From Macrostomum lignano (lineage: Eukaryota), in assembly GCA_002269645.1 (NCBI GenBank), contig NIVC01000586.1:1-64000 (forward strand): a stretch of DNA of 64,000 nucleotides, in the 5' to 3' direction. The notes beneath the pieces were generated by a model that was not told where the DNA came from, ran no database searches, and was given only the letters and a program-made list of their open reading frames with translations. Positions 1 through 64,000 of this stretch are shown piece after piece. Both the position numbers and the translations under genes were made by a program. Position 1 is the first letter of the stretch; the number at the start of each line of letters is the position of its first letter.

Positions 1-755
1 CCTGCCAGTTTTAGTTTTGAGGTCTTTGCAAACTCAAACACTGTCGAGTACCACGAGATCTACGATGTGGTGAGGGAGTGTCTGGTGCGTCTCTCCCATG
101 GTGACTGCAGCCCGCTGTCTCAGGAGTCGCTCACAGAGCTGATTGCCAGACTGCCAGACTGCACCGGCTCAGCTCGGGAGGCTCTCAGAGCGCTGGCCTG
201 CCTGAAGTTCGGCTACCGAGGAACTGCAGAGAGAATCGTGAGCCAGTGCAGAGGCCTCTCGGTGAGCAGAGGCATCGCTTGTCCGCTGAGAGGTCGGCGA
301 CCGAGGCGACCACGGAGTTTGTGTGGTGGCATCTGAGGAGCGGCGACTCCGCGCTGGAAGTTCTGCTTCGAGTTCGAAAGGGCGCCCAAAATTAATTTTT
401 TTAACTGGAGTTCTGATCAAGTGTTTCCCGCTCAAATTTCATAGTGGCCAGATTATTTCTACTTAAACTTCGATGCACTGCTGTGGGCCTTGAGACTTGA
501 GCTGCTACCCGACAGCGAAGTCGCCATGCCAAGGCCTGGATCCAATCTGTGGCTGAGCGGGAGGACGCGGATATTCAGGAGCTGCTGGTTGCTGCCCTGT
601 TTTCTGTCCAGCCCAAAACGGATCTGCTCATTTTGAGAAGCTGCTCAGTTTTAATGTGGCGCTTCCCCCGATGGCTGACGGAGGAACTGCAGCGAAAGTG
701 GCAGCTAGCAGGAGCAATGTGGCAACAAATGATCGGTTCTGAGCTGAAGCTTTGA
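1..755 (+). other. Possible 3' part of an unidentified, frame-disrupted coding sequence
   Basis: Frame 1 is open from 1 to 336. Protein-like text continues in another frame (HRLSAERSATEATTEFVWWHLRSGDSALEVLL, from 273; VARLFLLKLRCTAVGLET*AATRQ...SELKL*, ~447-755, with TGA at 498). No domain recognised. Confidence 0.3.
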
Positions 756-1643
756 AGGCCAGGCGGTAACTTGCTAAACAAACTAATAAACGATATTTAG
801 CTGTGTAGTTACTATAGCGTAGTTCAGTATTGCATGGCATGTAGTCGGTTAACGCTAAAGTATCCTTGCCTGGAGATCGAATGTGAACCTCTTGGAATGT
901 TTTAGCGATGGCTAAACTTTCGACTGTCCACGCGCCCTGCCTGTGAGGGGCGCATTTCTGCATTCAAACACACAATAGCAACAAAACAAACAAAAAAATC
1001 ACAGCAATAACAACAACAAAAGATGCCTCCTTAAGAAAAGGCAGTCAGCTGGCGGGCCTGGATGGAAAGCGTCCAACTGCATTCGGAGTTGAAATACGTA
1101 TTGGCAATCAAAATGTTCACCGATCATCGGGACGTCTTAAAGGCCTAGCGCATCCTTTAATATTCAATAAAGTTAACATTTTTGCCCGCTTCTATTATAC
1201 TGTCCGAACTGTTAAAGACATGATTTTGTTTTCTGTGTAACATTCATTCTTTCACATAATAGTCGTAATAACGAATTCAGTTTTTTTACTGCCAGATTTC
1301 CTGCTTGAAAACATAATATTCAGAATGCTCGCTCATATCTTCAAATTACGCTCGTACGCCGAAAAATGAGCAGCAATCTGATTTAGATTTGACAATTTGG
1401 CAGCCTGATTCCTTCCAAAAAACGTGCGGTAATTCCGGGCGCAAGTTCTACGCAGGCAATTCCCGGCAAACCCGTGGAAAAGCCTTCTGCCACGCTGTAC
1501 GCTTGTACACTCTGGGACCCACGTACACAGTGTAGAGATTAATGTACAGTTTTTGAGCAGAGTAGAAACTCTGCGGAAATTCTGCAGGAAAACCAACGAA
1601 TTGCCCCGGAATTCTTTCGGTAATCATTTACAAGCAGACTGGC

Positions 1644-2695
1644 ATGCAACCGTCAAAGTACCAGACCGCAAAAATAGCAGCTGCTGACCTTCCTGAATCC
1701 ATGGAGCTTCCCAGGGAAGTCGCCAGTCAACTGCGCCAATCATCGGGGATCGCTTGCGATGAAGTCATTGAGTGCGCGCTCTGTCACGAAGGTTCATTCA
1801 ATCCGTATGATCTTCAGCGTCACAAGGCCGAGTGCCCCAAGAAGCTGGTTAGTTGCAGATTCTGCCGTCTCGGGTGCGATTTCCAGAGTACTCAAGAGAA
1901 TTTGAATGGCCACTACGCTGTTGGGGCGGAAAAGTATCTGGAGCTCATCTGCGATGAGTTCAAGGCCTCAGCCCTGGATCCCCTGCAGCCTACAGCATGA
2001 GAAATTCGGTCTGGGGAGCAAAACGTATTGCGATTGTTTGCTGCGTTGAAGAGAATTCAGCCTAGTTTAGCTGATTGGGCTCTGACAACCATTGCCATCG
2101 AGGGCTTGATGAAGGAGTTTGGCGGAGCCAGCGGTCTCAGGACCCTGTTGCATTGCGTGCAAGCCAAACTAAAAGCGAGTCAACAGCAGGAGCTGCGCAG
2201 AATCACGCGACGCGTTGAGACCCTGGAGCAGATCTCTTATGACGGTTGCCTGCTGTGGAAAGTCACTGGCATCGCCGACAGACTGCGGGAGGCGGCGAGC
2301 AACCCGTCAGCCTGTCTGCTGTCTCCGCCTTTCATGACCCAGCGATACGGCCGCAAGTTCCGTGTCAGGTTGTTTCTCAACGGACAGGCGGACGCCGACC
2401 GTAGTCACGTGACTACTCAGCTAGAGCTCGTCCAGACCGAACTCGACGACATGTGGGATTGGCCGTTTGTCGCCAGAGTCACCTTCCACCTGCTGCATCG
2501 GCAGCGCCACACGGAGGACTTGGTTGTCAGGGCAAGTTTCATCGCTCAGCAGCCGTCAATTGGCGAAAGCGGGACGGAGTTTTTGCTGCAATTCGTGGGA
2601 CCGACCGGCTCGTGACGTTGTTTGCGAGGAACGGCTGCGTCTACCTGGAGACGGAGGTGGAGCAGCGGCGTGACGAGGGACTGACGTCTCCATGA
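1644..2695 (+). pseudogene. Intronless TRAF-family gene (TRAF-type zinc finger, coiled coil, MATH/TRAF-C domain) with two lesions
   Basis: ORFs 1644-2000 and 2028-2615 share one frame, separated only by TGA at 1998-2000. TRAF Zn-finger-like CALCHEG...RHKAECPKKLVSC. MATH hallmarks: SYDGCLLWKV, SPPFMTQRYGRKFRVRLFLNG, DDMWDWPF. The C-terminal strand FARNGCVYLETEVE lies in the neighbouring frame (ORF 2453-2695), implying a frameshift at ~2520-2600. Confidence 0.8.
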
Positions 2696-3114
2696 CCTCC
2701 TCAACCCAAGGCCCGGATGGGATGGGAAAGGGAAAGAGTGGACAACTACGTTTCGCAGAAAATATGTACGCGTAAAATGCACGCGTAAAGTACATGTAGC
2801 TCGTACATTCGAAATCCAACAGAAAATAATTTTAATTTCACTTTCAATTAGTGTGGATTCCAACCCCGTGAGGATTTCTAACTGGCAAAAAGGGAGAGTC
2901 GATTGGAAGACCGAATAAAGTCTAAAAAGGGCAAATTTTGTACCAGGAAAGGCTCAGCAGGAAGGGCTCAAGTGCTCGTTGGTGGCTAAGTAAGTTTTAG
3001 TACAATTAAAAATGAGTTATAACAAACATTTGGACTCTCTTGAGTTTTTTTGCATATCTTTTATTGTTTCCTCTTTGACTAACCAAGCATATCAACCAGC
3101 AAAACACAGGCACA

Positions 3115-4725
3115 TTCACTGAAAAGTCACTGACACACCCATAACATACGCTGACACATTCACTGACACACCCGTTAACACACACTGACACATTCACTGA
3201 CACACCCCATAACACACACAGACACATTCACTGACACACCCGTTAACACACACTGACACATTCACTGACACATTCACTGACACATTCACTGACACACCCC
3301 ATAACACACACTGACACATTCACTGACACATTCACTGACACACCCCATAACACACACTGACACATTCACTGACACATTCACTGACACACCCCATAACACA
3401 CACTGACACATTCACTGACACATTCACTGACACACCCCATAACACACACAAGCACATCCACTGACACACCCCATAACACACACAAGCACATTCACTGACA
3501 CGCCCCAAAATACACACTGAAACATTCACCGACACGCCGCATAACACACACTGACACATTCACTGACACGCACCTTAATACACTCTGACACGCCCCATAA
3601 CACACACTGACACATTCACTGACATGCCCCATAACACACACTGACACATTCACTGACACATTCACTGACACACCCCATAACACACACTGACACATTCACT
3701 GACACATTCACTGACACACCCCATAACACACACTGACACATTCACTGACACATTCACTGACACACCCCATAACACACACAAGCACATCCACTGACACACC
3801 CCATAACACACACAAGCACATTCACTGACACGCCCCAAAATACACACTGAAACATTCACCGACACGCCGCATAACACACACTGACACATTCACTGACACG
3901 CACCTTAATACACTCTGACACGCCCCATAACACACACTGACACATTCACTGACATGCCCCATAACACACACTGACACATTCACTGACACATTCACTGACA
4001 CACCCCATAACACACACTGACACATTCACTGACACATTCACTGACACACCCCATAACACACACTGACACATTCACTGACATGCCCCATAACACACACTGA
4101 CATGCCCCATAACACACACTGACACGCCCCATAACACACACTGACACGCCCATAACACACACTGACAGGCCCCATAACACACACTGACACGCCCATAACA
4201 CACACTGACACGCCCCCATAACACACACTGACACGCCTCATAACACACACTGACACGCCTCATAACACACACTGACACGCCTCATAACACACACTGACAC
4301 GCCTCATAACACACACTGACACGCCCATAACACACACTGACACACCCATAACACACACTGACACGCCCATAACACACACTGACACGCCCCATAACACACA
4401 CTGACACGCCCCCATAACACACACTGACACGCCCCATAACACACACTGACACGCCCCATAACACACACTGACACGCCCATAACACACACTGACAGGCCCC
4501 ATAACACACACTGACACGCCCATAACACACACTGACACGCCCCATAACACACACTGACACGCCCCATAACACACACTGACACGCCCCATAACACACACTG
4601 ACACGCCCCATAACACACACTGACACGCCTCATAACACACACTGACACGCCTCATAACACACACTGACACGCCCCCATAACACACACTGACACACCCATA
4701 ACACACACTGACACATTCACTGACG
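3115..4725. repeat. Minisatellite, 22-bp unit (acacactgacacgccccataac) mixed with a 12-bp subunit (acattcactgac)
   Basis: Directly visible. A 330-bp block is duplicated (identical track ORFs at 3332/3662 and 3492/3822). Confidence 0.95.
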
Positions 4726-5199
4726 CACCTCTAAAAACGCACCGATTGACCTACACAAGGTACATCCATCCAGATCAGTGTCAAACAGCTGCGCTTAACA
4801 ACCATAAAATCGCAGATACGCAACGATTTTATCTAATCACAAGAGGCAAGAAGCAAATAAAAATCAGCAATTTACGCCACCTGTCATTTATATTTTTTCG
4901 CAGTAAATTGCTTGACGGTGCTGTAGTGTTTAGCAGTGCACACTGTACGTTATTTATTAAACACTCGAATAAAAGTTTTTTTCAGCAAACAAAACAGTAA
5001 AAGTGAAGTGTGGTGCATAAATTTACTAACACGCGTAATCAGAAAGGCCTAGTGGGCAGTTGAAAGGCTAATGCGGGTTTGGAAGAGTTTCACTGCGTTC
5101 AGAATCAGTATGCGGATATACGCCATTATTGTAAAAGCTACAGGTAAGTTGCAGCCAGCCATGGCAGTCCAGAATCTGGTGGTGGCCGAGCTCACCCCC

Positions 5200-5868
5200 T
5201 TATGCCGCTGCAGCAGCGGACAGGGCGGTCATCGAAGCCGACAAAGCGGATTCTGCAGCAGCAGCAGCTGCGTCCAGAGTTCTGGACATTCGCTCCAGAG
5301 GATTCACTGCGGCCGGCGTTGCCCCGTCGCAGTCCGGCATCCTGATCGCCGCCAGAAGGCCCCGGAGCAGCGGCACCGCACCAGCTGTCGTATTCTTCAT
5401 GAGGGCCGCGCGGAACTCTCTGAGCACGGCTACCAGGCAGGACTCGCTTTGAGCCGCAAAGCAGTAGTGCAGAGCGTTTCGGCCCCTGCTGTCGTACAGC
5501 CGAAACACCTGGCTGGGGTTTCGGCTGACCAGCTCGGCGACCAACCTCGACATTCCCGCCCACACGGCCAGCATCAGCAGCGACTCGAGTCCAGGACCTC
5601 GCCAGCGTTCCGTCAAAGTCCAGACGCCCAGATGGTCGCTTTGTCGAAGCGCTTCGATGGCCTCGTCCTCGCTGCCGCGCCCGATGGCGTCAGCAATCGG
5701 ATAACAGAGTCTGCGCTGCGACATCAGGGTGCGAATGGCGCGGCGGTGCTCGCTGACGAACTGCAGCCACTGGGACTCGGAGCACACCTGGCGCAGTTTC
5801 ATGACTCTTGCGGCGACGTCTCGCAGTTTATTTCTGTCGTCAGCTGATTTGCAGCTTCTTGGTGCCAT
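5200..5868 (-). CDS. Intronless ankyrin-repeat protein (~222 aa)
   Basis: ATG at 5868, TAA at 5200-5202. Ankyrin-like motifs ESLLMLAVWAGMSRLVAELV, DSRGRNALHYCF and DCDGATP. Confidence 0.65.
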   Translation of the reverse strand: MAPRSCKSADDRNKLRDVAARVMKLRQVCSESQWLQFVSEHRRAIRTLMSQRRLCYPIADAIGRGSEDEAIEALRQSDHLGVWTLTERWRGPGLESLLMLAVWAGMSRLVAELVSRNPSQVFRLYDSRGRNALHYCFAAQSESCLVAVLREFRAALMKNTTAGAVPLLRGLLAAIRMPDCDGATPAAVNPLERMSRTLDAAAAAAESALSASMTALSAAAAA

Positions 5869-6461
5869 GCTCAAATCGTTTCTTTGATATATGCGTCTGT
5901 GAGGCCTTCCTGAGGGTTGCTAGTTGCATTCCAGTCATGACTGAGCCGCTAATGCTTATATAGAGTTCTTCTAGACTGCCCTGCTTTGCCCGGGAATTCC
6001 GCGGGCGCGCTCGGGCACTCCAAACTAATAATCTGACGAACACTGCCAAATACGGTCTACGGGAGTTCCCTGCGTATTCTATTTTTAGACATTTCGCACT
6101 GGGGCGTGTTACGTGGCCAGTGTACGCCTCCAGTGCCACAAGCTTTTACTAAGGATGTCCACGTAGTGTCGTAGTCAGACAATTAAAAACTTTGTTTTGC
6201 CATGTTTGCGCTTCATCATTGCCCTCTTGCCCATGAAAAACACTTGCTAGTACGGACTGACACGGATGACAGATTTTATGAGAAACTAATTTCGATTTTA
6301 CGTAAATTGTTGTTGAAAAATAATAAGCTAGCATTTCCTGGAAAACTTAGACATTTTACTCGCCGTATTCTCACGATCTCATGGGTCATTTGTTCTGTAC
6401 GTTTAATTACTAACTGAAATCCGCTCACTATTTCAAAGCGTTAGTCCGTATACCTGCCTAT

Positions 6462-6579
6462 GTCGTCTGTCTGTCTTAGTGTCTGTCTTAGTGTCTGCCT
6501 GTCTGTCTGTCTTAGTGTCTGTCTGTCTGTCTGTCTTAGTGTCTGTCTGTCTTAGTGTCTGTCTGTCTGTCTGTCTGCG

Positions 6580-6650
<71 letters not shown>
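6462..6650. repeat. (GTCT)n microsatellite with TTAG interruptions; left flank of the TIR element
   Basis: Directly visible. Confidence 0.97.
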
Positions 6651-7935
6651 GTTAATGTCTGTGTGTTTACTTGGACCTTTCGTCAGTATTTTTCCCTCCT
6701 TACATGGACCACCCGTTTTAACTGGACCCCTTACGTGGACCACCATATATATTTCTACATGAAAGGTTAAAGATGTTTTACATAGACCTATGATGGAGTC
6801 TAGCAGAAAACGATCGTGGTCCCTAAAGTTGCTCACTCGAAGTTCTTTTGGTTCCAAGTTACAACGGTTTCAGTTTACCTGGACCTTTTACTCGGTCCAC
6901 CTAAACCGATTTTCGAGGTCCACGTAAATCGAAATTTCACATGACCCATTTTCAAAAACTGTCTGTTTGGTGTCTGTTTTGTGTCTGTTAGGTAAATTGG
7001 TAGCTAAATTTGTCGATTTGTTGTAATCGTGAAAACGTTGTTTTTTGCGATAAAATAACAAATTTGTAAGCAACAATATGTATAATGGATTTGGGGCTTG
7101 GACGACAAAGACGGAACTATTATATGCTATTAATTTCGAGACAATTTTTATAAAAAATCACGATATTGCATCACAGCATTGAGTCTCCTCTCCACCTTGA
7201 GCTACTAAAAATTCCTCTAAGATCGCAATTGTAAGTGATGCAACTGGCCACCCGTGCTGCAGGGAATGATGTATTTACACAATCACACACTATGAAGTAA
7301 TGATTGATAACAGGCTGTTTCGTACGAGCTATGTACGACCTGTATCTTATTATGTCAAAGCCAAAACGAAAGCCATATTTGTATCGCTATCTTTGAAAGT
7401 CGTAGCTTATCCTAACATTAAAGTGCCTTTAACCAAATTCATTGGACGGAAAATCCGGAGTACATCGTGTGATTGGACTGTAAGCCGCTCTTATACTTAA
7501 AGGAGCCTCACACTCCTTGAAAGATAGCGGCCTCCAGTGGTTCCCCTAAAACGATGTCCTGTAGCACAGACTAATCTCTACCCCCTTATTTTAGCATGAC
7601 TGCTTGTCTCATTGTACACAGCAATGTACACTAGTTGTTTGCTTTTTATTAAAACAGCTGATGTCGGGAGATAAGAATTCTAGAATTTTCTGTTTCAAGA
7701 CTGTACAGTGCGAATGGACACTGGCCAACCAGTGGGGTATCTCAATGGGCACTGTACATTTGCCAGCCACAGAATCTCGCTAACCAATAGGAAAAGGTCT
7801 AATGAAATTGGCGTGGGGTTGCTTGCTTATAGAAGCCTCGCAATCAGGTCCATTTAAACCCAGACTTACTAAGACCAGAGTTTATTTAGGCCCCGTTGCA
7901 ATTGCAACTGCAAGTATAGGAAGAATATCCTGTAG

Positions 7936-10900
7936 AAAACGGCCAAAATATTTTACGTCGAAAGGATTGAGAAGTGCTGCAAAAAGAAGTTTTTTATAAA
8001 GTGGACTGGCTATCCCAGGTAAGAAAATTTTCAAAAAAGAATAACTTCTAATTCTAAATAATATTTTACTTAACTTGTAAAAAATTTAAGGCTTTACTGC
8101 TTTTCATTTTTAACATGCTTTGTAGGAGTAAAAACACATGGGAGCCGAAAAAATATCCCCGAGAACATCCTAAACGCTCTGCACTCTGAGTGCGGTAAGC
8201 TATACTCTACAGTCAATATCAATAGCATACAATAGGACATTTGCATCAACAACTTATACAGTATTACATTATTTTATACATTTCAGGCAAGTGCTTCACT
8301 AGAACAAAAGCTAAGGACAAGTCAGTAAGTTTTGTTGTAACGTGTTATTAAAATTTTTGATTTTGCGCTTTACTTAAACTATGAACAAATATTGTGGACA
8401 CAATTCTCCTTTATGTTTTTCTTTGATTCGAAATTCCTATACAGCTACAAAATAATTAGCTTTACATGACCTAAACAGCTGAACTACTACAACCATTTCT
8501 TCTACGCTTCATACTCGTACTTCAAAGTAAACAAACAGTAATTGATTAGGGTCCAGCTAACACACCTTGTAAACAACAGACAGACACAGTTAAGATAGTG
8601 CCCCGATCTGGGGTCCAGCTAACACACCGTGACACCAACAGACAGATGCAGTCAGTTTAAGATGGTGCCCCGATCTGGGGTCCAGCTAACACACCGTGAC
8701 ACCAACAGACAGACGCAGTCAGTTTAAGATGGTGCCCAGATCTGGGGTCCAGCTAACACACCGTGACACCAACAGACAGACGCAGTCAGTTTAAGATGGT
8801 GCCCCGACCTGGGGTCCAGCTAACACACCGTGACACCAACAGACAGACGCAGTCAGTTTAAGATGGTGCCCCGACCTGGGGTCCAGCCAACACACCGTGA
8901 CACCAACAGACAGACGCAGTCAGTTTAAGATGGTGCCCAGATCTGGGGTCCAGCTAACACACCGTGACACCAACAGACAGACGCAGTCAGTTTAAGATGG
9001 TGCCCAGATCTGGGGTCCAGCTAACACACCGTGACACCAACAGACAGACGCAGTCAGTTTAAGATGGTGCCCAGATCTGGGGTCCAGCTAACACACCGTG
9101 ACACCAACAGACAGACGCAGTCAGTTTAAGATGGTGCCCAGATCTGGGGTCCAGCTAACACACCGTGACACCAACAGACAGACGCAGTCAGTTTAAGATG
9201 GTGCCCCGACCTGGGGTCCAGCTAACACACCGTGACACCAACAGACAGACGCAGTCAGTTTAAGATGGTGCCCAGATCTGGGGTCCAGCTAACACACCGT
9301 GACACCAACAGACAGACGCAGTCAGTTTAAGATGGTGCCCAGATCTGGGGTCCAGCTAACACACCGTGACACCAACAGACAGATGCAGTCAGTTTAAGAT
9401 GGTGCCCCGATCTGGGGTCCAGCTAACACACCGTGACACCAACAGACAGACGCAGTCAGTTTAAGATGGTGCCCCGACCTGGGGTCCAGCTAACACACCG
9501 TGACACCAACAGACAGACGCAGTCAGTTTAAGATGGTGCCCAGATCTGGGGTCCAGCTAACACACCGTGACACCAACAGACAGACGCAGTCAGTTTAAGA
9601 TGGTGCCCAGATCTGGGGTCCAGCTAACACACCGTGACACCAACAGACAGACGCAGTCAGTTTAAGATGGTGCCCCGACCTGGGGTCCAGCTAACACACC
9701 GTGACACCAACAGACAGACGCAGTCAGTTTAAGATGGTGCCCAGATCTGGGGTCCAGCTAACACACCGTGACACCAACAGACAGACGCAGTCAGTTTAAG
9801 ATGGTGCCCAGATCTGGGGTCCAGCTAACACACCGTGACACCAACAGACAGACGCAGTCAGTTTAAGATGGTGCCCCGACCTGGGGTCCAGCTAACACAC
9901 CGTGACACCAACAGACAGACGCAGTCAGTTTAAGATGGTGCCCCGACCTGGGGTCCAGCTAACACACCGTGACACCAACAGACAGACGCAGTCAGTTTAA
10001 GATGGTGCCCCGACCTGGGGTCCAGCTAACACACCGTGACACCAACAGACAGACGCAGTCAGTTTAAGATGGTGCCCCGATCTGGGGTCCAGCTAACACA
10101 CCGTGACACCAACAGACAGACGCAGTCAGTTTAAGATGGTGCCCCGATCTGGGGTCCAGCTAACACACCATGACGTGAGACTGAAAACTAGATACAGACA
10201 CTAAAAGTCTAGCCAACTTACAAAATATTAGTTTCCAATTAGAGCTTTCGTTTTAACGGAAGGAATTTTTAATATACACACCAAGCAGCAAGACTCAACC
10301 AGTCAGTCTTCTCAGCTGCAACAAGACTTGGCCAGTCAGCAGAAGCAGCAACAGAACCCGGCCACTCAGTCTCCTCAGCCGCATCAAGACACGGCCAGTC
10401 AGCAGAAGCCGCATCAAAACTCGGCCAGTCACTCTCCTCAGCTGCTGCAGAACTCGGCCAATAAGTCAAAGAAGCAACGTCGCTCGACCAGTCAGCAGAA
10501 GCCGCATCAAGACTCGGCCAGTCAGCAGAAGCCGCATCAAGACTCGGCCAGTCAGCAGAAGCGGCATCAAGACTCGGCCAGTTTTTCTCCAGAGCAGCAC
10601 GAATCGGCCAAGAGAGCTCGAAACAAGTCCAGATCGGTTAAGAGGAAAGGAAGCAAGCAGTCCCGATGTGAAAGTGCTGACTCGTGTGAAGCTGGCTCCT
10701 CTCATCAAGCCGCTGCTAAAGGCACCTCTTCTGCTGTAAGTACTTTGTTGCGCTGCACTTTTACGCCTTTGTTCAAAACTGCACTGCAACTCGCACAATT
10801 GAATCTTCTATTAGTGTTTGAATTTAAAGAAGACAGTCTTAGATTTTGCTCTTATCTAAGGTCCAGCTAACACACCGTGACACCAACAGACAGACGCAGT

Positions 10901-13900
10901 CAGTTTAAGATGGTGCCCCGACCTGGGGTCCAGCTAACACACCGTGACACCAACAGACAGACGCAGTCAGTTTAAGATGGTGCCCCGACCTGGGGTCCAG
11001 CTAACACACCGTGACACCAACAGACAGACGCAGTCAGTTTAAGATGGTGCCCAGATCTGGGGTCCAGCTAACACACCGTGACACCAACAGACAGACGCAG
11101 TCAGTTTAAGATGGTGCCCAGATCTGGGGTCCAGCTAACACACCGTGACACCAACAGACAGACGCAGTCAGTTTAAGATGGTGCCCCGACCTGGGGTCCA
11201 GCTAACACACCGTGACACCAACAGACAGACGCAGTCAGTTTAAGATGGTGCCCAGATCTGGGGTCCAGCTAACACACCGTGACACCAACAGACAGACGCA
11301 GTCAGTTTAAGATGGTGCCCAGATCTGGGGTCCAGCTAACACACCGTGACACCAACAGACAGACGCAGTCAGTTTAAGATGGTGCCCAGATCTGGGGTCC
11401 AGCTAACACACCGTGACACCAACAGACAGACGCAGTCAGTTTAAGATGGTGCCCCGACCTGGGGTCCAGCTAACACACCGTGACACCAACAGACAGACGC
11501 AGTCAGTTTAAGATGGTGCCCCGACCTGGGGTCCAGCTAACACACCGTGACACCAACAGACAGACGCAGTCAGTTTAAGATGGTGCCCCGACCTGGGGTC
11601 CAGCTAACACACCGTGACACCAACAGACAGACGCAGTCAGTTTAAGATGGTGCCCCGACCTGGGGTCCAGCTAACACACCGTGACACCAACAGACAGACG
11701 CAGTCAGTTTAAGATGGTGCCCCGATCTGGGGTCCAGCTAACACACCGTGACACCAACAGACAGACGCAGTCAGTTTAAGATGGTGCCCCGATCTGGGGT
11801 CCAGCTAACACACCATGACGTGAGACTGAAAACTAGATACAGACACTAAAAGTCTAGCCAACTTACAAAATATTAGTTTCCAATTAGAGCTTTCGTTTTA
11901 ACGGAAGGAATTTTTAATATACACACCAAGCAGCAAGACTCAACCAGTCAGTCTTCTCAGCTGCAACAAGACTTGGCCAGTCAGCAGAAGCAGCAACAGA
12001 ACCCGGCCACTCAGTCTCCTCAGCCGCATCAAGACACGGCCAGTCAGCAGAAGCCGCATCAAAACTCGGCCAGTCACTCTCCTCAGCTGCTGCAGAACTC
12101 GGCCAATAAGTCAAAGAAGCAACGTCGCTCGACCAGTCAGCAGAAGCCGCATCAAGACTCGGCCAGTCAGCAGAAGCCGCATCAAGACTCGGCCAGTCAG
12201 CAGAAGCGGCATCAAGACTCGGCCAGTTTTTCTCCAGAGCAGCACGAATCGGCCAAGAGAGCTCGAAACAAGTCCAGATCGGTTAAGAGGAAAGGAAGCA
12301 AGCAGTCCCGATGTGAAAGTGCTGACTCGTGTGAAGCTGGCTCCTCTCATCAAGCCGCTGCTAAAGGCACCTCTTCTGCTGTAAGTACTTTGTTGCGCTG
12401 CACTTTTACGCCTTTGTTCAAAACTGCACTGCAACTCGCACAATTGAATCTTCTATTAGTGTTTGAATTTAAAGAAGACAGTCTTAGATTTTGCTCTTAT
12501 CTAAGGTCCAGCTAACACACCGTGACACCAACAGACAGACGCAGTCAGTTTAAGATGGTGCCCCGACCTGGGTCCAGCTAACACACCGTGACACCAACAG
12601 ACAGACGCAGTCAGTTTAAGATGGTGCCCCGACCTGGGGTCCAGCTAACACACCGTGACACCAACAGACAGACGCAGTCAGTTTAAGATGGTGCCCAGAT
12701 CTGGGGTCCAGCTAACACACCGTGACACCAACAGACAGACGCAGTCAGTTTAAGATGGTGCCCAGATCTGGGGTCCAGCTAACACACCGTGACACCAACA
12801 GACAGACGCAGTCAGTTTAAGATGGTGCCCCGACCTGGGGTCCAGCTAACACACCGTGACACCAACAGACAGACGCAGTCAGTTTAAGATGGTGCCCAGA
12901 TCTGGGGTCCAGCTAACACACCGTGACACCAACAGACAGACGCAGTCAGTTTAAGATGGTGCCCAGATCTGGGGTCCAGCTAACACACCGTGACACCAAC
13001 AGACAGACGCAGTCAGTTTAAGATGGTGCCCAGATCTGGGTCCAGCTAACACACAGTGACACCAACAGACAGACGCAGTCAGTTTAAGATGGTGCCCCGA
13101 CCTGGGGTCCAGCTAACACACCGTGACACCAACAGACAGACGCAGTCAGTTTAAGATGGTGCCCCGACCTGGGGTCCAGCTAACACACCGTGACACCAAC
13201 AGACAGACGCAGTCAGTTTAAGATGGTGCCCCGACCTGGGGTCCAGCTAACACACCGTGACACCAACAGACAGACGCAGTCAGTTTAAGATGGTGCCCCG
13301 ACCTGGGGTCCAGCTAACACACCGTGACACCAACAGACAGACGCAGTCAGTTTAAGATGGTGCCCCGATCTGGGGTCCAGCTAACACACCGTGACACCAA
13401 CAGACAGACGCAGTCAGTTTAAGATGGTGCCCCGATCTGGGGTCCAGCTAACACACCATGACGTGAGACTGAAAACTAGATACAGACACTAAAAGTCTAG
13501 CCAACTTACAAAATATTAGTTTCCAATTAGAGCTTTCGTTTTAACGGAAGGAATTTTTAATATACACACCAAGCAGCAAGACTCAACCAGTCAGTCTTCT
13601 CAGCTGCAACAAGACTTGGCCAGTCAGCAGAAGCAGCAACAGAACCCGGCCACTCAGTCTCCTCAGCCGCATCAAGACACGGCCAGTCAGCAGAAGCCGC
13701 ATCAAAACTCGGCCAGTCACTCTCCTCAGCTGCTGCAGAACTCGGCCAATAAGTCAAAGAAGCAACGTCGCTCGACCAGTCAGCAGAAGCCGCATCAAGA
13801 CTCGGCCAGTCAGCAGAAGCCGCATCAAGACTCGGCCAGTCAGCAGAAGCGGCATCAAGACTCGGCCAGTTTTTCTCCAGAGCAGCACGAATCGGCCAAG

Positions 13901-15908
13901 AGAGCTCGAAACAAGTCCAGATCGGTTAAGAGGAAAGGAAGCAAGCAGTCCCGATGTGAAAGTGCTGACTCGTGTGAAGCTGGCTCCTCTCATCAAGCCG
14001 CTGCTAAAGGCACCTCTTCTGCTGTAAGTACTTTGTTGCGCTGCACTTTTACGCCTTTGTTCAAAACTGCACTGCAACTCGCACAATTGAATCTTCTATT
14101 AGTGTTTGAATTTAAAGAAGACAGTCTTAGATTTTGCTCTTATCTAAGGTCCAGCTAACACACCGTGACACCAACAGACAGACGCAGTCAGTTTAAGATG
14201 GTGCCCCGACCTGGGGTCCAGCTAACACACCGTGACACCAACAGACAGACGCAGTCAGTTTAAGATGGTGCCCAGATCTGGGGTCCAGCTAACACACCGT
14301 GACACCAACAGACAGACGCAGTCAGTTTAAGATGGTGCCCAGATCTGGGGTCCAGCTAACACACCGTGACACCAACAGACAGACGCAGTCAGTTTAAGAT
14401 GGTGCCCAGATCTGGGGTCCAGCTAACACACCGTGACACCAACAGACAGACGCAGTCAGTTTAAGATGGTGCCCCGACCTGGGGTCCAGCTAACACACCG
14501 TGACACCAACAGACAGACGCAGTCAGTTTAAGATGGTGCCCAGATCTGGGGTCCAGCTAACACACCGTGACACCAACAGACAGACGCAGTTAGTTTAAGA
14601 TGGTGCCCAGATCTGGGGTCCAGCTAACACACCGTGACACCAACAGACAGACGCAGTCAGTTTAAGATGGTGCCCAGATCTGGGGTCCAGCTAACACACC
14701 GTGACACCAACAGACAGACGCAGTCAGTTTAAGATGGTGCCCAGATCTGGGGTCCAGCTAACACACCGTGACACCAACAGACAGACGCAGTCAGTTTAAG
14801 ATGGTGCCCCGACCTGGGGTCCAGCTAACACACCGTGACACCAACAGACAGACGCAGTCAGTTTAAGATGGTGCCCTGATCTGGGGTCCAGCTTATAAGC
14901 TCTCATTCTCAGACTCTCTTAAGGTCCGATATTCCGCGAGTTCTGATTATCTCTTTTAAATAAATTGAAATGTAGTGCCTGTGAATAGTATAAGAATGTT
15001 TCCCTTTTGTTTTGCTTTATATGTTTTTAGTGGTACTTACATTTTAGGCAGTCGACAGCAGAAACGAGTTTTCAACGAATTGGTTCCAAGACAAAAAGTT
15101 TTTTTTCGCATATCCAAAGGCTTTTAACCGTGATCGGCTATGTGAAGAAGGCGTGTAGTATTTTGGTGGCACTATTGCTTCGTTTTTTTCAAATCAGGTA
15201 AGTGACTTTAGTATTTGTTGTTGTCGAAGTTAGTTTTGGTAGTAAACGTTGAGTTGTTTTTTAATTCTATTGTTGGTATCAATTTAAGTGAGCGCATTCG
15301 AGCGTATCTTTTAACGCTTCTTAATCCTAATGATAGAACAATTTGATTGCATTTTCCTGAACTTTATACAAAGCATTTTATGTAATTTAATTAATTTCAT
15401 AGGTGGACTTCGTCGTCTCAATTTCAACACCTGCGAACTGTTCGGAAATGTCCATTTCGAACATATTCGAACATACATATCGGCAACAGTGGAGTTGCCA
15501 CGGGGATGTGCGATGCAAAAAATGGCTACCGCAGCCAGTGCATACTCTGGCTTTTGCTCTGCCGATGACGATGTTGCAAAAACAAGGCTCCTCGGAATTC
15601 CAAATATCAGTCTACAAGGGGTTCGAGACTGTTTACGTGACCGCGGCTATATTGCAAGTCGAGCCGACTCAGCTAATGCGGCAGGATCATTTGCATTAAG
15701 TCACGGCAAAATCCTGTCTGGAACAGCAGTTGTTATTGGGGATGCAAGCCGACGGCGTGGACCAATTTTTTCTGAAAATCTACAAGTGTTCGACTATTTT
15801 ACTAATCCGGATTTATACGACCTTCGAGAATCCGAGGAGCAGGATCAACGAATCCGGCAAAAGATTTCAATGTTTTGTGTTTCTTTAAAATTGTTTCCTT
15901 TACGTTAA
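7936..15908 (+). pseudogene. Spliced, lesioned gene inside the TIR element: chromodomain, Q/S-rich exon (x3), Dbf4-like BRCT (motif N) and motif-M-like segment
   Basis: Exons 7936-8018 and 8126-8194 give IFYVERIEKCCKKKFFIKWTGYPRSKNTWEP (chromodomain; frameshift in the A6 run at 8148-8153). Further exons: 8287-8324; 10289-10735 with copies at 11934-12380 and 13577-14023; 15048-15197; 15403-15908. The last two give WFQDKKFFF...RLCEEGV*YFGGTIASFFSNQVDFVVS, then after a frameshift PRGCAMQKMA...AKTRLLGIPNIS and LSGTAVVIGDASRRRGPIF. Splice sites are canonical and phases consistent once the lesions are allowed. Confidence 0.6.
8550..14892. repeat. 67-bp tandem array (~60 copies) organised as a 1645/1643-bp higher-order repeat with three copies of a 690-bp insert
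   Basis: Unit ggggtccagctaacacaccgtgacaccaacagacagacgcagtcagtttaagatggtgccc(a/c)ga(t/c)ct. Inserts start at 10170, 11815 and 13458. Confidence 0.97.
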
Positions 15909-16231
15909 ATCGATTATTTCCAATTGCCTCCGTCTGTGTTTAACCTTAGCTGTCAGTGTTAGGTTTTCGCTAAATTTGGTCTATGATTTTGAATCGGTGT
16001 GGAGGTTCACCTAAAACACGTTCTGTCGGTGTCCATATAAACCAGTCCAGTTTAAGTAATAAAAATGCTGGTGCAGTTTCCACTAATGAGAGCCTCTGTC
16101 AGCTTCAAAAATAAACAAACTTTTGAAGATCTTTCGTGAACTAAAAAAAGGCTCTATTAAAAGTAAAAGAGTCGGTGGTCCATGTAATGCATTAAAACTT
16201 CTGAGGTCCAGCTAAACACACAGACACTTGT

Positions 16232-16435
<204 letters not shown>

Positions 16436-16570
16436 TTATCTGGAATCGTTGTGAGCTGGATATACCAGCCAGCATTTCGGGTCAGTCAAACTGTTTTGTG
16501 AGTCATATGATTTTGCCCTGTCTAATGAAACAGGTGTTGAGAAGCGGACAGACAATTTTACAGCAACTCC

Positions 16571-16815
16571 CAGGTGCCTCGCCTTGGAATTTAAGGCGGG
16601 CGGACCAGGCCAAGAATTCCTCACCGTTAGATGACTCAATTCCTAAATTATTTTGGGAATGGGTCTTCTTAGCACTCCTTTTGGTGCCAAAGGCGTTAAA
16701 TTTTGGCAACATGAATCAAAACTATAAATTTCCATAACGGGTCTCAAAGGTGGGGTGGGGCGGAGGAACAAAGCATTGGCATCCCCCCCCCCTGCCCCCG
16801 GTGGCGACGCACCTG
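16571..16815. mobile_element. 245-bp hAT-like MITE
   Basis: TIRs CAGGTGCCTCGCC / GGCGACGCACCTG (12/13). Flanks GCAACTCC and GTAACTCT (6/8) fit a decayed 8-bp TSD. Confidence 0.65.
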
Positions 16816-17376
16816 GTAACTCTTCATCACTGATTGCCTCCCCAAACATCGTGACGGAATAAGCAAAATAGGAAATTTTAATTATCGCAAAAATGCACTG
16901 AAAAACAAGGCGTGAAAATTAATTTTAAAAAGTGACTCGAACATCATCCTAAACAGCAAATTCTGCGAAGTGTTCGCCAAACAAAGGATCGGGCGGCACA
17001 CCGCTAATCCCTCATCATGCTAATTCAATGATTGCAGCCGTGAAAGGGATTGTTTGTAGCAGTCAGGCAATTAAAATTTTAAAACAATGTTAGCCGCTTG
17101 CCGACAGAAACGGCTGCTCCAGCTTCTGGCGACCCCATGAAACGAAACTCCTAGAGGTGGTATTTCTGGAGTTTATTGTCTGAACCATGGGCTTTTTGCA
17201 GGATTAACTGATAAATCAGAGAAATTAATCAAGAAAAATGATTGGGGTTTTGATGCACAGTTACGTTAATTAAAAATGCATTTGGTGATTAAACTCCAAG
17301 CATTTAAATAATTCCTTCCCAAGCTCGAGTGAGCTGCAATTCAATCGTTGTTTTGGGGTAAGCAAAAATCCAAGCA

Positions 17377-20300
17377 ATGGAGAGTTGGCTGCCCCTGCTG
17401 CTAGCTGCATTGGCCTCGGCTCCTCCCGTCAGCGAGTCAGTCGGCCAGCAGTTCTCGGTGACCGGCGGGCTGTGCAGCGCCACCGACGATCCGCTCGCGA
17501 CGCTTTCGGCGGCGGACAGTGGCGTCGAGTGCGCGGGAGAGTGCGCCGGAACTCCGGGCTGTCTCGCCTGCAGTGGAAACGGCAGCAGCTGGCGGCTGGT
17601 GCGCAACGCCTCAGTCGGGCTGACTTCCGGGAACTGCCGGATCGTGGCCAAGTCCAACATCCCAAATGGTGAGAGTTTAGCTGAAGCTCCTGGGCTCTAT
17701 CGTGTAAGTCCTCCCCCCCTGTCCACTTTCAGCAGGCGGTCTGATCACTCGAAAAGTTGCAGTCCGCAGTCAAAGTTTTGGACAATGACCAAGAATGTGA
17801 TTCTCACATTTGCGCCATGCAGCCTTGACCAATTTTTTTGTAAAAAGTGGTAGGAAAGTCTTGATTAAGCCATCAAAACATATGATTGCCTGCGATCACT
17901 ACGATCAGATCTCTGCGCCACAAACGAAACGCTCGAGGCGCCCTTCCTGGCTTTGAACTCGACCGGAGATGCGGTGCTTCTCATCGAACTGCTCTGCTCT
18001 CGCTGGTGCAGGCGTCTCGCGTCTGATGGCTCGCTGTTCGCCCCAATCGGCGCCGCTGTCAGCGCCACGCAGCCCGGAAAAGCCCTGATCCGCTGCTCGC
18101 CGCTAACGACCTCCGATTACTTCTCAAGTTCGACCGCTGACTTCTCTCTGCTCTCCGTGTCGGTCCGCTGGCGCGACCAGTTCACCAACGAGACCTTGTG
18201 CAGCAGCGCCGCGGCCAGCGGCAATGTCCCGCCTGCGGTCCACCTGGCCTGGTCTCAGCCTCATCGGCTGGACATCTGCGCCCAGGCTTGCGCTTGGCGT
18301 CCGACCTGCGAGTTCTTCGTTTTCAACGCCTCCGGCTGCTTTGAGGGCTCCCTCAGCCTCTACCTGAGCAGCCGTCTCCAGGGAATCCACGGCTGCAGCA
18401 TGTGGCACAAGACGCGCACCTGGGCCTCGTCTATGCTCGCCTTCTACGCCTTCAACTCAAGCATGCTGAACCTCGCCAGCCCGGCCATCATGCCGGCCTT
18501 GAACAACTCGCCGGTGGACATCGGGCCCGAGGGCGTCCTGATTCCGCTGAACACGGCGCAGTTCGTGCGGCTCAACCTGTCGCATATCGGCTTCGACTCG
18601 CTCGTCAGGTGAGCTTGAACTGGAGCTGCGATTTCTGAGTTCGACTTTTGTATTTCAAAGCAAGCAAACCCAGCAAACCCCAGCAAATTTGTTCAGATTA
18701 ATGCACAAATTTGGATTAATGCACTAGATTAATCAAGGATTATTGCTATTAATAAACCAAGGATTACTGCACTTGATTAATCAAGGATTATTGCTATTAA
18801 TAAACCAAGGATTACTGCACTTGGAAAACCAAGGATTACTGCACTCGAGAAGCCAAGGATTATTGCTATTAATAAACCAAGGATTACTGCACTCGATAGC
18901 CAAGGATTACTGCGCTTGATAAGCTTGGCTACATGTAAAGGATTATTTCTATCTAGGGATGCTTGCTATGTGCAGGATGCTTGCTATCTGGAAGGATGCT
19001 TCTACGTTATTTGGGGGATGCTTGCTATCTGGGTGGATGCTTTTATCCGGGGGATGTTTCTATTTGGGGGATGCTTGCTATCTGGGTGGATGCTTTTATC
19101 CGGGGGATGTTTCTATTTGGGGGATGCTTGCTATCTGGGTGGATGCTTTTATCCGGGGGATGTTTCTATTTGGGGGATGCTTGCTATCTGGGTGGATGCT
19201 TTTATCCGGGGATGTTTCTATTTGGGGGATGCTTGCTATCTGGGTGGATGCTTTTATCCGGGGGATGTTTCTATTTGGGGGATGCTTGCTATCTGGGTGG
19301 ATGCTTTTATCCGGGGATGTTTCTATTTGGGGGATGCTTGCTATCTGGGTGGATGCTTTTATCCGGGGGATGTTTCTATTTGGGGATGCTTGCTATCTGG
19401 GTGGATGCTTTTATCCGGGGGATGTTTCTATTTGGGGGATGCTTGCTATCTGGGTGGATGCTTTTATCCGGGGGATGTTTCTATTTGGGGGATGCTTGCT
19501 ATCTGGGTGGATGCTTTTATCCGGGGATGTTTCTATTTGGGGGATGCTTGCTATCTGGGTGGATGCTTTTATCCGGGGGATGTTTCTATTTGGGGATGCT
19601 TGCTATCTGGGTGGATGCTTTTATCCGGGGGATGTTTCTATTTGGGGGATGCTTGCTATCTGGGTGGATGCTTTTATCCGGGGGATGCTTCTATTTGGGG
19701 GATGCTTGCTATCTGCAGATGCTTGCTATCTGGGTGGATGCTTGCTAGGAGTATTAGGGGATGCTTGCTATTTGCGGTTGTTTACTTTTGGAGGAGGGTG
19801 CTTGCTACTGGGGGATGCTTGCTGTCTTGGGAATATTTTCTATTTAGGGGTAATGACTGTGATCTTTGTGAAAGCTATATTTTCCTGTCTGTTTGTTAAT
19901 TTTAGAAAAAAAGAGATTCATAGCAAATATTATTGTCCATGACAATTTTAAATGAATAAGGTGATTTTTAAAAGTGATGAAGGACTTGGTTTTTAAGAAA
20001 ATGTGCTTTTTCATTGATTTCCATAAACTATTTTTGCTTCGTTCTTATTAGGCGCCCCGAAGGGGGGCCGCACTAGATTGCTAGTTGTCTTTTCTAAAAC
20101 TTTGTCTCGACAAACGTTAACCTTGAGTAATGAGGAAGTTCAAATCGCAAGTATTTATATGTCTTCAGTAGAAGTCGGGAACCCATTGCTAAATTTATTT
20201 CAGGGCCAACACCTCGTTCACCTTCGTGATCACGTTTAGTCGAGGCCTGCCAAAAAGCCGCTCCGAGCTGGTCCTGTTTTCCAGCTGCTCAGACATCACT

Positions 20301-20672
20301 CAATACAACGGCGCCATCAACGAGCAGTCCTCGAGGAACGAGGGCTGGTTCCTGAACTCCCTCACAGGCCATTGGCAAGTCGCCAAGTCCCTCAGCCCGG
20401 GTTCAACCATGGACTATCCCAACAGCTCAGCGATTCACCTGGCCATGGCTCTGGGCCCGACATCCGGCTACTTCGTGGTGAACGGAGTGAAGCTGGACAC
20501 GAACTTCTACACGGCTCCCAGCACCTACGGCACCGACCCGGTTAAGATTGGCTGCATGTTCCTGGGCATGATGTACTTCAACCCCCCGAGCAGGATTCTG
20601 CATGGCAGAATCAGGAATCTGGCCATCTTCACTAAGATGCTGTCCGTCGAAGAGGTCATGGAGTTGGTGTGA
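17377..20672 (+). CDS. Secreted protein with PAN/Apple-like Cys motifs and a C-terminal LamG/concanavalin-A-like (pentraxin-like) domain
   Basis: Exons 17377-17668, 17909-18608 and 20204-20672 (phases 1, 2). Signal peptide MESWLPLLLAALASA. PAN-like motifs VECAGECAGTPGC and ICAQACAWRPTCEFFVF. LamG_3-type ending HLAMAL...FVVNG...LHGRIRNLAIFTKMLSVEEV. AATAAA at ~20758. Confidence 0.8.
18955..19760. repeat. 53-bp intronic minisatellite built from three ~18-bp GGATG-initiated subunits
   Basis: Period 53 (19021 to 19074), with occasional 52-bp copies. Preceded by degenerate ccaaggattactgcact repeats at ~18720-18920. Confidence 0.95.
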
Positions 20673-21904
20673 CCCAAGGCTGACTTGAGGACAAAGCAAC
20701 GCTGTGATGAGCGAAAAGCAGTGAATAATACAAACTGAAAATGAAATTATTTCTCCGGAATAAATGTTTTTAATTATCGGCGCAGAATTGCTGGCATTCG
20801 AGCAGATTGTTTCCCGGATTTCCTGATTTTGTCATTTTTGTTTACGGATAGGCAAAAGCTATCAGAAAGGGCAGCAAGAACTGCTCACCCGGACTCCGCT
20901 TAGCCAATAAAAGGCACAGGTGGAAGCAGAGCTGAAATTTGATATTTAGGACTACAGTATAACATTATAGTATTATGCTTTTGCGCCCTCAAATTTCAAC
21001 ATTGATTACTTAGCCAAATTCTATAGTGATAAGAGTGTCATTAACTTAATCAGAGACAATGTTCGGGACTGGCTGGGTTTTGAGCAAGGAATGTCTATGG
21101 TCAAGTCTGTTTTATATTCGCTGATGGGTCGAGTTGAGTCAAATGATCTGCTTACTGACTTCCCGAGACTGCTGAGCTCAAGCAATCTGTCTAACCAAAT
21201 GGTCTCGGGCTTATCAACAGAATTAGAGTTGGAGTTGGTTACTTTTGAATCAGCAATTGTTTCTTATGTACTCTACGTTCGTTCAATGCTTGTTTACAAA
21301 AGTGCAACTCCTTCATTGAACTGAACACAGATTGATGTTCAGTTGACTATAATCTAATGGACCATAGACTATGGAACGTTTGAGATTCAATGATTTCAAT
21401 GAGCTCAAAAAATCAATAGCAGTCTATGGCCGAAATACTAACTTTCTTGTCCTTTTCGTCTGTGTCTATGTCTTGTTGGCAAAACCAAATCTACGACACG
21501 AGATTACCAAATCTACCAAATTTAATGCCAAAAATCGCGTACTGCTGCCAAATGAGAATTCTCAACTTAGTTGGCTTAACCACCAACTTGGCCCAGGAGT
21601 CAGCCTCCTGCTACTTCGGGTGTTCAATTTTCAATGTTGCTTAGTCTTGCCGTGTTGACTGTATACTGAATCAAAGCGCTCGCAGTCTTGTGGCCATAGA
21701 CAATATTTGAGGGCCCGATGCTATCTTTGGCTATCTTATCTTGTTTTTCAAACTTCGTTTTCACACGCCTCGGGCCATAGACAAAAGAGATTGGCGGGCT
21801 ATCAGCACAGGGAGACAGACGACTTGAAGAGTGCGAGCCAAATGCCACCCTGAATGTCAACTGCTATCTTGCTAAGCTACGTTAAATAATTTCAAAAAAT
21901 AAGA

Positions 21905-24900
21905 ATGAATATTCGCCTGCATTCAATGACTCTGCTAATTCTGCTCGTGGCTGTCTGTTGGCCTCACCAAGCCTTCGGGGCGTATCGCTGCTTGAACAAA
22001 AATGCAACACTGTATCGAAGCGCCCTCTACGCTCGACCGTCGAAATATGAGCTTCGTCTGAATGACAACGAATGTATGGCCAGTGTGGTGCTGGGCGATT
22101 GGTGCCACTGGGAGCCCGTGGACACTGGCCACGGAGTCACCACCTGCCAGAAGGGCCTTAACATTCGATGGCGAAGACGTCAATGCAACTGCCCGCCACC
22201 GAAGCCGCTGTACAGTCACAAGACTTGGTGCATGCCGCCCTGGAACACCAGCTCGGTTGCCACGCTTCTCAATGCCACCTTGACACGACTGGAGGCGCTG
22301 AAGCCCGCCGTCTGGAACGATGCCAAGCTGTGGCGCCTCAATCGGCCTTTCAGTCGGCCAGGATCCCTGACCAACTCGCTACTGGCCTGCATGCGGATGG
22401 ATGTGAGCTCATCCATGGACTGCTAATCTAGCCTATGGGATTGCTAATCTAGCCCATGGGATTGCTAATCTAGCCTATGGGATTGCTAATCTAGCCTATG
22501 GGATTGCTAATCTAGCCTATGGTATTGCTAATTTAGCCTATGGGATTGCTGGATTGCTAATCTAGCCTATGGGATTGCTAATCTAGCCTATGGGATTGCT
22601 GGATTGCTAATCTAGCCTATGGGATTGCTAATCTAGCCTACGGGATTGCTGGATTGCTAATCTAGCCTATGGGATTGCTAATCTAGCCTATGGGATTGCT
22701 GGATTGCTAATCAAGCCTATGAGATTGCTAGTCTAGCCAATGGGATTGCTAATCTAGCCTATGGGATTGCTAATCTAGCCTATGGGATTGCTAATCTAGC
22801 CTATGGTATTGCTAATTTAGCCTATGGGATTGCTGGATTGCTAATCTAGCCTATGGGATTGCTAATCTAGCCTATGGGATTGCTAATCTAGCCTATGGGA
22901 TTGCTAATCTAGCCTATAGGAAGACTCATTAGAGGAATGCTAATCCATATCACCCAAATCCCGTTGCCAAGCCAGGATTCGGACTGCTTCTTCCACACTG
23001 GGGCAATGTACACGGGCACTGTTCACCACGTCCGGAGTGGCAAGCCGTGCCTGCATTGGTCCTCGTTCCAGACTGAGCTGGTCAGCATGGGGCTGACCAA
23101 GTCTAAGTTAAGGCTTTTTCTGGCCACCAATCCGCGGAATTATTGTAGAAACCCGCTGTCAGAGCTGGAGCACACAATGTTCGCTAACTCCCGCCTGAAG
23201 CCGTGGTGCTTTGTGAACAAAATTTCTTATGAAATGCGTATGCTGTGGGACTATTGCGAGATCAAACGCTGCGGCTCTTCGCACTACCACGGCATCGTGG
23301 TCTTTGACCCGAACAGATTTAACCACATCCGGTTCAGAGGGATGACCAAGTCCACGACTCACTCGCCCACCAACACCATTAACCCGGATCCTTCTGGAGA
23401 CATGAATGCCGAGGCCTGCTTTGAGACCTGCCGATTCCGCTGTGAAAAGTTTGCCCGTGAGTCTGCTCAGATGCTGTTTAGATATTGTTTCGATGTCACA
23501 TAGACGTCGCTCAGATGCTGTTTAGATGTCGCTCAGATGCTGTTTAGATGTCGCTCAGATGCTGTTTAGATGTCGCTCAGATGCTGTTTAGATGTCGCTC
23601 AGATGCTGTTTAGATGTCGCTCAGATGCTGTTTAGATGTCGCTCAGATGCTGTTTAGATATTGTCTCAATGTCACATAGACGTCGCTTAGCTGCTTTTTA
23701 GATGTCGCTCAGATGCTGTTTAGATATTGTTTCGATGTCACATAGACGTCGCTTAGCTGCTGTTTAGATGTCGCTCAGATGCTGTTTAGATATTGTTTCG
23801 ATGTCACATAGACGTCGCTTAGCTGCTGTTTAGATGTCGCTCAGATGCTGTTTTAAGATGAGAGAGGTTATTGACTTGAGCAGTAAGCTCAGCTGGCAAG
23901 CTTCCAGAAAGGAAGGCAGCGTCTGTCTTATGCAGCTGCCGTCTCTTCAATGTGTTGACCAGTCATCCGCTCCGCACTCCCACCGCAGTGATGAATTTAC
24001 GCAGGCACACTCCGCCACTCCCACCGCAGTGATGAATTTACGCAGGTACACTCCGCACTCCCACCGCAGTGATGAGTTTACGCAGGCACACTCCGCCACT
24101 CCCACCGCAGTGATGAATTTACGCAGGCACACTCCGCCACTCTCACCGCAGTGATGAGTTTACGCAGGCACACTCCGCCACTCCCACCGCAGTGATGAAT
24201 TTACGCAGGCACACTCCGCACTCCCACCGCAGTGATGAATTTACGCAGGCACACTCCGCACTCCCACCGCAGTGATGAATTTACGCAGGCACACTCCCAC
24301 TCGCAACCTGCGGGCCTGCCAGTGCTTCAACGAGTCGGAGATTCCGGACCCAGCCGCCGACTTCAAGGGCCGCTACATCGACAACTTGCCGGTAATGTTC
24401 GATCACAGGGTCTACCTGTATTACAATATATACTTCAAGTATCATCAATCGGATGGTCCATTTCGATACCTTAAATGGGAGCCGTGCCTTTTGTTCGACA
24501 CCATGTTTCGCTGCCCTCTCGTGAACATAGATGGCGCGCCAGAACTATTTACCACCGTCTTCGAGATCGCATTGCCCAAGAACTGCTATGAAGCCAACAG
24601 AATGATCCACTGGGAACAGCTCGACACCATGACAATCTTTGGCGCGATGGGAAACTTTCGGTAAGATGGAGGGGAATATAGAATGCACGACCTTGAGACA
24701 GGAGCGAATCCAGAGTTGGACAGAAGTTAATCCGACAGAACGTTTGACCTTGGGAAATATGGGGAATCCGACAAAATGTTTGACCTTGAAAAATATGGTG
24801 AATCCAACAGAATGTTTGACCTTAAGAAATACGGGGAATCCAACAGAATTTTCGACCTTGAGAAATATGGGGAATCCAACAGAATGTTCGACTTGAGAAA

Positions 24901-27900
24901 TATGGGGAATCCAACAGAATGTTCGACCTTGAGAAATATGGTGAATCCAACAGAATGTTTGACCTTAAGAAATACGGGGAATCCAACAGAATTTTCGACC
25001 TTGAGAAATATGGGGAATCCAACAGAATGTTTGACCTTGGGAAATATGGGGAATCCGACAAAATGTTTGACCTTGAAAAATATGGGGAATCCAACAGAAT
25101 GTTTGACCTTAAGAAATACGGGGAATCCAACAGAATTTTCGACCTTGAGAAATATGGGGAATCCAACAGAATGTTTGACCTTGAAAAATATGGGGAATCC
25201 AACAGAATGTTCGACTTGAGAAATATGGGGAATCCAACAGAATGTTCGACCTTGAGAAATATGGGTAATCCAACAAAATGTTTGAACTTGAGAAATATGG
25301 GGAATCCGACAGAACGTTCGACCTTGAAAAATATGGGGAATCCAATAAATGCACGACCTTGAGACAGGGGAATCCAGGGCGCACCGCATTTGCTAAGTTG
25401 GAGTGATAAATTTTCAACCTGTGAGCAGCTAACCAGGCAGCAACCATTTGCTCACTCAACCACTGGCAGGCAAGTGGCGTCAATAAACCAGGTCACCAGC
25501 AAAGTGCTGATGTCCAGCAGGAATTCGCACTCCAGGTTTCTCAACACGCTGTGCACTCATCAAACTACCGCTTTTACGTATTGCCCCCCCTTCGAGGCCG
25601 AATCATTGCTTGACCCGAATTCCTACTTCAATAACGTTGTTGACGAGGATTTTCAGTGGATTATCTTCGACATTGGCAGCCACAAGCACATCTCCCTGCT
25701 CAAGCTCTTCATCAATCGAATGGATTTGAGCGCCATGCGCTTCTTGGAGGTTTTCGTTCGCGGCGCTCCGCTGCCACACTGGCTGGTGGAGACCGACTTC
25801 CGCAGCAGCGACGGCGAGAAGGGACGGCGAACCGAATACTTCAGGAGGGCCACCATGGCCGAAAAAATGCTCTGGTGGCACTGCGAGGATCTCAAATTTC
25901 ATCACGGTGTGGTGAGATATCACAGGGGCTTGGATTAGTGAGTGAGGATTCGTGAGTGACTTCTTGAGTGACTTCATGAGAGAGCTCATGAGTGAGTTCA
26001 TGAGTGAGTTCATGAGTGAGTTCATGAGTGAGTTCATGAGTGAGTTCATGAGTGAGTTCATGAGTGAATTCATGAGTGAGTTTATGAGTGAGTTCATGAG
26101 TGAGGGTTAATGAGTGAGTTCATGAGTGAGGGTTAATGAGTGAGTTCATGAGTGAGCTCATGAGTGAGTTCATGAGTGAGGGTTCATGAGTGAGGGTTCA
26201 TGAGTGAGTTCATGAGTGAGCTCATGAGTGAGTTCATGAGTGAATTCATGAGTGAGTTTATGAGTGAGTTCATGAGTGAGGGTTAATGAGTGAGTTCATG
26301 AGTGAGTTCATGAGTGACTTCATGAGTGAGTTCATGAGTGACTTCATGAGTGAGTTCATGAGTGACTTCATGAGTGAGTTCATGAGTGACTTCATGAGTG
26401 AGTTCATGAGTGACTTCATGAGTGACTTCATGAGTGACTTCATGAGTGAGTTCAGGAGTGACTTCATGAGTGAGTTCATGAGTGAGTTCATGAGTGACTT
26501 CATGAGTGAGTTCTTGAGTGAGTTCATGAGTGAGTTCTTGAGCGGAGTGAGGGTTTATGAGTGAGATCATGAGTGAGTTCCTGAGTCAGTTCATGAGTGA
26601 GGGTTTATGAGTGAATTCATGAGTGAGTTAATGAGTGAGGTCATGAGTGAGTTCATGAGTGAGTTCATGAGTGAGGGTTCATGAGTGAGTTCCTGAGTCA
26701 GTTCATGAGTGAGGGTTCATGAGTGAATTCATGAGTGAGTTAATGAGTGAGGTCATGAGTGAGGTCATGAGTGAGTTCTTGGGTCAGTTCCTGAGTCAGT
26801 TCATGAGTGAGGATTTATGAGTGGATTCATGAGTGAGTTCATGAGTGAGGGTTCATGAGTGAGTTCATGAGTGACTTCATGAGTGAGTTCATGAGTGATT
26901 TCGTGAGTGAGTTCTTGAGTGAGTTCTTGAGTGAGTTCATGAGTGGGGGTTTAAGAGTGAGTTCATGAGTGAGTTCTTGAGTAGAGTGAGGGTTTATGAG
27001 TGAGATCATGAGTGAGATCATGAGTGAGATCATGAGTGAGTTCATGAGTGAGTTCATGAGTGAGTTCATGAGTGAGTTCATGAGTGAGTTCATGAGTGAG
27101 ATCATGAGTGAGTTCATGAGTGAGATCATGAGTGAGATCATGAGTGAGATCATGAGTGAGATCATGAGTGAGATCATGAGTGAGTTCATGAGTGAGTTCA
27201 TGAGTGAGTTCATGAGTGAGTTCATGAGTGAGTTCATGAGTGAGATCATGAGTGAGTTCATGAGTGAGATCATGAGTGAGTTCATGAGTGAGATCATGAG
27301 TGAGATCATGAGTGAGATCATGAGTGAGATCATGAGTGAGTTCATGAGTGAGATCATGAGTGAGTTCATGAGTGAGTTCATGAGTGAGTTCATGAGTGAG
27401 TTCATGAGTGAGTTCATGAGTGAGATCATGAGTGAGATCATGAGTGAGTTCATGAGTGAGTTCATGAGTGAGTTCATGAGTGAGATCATGAGTGAGATCA
27501 TGAGTGAGTTCATGAGTGAGTTCATGAGTGACCGAGGGCCCCGCGCCGCCTCCTCCCGCAGTCGTACATCTATTCCGAGTGCTGTCCCCACCAGCGCACT
27601 CGCTGGGTGATGATCCGAATGAAGGTCAACTCTGATTTGCTGGAGATGAAGTACATGATGGGCTTCGACTGGCTAAAGTTCCCCGAAATTAGCCGCATCT
27701 TAGTGACGAATCTGCAAGTATTCGAAACCTCGCTGGACATGATGAACTGCCTGACCATGCACCACCCTCCCATGGGCCCAGAGAACGCCGACTACTGGGA
27801 GGATTTGTACAGCTTTGACGGAAGTGTGAGCAGAGTGCCATCACTCCACAAGTTATAGAATTTTCACTCCATAAATGTCACTCGGCAACTGTCAGTCCGA

Positions 27901-29272
27901 AATTTCACCCGCAGTGACCGTCACTCCCTACTATCGCCCTCGCTCCCCCACCCTGCCACAGGGCCAGCCGCAGGAGCCGCCGGTGTTCACGCAGACGCAC
28001 CCGCAATTCACTCTGCCGCTCACCACGCACGACTCTGTGCACCCGGACGAGCGCTTCCTGCAGGAGGACTGGGACGTGGAAGCCTGCGGCGACTGGGAGA
28101 TCATGAAGGACACCACCATAGTGGGAGTACCAAGCAAGCTCAAGCTCACCATCTCTGAGGAGCATCCGCGAGGGCAAAGCTGCTACGAGTGGAAAGAAGG
28201 TTCGAGACGGAGTGACACCTCCCTGTACCTCTGATTCGGAGTGACACCTCCCTGTACCTCTGATTCGGAGTGACACCTCCCTGTACCTCTGATTCGGAGT
28301 GACACCTCCCTGTACCTCTGATTCGGAGTGACACCTCCCTGTACCTCTGATTCGGAGTGACACCTCCCTGTACCTCTGATTCGGAGTGACACCTCACTGT
28401 ACCTCTGATTCGGAGTGACACCTCACTGTACCTCTGATTCGGAGTGACACCTCCCTGTACCTCTGATTCGGAGTGACACCTCACTGTACCTCTGATTCGG
28501 AGTGACACCTCCCTGTACCTCTGATTCGGAGTGACACCTCACTGTACCTCTGATTCGGAGTGACACCTCACTGTACCTCTGATTCGGAGTGACACCCTAT
28601 TTCCCGTGTTGGTTGACAGTCTCAAGTTTTGACAGTCTAAAGTTGCGGGAGTGACAGACTGGAGTTGCGGGAGTGACAGACTGGAGTTGCGGGAGTGACA
28701 GACTGGAGTTGCGGGAGTGACAGTCTGGAGTTGCAGGAGTGACAGTCTGGAGTTGCGGGAGTGACAGACTGGAGTTGCGGGAGTGACAGACTGGAGTTGC
28801 GGGAGTGACAGACTGGAGTTGCGGGAGTGACAGTCTGGAGTTGCGGGAGTGACAGTCTGGAGTTGCGGGAGTGACAGCATCCTATCTCGCGCACTCCGCA
28901 GCCCTGGGCCCAATCAAAGACTCGAGCTGCAAGCGTGCGGTGTACTTCAGAGTGGACAACGACACTGGTGAGGTCATTCACTATCCCGACTTCGGCAGGT
29001 CCTACGGCCTAGCGGTGGACATGCAGAACTGCCAGTTTGTCTGCGCCGTTTCCAGGGAATGCAAAGCTTTCGAATTCTCGCAGAATTCCTTCTGCCGGCT
29101 GCATTTCATCAGCTACAGTCTGAACACGATGTACGCGTACGAGAGCGGCACCGTCTATGGCAGAAAGTCCGACACCATGACCACTTCGAACCCGTTCACG
29201 TGGAACAACCCGTACCACCCGTACTACCGAATGCTGCAGGACCTGCTGGAAGAGACCGGCTTCTTCCGTTAG
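21905..29272 (+). CDS. Secreted mosaic protein: signal peptide, TSP1-like, Kringle, WSC, F5/8 type C (discoidin)-like, PAN/Apple
   Basis: Exons 21905-22402, 22976-23456, 24273-24660, ~25368-25911, 27562-~27823, 27915-28199 and ~28902-29272. TSP1-like WCHW...TTCQKG..RWRRRQCNCPPP. Kringle DCFFHTGAMYTG...CLHW...NYCRNP...PWCF...WDYCEIKRC. WSC MNAEACFETC...RACQC. Discoidin-like QWIIFDIG...RWVMIR. PAN CQFVCAVSRECKAFEF...CRLH. Some junctions are approximate. Confidence 0.78.
22417..22918. repeat. 21-bp intronic minisatellite (gctaatctagcctatgggatt)
   Basis: Directly visible. Confidence 0.95.
23465..23860. repeat. 22-bp intronic minisatellite (gatgtcgctcagatgctgttta)
   Basis: Directly visible. Confidence 0.93.
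23970..24300. repeat. 40/41-bp repeat (8 copies) spanning the predicted intron-exon junction
   Basis: Unit actcccaccgcag|tgatgaatttacgcaggcacactccgc(c). Confidence 0.93.
24725..25345. repeat. ~36-bp intronic minisatellite (gaccttgagaaatatggggaatccaacagaatgttt)
   Basis: Period 36 (24746 to 24782). Confidence 0.93.
25938..27530. repeat. 12-bp intronic minisatellite (atgagtgagttc / atgagtgagatc)
   Basis: Directly visible. The same unit recurs at ~56632-56755. Confidence 0.96.
28208..28877. repeat. Two adjacent intronic minisatellites: 29 bp (ggagtgacacctccctgtacctctgattc, 28208-28598) and 22 bp (ggagttgcgggagtgacagact, 28645-28877)
   Basis: Directly visible. Confidence 0.95.
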
Positions 29273-29409
29273 ATATTCCCTAGCTGATGAGCACCGGGTG
29301 TTAGAGATGTTGGAAATCAAGTGTTAGATATCACATGTTATATTTGGATGCTTGACAACAATGTTAGACTTTGTTCATATGTTTCAATTTACAATTTACA
29401 ATCTGACAG

Positions 29410-29635
29410 ATATCAGATGTTAATATCAGATGTTAGATATCAGATGTTAGATATCAGATGTTAGATATCAGATGTTAGATATCAGATGTTACGAGCTAGA
29501 TATCAGATGTTAGATATCAGATGTTAGATATCAGATGTTAGATATCAGATGTTAGATATCAGATGTTAGATATCAGATGTTAGATATCAGGTGTTAGATA
29601 TCAGATGTTAGATTTGCAGTATTAGTTTCATGAAC
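29410..29635. repeat. 14-bp minisatellite (gttagatatcagat)
   Basis: Directly visible. Confidence 0.93.
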
Positions 29636-29914
29636 TTCAGTGTTAGATACCACAGATATAAAGTTAAGCTGGGATGTGCATGATGTTAATGCTGCTTTTG
29701 ATATCAAACACACTGATATCAAATATATATCAAAATAACTTTAACTTCGTTTCTTGCTTCCTGTAGCGACCAACCTAAAAGTTTGCATCACTTTTTGGAC
29801 TACTGGCAGTAGTGAGCAAGGCGTGTCTGGCATTTAAAAACCGTTGTGCAACTGCCTCACTTCGTAAAGATTAAAGAAATGAAATGAAGAAAATCGAAAT
29901 TCTTGATTGCTAAT

Positions 29915-30210
29915 CTGTTTGTGGCGCCGTTTGTGACGCTGTTTGTGGAGCCATCTGTGGCGCTGATTGTGGCGCTGTTTGTGGCGCTGTTTGTGGCGCT
30001 GTTTGTGGCGCTGCTGTTTGTGGCGCTGTTTATGGCGCTGTTTGTGGCGCTGTTTGTGGAGCCATCTGTGGCGCTGATTGTGGCACTGTTTGTGGCGCTG
30101 TTTGTGGCGCTGTTTGTGACGCTGTTTGCGGCGCTGTTTGTGGCGCCGTTTGTGGAACTGCTTGCAGCGCTGTTTGTGGCGCCGTTTGTGGAACTGCTTG
30201 CAGCGCTGTT
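29915..30210. repeat. 12-bp minisatellite (tttgtggcgctg)
   Basis: Directly visible. It generates the spurious (ALFV)n and (KQRH)n ORFs. Confidence 0.9.
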
Positions 30211-30279
30211 TGTGGTGGCTGTCACCGAAGCTCCAGCAGAAGACACCTGTGTCACGCAGAGAATCCCTGAGAGCCGGGA

Positions 30280-30370
30280 ATGCCCGACCAATGGGGTGCC
30301 GGGACCTGCTCTGCGCTGATTGGTCCGCGCCACTCTCCGCCGGAACTCTCGCCCCCATTTATCCGCTTGT
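30280..30370 (+). promoter_or_regulatory. Candidate proximal promoter of the Gfi1/senseless gene
   Basis: Two oppositely oriented CCAAT boxes (gaccaatg ~30286; gattggtc ~30319) in a GC-rich patch ~200 bp upstream of the predicted ATG. Inference only. Confidence 0.3.
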
Positions 30371-30513
30371 TTTATCCGCCTCTGAGCACCAGAAGGCTGC
30401 ACAACTTGGTTTAAAACTGTTGCTGTCGGGTCTCCCTCAAGCACTGCAGTAGACAAAGATCTCTTTAAACCCCTGTTCTTTTGTTAAGATTTGCTGCGAT
30501 AACTCCAGTGCCG

Positions 30514-36189
<5,676 letters not shown>

Positions 36190-37026
36190 AATGCGAAAAT
36201 TTAAAAAAAAAAATTTCATGTACATGAATTGGTGGACGCAGGTAGTTTTTGCAGGCAGTCAGACTTGCTGTGTGAATGTACTTTGCCTAAGTGCAACTTC
36301 GTAAATTAAATAAATGATGTTTAATTATTCAATGTATTTACGCGCATATTTGTTACAGTACGAGCGTATATGTAATTTTACATGACACATACTTTATCAA
36401 CCATACATTTGATTTGATTGTTATTGTTAACTAATTTCTACAATCTATTTTAGTAATCGAATCAAATGGTGTGTTTTATAACGTTATTAACGGTTTATTG
36501 AGTCTACTTACGATTTGGATATTTATTTGTTATACTAGTTGCAATTTGATTGTCATATTAGGGTGCCCGGTTAGAACTGGCGGCCTGTGTCAAAAAAGTA
36601 TTTTTCTCTAACTTCTGTTTTCTGATTAAAATTAAAATAACTTAATTATCTGAACTTATAGCCAGAATATATTTACTAAACTACTATAATAATTATTAAT
36701 TAAATTTTAAAGTTCGTCGTATCCTAAAATACTAGCTCTACTAGAATAAAAAATTAATAATTTATGATCATTATATGTTATAATACTCGAGAATGATGTA
36801 AAATAAAATTTATTTACAAATCAACTATTAAAAATTTCCCTGGTCAAATGCAGTAAACTTTAAACCACTATTCTGCCTATTCAATATACAATGCACCAAA
36901 AAACTAAACTTTTGTTTTAAATTAAATTTGTACATATAGCTATTAATTTAAAAAGTTTTTAGTAATTTCATTGAATAATTGTCACGAGCTTTTATTGTTG
37001 GTGACGGCTGTGACGAATTCAGACTT

Positions 37027-38197
37027 CAGTGGTGGATTTAGGGGGTGGGGGCGGAGGGCCCCTTGTGACTGCATGGCGATGATACAATGGCGCCCCTTTT
37101 CCTTTGCCCTAAAAAGGTTCTCAGCGCCCTCACTTTGCTATGTATGGCGCCTCTAGTGTATATTATGGCGCCCCTCTTGGGTACATTACGGCGTCCCTCC
37201 AGGGTACATTATGGCGCCCCTCTAGGGTACATTATGGCGCCCCTCCAGGGTACATTATGGCGCCCCTCTAGGGTTACATTATGGCACCCCTCTAGGGTAC
37301 ATTATGGCACCCCTCTAGGGTACATTATGGCACCCCTCTAGGGTACATTATGGCACCCCTCTAGGGTACATTATGGCACCCCTCTAGGGTACATTATGGC
37401 ACCCCTCTAGGGTACATTATGGCACCCCTCTAGGGTACATTATGGCACCCCTCTAGGGTACATTATGGCACCCCTCTAGGGTACATTATGGCACCCCTCT
37501 AGGGTACATTATGGCACCCCTCTAGGGTACATACTAGGGTACATCATGGCACCCCTCTAGGGTACATTATGGCACCCCTCTAGGGTACATCATGGCACCC
37601 CTCTAGGGTACATCATGGCACCCCTCTAGGGTACATTATGGCACCCCTCTAGGGTACATTATGGCACCCCTCTAGGGTACATCATGGCACCCCTCTAGGG
37701 TACATTATGGCACCCCTCTAGGGTACATTATGGCACCCCTCTAGGGTACATCATGGCACCCCTCTAGGGTACATCATGGCACCCCTCTAGGGTACATTAT
37801 GGCACCCCTCTAGGGTACATTATGGCACCCCTCTAGGGTACATACTAGGGTACATCATGGCACCCCTCTAGGGTACATTATGGCACCCCTCTAGGGTACA
37901 TCATGGCACCCCTCTAGGGTACATCATGGCACCCCTCTAGGGTACATTATGGCACCCCTCTAGGGTACATTATGGCACCCCTCTAGGGTACATCATGGCA
38001 CCCCTCTAGGGTACATTATGGCACCCCTCTAGGGTACATTATGGCACCCCTCTAGGGTACATCATGGCACCCCTCTAGGGTACATCATGGCACCCCTCTA
38101 GGGTACATTATGGCACCCCTCTAGGGTACATTATGGCACCATGATTCACTCATGATTCAAGTCCCCCCCTCATTTTATACATCTAAACCCGCCTCTG
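37027..38197. mobile_element. MITE-like element whose interior is a ~1-kb 23-bp tandem array (ggcacccctctagggtacattat, ~37130-38140)
   Basis: Ends CAGTGGTGGATTTAG and CTAAACCCGCCTCTG are inverted repeats (12/15). No convincing TSD. Confidence 0.55.
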
Positions 38198-41100
38198 GAC
38201 AAATTTGCCTAAGCCTGTAGAGTCATTTGCACCTGGCTGAGCTGAGATTCCCATCCAGTCTTCCAAGGCATCGGCTGCTGGTGTCCATGAAAGCCATCGA
38301 GTGAGCGCTTGGCTGAGCAGGAGGAATGAAAGCAGAGCTGGGCAATCAATGCCGCAGCCTCCGCCACTCCTGAGAGCTGAGCTGCAGTTCAGCAGGTGGG
38401 CCGGCCGCTTGAAAATCTTCAATCTGGGGGAAGGCGCGCGAGCGACCTGAAGCTGGAGGCAGCCGACTCCAAATCAATGCCAATCACTGGGCTGGCCGGG
38501 GCCGCGCTTTCAAAAAACCCTCTTGATCCAGGAGCTGAGCGGGAGGCTGCGGAGAGAGTGGGTGAGCCAGGATTGCGCCGTGGGGACTGGGGTCGGTCGG
38601 TGTTTAATTAGCATAATTTATTCATGCCCCAATCGGGACCGCTAAACAATTTCCAGTGGCAAGTAGCCTTTCCAAGAAACGTTGCCCCTTCTCTCCTCGC
38701 CGGGGGGGGGGCAAATTAGTCATTAAAATCTGCGCGGCAGGTAGCGAGCGAGCCGGACAGGCGGGCTCGCAAGTTAAGAATTATTGCGGCTAAATTATTA
38801 AAGATTGCAATTTTCCAGCGACCAGTTGAGTATCCGAAGTCCGAGGGGCGGCCAGATTTTCCTCTGCTTGAGCACACCTGTAGGGATCGGGTGTTTGCCT
38901 TCAATTTCGGGAGGCTGAAGCACTCCGCAGCTGAGATTTTCCTGCCTTCTTTTTCTCTTCTGGGATAGACGACATCGACGACAGGTTGGGCTGTTGCGAG
39001 AAGAATTATGGTTTTGCTGAAACTTGAAACAAAAACGGATACAACAGAATGTGAGAATGAGCTCTGCCTACCAGATCCACTGCCAATCAAATCAGAAATT
39101 CTCCCAGAGACTTTCAATACGGAAAAAAGAGAAAGTAGCAGACCGAATTTCGGCAATTCCCCAATTTTTTGCCCGAATCCATCAAATATCGACATTCACA
39201 TCGGTGGCTTTGGACTGGGGAGAGGGGAGAATCTTCCCTAATCATAAATTCATAATTCATAACTCACAGAGCAATTCTGATGGACACGTGCGGCATTCAA
39301 AACCTGTAGGCGGTGGAGAAAATCCCAAATCAAGATTTTTTTGCTTCCCCCCAAACCGCAGAAGAGGGCGGGGCGATGGGTGAGCAATTTGTTAAGAACA
39401 AAAACAAAGACTGAAGGAGTCACTCAGTGCCTCCGGAGCAGAGCATGGGGGAGATTAATGCCTCTCCCGCTTCCTGCATGTATCAGTTTTTTTTTCATCA
39501 AAAAATATCGGCTGCATTTTCGAGCCACTCCGCACCAGCAGGCTGCGCGCCCGGCTGCCCGCTCTTGACTGGCGACCTCCGCCGGCTTTTTTGTCAGCCG
39601 CGATCGCCAGAAGTTTCGGCGGGTTCGCGGGTTTCAGGGATAATTATTATAAGCAACAGCTGCCTCTCTGATCCCGTCTCCGCAACCCCCCCCCCCCCCC
39701 TACACACACACGCGATGAAGGGCAGTGAGTTAGCTTGCAGACTCTCCGCTCCATCCACGATGCTGGCGGAGCTGGGGTTGCTGCGCAGATGCGGGCACCC
39801 TGAGCTGATGAGGAAGAGATGCAGCCTTCGGTCGGCTTTATTGCTCATAGTCTGAGCCCATTGTTGATTGTCAGCAAGGTGAATTTTTACTGCCCGGAGG
39901 CTGCCTCAGTTGTCACCCCGGAGTCCTCCGTAGTTGGTTTTAGAGAACAACTGTTAGTGCTAGCACAGACAGTGGGAGGAGCACCCTCAGGTCATTATAT
40001 CAGTTTCATTGTTCGAGTATTCTATAGTAGTTTTTTTCATCCGTTTTGTTTGAAGCCTCCCAGAGATTGCTATCTGTCGCAGTCTTGTGCTTTGAAGAGG
40101 CGGTTAAAGCTGCGCGGGCGATTGTTTGTAAAGCTTTTGATACCGAGTCTGGATGAGGCGGGAGACAAGGGAGCTCTGACTGGACCAGTTCTTCTCAAAC
40201 TTTTGGCTCAAAAAGATTCCCGACAGACATATCGAAAAGTTGGATAAACAAACTGTTAGGTTACTCATTTTACGGGTAGTACAGTTATGGTAATATTTCT
40301 TGTGCATGTGTTTCAGAAAGTCGAGTGCGGAGGGCCTCTGCTGGACATGAATCGGCATTGTGCCTTCTGGCTTAGACAATCTCAGGGTGAAGGTGAGTAG
40401 GAAGTTCAGCAAAGGATGAGAGAGAGAGAGAGAGAGAGAGAGAGCTGGGAAACCTGGAAGCTTGGCCTCCCACTCACCGTGACAAGCCTAGGAACTTTGA
40501 GGAGTTGACTCTGCGAAAGGAAAAAGGGCCTGCAGACCCCCTAATTTGGGAATGAGGAGACTCAGCAGGGCCGCTCCTCTCAATTGTTGGATGCCTCTTG
40601 CCGGCGACAGCCGAGGCAACTTCTGCTTCAAGGAAAGAAGACTTCAGAAAAGGCTTCACCACACCAAGTGGCGGCGGTCAACAACAGAAAAAAAGCCAAA
40701 AAACCGCCGGAGCCCCCAGAAACAGAGGAGATGCGGGAGAAATGCTGGGGCCTCCTCCCGCCGCTTGTCTTTTGCCTCTGCTTTGCTTTGGGAATTTCTG
40801 GGGAGCTTACCCCCCCCCCCCCCTACAGACCCGCGCAGGTTTCTGCGCGCCATCATTTCGTTTTTATTTTGCTTTTTTTCTCTGCCCCAAAGTCTGCTTG
40901 CTCGTTCAGGCGGGCAGCAGCAGCCGCAACAATGGGGCTGCGGAGACAATCAGGGAGGCACAGGAGCAGCAGAAGCCACGGTCCCGCATGCGCCATCATC
41001 AACAAGTTTCTGTCAACCCCTCAGCTCTCAGCCTCCGCCAGGTGCGGATTAGAGATGGGGACGCAGCGAGGCGGATTATATGGCTTTGAGTTCTGCTCTG

Positions 41101-41480
41101 GGATGGGGGATCCCGCCACTGATATATAATAAAATCCCCAAACATTGGGCTTTAGGGATTTGTCAGAGTCCGGCACAGGTAGTGCGGGTGGCCCAGCAGC
41201 AGCAGCAGTTCATCTCCGGGTGTCCGGCCGGTCCTGGCTGAGGGTCGGCCATTCAAATCTGTTTCACGGAGGGCCCCGCGATGAGGCCGTGAATAATTCA
41301 TTTATCAGCTGCAGCCTCCACCCCGTCACCCCGCTGGGAGACACAGGTAGGAAAGCAGAGAGGGGACTCGCGCGATGAGATTTTGCATGTCCCAGTCATC
41401 CTCGCATCATCATCTGAGTTTCTGCAACAAGTTCGCCACACAGAAAGAAATTGCCAATTAAATTGCGAATCAGCTTGGGG

Positions 41481-41829
<349 letters not shown>

Positions 41830-44800
41830 CTTGACTTAGCTGCAGGGCTGTCCCGGAGGGGACACAGCGGGAAGGCGCGGGCGCCCATTCCGCTAGTCCC
41901 TGAACGGCCGACGCGTCGCTATGGACGGAGGGTTGGCGCCGCCCAGGGAGGTCCCCCAGTGTCGCTAGCAGCTATGGTGCTCTCTGGAAAGGAGAGTTCA
42001 GCCCTGCGGGTGGCCCGAAGGTAGCGCATGAGCTGATTAAAGTTTTCGGGTTTGCACGCTTCAGTAATAGATGTGTGTGGCCCGAGGTAAGTGAGTCTGG
42101 CCCGCGTGAAGGCGGGACAGATGCTGACGAAATGCTCAGCGGTTTCGTCACCTGAGTTGCAGAAACTACAGGTGGCGTTGGTGGCGTTGCCCTGCAGGTA
42201 CTGGTGCCTGGAGAAGCAGCCGTGACCAGAGAGGGTCATGGTGGCAGCCCGGATGTCTCTGCGCGAGAGGCGCAAGAGGAGCTTCCGGAGCTGGTGAGAG
42301 GGCTGAGGGACAGCGCCTCTGGATTGCCTGCAGTTCGTGCGGTTCGCCCAAGTCGAGCGGTGCTGAGTCCTGATCCACGCTTTGATGCGCGAGTCGATGA
42401 CACAGCCAGGAATCGGGACAAGAGGTTCGGGGCCGAGAGAGGAGCCGGAGGCACCAACTTTTGCAAGGGTGTCAGCCAACTCATTTCCTCGGATCCCCAC
42501 ATGCCCCGGAACCCACTTAAGGGTAATTTTGTTGGCGGAACCCAACACATTGAGGAGTTTGATACAGTCAAGGACTGTAGCAGAGTTGGTGCTGCAGCCA
42601 CTGATGGCGTGCAAGGCAGCTTGGCTGTCCGAATGGAAAATGATGTTCTTATCAGTAACGCCAGTGGCGAGAAGCTCTGCAGTGCAGGAGCTGATGGCCA
42701 GAACTTCATTTTGGAAAACACTGGAGTTGACCCCAGTGTATTGAGCGTGGGTAGCGATGACCCTCCCGTTCAGAAAGATTCCAACACCAAAGCCGGTGTT
42801 GGCTGACTGCTTAGAACCGTCGGTGTAGCAATGAAGCTCACCAGGGTTCCAATGGTCATTGATGTTATCGCGCGAGTCGATAGCTACGGAGTAGCGCTGT
42901 CTCAGGTTGAGCGTTGAGGCAATGCCATCGGTGAAGACGCGATTGGCCTGACACTCGTTGAGAAAGTTGAGGCACAGGTGCTCTAGCAGGTGCTCTCATG
43001 TAAATGAATTTGACGCCGGCATCAATTAGACGCCGCGTCGTTCTAGCCGCCTCACCCCTGATGAAGAGGTCAAGAGGCGGAAGATTAAGGAAGGCCCCCA
43101 TGCCAGCAAAGGGCGTGGACCTGGTGGCGTTGCAGATGAGCCTACACGCTCTGCCTTGGATCGTGTTGAGCAGGTCTGCATGGCTTTTGACCTGGGTAGC
43201 GCTAACCCAGACAACAGAGGCGTACGTAATGGCAGGTCTAACTACGGAAGTATAGATCCACCAAAGCCGCTTTGGGGATAGACCCCAAGAAGTGCCAAGT
43301 GCTCGTCGGAGCTGGGCCAGGATGGCTGAGGCACGCTTGGCTTTTGCTTTCACGTGGAAGGACCAGTTGAGCCGGTGGTCAAGTGTGACCCCGAGACATC
43401 TGGTCTGGTGCGCGAAGGCAATATCTCTGCCGTAGAGCTGCAGAGGACGTATGTTCCAGCGTAGTCTGCTGGTAAACATAATGGCAACGGTTTTGGGCTC
43501 AGAGAGTTCAAGACCATTGTCATTGGCCCAGGATTCTGCTTTGCGGATAAAGCTCTGCATCAGATCCCTGAGCGTGCTGGGAGACGGTCCTGCCACAATG
43601 GCCGTGACGTCATCAGCATACCCGACTTTGAAGACGGGGTCGGGTCGGGAGTCACTCAAAAGAGCGTCCATGACCAGGTTCCAGAGCGTCGGGGTGAGGA
43701 CTCCGCCTTGGGGTCCACCCTTACAGACTCTGGTGGAGGCAGTTTGCCCAAGAAGTTGGGCAGTGACCGTACGGTTGGAGATCATGTACATGATCCACCG
43801 TATGAGGGTAGCATGAGCTTTGCGATTTTGAAGGGCCCTCTGAAACGCTTCAAAGATAACGTTGTCGAAGGCGCCAACAATGTCAAGAAAGAGAGCCAGA
43901 GCGTAACCGTCACCCAGTACCGCCCTTTCAATCTTCTCGACAATCGCATGCAGGGCGCTGTCAGTCGACCTCCCGGTGCGGAAGGCGTGCTGATTATTGC
44001 TGAGGGGCATCGCTGTCAGCTCGCAGGACAGCAGCCGCCAGAGAATAAGCCTCTCAGTGAGCTTAAGCATTGCTGACGTTAAGCTAATAGGCCGGAAGGC
44101 CTTGACGCTTTGGTAGTCACCCATCCCAGGTTTGGGAATAAAGACTACCCGAGCTTCAGTCCAGAATTTGGGAACGTATCCCAGCTGGATAGAGGCCCGC
44201 ATGAGATTGCGGGTGAGTCTCAGGAACGAGGGTATCTTGGCTGCTTCACGAAGGAGAACAGGGTAGATACCATCAGGTCCAGGAGATTTGAAGGGTTTGA
44301 AGGTTCTGACCGCACGAGCGATTAGGTCTTCAGTGACAATGCCCGCCGCTAGGGTGGCTCCATCCATCGAATGGTTGGGCTCCGGTCTAGCAGTAGGTAC
44401 CCTCGGGAAGAATGTGCTAAGCATATGCTGAAGCACTTCTTCAGGGTCTTTAGTAAGAGAGCCATCATCTTTTTTGATCATGGCTAATTTGGACATTTTG
44501 TCCATTGTAAGGGCCTTGACAAGCCTAGAAGTAGGTCTGTCTTGATCCAATTCATTGCAGAATTGGCGCCACTTACATTCCTTGGCCTTGCGCACTTCAG
44601 ATTTGAAATTGCGGGAGGCTTGCCGGAAAAGCTCCATGTCCTCCGGGTTTCCGGTCTTCATGGCACGGCGATGAAGGCTTTTGGCCTTCCGCCTGAGTTT
44701 CCCCAGCTCCGGGTTCCACCACGGCGCCGAGGTCTTGCCTTTGTAGGCGCGAGCAGGACAAGCCGCTTCGTAGGCTTCAATAATGCAACCTGTCAGCGTC

Positions 44801-45259
44801 TCAGCCATATGATCCACATCCTCGCAGGTCTCAATCGGACGTAAGTCCGTGAGTTCCTGCAGGTGCAGATCAAGGGCAGCCTTGTAGGCCGCCCAATCAG
44901 TGTTGCGGATATTGCGTCTCCAAGTGATCGGAGACTGGGTTTTAGTGTCCGCGATGTTAAAGGCGATAAAGCAGTGGTCAGACAGGGAGGGCTCCTCAGA
45001 CCAGACTCTCCACTCCTCAACTCTGTCAAAGAGTCTTGGGGTAACGAGTGTGGCGTCGAGGACCTCGGTCCATCTGCCATTATTAAAGGTAGGAGTGCTG
45101 CCGCGGTTGCAGAGCATGAGGTTTGTGTTAGAGATGAGGGCCAGAAGCTCCTCTCCTCTAGTGTTGGTATCTTTGCTGCCCCAGTGCTTGTGGTGCGCGT
45201 TGAGGTCGCCCCCTAAGCACAGCTCAGCGTTCTGGGACTCGCAGTATTGCGCGAGGCCC
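41830..45259 (-). mobile_element. 5'-truncated non-LTR retrotransposon (partial AP endonuclease, RT, RNase H), LOA/Lian-like
   Basis: APE C-terminal motifs GGDLNAHHKHWGS, TPTF and SLSDHCFI. RT motifs KSPGPDG, FRPISLTS, FLDIVGAFD, GGPQGGVLTP and YADD. After a frameshift at ~42975 the RNase H reads CYTDGS...VFQNEVLAI...SDSQAAL...WVPGHVGIRGNELAD. Stop at 41919; ~90-bp 3' UTR. Confidence 0.93.
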
Positions 45260-45917
<658 letters not shown>

Positions 45918-47064
45918 TCTCTTTGCACCTGACAGGCAGACAAGAACACACTGGGTTAAGCTGATGTTACCCGCTTGAAAGCATTGCATTGTGCAGCTCC
46001 ACTCCAAGGCCGCATCGTGTTTTCTGCCTTTGAGAATTGTGAAATCTGGGCTGCGCGAGAAGGCGGCCTCTCAGCCTCTGCCGTGTCTTTCAAAAGCCGA
46101 AGACTGAGCAGAGCAGCAGTGGGACTCAAGACAACAATGGCTTTACAGGTGCTGGCAAGTTGAGAGGAGGTGGCGATGAGAGCGGAAGACAATGCAGGAC
46201 TGCCCCGCCCTGAGCTGCAGCAGACGCCAAGCAACTCAAAGACTGCTGCGGGACTCGCGAGCAATGCGCGACTGGAAGGAATTGCAGAGTGGGAGAAAAA
46301 GTGAGATGGAGAGAGGGGGCGGTGCGACCCTGCGGGGCGCCATGGGAAAGCCGCAAACTGTTGCTCTTTCTTCCCAAATCTTTTCCGGGGAGACATCCAG
46401 CTTCTCCCGGCTTTTTCTTCATCATCACCCGCAGACTCACCGGGGGCTGGGAGAACCGGGCTGACTGCAGGGGATAAGACAGTCAACTTCCCCTCCTTAC
46501 TCAAATTGGTTCCTAAAACATTTCCCTACATGTGCATCGTATTGGAGAGTGAAGCCAGATAGCTGAAGTCCATGGATTTCGTTAGATCTGAAATCTGGAT
46601 TGGAAGCTCAAAGCCTCCAGCTTGCAATCCAGAGAATTCTTGCCCAAAGGTGCTCCATGGTGCGAACCTCAGCCAACAAAATCACTCCAGTTAAGGTGCA
46701 ACGCTTGCAAATCCCAAACTAACTTGGCTCCGTCTCTCAGTCCAAAAATCATCCCAGTTATCCCTGTCTGCCCACCTCTATACTCAAGTCAGCACTCAGT
46801 GGACTGACTAACAGAAAGACTCAGAGCAGTTTTCAGTCCTCCAAAAACCAGCTGGAGTCTCTTCTGCTCTGCGGGAGGTCGGAGCCAGAGAGAGAGAGAG
46901 ATGAAGCAAGCAGACCTCATGCAGAATCCCGTGTTTGGCTTTTGCTACAACCGTGCTTAGAAAGGCTGCATGTGATGGAGCATGGGCTAATTGGCTTCTT
47001 TTCCCAGAATTTTTTTTTTCGGGAATGAAATGAGAGCTTCTGTAACCTCATCGATCTTCTGAGA

Positions 47065-50000
47065 TCTATGAGATGGAGGGTGAGATCCGTGAGAGATGGA
47101 GGGTGAGATCTGTGAGAGATGGAGGTTGAGATCCGTGAGAGATGGAGGGTGAGATCTGTGAGAGATGGAGGGTGAGATCTGTGAGAGATGGAGGTTGAGA
47201 TCCGTGAGAGATGGAGGGTGAGATCTGTGAGAGATTGAGGGTGAGATCTGTGAGAGATTGAGGGTGAGATCTGTGAGAGATGGAGGGTGAGATCTGTGAG
47301 AGATGGAGGGTGAGATCTGTGAGAGATGGAGGGTGAGATCTGTGAGAGATGGAGGGTGAGATCTGTGAGAGATGGAGGGTGAGATCCGTGAGAGATGGAG
47401 GGTGAGATCCGTGAGAGATTGAGGGTGAGATCTGTGAGAGATGGAGGGTGAGATCCGTGAGAGATGGAGGGTGAGATCTGTGAGAGATGGAGGGTGAGAT
47501 CTGTGAGAGATTGAGGGTGAGATCTGAGAGAGATGGAGGGTGAGATCTGTGAGAGATTGAGGGTGAGATCTGTGAGAGATTGAGGGTGAGATCTGTGAGA
47601 GATGGAGGGTGAGATCCGTGAGAGATTGAGGGTGAGATCTGTGAGAGATGGAGGGTGAGATCTGTGAGAGATGGAGGGTGAGATCCGTGAGAGATGGAGG
47701 GTGAGATCTGTGAGAGATGGAGGTTGAGATCCGTGAGAGATGGAGGGTGAGATCTGTGAGAGATGGAGGGTGAGATCTGTGAGAGATGGAGGTTGAGATC
47801 CGTGAGAGATGGAGGGTGAGATCTGTGAGAGATTGAGGGTGAGATCTGTGAGAGATGGAGGGTGAGATCTGTGAGAGATGGAGGGTGAGATCCGTGAGAG
47901 ATTGAGGGTGAGATCTGTGAGAGATGGAGGGTGAGATCCGTGAAAGATGGAGAGTGAGATCTGTGAGAGATTGAGGGTGAGATCTGTGAGAGATTGAGGG
48001 TGAGATCTGTGAGAGATGGAGAATGAGATCTGTGAGAGATTGAGGGTGAGATCTGTGAGAGATGGAGGTTGAGATCCGTGAGAGATGGAGGGTGAGATCT
48101 GTGAGAGATGGAGGGTGAGATCTGTGAGAGATGGAGGTTGAGATCCGTGAGAGATGGAGGGTGAGATCTGTGAGAGATTGAGGGTGAGATCTGTGAGAGA
48201 TTGAGGGTGAGATCTGTGAGAGATGGAGGGTGAGATCCGTGAGAGATTGAGGGTGAGATCTGTGAGAGATGGAGGGTGAGATCCGTGAAAGATGGAGAGT
48301 GAGATCTGTGAGAGATGGAGGGTGAGATCTGTGAGAGATTGAGGGTGAGATCTGTGAGAGATGGAGAATGAGATCTGTGAGAGATTGAGGGTGAGATCTG
48401 TGAGAGATGGAGGGTGAGATCCGTGAGAGATGGAGGGTGAGATCCGTGAGAGATTGAGGGTGAGATCCGTGAGAGATGGAGGGTGAGATCTGTGAGAGAT
48501 GGAGGGTGAGATCCGTGAGAGATGGAGGGTGAGATCCGTGAGAGATTGAGGGTGAGATCTGTGAGAGATGGAGGGTGAGATCTGTGAGAGATGGAGGGTG
48601 AGATCCGTGAGAGATGGAGGGTGAGATCCGTGAGAGATTGAGGGTGAGATCTGTGAGAGATGGAGGGTGAGATCCGTGAGAGATGGAGGGTGAGATCTGT
48701 GAGAGATGGAGGGTGAGATCTGTGAGAGATTGAGGGTGAGATCTGAGAGAGATGGAGGGTGAGATCTGTGAGAGATGGAGGGTGAGATCTGTGAGAGATG
48801 GAGGGTGAGATCTGTGAGAGATGGAGGGTGAGATCCGTGAGAGATTGAGGGTGAGATCTGTGAGAGATGGAGGGTGAGATCTGTGAGAGATGGAGGGTGA
48901 GATCCGTGAGAGATGGAGGGTGAGATCTGTGAGAGATGGAGGTTGAGATCCGTGAGAGATGGAGGGTGAGATCTGTGAGAGATGGAGGGTGAGATCTGTG
49001 AGAGATGGAGGTTGAGATCCGTGAGAGATGGAGGGTGAGATCTGTGAGAGATTAAGGGTGAGATCTGTGAGAGATTGAGGGTGAGATCTGTGAGAGATGG
49101 AGGGTGAGATCTGTGAGAGATGGAGGGTGAGATCTGTGAGAGATGGAGGGTGAGATCTGTGAGAGATTGAGGGTGAGATCTGTGAGAGATGGAGGGTGAG
49201 ATCCGTGAGAGATGGAGGGTGAGATCCGTGAGAGATTGAGGGTGAGATCTGTGAGAGATGGAGGGTGAGATCCGTGAGAGATGGAGGGTGAGATCTGTGA
49301 GAGATGGAGGGTGAGATCTGTGAGAGATTGAGGGTGAGATCTGAGAGAGATGGAGGGTGAGATCTGTGAGAGATTGAGGGTGAGATCTGTGAGAGATTGA
49401 GGGTGAGATCTGTGAGAGATGGAGGGTGAGATCCGTGAGAGATTGAGGGTGAGATCTGTGAGAGATGGAGGGTGAGATCTGTGAGAGATGGAGGGTGAGA
49501 TCCGTGAGAGATGGAGGGTGAGATCTGTGAGAGATGGAGGTTGAGATCCGTGAGAGATGGAGGGTGAGATCTGTGAGAGATGGAGGGTGAGATCTGTGAG
49601 AGATGGAGGTTGAGATCCGTGAGAGATGGAGGGTGAGATCTGTGAGAGATTGAGGGTGAGATCTGTGAGAGATGGAGGGTGAGATCTGTGAGAGATTGAG
49701 GGTGAGATCTGAGAGAGATGGAGGGTGAGATCTGTGAGAGATTGAGGGTAAGATCTGTGAGAGATTGAGGGTGAGATCTGTGAGAGATGGAGGGTGAGAT
49801 CCGTGAGAGATTGAGGGTGAGATCTGTGAGAGATGGAGGGTGAGATCTGTGAGAGATGGAGGGTGAGATCCGTGAGAGATGGAGGGTGAGATCTGTGAGA
49901 GATGGAGGTTGAGATCCGTGAGAGATGGAGGGTGAGATCTGTGAGAGATGGAGGGTGAGATCTGTGAGAGATGGAGGTTGAGATCCGTGAGAGATGGAGG

Positions 50001-52915
50001 GTGAGATCTGTGAGAGATTGAGGGTGAGATCTGTGAGAGATTGAGGGTGAGATCTGTGAGAGATGGAGGGTGAGATCCGTGAGAGATTGAGGGTGAGATC
50101 TGTGAGAGATGGAGGGTGAGATCCGTGAAAGATGGAGAGTGAGATCTGTGAGAGATGGAGGGTGAGATCTGTGAGAGATTGAGGGTGAGATCTGTGAGAG
50201 ATGGAGAATGAGATCTGTGAGAGATTGAGGGTGAGATCTGTGAGAGATGGAGGGTGAGATCCGTGAGAGATGGAGGGTGAGATCCGTGAGAGATTGAGGG
50301 TGAGATCCGTGAGAGATGGAGGGTGAGATCTGTGAGAGATGGAGGGTGAGATCCGTGAGAGATGGAGGGTGAGATCCGTGAGAGATTGAGGGTGAGATCT
50401 GTGAGAGATGGAGGGTGAGATCTGTGAGAGATGGAGGGTGAGATCCGTGAGAGATGGAGGGTGAGATCCGTGAGAGATTGAGGGTGAGATCTGTGAGAGA
50501 TGGAGGGTGAGATCCGTGAGAGATGGAGGGTGAGATCTGTGAGAGATGGAGGGTGAGATCTGTGAGAGATTGAGGGTGAGATCTGAGAGAGATGGAGGGT
50601 GAGATCTGTGAGAGATGGAGGGTGAGATCTGTGAGAGATGGAGGGTGAGATCTGTGAGAGATGGAGGGTGAGATCCGTGAGAGATTGAGGGTGAGATCTG
50701 TGAGAGATGGAGGGTGAGATCTGTGAGAGATGGAGGGTGAGATCCGTGAGAGATGGAGGGTGAGATCTGTGAGAGATGGAGGTTGAGATCCGTGAGAGAT
50801 GGAGGGTGAGATCTGTGAGAGATGGAGGGTGAGATCTGTGAGAGATGGAGGTTGAGATCCGTGAGAGATGGAGGGTGAGATCTGTGAGAGATTGAGGGTG
50901 AGATCTGTGAGAGATTGAGGGTGAGATCTGTGAGAGATGGAGGGTGAGATCTGTGAGAGATGGAGGGTGAGATCTGTGAGAGATGGAGGGTGAGATCTGT
51001 GAGAGATGGAGGGTGAGATCTGTGAGAGATGGAGGGTGAGATCCGTGAGAGATGGAGGGTGAGATCCGTGAGAGATTGAGGGTGAGATCTGTGAGAGATG
51101 GAGGGTGAGATCCGTGAGAGATGGAGGGTGAGATCTGTGAGAGATGGAGGGTGAGATCTGTGAGAGATTGAGGGTGAGATCTGTGAGAGATGGAGGGTGA
51201 GATCTGTGAGAGATTGAGGGTGAGATCTGTGAGAGATTGAGGGTGAGATCTGTGAGAGATGGAGGGTGAGATCCGTGAGAGATTGAGGGTGAGATCTGTG
51301 AGAGATGGAGGGTGAGATCTGTGAGAGATGGAGGGTGAGATCCGTGAGAGATGGAGGGTGAGATCTGTGAGAGATGGAGGTTGAGATCCGTGAGAGATGG
51401 AGGGTGAGATCTGTGAGAGATGGAGGGTGAGATCTGTGAGAGATGGAGGTTGAGATCCGTGAGAGATGGAGGGTGAGATCTGTGAGAGATTGAGGGTGAG
51501 ATCTGTGAGAGATGGAGGGTGAGATCTGTGAGAGATGGAGGGTGAGATCCGTGAGAGATTGAGGGTGAGATCTGTGAGAGATGGAGGGTGAGATCCGTGA
51601 AAGATGGAGAGTGAGATCTGTGAGAGATTGAGGGTGAGATCTGTGAGAGATTGAGGGTGAGATCTGTGAGAGATGGAGAATGAGATCTGTGAGAGATTGA
51701 GGGTGAGATCTGTGAGAGATGGAGGGTGAGATCCGTGAGAGATGGAGGGTGAGATCCGTGAGAGATTGAGGGTGAGATCCGTGAGAGATGGAGGGTGAGA
51801 TCTGTGAGAGATTGAGGGTGAGATCCGTGAGAGATGGAGGGTGAGATCCGTGAGAGATTGAGGGTGAGATCTGTGAGAGATGGAGGGTGAGATCTGTGAG
51901 AGATGGAGGGTGAGATCCGTGAGAGATGGAGGGTGAGATCCGTGAGAGATTGAGGGTGAGATCTGTGAGAGATGGAGGGTGAGATCCGTGAGAGATGGAG
52001 GGTGAGATCTGTGAGAGATGGAGAATGAGATCTGTGAGAGATTGAGGGTGAGATCTGAGAGAGATGGAGGGTGAGATCTGTGAGAGATGGAGGGTGAGAT
52101 CTGTGAGAGATGGAGGGTGAGATCTGTGAGAGATGGAGGGTGAGATCCGTGAGAGATTGAGGGTGAGATCTGTGAGAGATGGAGGGTGAGATCTGTGAGA
52201 GATGGAGGGTGAGATCCGTGAGAGATGGAGGGTGAGATCTGTGAGAGATGGAGGTTGAGATCCGTGAGAGATGGAGGGTGAGATCTGTGAGAGATGGAGG
52301 GTGAGATCTGTGAGAGATGGAGGTTGAGATCCGTGAGAGATGGAGGGTGAGATCTGTGAGAGATGGAGGGTGAGATCTGTGAGAGATTGAGGGTGAGATC
52401 TGTGAGAGATGGAGGGTGAGATCTGTGAGAGATGGAGGGTGAGATCTGTGAGAGATGGAGGGTGAGATCTGTGAGAGATGGAGGGTGAGATCTGTGAGAG
52501 ATGGAGGGTGAGATCTGTGAGAGATGGAGGGTGAGATCTGTGAGAGATAGAGGGTGAGATCTGTGAGAGATGGAGGGTGAGATCTGTGAGAGATGGAGGG
52601 TGAGATCTGTGAGAGATGGAGGGTGAGATCTGTGAGAGATAGAGGGTGAGATCTGTGAGAGATGGAGGGTGAGATCTGTGAGAGATGGAGGGTGAGATCT
52701 GTGAGAGATGGAGGGTGAGATCTGTGAGAGATAGAGGGTGAGATCTGTGAGAGATGGAGGGTGAGATCTGTGAGAGATAGAGGGTGAGATCTGAGAGAGA
52801 TAGAGGGTGAGATCTGAGAGAGATAGAGGGTAAGATCTGAGAGATGGAGGGTGAGAGCTGTGAGAAATGGAGGGTGGCGATCTGTCAGAAATAGAGGGTG
52901 AGATTTATGAGATCT
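47065..52915. repeat. 5.8-kb 23-bp minisatellite (gagggtgagatctgtgagagatg) with an internal 1840-bp duplication
   Basis: Period 23. Rare variants recur at +1840 (48286/50126, 48361/50201, 48741/50581). Confidence 0.97.
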
Positions 52916-53554
52916 GTGAGCTATGAGATCTCACTTCTCATCTCTCATATATCACACCCCCAATATTTAATAAATCTTACTTATAATTTGTTATAAACGT
53001 ACGAGACTGGCGCCCTGCATCGAAGCTCATCAGAGAAGCGAGATGTTGCGAGAAACCAGAGTAAAAGTTGAAAAATAATTGCTAGATGAGGCTCATTTAA
53101 AAAGATTATTAATTGAGAGGAACAGTGGGAAGCGAAACCCCCACAAGGCTTGGCGAAAGCAGAGCTCTGGGCACAGAAACTTGGCGGAACCATCTGGAGA
53201 GCGCGAAAGCAAATTTCTAGTCTATTTAGCTGAAGAAAAAAGCAATTCTTCTGCTCAAAATCTGCTTGAACAGGCCGAAGAAATTAAAGGCTGGAGTCTG
53301 AAATCCCCCGCGTGGCAAACATCTGGTTGGCGAGGGGCTGCAGACACGGCACTGTGTGCCCGATCTTTTGTTCCACACAGCATCATCATTTCGGTTTAAA
53401 AAACTCGATGAAACTTCTCTCTGCGAGTGACAGCGATTCGCTTGATATGGGCGACTGTTTAATAACTTATTGGGGCGAAATTGTTGTATAAGCCACTGTG
53501 GCAGTCAACTGCTTCTTTCACAAAGTATAGTAGCCAGGCGTGAGGCCAATCTGA

Positions 53555-55770
53555 GATCCCAATCTGCAGTGTCTGTATCCCAATCTGCAGTGTCTATATC
53601 CCAATCTGCAGTGTCTATATCCCAATCTACAGTGTCTATATCCCAATCTGCAGTGTCTGTATCCCAATCTGCAGTGTCTATATCCCAATCTGCAGTGTCT
53701 ATATCAAAATCTGCAGTGTCTGTATCCCAATCTGCAGTGTCTATATCCCAATCTGCAGTGTCTATATCCCAAACTGCAGTGTCTATATCCCAAACTGCAG
53801 TGTCTATATCCCAATCTGCAGTGTCTATATCCCAATATGCAGTGTCTATATCCCAATCTGCAGTGTCTGTATCCCAATCTGCACTGTCTATATCCCAATA
53901 TGCAGTGTCTATATCCCAATCTGCAGTGTCTGCATACCAATCTGCAGTGTCTATATCCCAATCTGCAGTGTCTATATCCCAATCTGCAGTGTCTGCATAC
54001 CAATCTGCAGTGTCTATATCCCAATCTGCAGTGTCTATATCCCAATCTGCAGTGTCTATATCCCAATATGCAGTGTCTATATCCCAATCTGCAGTGTCTA
54101 TATCCCATTCTGTAGTGTCTGTATCCCAATCTGTAGTGTCTATATCCCAATCTGTAGTGTCTATATCCCAATCTGTATCCCAATTCGCAGTGTCTATATC
54201 CCAATCTGCAGTGTCTGTATCCCAATCTGCACTGTCTATATCCCAATATGCAGTGTCTATTTCCCAATCTGCAGTGTCTGCATACCAATCTGCAGTGTCT
54301 ATATCCCAATCTGCAGTGTCTATATCCCAATCTGCAGTGTTTGCATACCAATCTGCAGTGTCTATATCCCAATCTGCAGTGTCTATATCCCATTCTGTAG
54401 TGTCTATATCCCGATCTGTAGTGTCTATATCCCAATCTGCAGTGTCTATATCCCAATATGCAGTGTCTATATCCCAATCTGCAGTGTCTATATCCCATTC
54501 TGTAGTGTCTATATCCCGATCTGTAGTGTCTGTATCCCAATATGCAGTGTCTATATCCCAATCTGTAGTGTCTATATCCCAATCTGTAGTGTCTGTATCC
54601 CAATCTGTAGTGTCTATATCCCAATCTGTAGTGTCTATATCCCAATCTGTAGTGTCTGTATCCCAATCTGTAGTGTCTATATCCCAATCTGTAGTGTCTA
54701 TATCCCAATCTGTAGTGTCTGTATCCCAATCTGTAGTGTCTATATCCCAATCTGTAGTGTCTGTATCCCAATCTGTAGTGTCTATATCCCAATCTGTAGT
54801 GTCTGTATCCCAATATGCAGTGTCTATATCCCAATCTGTAGTGTCTATATCCCAATCTGTAGTGTCTGTATCCCAATCTGTAGTGTCTATATCCCAATCT
54901 GTAGTGTCTATATCCCAATCTGTAGTGTCTGTATCCCAATCTGTAGTGTCTATATCCCAATCTGTAGTGTCTATATCCCAATCTGTAGTGTCTGTATCCC
55001 AATCTGTAGTGTCTATATCCCAATCTGTAGTGTCTATATCCCAATCTGTAGTGTCTATATCCCAATCTGTATCCTAATTCGCAGTGTCTATATCCCAATT
55101 CGCAGTGTCTATATCCCAATTCGCAGTGTCTATATCCCAATCTGTAGTGTCTATATCCCAATCTGTAGTGTCTATATCCCAATCTGCAGTGTCTATATCC
55201 CAATCTGTAGTGCTATATCCCAATTCGCAGTGTCTATATCCCAATCTGTAGTGTCTATATCCCAATCTGTAGTGTCTATATCCCAATCTGCAGTGTCTAT
55301 ATCCCAATCTGTAGTGTCTATATCCCAATCTGTATCCTAATTCGCAGTGTCTATATCCCAATTCGCAGTGTCTATATCCCAATCTGTAGTGTCTATATCC
55401 CAATCTGTAGTGTCTATATCCCAATCTGTAGTGTCTATATCCCAATCTGTATCCTAATTCGCAGTGTCTATATCCCAATTCGCAGTGTCTATATCCCAAT
55501 TCGCAGTGTCTATATCCCAATTCGCAGTGTCTATATCCCAATTCGCAGTGTCTATATCCCAATTCGCAGTGTCTATATCCCAATTCGCAGTGTCTATATC
55601 CCAATTCGCAGTGTCTATATCCCAATTCGCAGTGTCTATATCCCAATTCGCAGTGTCTATATCCCAATTCGCAGTGTCTATATCCCAATCTTCAGTGTCT
55701 ATATCCCAATCCGCAGTGTCTGTATCCCAATCTGCAGTGTCCCATATGTCCATATGTCCCAATCTGCAGG
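53555..55770. repeat. 21-bp minisatellite (cccaatctgcagtgtctatat and variants)
   Basis: Directly visible. Produces spurious 200-535 aa ORFs. Confidence 0.97.
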
Positions 55771-56471
55771 TGTCAATATCAAGATAGTTGCTACGTAAGT
55801 TAAGGAAGAAAGTTAAACCAATTAGATTTGCATTTTGCAGCCGTGATGCTCAAAAAAGGACAATATAGTTCAGTTTAAGCAATTTTATTAACCTAAATTT
55901 TGCACCTGGCAATATTGTGCATCTGTAACACAGAAATAATAAATCAAGTTATTACAGCATGATAAGGGTAGCGCGAATATCCAGTTTATAAATTACAATA
56001 CACAGTCCTGATGAAGCTGCTCACTCCAGTTGAGCAAATTCCGACACACAGATCCTTATGAAATCCTTATAAGTTTACAATAAAAACCACTATTTGCAGA
56101 AAATAACAAAAAATGGTGCATAAAATTTCTGTGAAGGGAAAGCGGAAGGAATGCTTTATATGCTACTGCTAGGAATAAGATAAAAAAGATATTCTTGTTA
56201 AAGATGAATGTCAAGTGGTTTCACAGCCAGTGTGTGAGAGTATAGCCTAGCTGTTTTGCTAACTATAATCTGTCTTAGATAAATGCTTGCATCATTGATA
56301 TTTTCATACGCTTAGACTTTAACATAAAATTCGGATTAGCCTACTGGTAACGATTCGGTCAGTAGAAAACTAGGGATTTTGCTAGCTTTATTTAACAAGA
56401 AAATAAAAAAACAGAAAATGTAACAGTACAAACTTTATGAAGAAAAACAATGATTTCAGCCTCATCACTGC

Positions 56472-59400
56472 TCACTCGGCCAAAGCAGCCTCCGCGCGAG
56501 TTGTGGCTCCCAGCTCCCCGCCACTGCCACTGCTGACCCGGTCGCTGACCTCCTCATCTTCTTCGCTGACTGCCGCTGCAGGGGCGGTTGGGAGGGCAAA
56601 AAAATTAGTTCACGATGTACTTTGAAATAAGAGTGAGTTCATGAGTGAGTTCATGAGTGAGGGTTTATGAGCGAGTTCATGAGCGAGTTCATGAGTGAGG
56701 GTTTATGAGCGAGTTCATGAGTGAGGGTTTATGAGTGAGTTCATGAGTGAGGTCATTAGCAGCTTACCTGGCGAGTCCCGCTCATAGTCCTCCTCAAACT
56801 CCTGGGTGTAGGACTGCAAGTCGCCTTCCTGGTACTGTTTGGCATTCTCGTCCACCTCCTTGGGGTCCAGGCCCGCCTCCTCCAGGGTCTTGCGGTACTT
56901 GGCCTGGGCTCGCTGTTGCGCAATCAGCTGCGGGAAAATATTGCAGAGGAAATTCCAGCAATCAAACGACAGCCTGACTCACGGATGATGCAAGGGTTCA
57001 GGAACGGAGCTCACCTTCGCTTGCTGCACAACCAGCAGATCACGTTGCTTCATTTTCTCCTTAATCTCCTGCAGCCTCTGCTTGTAGGCCTCTTCCTGCT
57101 CCCTGTTTGGGATTGAATAGTGAGATTTGGGATCTGAGATTGGGGATCTGATATTGAGGATCTGAGATTGGGGATCTGAGATTGGGGATCTGAGATTGGG
57201 GATCTGATATTGAGGATCTGAGATTGGGGATCTGAGATTGGGGATCTGAGATTGAAGATCTTAGATTGGGGATCTGATATTGAGGATCTGAGATTGAGGA
57301 TCTGATATTGGGGATCTGAGATTGGGGATCTGAGATTGGGGATCTGAGATTGAGGATCTGAGGTTGAGGATCTGAGATTGGGGATCTGAGATTGGGGATC
57401 TGAGATTGGGGATCTGAGATTGAGGATCTGATATTGGGGATCTGAGATTGGGGATCTGAGATTGAGGATCTGAGGTTGAGGATCTGAGATTGGGGATCTG
57501 AGATTGGGGATCTGAGATTGGGGATCTGAGATTGGGGATCTGAGATTGGGGATCTGAGATTGAAGATCTGAGATTGGGGATCTGATATTGAGGATCTGAG
57601 ATTGAGGATCTGAGATTGGGGATCTGAGATTGGGGATCTGAGATTGGGGATCTGAGATTGGGGATCTGAGATTGGGGATCTGAGATTGGGGATCTGAGAT
57701 TGGGGATCTGAGATTGGGGATCTGAGATTGGGGATCTGAGATTGGGGATCTGAGATTGAGGATCTGAGATTGAGGATCTGAGATTGAGGATCTGAGATTG
57801 GGGATCTGAGATTGGGGATCTGAGATTGGGGATAGAGATTTCGAGAGTATCCGCAGAGCTCACCGCTGAGCTTCCAGCTTCTCCCTCGTTCGCTCCGAGA
57901 TGCTGGGCCCCGAGCCCGCGGCTGCCAGGCTGACGCTCGCCCGCACCGACTCCGCCAGCTCTCGTTGCACCGCCTGGCGCCTTGTAGTCGTTGAGCGCGT
58001 CTGGCGCCGGCGCCGCTCCTCAGCCTGGCGCTCGGCGTCGCGACGGGCCTCGCGCAGCATCGCTGACTGGGTGAGGCGGGCGGGCGGTGCCTCCTCGTAG
58101 CGAACCAGCGTGTGGCGGGAGCGGGTGGCGAAGTCCGCGACTGCGCCGTTGGAACCCGGCTGCGGTGGGGATCAAGTTAGGATCATTAAGGATAGATTAG
58201 GGATTAATGAGGATCAATGAGGATCAATGAGGATCAATGAGTATCAATAGGAATCAATGGGGATCAATGAGGATCAATAGAGATCAATGGGGATCAATGG
58301 AGATCAATGGGGATCAATGGGGATCAATGGGGATCAATGAGTATCAGTCAAAGACATCGGTGAGCCATCAAACCTTAGCGCTTGACTTCATGGGCGCCGG
58401 GATATTCAAAGAGGCCGCGGTGCTGGCAGCCTGCGGCGCGCTGCCTGGCCGTCGCTGCAGCCGCTGCTCCGTCCGCAGTTTGAACGGCTTCGTCCTGGTG
58501 GCCACGCGGCCCCCTGCGGCACTGACGGCGGCAGACGATGACGTCAGCAGCTCCTGGCCGAAGCTCCAGTGCAGCCGCTTGAAGTCCGGCGGGTCAGCGC
58601 CAGCCAGCTGGCTTTTCTTCTTCTGCTTTTTCTGCTGCTTCTGCTTGGAAGAAGTCGCTGCCTTCCCGTCGTCGACCTCGCCGTACTTGGCGGCCAGCCG
58701 GGACTTCCGCAGCTCCTCCATCCGGCGCTGCCTGTCCGCCATCTCGCCTGGCGTGGCGCTGCGGCCCAGCAGCTCCTCGGAGCGCATGCGGATGCGGATC
58801 TGCCGGAGCAGCTCGTCCTCCTCGCGCAGCTGCTGCCGGGCGCGGACGGCCTCTCCGGAGCTGCTGGTGGGCGGCACCGGCCTGGCGCGGAAGTCGGCGG
58901 CCGCGGCCGGGGCGGCGGCAGAGCTGCGCGGGGCTTCCGGTCGGGCTGCTGCAAGGTGGTGGGCGGTCAGTGGGTTCAGAATTCCGAAGGGTAGCTGATA
59001 GGATCCTGAAGGGTAGCTGATTGAATCCTGAAGGGTAGCTGATAGAATCCTGAAGGGCAGCAGACTGAATCCTAAAGGGTAGCTGATTGAATCCTGAAGG
59101 GCAGCAGACTGAATCTTGAAGGGTAGCTGATAGAATCCTGAAGGGTGGCTGATGGAATCCTGAATGGTAGCTGATAGAATCCTGAAGGGTAGCTGTTGGA
59201 ATCCTGAAGGGTAGCTGATGAAATCCTGAAGGGTAGCTGATTGAATTCTGAAGGGCAGACTGAATCCTGAAGGGTAGCTGATGGAATCCTGAAGGGTAGC
59301 TGATAGGATCCTGAAGGGTAGCTGATAGGATCCTGAAGGGTAGCTGATAGGATCCTGAAGGGTAGCTGATAGGATCCTGAAGGGTAGCTGATAGGATCCT

Positions 59401-62400
59401 GAAGGGTAGCTGATAGGATCCTGAAGGGTAGCTGATAGGATCCTGAAGGGTAGCTGATTGAATCCTGAAGGGTAGCTGATAGAATCCTGAAGGGTAGCTG
59501 ACTAACTCCTGAAGGGTAACTGATAGAATCCTGAAGGGTAGCTGATAGAATCCTGAAGGGTAGCTGATTGAATCCTGAAGGGTAGCTGATAGAATCCTGA
59601 AGGGTAGCTGATTGAATCCTGAAGGGTAGCTGATGGAATCCTGAAGGGTAGCTGATGGAATCCTGAAGGGTAGCTGATAGAATCCTGAAGGGTAGCTGCC
59701 TAACTCCTGAAGAGTAGCTGATAGAATCCTGAAGGGTGGCTGACTAACTCCTGAAGAGTAGCTGATAGAATCCTGAAGGGTAGCTGATGGAATCCTGAAG
59801 GATAGCTGTTGGAATCCTGAAGGGTAGCTGATGGAATCCTGAAGGATAGCTGTTGGAATCCTGAAGGGTAGCTGATGGAATCCTGAAGGATAGCTGTTGG
59901 AATCCTGAAGGGTAGCTGATGAAATCCTGAAGGGTAGCTGATTGAATCCTGAAGGGTAGCTGACTAACTCCTGAAGGGCAGCTGATTGAATCCTGAAGGG
60001 CAGCAGACTGAATCCTGAAGGGAATCTGACTGGTTCCAGAAGTCAACCCCCGGCTCACCAGACTCCGAGGCGAAGCTGAATGGCCTCTCAATCTCCTTCA
60101 GCCGCTCCTGACTTCGCTCCCGGATCTCCTTCCGGCGCGTCTGCTGCTGCTCGCTCAGCTCCTCGAACAGCGGCATCCGCACGTGTGCCGGCACTGGGCT
60201 GGCGTGGAAACGGACCCGGCAGGCCGCCTCCTCCTCGTCCCGCTGGCGTCGCCGTTCGGCTTCGAACTGCAGCAGCGAGCGGCTCTTGCGAAGCGAGGCC
60301 GGCCCGGCCGTCGACTCGCGCAGGGTCATGGAGAACGGCTCCGGGATGGTGCGGCCCAGGGTGGATGTGGAGGCTGCGGCAGGGGCCGGCTTCTGTGGCG
60401 GGCGGGGATTACTGGCAATTACTAATAGCGAATAACAGGGATTAATATAAATATACTTTGAGTAAGAAATCTGTGGGGAATTCAGAAATAAACAAAGGGT
60501 AATTCAGAACAAACAAAGGGGAATTCAGAAAGAACCGAAAGGGGAATTCAGAAATAAACGAAGGGGAATTCAGAAAGAAACGAAGGGGAATTTAGAAAAA
60601 ACGAAGGGGAATTCAGAAAGAACCGAAAGAGTAATTCAGAAATAAACGAAGGGGAATTCAGAAAGAAACGAAGGGGAATTCAGAAAAAACCGAAGGGGAA
60701 TTCAGAAAAAACGAAAGGGAATTCAGCCACCAGCGGCCCCACCGTCTTCCTGGCGCCGCCGCTGCCCTCCAGACTGCCGTCCAGCGAGGCGGAGCGCCGC
60801 CGCCGATGCCAGCCGCCAGGCGACTCGCGCGCTCCGGCCACGTCAAAGTCGGACCACATCGCCTTGACGCGGGACCGCAGCAGCTCCTGGTAGCGCCGAC
60901 GAACCGCCGTCTCTCCCTCCGTAGCGTCGAGATCGTCGCGACTTTTCGACTTCTGCGTCGTCGTCGACGGCTGCTGCGGAGGCTTCGCCGCCTCCAACTC
61001 GGCGCGGGACCGCAGCTCGGCGAGGCTGGAGCGGATGAAGGCATCGGAGGCTGGCGTTGAGGAGGTCTTTGTTTCTTGGAATGCGACGGATTTCCTCAGC
61101 TGCTGCTGGGCGGTCTTGGCCGGCTTCGTCTCGCCATCCTCGTCGTCCATGCTGAGCCGGTAGAGACCCTCGCACAGCCGCAGGGTCTGCCTCTGCTCGG
61201 CTCGGAGAGCCGCCAGGCGGGAGGCGTCGAGGCTGCCGGAGTTCGAGGACGTCAGGCTGGCGATCTGAGCCCGACTGGCTGCCAGGCGGGACTCCAGCAG
61301 GCGGGAGGCCTGGGGGAGGGAGGATGCACCAGAAGCCAATGTAACAAATTAAAACAAAAAAACAAGAAAATGTTGTGAGAATTGTGTGCAAAATTTAGTT
61401 TAATTTGCATAAACATTTATGGCCTATCTTAGGACTATATTAAAAGAATTGAGTAATTTATTGTCATTCAAAGTGAAAAATATCAATAAACAAAGCCAAT
61501 TACATAATCAAAGTGTTTTTATCACTGATAATTTAAAAATTTATAAATTAAAGTCAATTGGACGCTGGTCAAGATCTTGTGAAGATTCGAGGCAAGAAAA
61601 ATTTAGTATAATTATTAAATTATTTTTATATTAGAATTGTATTAAAACTTTTGAACTTAAAGACTTAACAACTTTAACACCAGCTGCGATGGATTATATG
61701 GAAAAATTTTATTTTTTGATTTAACTGTCTAATCTATTGTTACAAAGTGAATTGATTCAATTAAAAAATGTTTTTGAAACAAACATAAAATGAACAACAT
61801 ATTTAAAGATTGAGGCTGCTAAAAGTAAAAAATTTTAAAATATTTACAAAATAAAGAAAGCTATTAATTTTTAAAAAAAAATATTTTTTTGGCATAGTAT
61901 GTGCATTTAGATTACTGTAAAAACATCATAATTTACCAGCAAACACTTGCAAAATATTCCTATTAAAGAACAAAATGTTTGCATATCTAAAAAAACATTA
62001 TTCGAATGTTATGAAACCAATGTATAGAATAAGATAAAATCAGTTTAATTTTAGCGAAAATAAGCAAATAATGATTGTTGTTGCAGATGTGGAAGTTCAG
62101 CTGTGCTGTGCTTGGTATAGTTATTATTTTGGGCTAATGTATAAAGATAGAGGATTAATCGTAGAATTTTAACTTTTTCAGCCCACAAATGTGTGTCAAA
62201 TCATACCTTTAAAAGATCTCCATTGGTAAAACTTAAAAGCTCTTCGACAGTTTTTCCAGTGAATGTGGCTTCATCCGTTTTTGCCTGTCTTGAATCGGTT
62301 GCAGTTGCTTCAGTTCCATTCTTTCCAGGCTTTGGCTTTCGATGACAATGCGTTGTTGTTTTTATGGCCGATGGACCTCTTATACACTGCGTGATGACTG

Positions 62401-62422
62401 AAATTGACTTATGATCAGTCAT
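56472..62422 (-). CDS. FAM161A: FAM161A/B family (UPF0564) centriolar/ciliary microtubule-associated protein
   Basis: Eight phase-consistent exons: 62422-62207, 61309-60743, 60392-60059, 58948-58374, 58159-57864, 57102-57015, 56927-56768 and 56575-56472. Family motifs TIPEPFSMTLRE, FHASPVPAHVRMPLFEEL...RPFSF, FRARPVPP...RIRMRSEELL, PDFKRLH...TKPFKLR and QAKYRKTLEEAGL. A versus B orthology is not resolvable by eye. Confidence 0.88.
57125..57835. repeat. 14-bp intronic minisatellite (ggatctgagattgg)
   Basis: Directly visible in FAM161 intron 5. Confidence 0.96.
58190..58345. repeat. 10-bp intronic minisatellite (ggatcaatg(g/a))
   Basis: Directly visible in FAM161 intron 4. Confidence 0.9.
58975..60025. 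repeat. 22-bp intronic minisatellite (gaatcctgaagggtagctgata)
   Basis: Directly visible in FAM161 intron 3. Confidence 0.96.
60478..60726. repeat. ~22-bp intronic minisatellite (aaggggaattcagaaataaacg-like)
   Basis: Directly visible in FAM161 intron 2. Confidence 0.9.
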
Positions 62423-63932
62423 AATTCAGAATTATTATATTAATATCCGCCAGCTGGATAGCCTGGTGCATGGAAGTATACCTATATTACGATAATTTAC
62501 TAAAAAAATGACGGAAAGAATAAACACTGAATTTTTGTTTCCATTGAAGCAGTACAAAGTAAAACAATCTTTACAAAATTTTTAGACAAAAATCCAATCA
62601 GTCTAAATAAAAAAATTGTCAGAATGTTAATTTTTTGTATAATAGTTTTAAAAGCAATAACTCCCCATATTCTCAATGGAACTGGATCAATTTTATCTGC
62701 CCATTGGGAATTTTGACAATAATTATCTCCAGAACCAGGATAATTCTAATTATTTCCAAAACCGAAAAACGGAAGCGTAAAACAATCTAGAAACGCTTTC
62801 TAACGTTAATAACTTCTAAGAAGTAATAATCTTCTGTCATCTCTTTATTAATTATGTAAAGATTTTACGCAATACACCTAAAAAGCTAAAAACAAAATTT
62901 CCGGTTTTAAAAAATTTCTTGAAAAAAGTTACGGGATCGGGCATAGCTTTGGATTTGAAACATGCATGTTTTTCTAGATGCATACATGTAGTTTAGCTCA
63001 TCAGTGACAAATCTATAATTCCATACAGAAGGAGCACTAATGGGCTGTTCAAACTCATCATGCAGTGTAGCAATCAAACAGAATGTTCAGAGTATGTACG
63101 GGCCCGGGCCTGGCTACTCTTCTATGTGTGCCAACTTAGGAAGTTAGGAGTTAATTAGGAAATTAAAATAGTTTGGTAAGGCAGATTTCCGGATGAGGAT
63201 CGAAGGACAACTATGGGGAAATTGATACGCTTTTCAGCTGCTGCTCCTCTGATCTGCTTAGAACTGTATCCAGACTCCGCCCCTCGGGCACCTATGACCG
63301 CTCTGAAGCCAACTCCATCCGGAGGCTGCTACTTTTACTCAATTGCAGGTTGCAACGGTCTCCATCGCAGTCAGCAATCTGCTGCGCAAACTGATTGACT
63401 AGCTACATGTACATACCATGCTGCCTTCCTGCTGCGACAGGTTTCCCGGGGTAAATGCAAATCTAAATGAAAACCGAGATATCATACACGTAAGTCATAA
63501 CTTTCTTACAGACGCCAAATTTCTCACAAAAACCCGCAGCAGGACGGCGGAGCAAAACCAACAAGTACATGTACCTATAAGCTGCAGTCCGCTGTTCTGT
63601 ACTGACCGTACTGTACTGAGATGATTTAAGTAGGCTTTTTGTGGACAGCTAAGCGAGGCTGTAGGCTATCGCCTTGCTTTTTGCAGTGGGTGAAAAGTTG
63701 CGTATTATAACAAATGACATTTAAGTCTTTGTTGGCAAGCTAACAGATCATTTGGGCTGAATTCTATTAGCGTCAAATTAAACCGTCTCAGTATAGCTTA
63801 TTACCTATTTCACACTAGTCCTTGACAACCTCTGGGTATTATTTGCGCAAAAGCACACACGATCCTCACTTCCAGTTCAATCAAAGATCTCAGTTGATGA
63901 CCTTGGAACCCGTCTTCGGTTCTCTTTGCTTC

Positions 63933-64000
63933 CAGGAGGTCAGTTTCTTACCGACCTCCAGCTTCAGCCAGTCAGGAGGTCAGTTTCTTACCGACCTCCA
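63933..64000. repeat. Start of a 40-bp tandem repeat running off the window
   Basis: caggaggtcagtttcttaccgacctccagcttcagccagt begins at 63933 and again at 63973. Confidence 0.75.

Follow-up and report, generated by a model that had tools for sequence, protein, structure and literature searches.

Terminal-inverted-repeat transposons such as Ac/Ds (hAT), En/Spm-CACTA and P/Galileo bear subterminal arrays of binding sites, and Pack-MULE-like transduplicates are known as carriers of gene fragments. Stops, frameshifts and truncation are the usual state of the gene fragments borne by DNA transposons. Ginger elements have termini of the form TGTNR...YNACA and terminal repeats of ~40-270 bp, and their autonomous copies encode a Gypsy-integrase-like transposase. 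Their 4-bp target-site duplication is CCGG/CCGT for Ginger1 and lies within RTATAY for Ginger2 (PMC2836005). HINEs, the non-autonomous Helentrons of the DINE-1 type, insert within TT, with T-runs at the boundaries, no duplication and asymmetric ends. They contain subterminal inverted repeats of 11-15 bp and a GTCY-type microsatellite, which follows the 5' repeats; the 5' subterminal repeat has a short complementary repeat within ~1-22 bp of it, and behind its 3' counterpart stands a palindrome or stem-loop, 8-35 bp from the element's 3' end. Central tandem repeats, preceded by 10-500 bp, can make up half of the element, and gene fragments are often carried (PMC4067079, PMC7492417).

Here we describe the segment at 6656-16226 in a 64,000-nucleotide stretch of Macrostomum lignano DNA, the whole of which is called the window. 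With moderate confidence, we consider it a candidate relic of a decayed, non-autonomous terminal-inverted-repeat DNA element, which has motif arrays near both ends, lies inside (TGTC)n and appears to contain a captured fragment of a host gene together with a satellite that arose from its own ends. It looks like an old transposon of a fairly ordinary genomic-relic kind, represented by a single decayed copy, and its movement is only putative. The original prediction had proposed a decayed or non-autonomous DNA element; the inverted-repeat-bounded unit and the mirrored motif arrays held up, and the suggested links to Ginger and to DINE-1/Helentron elements did not. The features are listed in Table 1.

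Table 1. Features in and beside the 6656-16226 segment, with positions in the window.
Feature	Position	Strand	Basis
Left flanking (TGTC)n, degenerate, 82% matches	6461-6650	+	TRF
Left terminal inverted repeat TGTCTGTGTGTTTACTTGGACCT	6656-6678	+	End-against-end alignment
Left subterminal motif cluster, 8 copies of GGTCCANNTAAA	6666-6928	both	Motif scan
Perfect 14-bp inverted pair, left arm TTACATGGACCACC	6700-6713	+	Sequence match
Short degenerate GTCT-like internal repeat (TGTCTGTTTGG x3)	6960-6993	+	TRF
Lone motif copy GGTCCATTTAAA, left unique region	7847-7858	+	Motif scan
67-bp minisatellite, 24.3 units	8549-10174	+	TRF
1,645-bp higher-order unit, ~2.9 copies, 99.3-99.8% identical	10175-14893	+	TRF, comparison
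ORF through Gln/Ser-rich stretch with 30-bp repeats	10328-10735	+	ORF list, sequence
Dbf4-like exon, BRCT-like motif N	15048-15197	+	tblastn, sequence
Dbf4-like exon 2, motif M at 15492-15863	15403-15908	+	HMMER, tblastn
Right subterminal motif cluster, 4 copies: 16004 and 16030 (one mismatch each), 16177, 16205	16004-16216	+	
Perfect 14-bp inverted pair, right arm GGTGGTCCATGTAA	16174-16187	+	Sequence match
Right terminal inverted repeat AGGTCCAGCTAAACACACAGACA	16204-16226	+	End-against-end alignment
Right flanking (TGTC)n, 51.8 units, 99% pure	16229-16435	+	TRF

Alignment of the two ends confirmed the predicted 23-bp terminal inverted repeat: once reverse-complemented, 16204-16226 agrees with 6656-6678 at 21/23 positions. 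The 11 outer bases of the repeat (TGTCTGTGTGT) resemble a microsatellite, which makes part of the terminal match low in complexity. The TGT start and ACA finish attributed to the segment were likewise borne out. Imperfect similarity between the ends runs to 58 bp (6656-6713 vs 16226-16174, 76%, E 3.8e-7, ends vs ends). The perfect 14-bp inner inverted pair, described as lying ~40 bp inside, is present 44 bp (left) and 39 bp (right) from the ends. The 23-bp and 14-bp inverted matches are collinear and stand exactly at the segment edges, where (TGTC)n abuts.

The (TGTC)n arrays, which had been missed earlier, flank the inverted repeats externally at either end of the segment, in the same strand orientation (TRF). 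The boundaries read TTAA/TGTC on the left and GACA/CTTG on the right; the wider left flank ends in GTGTTAA and the wider right flank begins with CTTGTAT. No target-site duplication was found as a 2-10 bp direct repeat at any boundary offset tried (left flank ending in CTGTGTTAA, right flank beginning with CTTGTATGTC), and such a duplication may have been obscured by mutation of the microsatellite. After the right (TGTC)n array, TGTTTATCTGGA at 16433-16444 is a weak (8/10), direct-orientation look-alike of the left terminal motif. A metagenome scan with the terminal-repeat pattern matched seven contigs: one viral (a chance match), one short tandem repeat, and five that represent a single eukaryotic locus sampled more than once. 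In all of them TGTGTGTTTAGNTGGACC comes after a GTCT-like microsatellite, with the opposite end in none, and we treat the matches as compatible with chance because 11 of the 20 specified bases are microsatellite-like.

The motif GGTCCANNTAA has 75 exact matches in the window, against 0.39 expected, all inside 6667-16215 and none in the window's other 54 kb. The ten positions originally listed for it all proved exact; at 16004 and 16030, the listed variants are each one base off. The 12-mer GGTCCANNTAAA, with one mismatch allowed, gave 78 matches in the window scan (3.1 expected), none of them outside the segment, and the motif was absent from three control M. lignano loci (67 kb). In the left cluster, copies on the minus strand start at 6666, 6699, 6717, 6730, 6777 (one mismatch; beyond those previously listed) and 6874, and copies on the plus strand at 6894 and 6917. 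Here, 6874-6885 and 6894-6905 form a hairpin-capable inverted repeat, and the DNA fold of the cluster has z = -2.1. On the right, part of the 16177 copy belongs to a 10-bp palindrome (TAATGCATTA, 16185-16194), which stops 32 bp short of 16226; the sequence at 16140-16228 folded no better than shuffles. The two clusters are mirror-symmetric about the segment, within ~270 bp of its left end and ~220 bp of its right end. Thirteen motif copies lie outside the tandem arrays described below. All nine specified bases are present in 10 of the 13, the NN positions hold nine different dinucleotides, and the copies are irregularly spaced, at 13-97 bp rather than 67 bp. Since the specified bases are kept while NN and spacing vary, these copies resemble binding sites rather than decayed satellite units.

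The remainder of the exact set, 65 of the 75, sits in four arrays of a 67-bp minisatellite, a link that the original prediction did not make. These copies all have the same orientation and lie in the segment body, where the arrays total 4.3 kb (TRF). The 67-bp unit begins (TCTGG)GGTCCAGCTAACACACCGTGACAC and in alignment is 24/29 identical to the right terminus TCTGAGGTCCAGCTAAACACACAGACAC; its similarity to both termini extends over ~25-45 bp. On these alignments, the termini and the unit are judged homologous, and homology alone does not fix the direction of derivation. The higher-order unit consists of a 685-bp spacer and a 67-bp array. Its spacers (10175-10859, 11820-12504 and 13463-14147) are identical, and its arrays occupy 10860-11819, 12505-13462 and 14148-14893, the last being shorter. 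The 1.6-kb interior block was triplicated recently, in tandem. Considered as a foldback hairpin, the 67-bp unit folded no better than shuffles, and its pattern had no match among prokaryotic genome contigs or viral contigs. The earlier estimate of ~3.9 kb for the non-repetitive core was correct (1893 + 685 + 1333 = 3911 bp).

This core, previously taken as anonymous, holds an intron-bearing, truncated Dbf4-like pseudogene. The interior is assigned to a host Dbf4-like gene, as a DNA-level copy that is mutated and 3'-truncated. The ORF ending at 10735 stops in phase 0 at a GTAAGT donor, in frame with the motif N exon, and has identical copies ending at 12380 and 14023; position 10328 is the start of the ORF and not of an exon, with no acceptor identified. 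The motif N exon contains an in-frame TAG (15156-15158) and ends FFSNQ/GTAAGT, an intron position shared with the intact M. lignano gene Mlig017237g1. Exon 2 opens with VDFVVS in frame 0 but motif M is in frame 2, indicating a frameshift. No DBF zinc finger was found after exon 2 of the relic; AATAAA signals occur at 16058 and 16110. Motifs N and M of the relic are collinear with A0A1I8JFC0 and with M. lignano PAA77783.1, which carries zf-DBF (Pfam E 4e-12). Dbf4-like relatives of the 192-aa ORF surfaced only in an exhaustive HMMER search, a word-indexed homology search having returned none, and PDB Dbf4 structures showed no significant sequence match with PAA77783.1 or with a three-sequence profile. 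The introns of the relic and their surroundings are filled by the 67-bp minisatellite, and none of the element features of the segment was found at the intact Dbf4-like loci. For annotation, the Dbf4-like reading frames here are to be treated as a pseudogene, not a gene.

As originally reported, no recognisable transposase is present: a six-frame Pfam search of all unique parts gave nothing at E<=1, which fits a non-autonomous or decayed DNA element. Exact-protein look-ups for five window ORFs (15330-15908, 10328-10870, the RT ORF, the kringle ORF and 5200-5868) found none recorded, and Rfam and tRNA scans of the window returned nothing. The segment is flanked by an ankyrin-like gene (5200-5874, minus strand) and a PAN/kringle gene (from 17377, plus strand). 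A chimeric query of these two genes for homeologous loci gave no match; low-complexity alanine runs probably saturated the candidates. Homeologous loci are retained in triplicate in the M. lignano genome, as one set of three loci illustrates.

If the segment is a transposon relic, the element would have inserted into a (TGTC)n array that was already present, and the motif copies may have been bound by a transposase provided in trans. The Dbf4-like fragment could have been captured as host genes are by Pack-type elements, the satellite may have grown from terminal or junction sequence, and the present copy is presumably immobile. In favour of this reading are the collinear inverted ends, the enrichment of the motif, the same-strand microsatellite abutting both termini, the lack of protein domains in the unique parts, the state of the gene relic and the absence of the element features from the intact Dbf4-like loci. 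Counting against it, only one copy was seen, as neither the ends nor the body recurred in the rest of the window or in the further 67 kb of M. lignano sequence compared. The lack of a visible target-site duplication, the low-complexity part of the terminal match, the homology of termini and 67-bp unit, which would allow derivation in either direction, and a terminus without a matching superfamily weigh against it as well. The M. lignano genome is also extremely rich in minisatellites, with simple and tandem repeats making up ~15% of it (PMC5730564), so that complex local repeats can arise without transposition.

An origin without any mobile element, which we regard as rather unlikely, would make the segment a locally decaying Dbf4-like duplicate with the 67-bp minisatellite in its introns; the motifs would be scattered, partly inverted satellite relics, and the inverted ends a by-product of local inversion or duplication. 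Intronic minisatellites are normal in M. lignano, the homologous intron of the intact paralogue contains one, and the window holds >30 minisatellite arrays (TRF). The single copy, the similarity of the 67-bp unit to both termini and the recent rearrangement of the block by tandem triplication agree with such an origin as well. It is at odds with the copies outside the arrays, in which conservation is limited to the 12-bp motif and the irregularly placed spacers are unrelated to the 67-bp unit, with the mirror-symmetric orientation of the clusters, and with collinear inverted matches located exactly at the microsatellite-abutting edges. A very improbable arrangement is that an unrelated pseudogene is flanked by two separate small elements of the same family, inserted in opposite orientations. 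The left cluster (6656-6928) has both motif orientations, is followed by the GTCT-like repeat and could be a small element alone, and (TGTC)n adjoins each cluster. Copies of one small element should, however, align over their full length; the two sides share no more than 58 bp and the dispersed 12-bp motif, which counts against two elements and is expected of the two ends of one.

A rolling-circle origin as a HINE or DINE-1-like element appears distinctly unlikely. On that view, the subterminal inverted repeats would correspond to the 14-bp pair, the central repeats to the 67-bp arrays and the typical GTCY microsatellite to the GTCT repeats. The pair (6700-6713/16174-16187) is perfect and within the 11-15 bp size, and the large central tandem repeats and the carried gene fragment are likewise shared. 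The palindrome beside the right copy of the pair and the degenerate GTCT-like repeat after the inverted motif pair 6874/6894 may correspond to their HINE counterparts. The long (TGTC)n arrays, however, lie outside the inverted repeats, with only the degenerate (TGTCTGTTTGG)x3 inside, and no outer repeat was found beyond these microsatellites. The proposed DINE-1/Helentron link fails in that no complementary repeat lies by the 5' subterminal repeat: the copies beyond the 5' 14-mer (6717, 6730) are direct, and the nearest inverted pair is 170 bp further in. Inverted repeats form even the outermost 23 bp, giving symmetric ends unlike those of HINEs, the boundaries show neither T-runs nor a TT target, and 1.9 kb precedes the central repeats, vs the 10-500 bp reported. 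A variant with the microsatellite inside the element was rejected, no inverted repeat having been found between 6300-6460 and the right side.

If mobility were shown, the transposon relic would provide a curated non-autonomous element for the poorly classified repeat library of M. lignano, a regeneration and transgenesis model. It would also be a concrete flatworm example of a DNA transposon capturing a host gene, and of a minisatellite born from transposon ends. The bolder proposal of an undescribed flatworm DNA-transposon family, possibly a new lineage, combining GGTCCANNTAAA-array recognition, (TGTC)n-specific integration, host-gene capture and minisatellite seeding, seems to us unlikely; if true, such a family would be among the sources of the unusual load of tandem repeats in the M. 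lignano genome.

Among known systems, the segment resembles Ginger1 and Ginger2 in its TGT...ACA ends. Unlike theirs, its terminus is TGTCT rather than TGTNR, the fifth base being T and not R, and the 4-bp flanks, TTAA and CTTG, show neither a 4-bp duplication nor a CCGG or RTATAY target. The good terminal match is 23 bp (<40 bp), and no integrase or other Pfam domain was detected, so the Ginger link is not retained. The terminus TGTCTGTG... matches no known superfamily; in comparison with hAT, CACTA, P/Galileo and Mutator-like elements, it fits none of CACTA, YARNG, CATG and GRG, and no target-site duplication was seen. MuTAnT comprises Mutator-like elements reported to target TA microsatellites (PMC4486113). 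The segment would similarly be a DNA element embedded in a microsatellite, whose repeat recurs at either flank; it differs in its superfamily signature and in its tetranucleotide target, and its targeting is deduced from a single copy. Tetris, a foldback transposon of Drosophila virilis, reportedly seeded a satellite (PMC4079207). Like Tetris, the segment would have tandem repeats inside a DNA element made of its own terminal-repeat sequence, whereas the 65 array copies of the segment run in the same direction in its body and do not form long inverted arms. By analogy, the segment would be akin to the subterminal-array transposons in its short inverted termini and in the repeated short motif, which occurs in either orientation in the few hundred bp next to each end. 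It would likewise be comparable to Pack-MULE-like elements, being without a transposase and having as its interior a truncated, intron-bearing, mutated fragment of a host gene.

The ends of the segment (6656–6678 and 16204–16226) match at 21 of 23 positions, the 14-bp inner inverted pair TTACATGGACCACC is perfect, and every predicted motif site is present, in line with the original prediction. Similarity between the ends persists, more weakly, out to 58 bp. Across the window, 75 copies of the motif GGTCCANNTAA were counted, versus 0.39 expected, none of them outside 6667–16215; likewise, all 78 matches to the 12-mer GGTCCANNTAAA (≤1 mismatch) found by scanning the window lie within the segment. 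A further 67 kb of M. lignano DNA contained no copy of the motif.

Four arrays of a 67-bp minisatellite hold 65 of the 75 copies. Outside the arrays, we identified 13 motif copies, spaced 13–97 bp apart by sequences unrelated to the 67-bp unit. Of the nine on the left, six share one orientation and three have the opposite one; all four on the right run inward-to-outward. The nine specified bases are all intact in 10 of the 13, a conservation that is partly circular because the copies were retrieved by the motif itself; the enrichment and the variable NN (nine different dinucleotides at the two free positions) are free of that circularity. The pattern does not look like decayed satellite monomers. 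Two copies of one small element were also considered, and the halt of the similarity at 58 bp argues for the two ends of one element. These mirrored clusters are the strongest clue to the nature of the segment. Arrays of protein-binding sites occur near the ends of the transposons Ac/Ds, En/Spm, and P, and the cluster pattern looks like such arrays.

The right terminus matches the first 29 bases of the 67-bp unit at 24 positions, and, read as its reverse complement, the unit likewise aligns with the left terminus plus the beginning of the adjacent microsatellite. Three of the four arrays are parts of a repeated 1,645-bp higher-order unit (99.3–99.8% identity) with identical 685-bp spacers. In the reading favoured here, the satellite would have grown out of a terminal sequence.

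The unique content amounts to 3,911 bp, agreeing with the predicted non-repetitive core of ~3.9 kb, and translating the three unique parts in all six frames yielded no Pfam hit at a threshold as loose as E ≤ 1, as anticipated for a segment with no recognisable transposase. The core had been treated as anonymous; its interior is instead a gene relic with Dbf4-like motifs N and M. An exhaustive HMMER search linked the ORF at 15330–15908 to two M. lignano proteins, PAA77783.1 (Mlig017237g1), which carries a DBF zinc finger, and A0A1I8JFC0, with both of which motifs N and M are collinear. Exon N (15048–15197) contains an in-frame TAG (15156–15158) and terminates as FFSNQ/GTAAGT, exactly where the first intron of the intact gene lies (FFSKQ/GT, contig L009). 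Exon 2 opens in phase (VDFVVS, from 15403), yet motif M lies in another frame, indicating a frameshift between them. The DBF zinc finger is absent downstream of exon 2 and everywhere else in the window. Each 685-bp spacer holds a Gln/Ser-rich exon, in frame with exon N, whose terminal GTAAGT donor is in phase 0. Judged by its exons, stop, frameshift, and lost zinc finger, the interior is a predicted DNA-level, intron-bearing, 3'-truncated Dbf4-like pseudogene; M. lignano possesses at least two further members of this family.

The intact gene, Mlig017237, resides on three contigs of GCA_002269645.1 (L009, NIVC01000723.1; L010, NIVC01000948.1; L011, NIVC01000889.1), each time preceded by ferlin and followed by Ariadne, which illustrates the three homeologous copies per locus in this assembly. 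A ~29-bp minisatellite is present in the first intron of the gene. Motif copies and (TGTC)n are both absent from these three loci, none of which shows similarity to the segment.

Coordinates of features in and around the segment
Feature	Position	Strand	Remark
TRAF-MATH ORF, upstream of segment	2028–2615	+	
Weakly ankyrin-like ORF, upstream of segment	5200–5874	-	
Left (TGTC)n	6461–6650		degenerate
67-bp minisatellite array 1	8549–10174		
67-bp minisatellite array 2	10860–11819		
67-bp minisatellite array 3	12505–13462		
67-bp minisatellite array 4	14148–14893		
BRCT-like motif N	15066–15200		tblastn
Motif M	15492–15863		tblastn
Right (TGTC)n	16229–16435		pure
Signal-peptide/PAN/Laminin-G-like/kringle gene, downstream of segment	17377–23503	+	
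Minisatellite array (example)	25939–27531		
Retrotransposon RNase H	41919–42614	-	
Retrotransposon endonuclease + RT	42865–45261	-	
Minisatellite array (example)	47070–52912		
Minisatellite array (example)	53556–55741		

(TGTC)n adjoins each terminus on the same strand, the picture expected from insertion into one microsatellite and not from a symmetric element owning its terminal microsatellites. Across the 131 kb of M. lignano sequence analysed, these are the only (TGTC)n arrays. Immediately past the right array, TGTTTATCTGGA (16433–16444) resembles the left terminal motif at 8/10 positions in direct orientation, followed by a small palindrome, GCTGGATATACCAGC (16455–16469); the look-alike may be coincidental or may be what is left of a neighbouring copy.

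The window is of animal origin: its domains comprise the TRAF-MATH ORF, kringle, PAN, and the endonuclease, reverse transcriptase, and RNase H of a non-LTR retrotransposon; tRNA and Rfam scans of the window gave no matches. The ankyrin-like ORF and the PAN/kringle gene are divergently oriented, and the segment occupies the interval from the former to the start of the latter. The retrotransposon (41481–45917, minus strand) is defective and 5'-truncated, with a frame break separating endonuclease and RT from RNase H, and its ORF shows 98–100% blockwise identity to an M. lignano UniRef protein. With (AACT)n on either side in the same orientation (41481–41829 and 45260–45917), it is a second case in the window of an insert surrounded by a tetranucleotide array. 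The 3' end of the retrotransposon (41828–41909) recurs at 85.5% in L011 (21702–21779). C2H2 zinc-finger exons at 33533–33850 and ~35956, which we take to be closely like the GFI1/senseless finger region, belong to an ORF that continues into a 30-bp minisatellite (33885–34562). Minisatellite load is very high, with more than 30 distinct arrays (3127–60726), including a 23-bp unit ×254 (GC skew ~0.78), a 21-bp unit ×100, and a 12-bp unit ×131; this fits the published 15% share of simple and tandem repeats in the M. lignano genome (PMC5730564).

These data establish the anatomy of the segment. Based on the clusters, the halt of the end similarity at 58 bp, and the gene cargo, we lean towards a non-autonomous inverted-repeat element, once trans-mobilised and now decayed, within a (TGTC)n array. 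A transposase supplied in trans would have bound the motif copies, and the element may have captured a host Dbf4-like gene fragment and inserted into the array. DNA transposons that capture genes usually carry host genes in this state, truncated and mutated but retaining introns. Our confidence is held down because a single copy was seen (in the window and a further 67 kb of M. lignano DNA), the segment boundaries show no target-site duplication, the outer 11 bases of the terminal repeat are microsatellite-like, and this genome readily builds complex tandem structures. A purely local origin from a pseudogene, an intronic satellite, and an inversion is a rival reading, which we regard as unlikely.

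The segment was compared with two known families. For Ginger, the terminus TGTCT departs from the TGTNR rule, and the duplication, target, and repeat length also fail. Several HINE/DINE-1 (non-autonomous Helentron) modules recur here: the subterminal pair is a perfect 14 bp, and both central repeats and gene fragments are present, while a GTCY-type repeat and the palindrome at 16185–16194 are possible counterparts. However, the long microsatellites are wrongly placed, the 5' copy of the 14-bp pair has no complementary repeat beside it, the ends are symmetric, and the boundaries do not fit, making membership quite improbable. Among eukaryotic JGI metagenome contigs (GC ~40%) matched by the terminal-repeat pattern, L001–L003, L006, and L007 (one locus) and L005 (separate) carry a GTCT/TCTC microsatellite and then TGTGTGTTTAGNTGGACCG. 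In L005 this module is part of a duplicated unit of ~167 bp that sits at the end of the contig, and L006 has a GTCY-like stretch, GTCTGTCGTCCGTCTGT (3430–3460). The combination reflects either chance or a repeat module shared in other invertebrates. Most likely, the segment is an ordinary decayed non-autonomous DNA element without a superfamily label. Its nearest functional analogues are subterminal-repeat DNA transposons carrying gene fragments and Tetris-like cases in which transposon ends seed a satellite.

Follow-up and report, generated by a model that had tools for sequence, protein, structure and literature searches.

The stretch analysed here (the window) comprises the first 64,000 nucleotides of contig NIVC01000586.1 from Macrostomum lignano, read on the forward strand. 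Near its left end lies a 9.6-kb element (6657-16225) that is bounded by terminal inverted repeats (TIRs) and flanked on either side by a (TGTC)n microsatellite. Within the element, chromodomain exons, a short basic exon, an S/Q-rich exon in three copies and Dbf4-like exons follow each other on the plus strand, where they plausibly form a single, broken gene. The coordinates are collected in Table 1.

Table 1. Features of the TIR-bounded element and its flanks (positions refer to the 64,000-nt window)
Feature	Position	Strand	Remarks
(TGTC)n microsatellite, left flank (presumed target site)	6461-6650		TRF; about 90% identical to the right array, in direct orientation
Left terminal inverted repeat	6657-6677	+	21-nt pattern; 2 matches in the window, inverted; 0 expected
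Left subterminal region	6672-6885	+	five TGGACC repeats, at 6672, 6705, 6723, 6736 and 6880
Broken chimeric gene (putative)	7300-15908	+	from a candidate ATG exon through the chromodomain, short basic, S/Q-rich (in triplicate) and Dbf4-like exons to the stop codon
Candidate first exon (tentative)	7300-7479	+	ATG-started 60-codon ORF, closed by GTAAG in phase 0
Chromodomain-coding exons	7936-8194	+	two exons with a 107-nt intron between them; Pfam Chromo match
67-bp satellite array, intronic	8549-10174	+	TRF: 24 copies, 97% matches
Higher-order repeat, 1645 bp x 3	10175-14158	+	each unit: 686-bp unique part with 450-nt S/Q-rich exon, plus 67-bp array
Last 67-bp satellite array	14148-14893	+	intronic, preceding the Dbf4-like exons; TRF: 11 copies, 98% matches
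Dbf4-like region	15048-15908	+	BRCT-type motif N with one intron (15198-15402), then M-like block and stop codon; no zinc finger
Right subterminal repeats	16174-16210	-	GGTCCA on the plus strand (TGGACC inverted) at 16177 and 16205; 14-nt inverted match
Right terminal inverted repeat	16205-16225	-	21-nt TIR pattern
(TGTC)n microsatellite, right flank	16229-16435		TRF: 52 copies, 99% matches; orientation as on the left

The enclosing element and its satellites

The TIR pair (21 nt, 2 mismatches) occurs in the window at 6657 and 16225 alone, and no such pair is expected by chance, which bears out the sequence-only reading that the gene lies inside a TIR-bounded element. The element encodes no transposase and contains no long ORF besides the chimeric gene. 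The span from 6657 to 16225 is probably a non-autonomous TIR DNA transposon.

The introns of the element are filled by satellite arrays that derive from its own terminus. The 67-bp monomer starts with the terminal 16 nt of the element, and the match of its head to the right terminus was equalled in none of 500 shuffles. Within the higher-order repeat, TRF placed such arrays at 10860-11819 and 12505-13462. The unique parts of the three units are 100% identical, and so are the three copies of the S/Q-rich, NLS-like exon (10286-10735, 11931-12380 and 13574-14023), all of which are open.

These satellites give rise to an alternative in which the gene is not cargo at all, but a lineage-specific chromodomain-Dbf4 paralogue of the host situated in satellite-rich DNA, the “TIRs” being inverted fragments of the 67-bp monomer. 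The shared 16 nt and the lack of a transposase would agree with this, as would the abundance of satellites in the window and the finding of neither a second element copy in the 64 kb nor a recognisable target-site duplication (the few bases between array and TIR differ on the left and right). The ends of the element, however, carry two collinear inverted matches (21/23, and 14/14 between 6700-6713 and 16187-16174), the TGGACC repeats cluster within 230 nt at the left end and recur inverted at the right end, and (TGTC)n arrays of one orientation directly abut both ends, as for an insertion into a microsatellite. We therefore consider a host gene with spurious TIRs improbable.

Homology of the chromodomain and Dbf4-like exons

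When exons 7936-8018 and 8126-8194 were spliced and read up to the break, they matched Pfam Chromo with 30.5 bits (E=3.5e-7), which exceeds the gathering cut-off of 25.1 bits; the unspliced exon 7936-8018 gave a weak match (E=0.042). The intron between them has GTAAG...YAG boundaries. A search of solved structures listed chromodomain proteins throughout (HP1, SUV39H1, Chp1, LHP1, CBX and similar), with HP1 as the best match (E=2.4e-5). In the cage motif KW.GY, both W and Y line up with HP1, and the first cage position lies outside the HP1 alignment. The profile and structure matches thus confirm the chromodomain split over two exons that had been recognised from the letters of the sequence.

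For the Dbf4-like part, the open stretch of the last exon was compared with 1.84 billion representative proteins. There were three matches (E=5e-6 to 6e-4), every one of them a DBF4-type protein of M. lignano. In two of the three, the matched part is closely followed by a Pfam zf-DBF domain (E=4e-12 and E=6.5e-16); these same two also show a weak N-terminal BRCT. A profile built from the M. lignano homologues picked up Dbf4 of yeast (1.4e-6) and DBF4A of human (5e-4). With the homologues as queries, tblastn gave two collinear matches in 15048-15908. Their E-values go down to 7e-13 and 6e-7, the match at 6e-7 being that of the N-termini of the DBF4-type proteins to motif N in the window. Region 15048-15908 is homologous to the N-terminal half of the M. 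lignano DBF4-type proteins.

Motif N, the N-terminal BRCT-like domain, is present in this region. Pfam BRCT matched its first half with 16.5 bits (E=0.01), under the Pfam cut-off, as is likewise the case for the intact M. lignano homologues. The intron in the BRCT is common to the window copy and the M. lignano gene, lying in phase 0 between ...FFS(K/N)Q and VD.... The sequence-only reading had assigned the 15-kb exons to the Dbf4 type, an assignment to be given up if 15048-15908 matched neither BRCT nor Dbf4; the BRCT match, the zf-DBF domains of the homologues and the collinear tblastn matches uphold it. It had further proposed motif N followed by motif M. Here the BRCT-type motif N stood, and so did a conserved block after the BRCT, present in the window copy as in the zf-DBF proteins and corresponding in position to motif M. 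No match to the Pfam motif-M model or to the solved structures of Dbf4 was obtained, either with the piece from the window or with a profile of three sequences. The label “motif M” is a tentative one, given by position and by conservation with the M. lignano proteins.

The absence of a motif-C zinc finger, also noted earlier, was confirmed by tblastn with the zf-DBF-bearing homologues, which found no zinc-finger match in the whole 64-kb window. The reading frame of the window copy stops exactly where the finger starts in the M. lignano homologues. In Dbf4, the zinc finger is required, together with motif M, for full activation of Cdc7.

Membership of the 15-kb exons in a different family (other BRCT proteins, for instance, or sirtuins, of which they would be a fragment) is effectively refuted, and we assign it a negligible probability. 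It was suggested by noise-level structure matches of the first exon alone to SIRT2 (E=0.056) and the XRCC1 BRCT (E=1), but lengthening the query brought no better SIRT2 match, and this match stood beside unrelated ones such as plasmepsin. The only significant relatives among the 1.84 billion proteins are zf-DBF-type proteins, collinear with the window copy in both halves and with an intron in common.

These M. lignano proteins (PAA77783.1 / Mlig017237; UniRef A0A1I8HXN8 and A0A1I8JFC0) are the closest and the sole detectable relatives of the window copy, with identities of 43% and 32-33% over the matched region. They are two-exon genes with a zinc finger and no chromodomain, unlike the gene in the window. 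Compared with each other, they are 37% identical and so as distant as they are from the window copy; the latter is thus no recent copy of either but forms a third lineage of great depth.

One gene or two fragments, and its inactivation

The peptides that had been read from the exons were all found at the positions and on the strand given for them. Across the six exon types, every donor is GTAAG and every acceptor YAG. The phases fit at every junction from 7936 (or the candidate exon at 7300) to 15908, with each exon in its homology-bearing frame and with some latitude in the choice of acceptors. GTAAG is enriched on the plus strand, where the 3.9 kb of unique element DNA contain eight, compared with 28 in all 64 kb. 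Exons end with five of these eight, and one more terminates the ATG-started ORF in phase 0. As all exons lie on the plus strand, with GTAAG donors and compatible phases throughout, a single gene encoding a chromodomain, an S/Q-rich linker and Dbf4(N+M) seems plausible. This also applies to the join between the chromodomain and the Dbf4 exons, as judged by splice signals and phase.

Alternatively, the locus could consist of two unrelated decayed fragments, an HP1-like chromodomain with its hinge and, 7 kb downstream, the 5' part of a Dbf4 paralogue, that were never in one transcript and fit in phase by chance. The search of 1.84 billion representative proteins yielded no intact chromodomain-Dbf4 protein, and the collections searched contained no transcript or paralogue linking the two parts and no second copy of the element. 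They are separated by 6.7 kb of largely satellite DNA, and the M. lignano Dbf4-type genes know no chromodomain: their proteins begin 12-22 residues before the BRCT, and at one such locus the 10 kb upstream contain nothing chromo-like. Elements with several unrelated gene fragments do exist (Pack-MULEs, Helitrons). On the other hand, two independent fragments would have to share one strand and uniform GTAAG donors and to keep phase unbroken over four junctions, and the S/Q-rich exon between them (450 nt) is open through 150 codons with phases 0-0. The satellite arrays are confined to the introns and keep to the exon boundaries, and both parts contain few breaks despite their deep divergence, which fits one recently inactivated unit. 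We thus regard two separate fragments as unlikely, though as the most serious of the competing readings.

The sequence-only reading had listed three lesions, and their number and kind were upheld: the chromodomain part has one frameshift, and the Dbf4 part has one premature stop and one frameshift. If all of them were errors of sequencing or assembly, the gene might be intact and expressed. One frameshift indeed falls within a homopolymer, where long reads typically err, and could have arisen in the assembly; the complete identity of the three 686-bp units might point to a repeat that was collapsed or polished in assembly. The premature stop, however, results from a substitution in a codon that aligns well, the other frameshift lies beside a short tandem duplication without a homopolymer, and motif C is absent in any case. 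An intact gene is accordingly very improbable; the window copy is a dead pseudogene.

It retains 38 of the 57 residues at which two M. lignano paralogues agree, versus 53 of the 114 at which they differ. According to a rough estimate of our own, not the result of a tool, 57% amino-acid divergence would, if neutral, have led to about 10 stops in about 200 codons, and one is seen. The small number of breaks for such divergence and the preferential retention of paralogue-conserved residues suggest that the inactivation is recent and that the gene was under constraint beforehand.

Proposed origin and comparison with known systems

The explanation that accounts best for the locus as a whole, and to which we give moderate credence, is a non-autonomous TIR transposon carrying a multi-exon chromodomain-linker-Dbf4(N+M) cargo gene in a dead copy. 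The element would have inserted into a (TGTC)n microsatellite. As it encodes no transposase, any movement would have depended on an enzyme that is encoded outside it and is able to recognise its inverted TGGACC subterminal repeats. In plus-strand order, the cargo would have encoded an HP1-type chromodomain, a short basic exon, the S/Q-rich, NLS-like linker and the N-terminal half of a divergent Dbf4-type protein, with the BRCT motif N and the conserved block at the motif-M position, ending just short of the DBF zinc finger. The M. lignano intron is retained at the same codon and in the same phase, so the Dbf4 part is a DNA-level paralogue rather than a retrocopy. In a lineage with SL trans-splicing, many genes have an acceptor site at their 5' end, and donor-bearing exons placed upstream can thus yield an in-frame fusion. 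A fragment of a Dbf4 paralogue, starting from its 5' acceptor site, may have ended up behind chromodomain and hinge exons and then have been spliced to them in frame. The linker exon was probably triplicated via unequal exchange between the intronic satellite arrays.

In its intact form, the product might have been a chromatin-tethered adaptor that presents the N/M surfaces of Dbf4 on methyl-lysine-marked chromatin; lacking motif C, it would have bound or sequestered Cdc7 more probably than fully activated it. The earlier suggestion of a bias in insertion or local replication caused by the product is not supported by the evidence gathered here; this copy has three breaks and no zinc finger. 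We consider it quite doubtful that the source lineage holds intact members whose product, a natural chromodomain-hinge-Dbf4(N+M) protein that may be transposon-borne, would read H3K9-type methylation and tether or sequester Cdc7 on heterochromatin or satellite DNA. If such members exist, they may alter the timing of local replication, the copy number or the chromatin around the element itself, and they would be a natural counterpart to the engineered tether described below. If the gene is indeed borne by a mobile element, transposons might borrow replication-licensing adaptors besides chromatin readers. The locus also illustrates how domain combinations may be born in an SL-trans-splicing lineage such as Macrostomum. 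Its present value is that of a lead for a genome- and transcriptome-wide survey, one dead copy without the zinc finger not being evidence of a working system.

Non-autonomous TIR elements are known to carry gene fragments by Pack-MULE-type transduplication. Such elements resemble the one described here in being TIR-bounded, in having no transposase and in containing an intron-bearing fragment of a cellular gene, possibly within a chimeric reading frame; in our case, the Dbf4 fragment between the TIRs retains its ancestral intron. It is, however, deeply diverged and not a recent copy, the nearest cellular genes being 33-43% identical. Chromodomains also occur on the integrases of chromoviruses (Ty3/Gypsy), where a chromatin-reader module is likewise placed on a mobile element, but the chromodomain of the window is split by a spliceosomal intron and has no integrase or transposase attached to it, neither of which the element encodes.

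With the HP1 family, the gene has in common a chromodomain whose best matches are HP1, SUV39H1 and Chp1, as well as a basic, serine-rich linker that resembles the hinge. Its chromodomain is a few residues shorter between the first two strands, and Dbf4 N+M takes the place of the chromoshadow domain found in HP1. With Dbf4, Dfp1, ASK and Chiffon, the regulatory subunits of the Cdc7 kinase (DDK), it shares the BRCT-type motif N followed by the block at the motif-M position, a kinship that goes via the M. lignano proteins bearing the family-defining DBF zinc finger. The window copy differs from this family by the absence of motif C and by an M-like block with no match to the canonical profiles and structures; in addition, a chromodomain and an S/Q-rich linker come before the region, and the gene, with its three breaks, is carried by a transposon.

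The closest parallel to the complete architecture comes from fission yeast, where HP1 brings the Dbf4-dependent kinase to heterochromatin non-covalently (PMC5295031). According to the summary given there, a tether of the Swi6 (HP1) chromodomain to Dfp1 restored the early replication of heterochromatin without Swi6 (Hayashi et al. 2009). The statement in the sequence-only reading that no chromodomain-Dbf4 fusion has been described thus needs to be amended with respect to engineered proteins, while the pairing known from this summary is laboratory-made only. As in the gene model proposed here, the tether joins a chromodomain covalently to a Dbf4-family protein. As summarised there, it is a laboratory construct, presumably with a functional Dfp1, whereas the gene in the window is natural, transposon-borne, inactive and without motif C. 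A natural gene that hard-wires the link between HP1 and DDK would show that evolution has tried the same shortcut.

Domain content of the two coding parts

All queries were unaltered sequences, i.e. single exons or exons joined over GT-AG introns, with X for a stop and with no frameshift bridged, and the chromodomain and Dbf4-like halves were analysed separately. By itself, the first chromodomain exon gave a weak Pfam match to Chromo (E=0.042). When it was spliced to the second exon and read up to the break, the match rose to 30.5 bits (E=3.5e-7; cut-off 25.1), and this rise upon splicing is evidence for the intron between the two, which has the donor GTAAGA and the acceptor TGTAG. Against solved structures, all listed matches of the spliced sequence were chromodomains, among them HP1 (2.4e-5), SUV39H1, Chp1, LHP1, CBX proteins, Rhino and CHD1, with the W and Y of the KW.GY cage motif aligned with HP1. 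The chromodomain called in an earlier sequence-only reading is thus borne out by both searches.

The second half was harder to place. The separate unspliced pieces are too short for Pfam, which returned the weak Chromo match but neither BRCT nor Dbf4; against solved structures, the Dbf4-like pieces found nothing. A word-index protein search with the open stretch that closes the last exon gave no match, and an exhaustive HMMER search with this stretch, against 1.84 billion representatives, was required. This search yielded three proteins (E=5e-6, 5e-4 and 6e-4), all from Macrostomum lignano: PAA77783.1 and two UniRef entries, one of which is titled 'DBF4-type domain-containing protein'. Pfam finds zf-DBF directly downstream of the matched region in two of the three (E=4e-12 and 6.5e-16) and a weak N-terminal BRCT in all of them; a profile of these homologues reaches yeast Dbf4 (1.4e-6) and human DBF4A (5e-4) among solved structures, via the zinc finger. 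By tblastn, the two last exons contain two collinear matches, the first BRCT half followed by the second half together with the conserved block ahead of the zinc finger, and the spliced first half matches BRCT at E=0.01 in Pfam. Together with an intron shared with an M. lignano Dbf4-type gene (see below), these results uphold the earlier assignment of the region as Dbf4-type. All peptide strings quoted in that earlier reading, for either half, were recovered at their place and strand.

AlphaFold2 was run on P0003, a zf-DBF-bearing homologue, with a four-row alignment. The mean pLDDT was 42 and the model was too poor for a fold search, but the order of its predicted secondary structures is compatible with a BRCT fold. 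A sirtuin identity of the first Dbf4-like exon (SIRT2, E=0.056, a noise-level hit in solved structures) was rejected because a longer query gave no gain, unrelated proteins scored alike and true homologues were later found. Scans of metagenome and viral contigs gave no relatives.

A tblastn search of the whole 64-kb window detected no zf-DBF sequence, and the Dbf4-like reading frame stops at the point where the finger of the homologues begins, in agreement with the earlier statement that motif C (the DBF zinc finger) is missing. A profile of the M-like block had no match to Dbf4 motif M in solved structures or Pfam, and 'motif M' (the Cdc7-binding block) is here a putative label, given by position and conservation only. 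As one defining feature of Dbf4, the zinc finger, is missing, we therefore call this part Dbf4-derived and not a member of the Dbf4 family.

Exon structure and ancestry

Reading each exon in its homology-bearing frame gives compatible phases at every junction; phase 0-0 applies both to the linker exon (450 nt, S/Q-rich, with basic NLS-like stretches) and to the first exon of the BRCT. On the + strand, GTAAG is found eight times in the unique DNA of the element (3.9 kb), compared with 28 times in the whole 64 kb, and five of the eight mark exon ends. Another, at 7480, closes in phase 0 an ORF of 60 codons that starts with ATG. This ORF has no Pfam match; it is a candidate first exon because its end is in phase with the chromodomain exon, which begins in phase 0. 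As another possibility, a spliced leader could be joined at the 7936 acceptor: that of M. lignano ends in ATG (PMC8629364), and its sequence is absent from the window.

Features of the window. Candidate exons from 7936 on have GTAAG ends and a pyrimidine-rich YAG before each
Feature	Position	Strand	Remarks
Element	6657-16225		
Terminal inverted repeat, left	6657-6677		21 nt
Terminal inverted repeat, right	16205-16225		21 nt
Candidate first exon (ORF)	7300-7479	+	
Candidate exon, chromodomain	7936-8018	+	
Candidate exon, chromodomain	8126-8194	+	
Candidate exon, short, basic	8287-8324	+	
Candidate exon, linker	10286-10735	+	and two identical copies
Candidate exon, Dbf4-like	15048-15197	+	
Candidate exon, Dbf4-like	15403-15908	+	
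67-bp satellite arrays	8549-10174, 10860-11819, 12505-13462, 14148-14893		
1645-bp repeat, three copies	10175-14158		
Possible multi-exon gene	17377-25400	+	
C2H2 ORF	33533-34735		three fingers
30-nt tandem repeat	33885-34562		repeated decapeptide
Non-LTR retrotransposon	41919-45261	-	
(AACT)n flanks	41481-41829, 45260-45917		
23-bp satellite	47070-52912		about 254 copies
21-bp satellite	53556-55741		about 100 copies

The exon logic, although the choice of acceptors had some freedom, favours a single transcription unit, and on these sequence features we consider it fairly probable that the chromodomain and Dbf4-like parts were once one gene. In the fusion proposed by the sequence-only reading, the domain calls hold, and the join is plausible by donors and phases; the collections searched yielded no transcript or second copy that joins the parts. 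The three lesions it had counted were all found: one frameshift in the chromodomain part, and one premature stop and one frameshift in the Dbf4-like part.

The BRCT intron of an M. lignano Dbf4-type gene (L001, NIVC01000723.1) lies after ...FFSKQ and before VD..., in phase 0; that of the window copy (15198-15402) lies after ...FFSNQ and before VD..., also in phase 0. Since position and phase match, the window copy is a DNA-level paralogue of a Dbf4-type gene and not a retrocopy. At the nucleotide level, the only match between the window and L001 is a retrotransposon-related one of 43 nt. In the hit region, the identity of the copy to the two M. lignano paralogues is 43% and 32-33%; between the paralogues it is 37%. 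Where the two paralogues agree (57 columns), the copy keeps the residue in 38; where they disagree (114 columns), it matches one or the other in only 53. In roughly 200 codons it has one premature stop, compared with about ten expected without selection by our rough estimate. From the retained conserved columns and the single stop, we infer that the lineage was probably constrained through most of its history and that the window copy died recently, which would imply that functional relatives are or were present.

The M. lignano homologues start 12-22 residues ahead of the BRCT and have no initiator Met. In L001 (9985-10180), the gene annotated as Dbf4-type is partial at its 5' end: its exon has no ATG, and its first codon is closely preceded by an in-frame stop and an AG acceptor. 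This fits a start codon that comes from the spliced leader, which ends in ATG, or from a further exon upstream that the annotation lacks. A fragment starting at such an acceptor would splice onto any upstream exon that bears a donor, which would explain the origin of the fusion.

The element and its surroundings

Only the two element ends carry the 21-nt terminal inverted repeat (0 occurrences expected by chance). A 14-nt block farther inside is likewise inverted, and TGGACC, with five copies in the 230 nt next to the left end, is inverted at the right end. Directly outside both ends lie (TGTC)n arrays of identical orientation, a signature of insertion into a microsatellite. There is no transposase-sized ORF in the element, which is thus non-autonomous. 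No larger inverted repeat enclosing it was found, and neither a target duplication nor a superfamily could be assigned to it.

The 67-bp satellite arrays are confined to introns of the gene model. The head of the monomer is the terminal 16 nt of the right element end, followed by a (GACA)-like stretch resembling the element flank; the arrays seem to have arisen from one end of the element together with the microsatellite at its target. Each 1645-bp higher-order repeat comprises a linker exon and a satellite array, so that a phase 0-0 exon is triplicated; the unique parts are 100% identical. Unequal exchange between satellite arrays would yield such a triplication, which is either a very recent exchange of this kind or an assembly artefact.

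The window as a whole is repeat-rich metazoan DNA with dozens of mini- and microsatellite arrays and exons for TRAF-MATH, PAN, laminin-G, Kringle and C2H2 domains; Rfam gave no match in it. The exons that closely follow the element encode a signal peptide and PAN, laminin-G-like and Kringle domains and point to a gene of several exons for a secreted protein; a word-index search of the protein collection with the neighbouring PAN-domain exon found no relative. Farther on, the C2H2 ORF runs into its tandem repeat. The retrotransposon encodes endonuclease, reverse transcriptase and RNase H and is a second microsatellite-embedded insertion; its (AACT)n flanks may point to a target-specific LINE. 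The 23-bp satellite, which has a strong G-over-C skew, and the 21-bp satellite combined occupy more than 8 kb.

Proposed function and precedent

An intact form would attach to methyl-lysine-marked chromatin by its chromodomain, would owe its nuclear localisation to the basic hinge, and would recruit or hold Cdc7 and BRCT partners through the N and M surfaces of Dbf4. Full activation of the Cdc7 kinase needs Dbf4 motifs M and C jointly, and for an intact form that lacks motif C the role of tether or decoy is therefore more likely than that of activator. We would class the object as a new combination of domains borne as cargo in a non-autonomous TIR transposon, the window copy being a pseudogene. 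No natural chromodomain-Dbf4 fusion turned up among the papers listed by a literature search. The nearest precedent for such a tether is an engineered one, Swi6-chromodomain-Dfp1, which brings back early replication of fission-yeast heterochromatin (PMC5295031).
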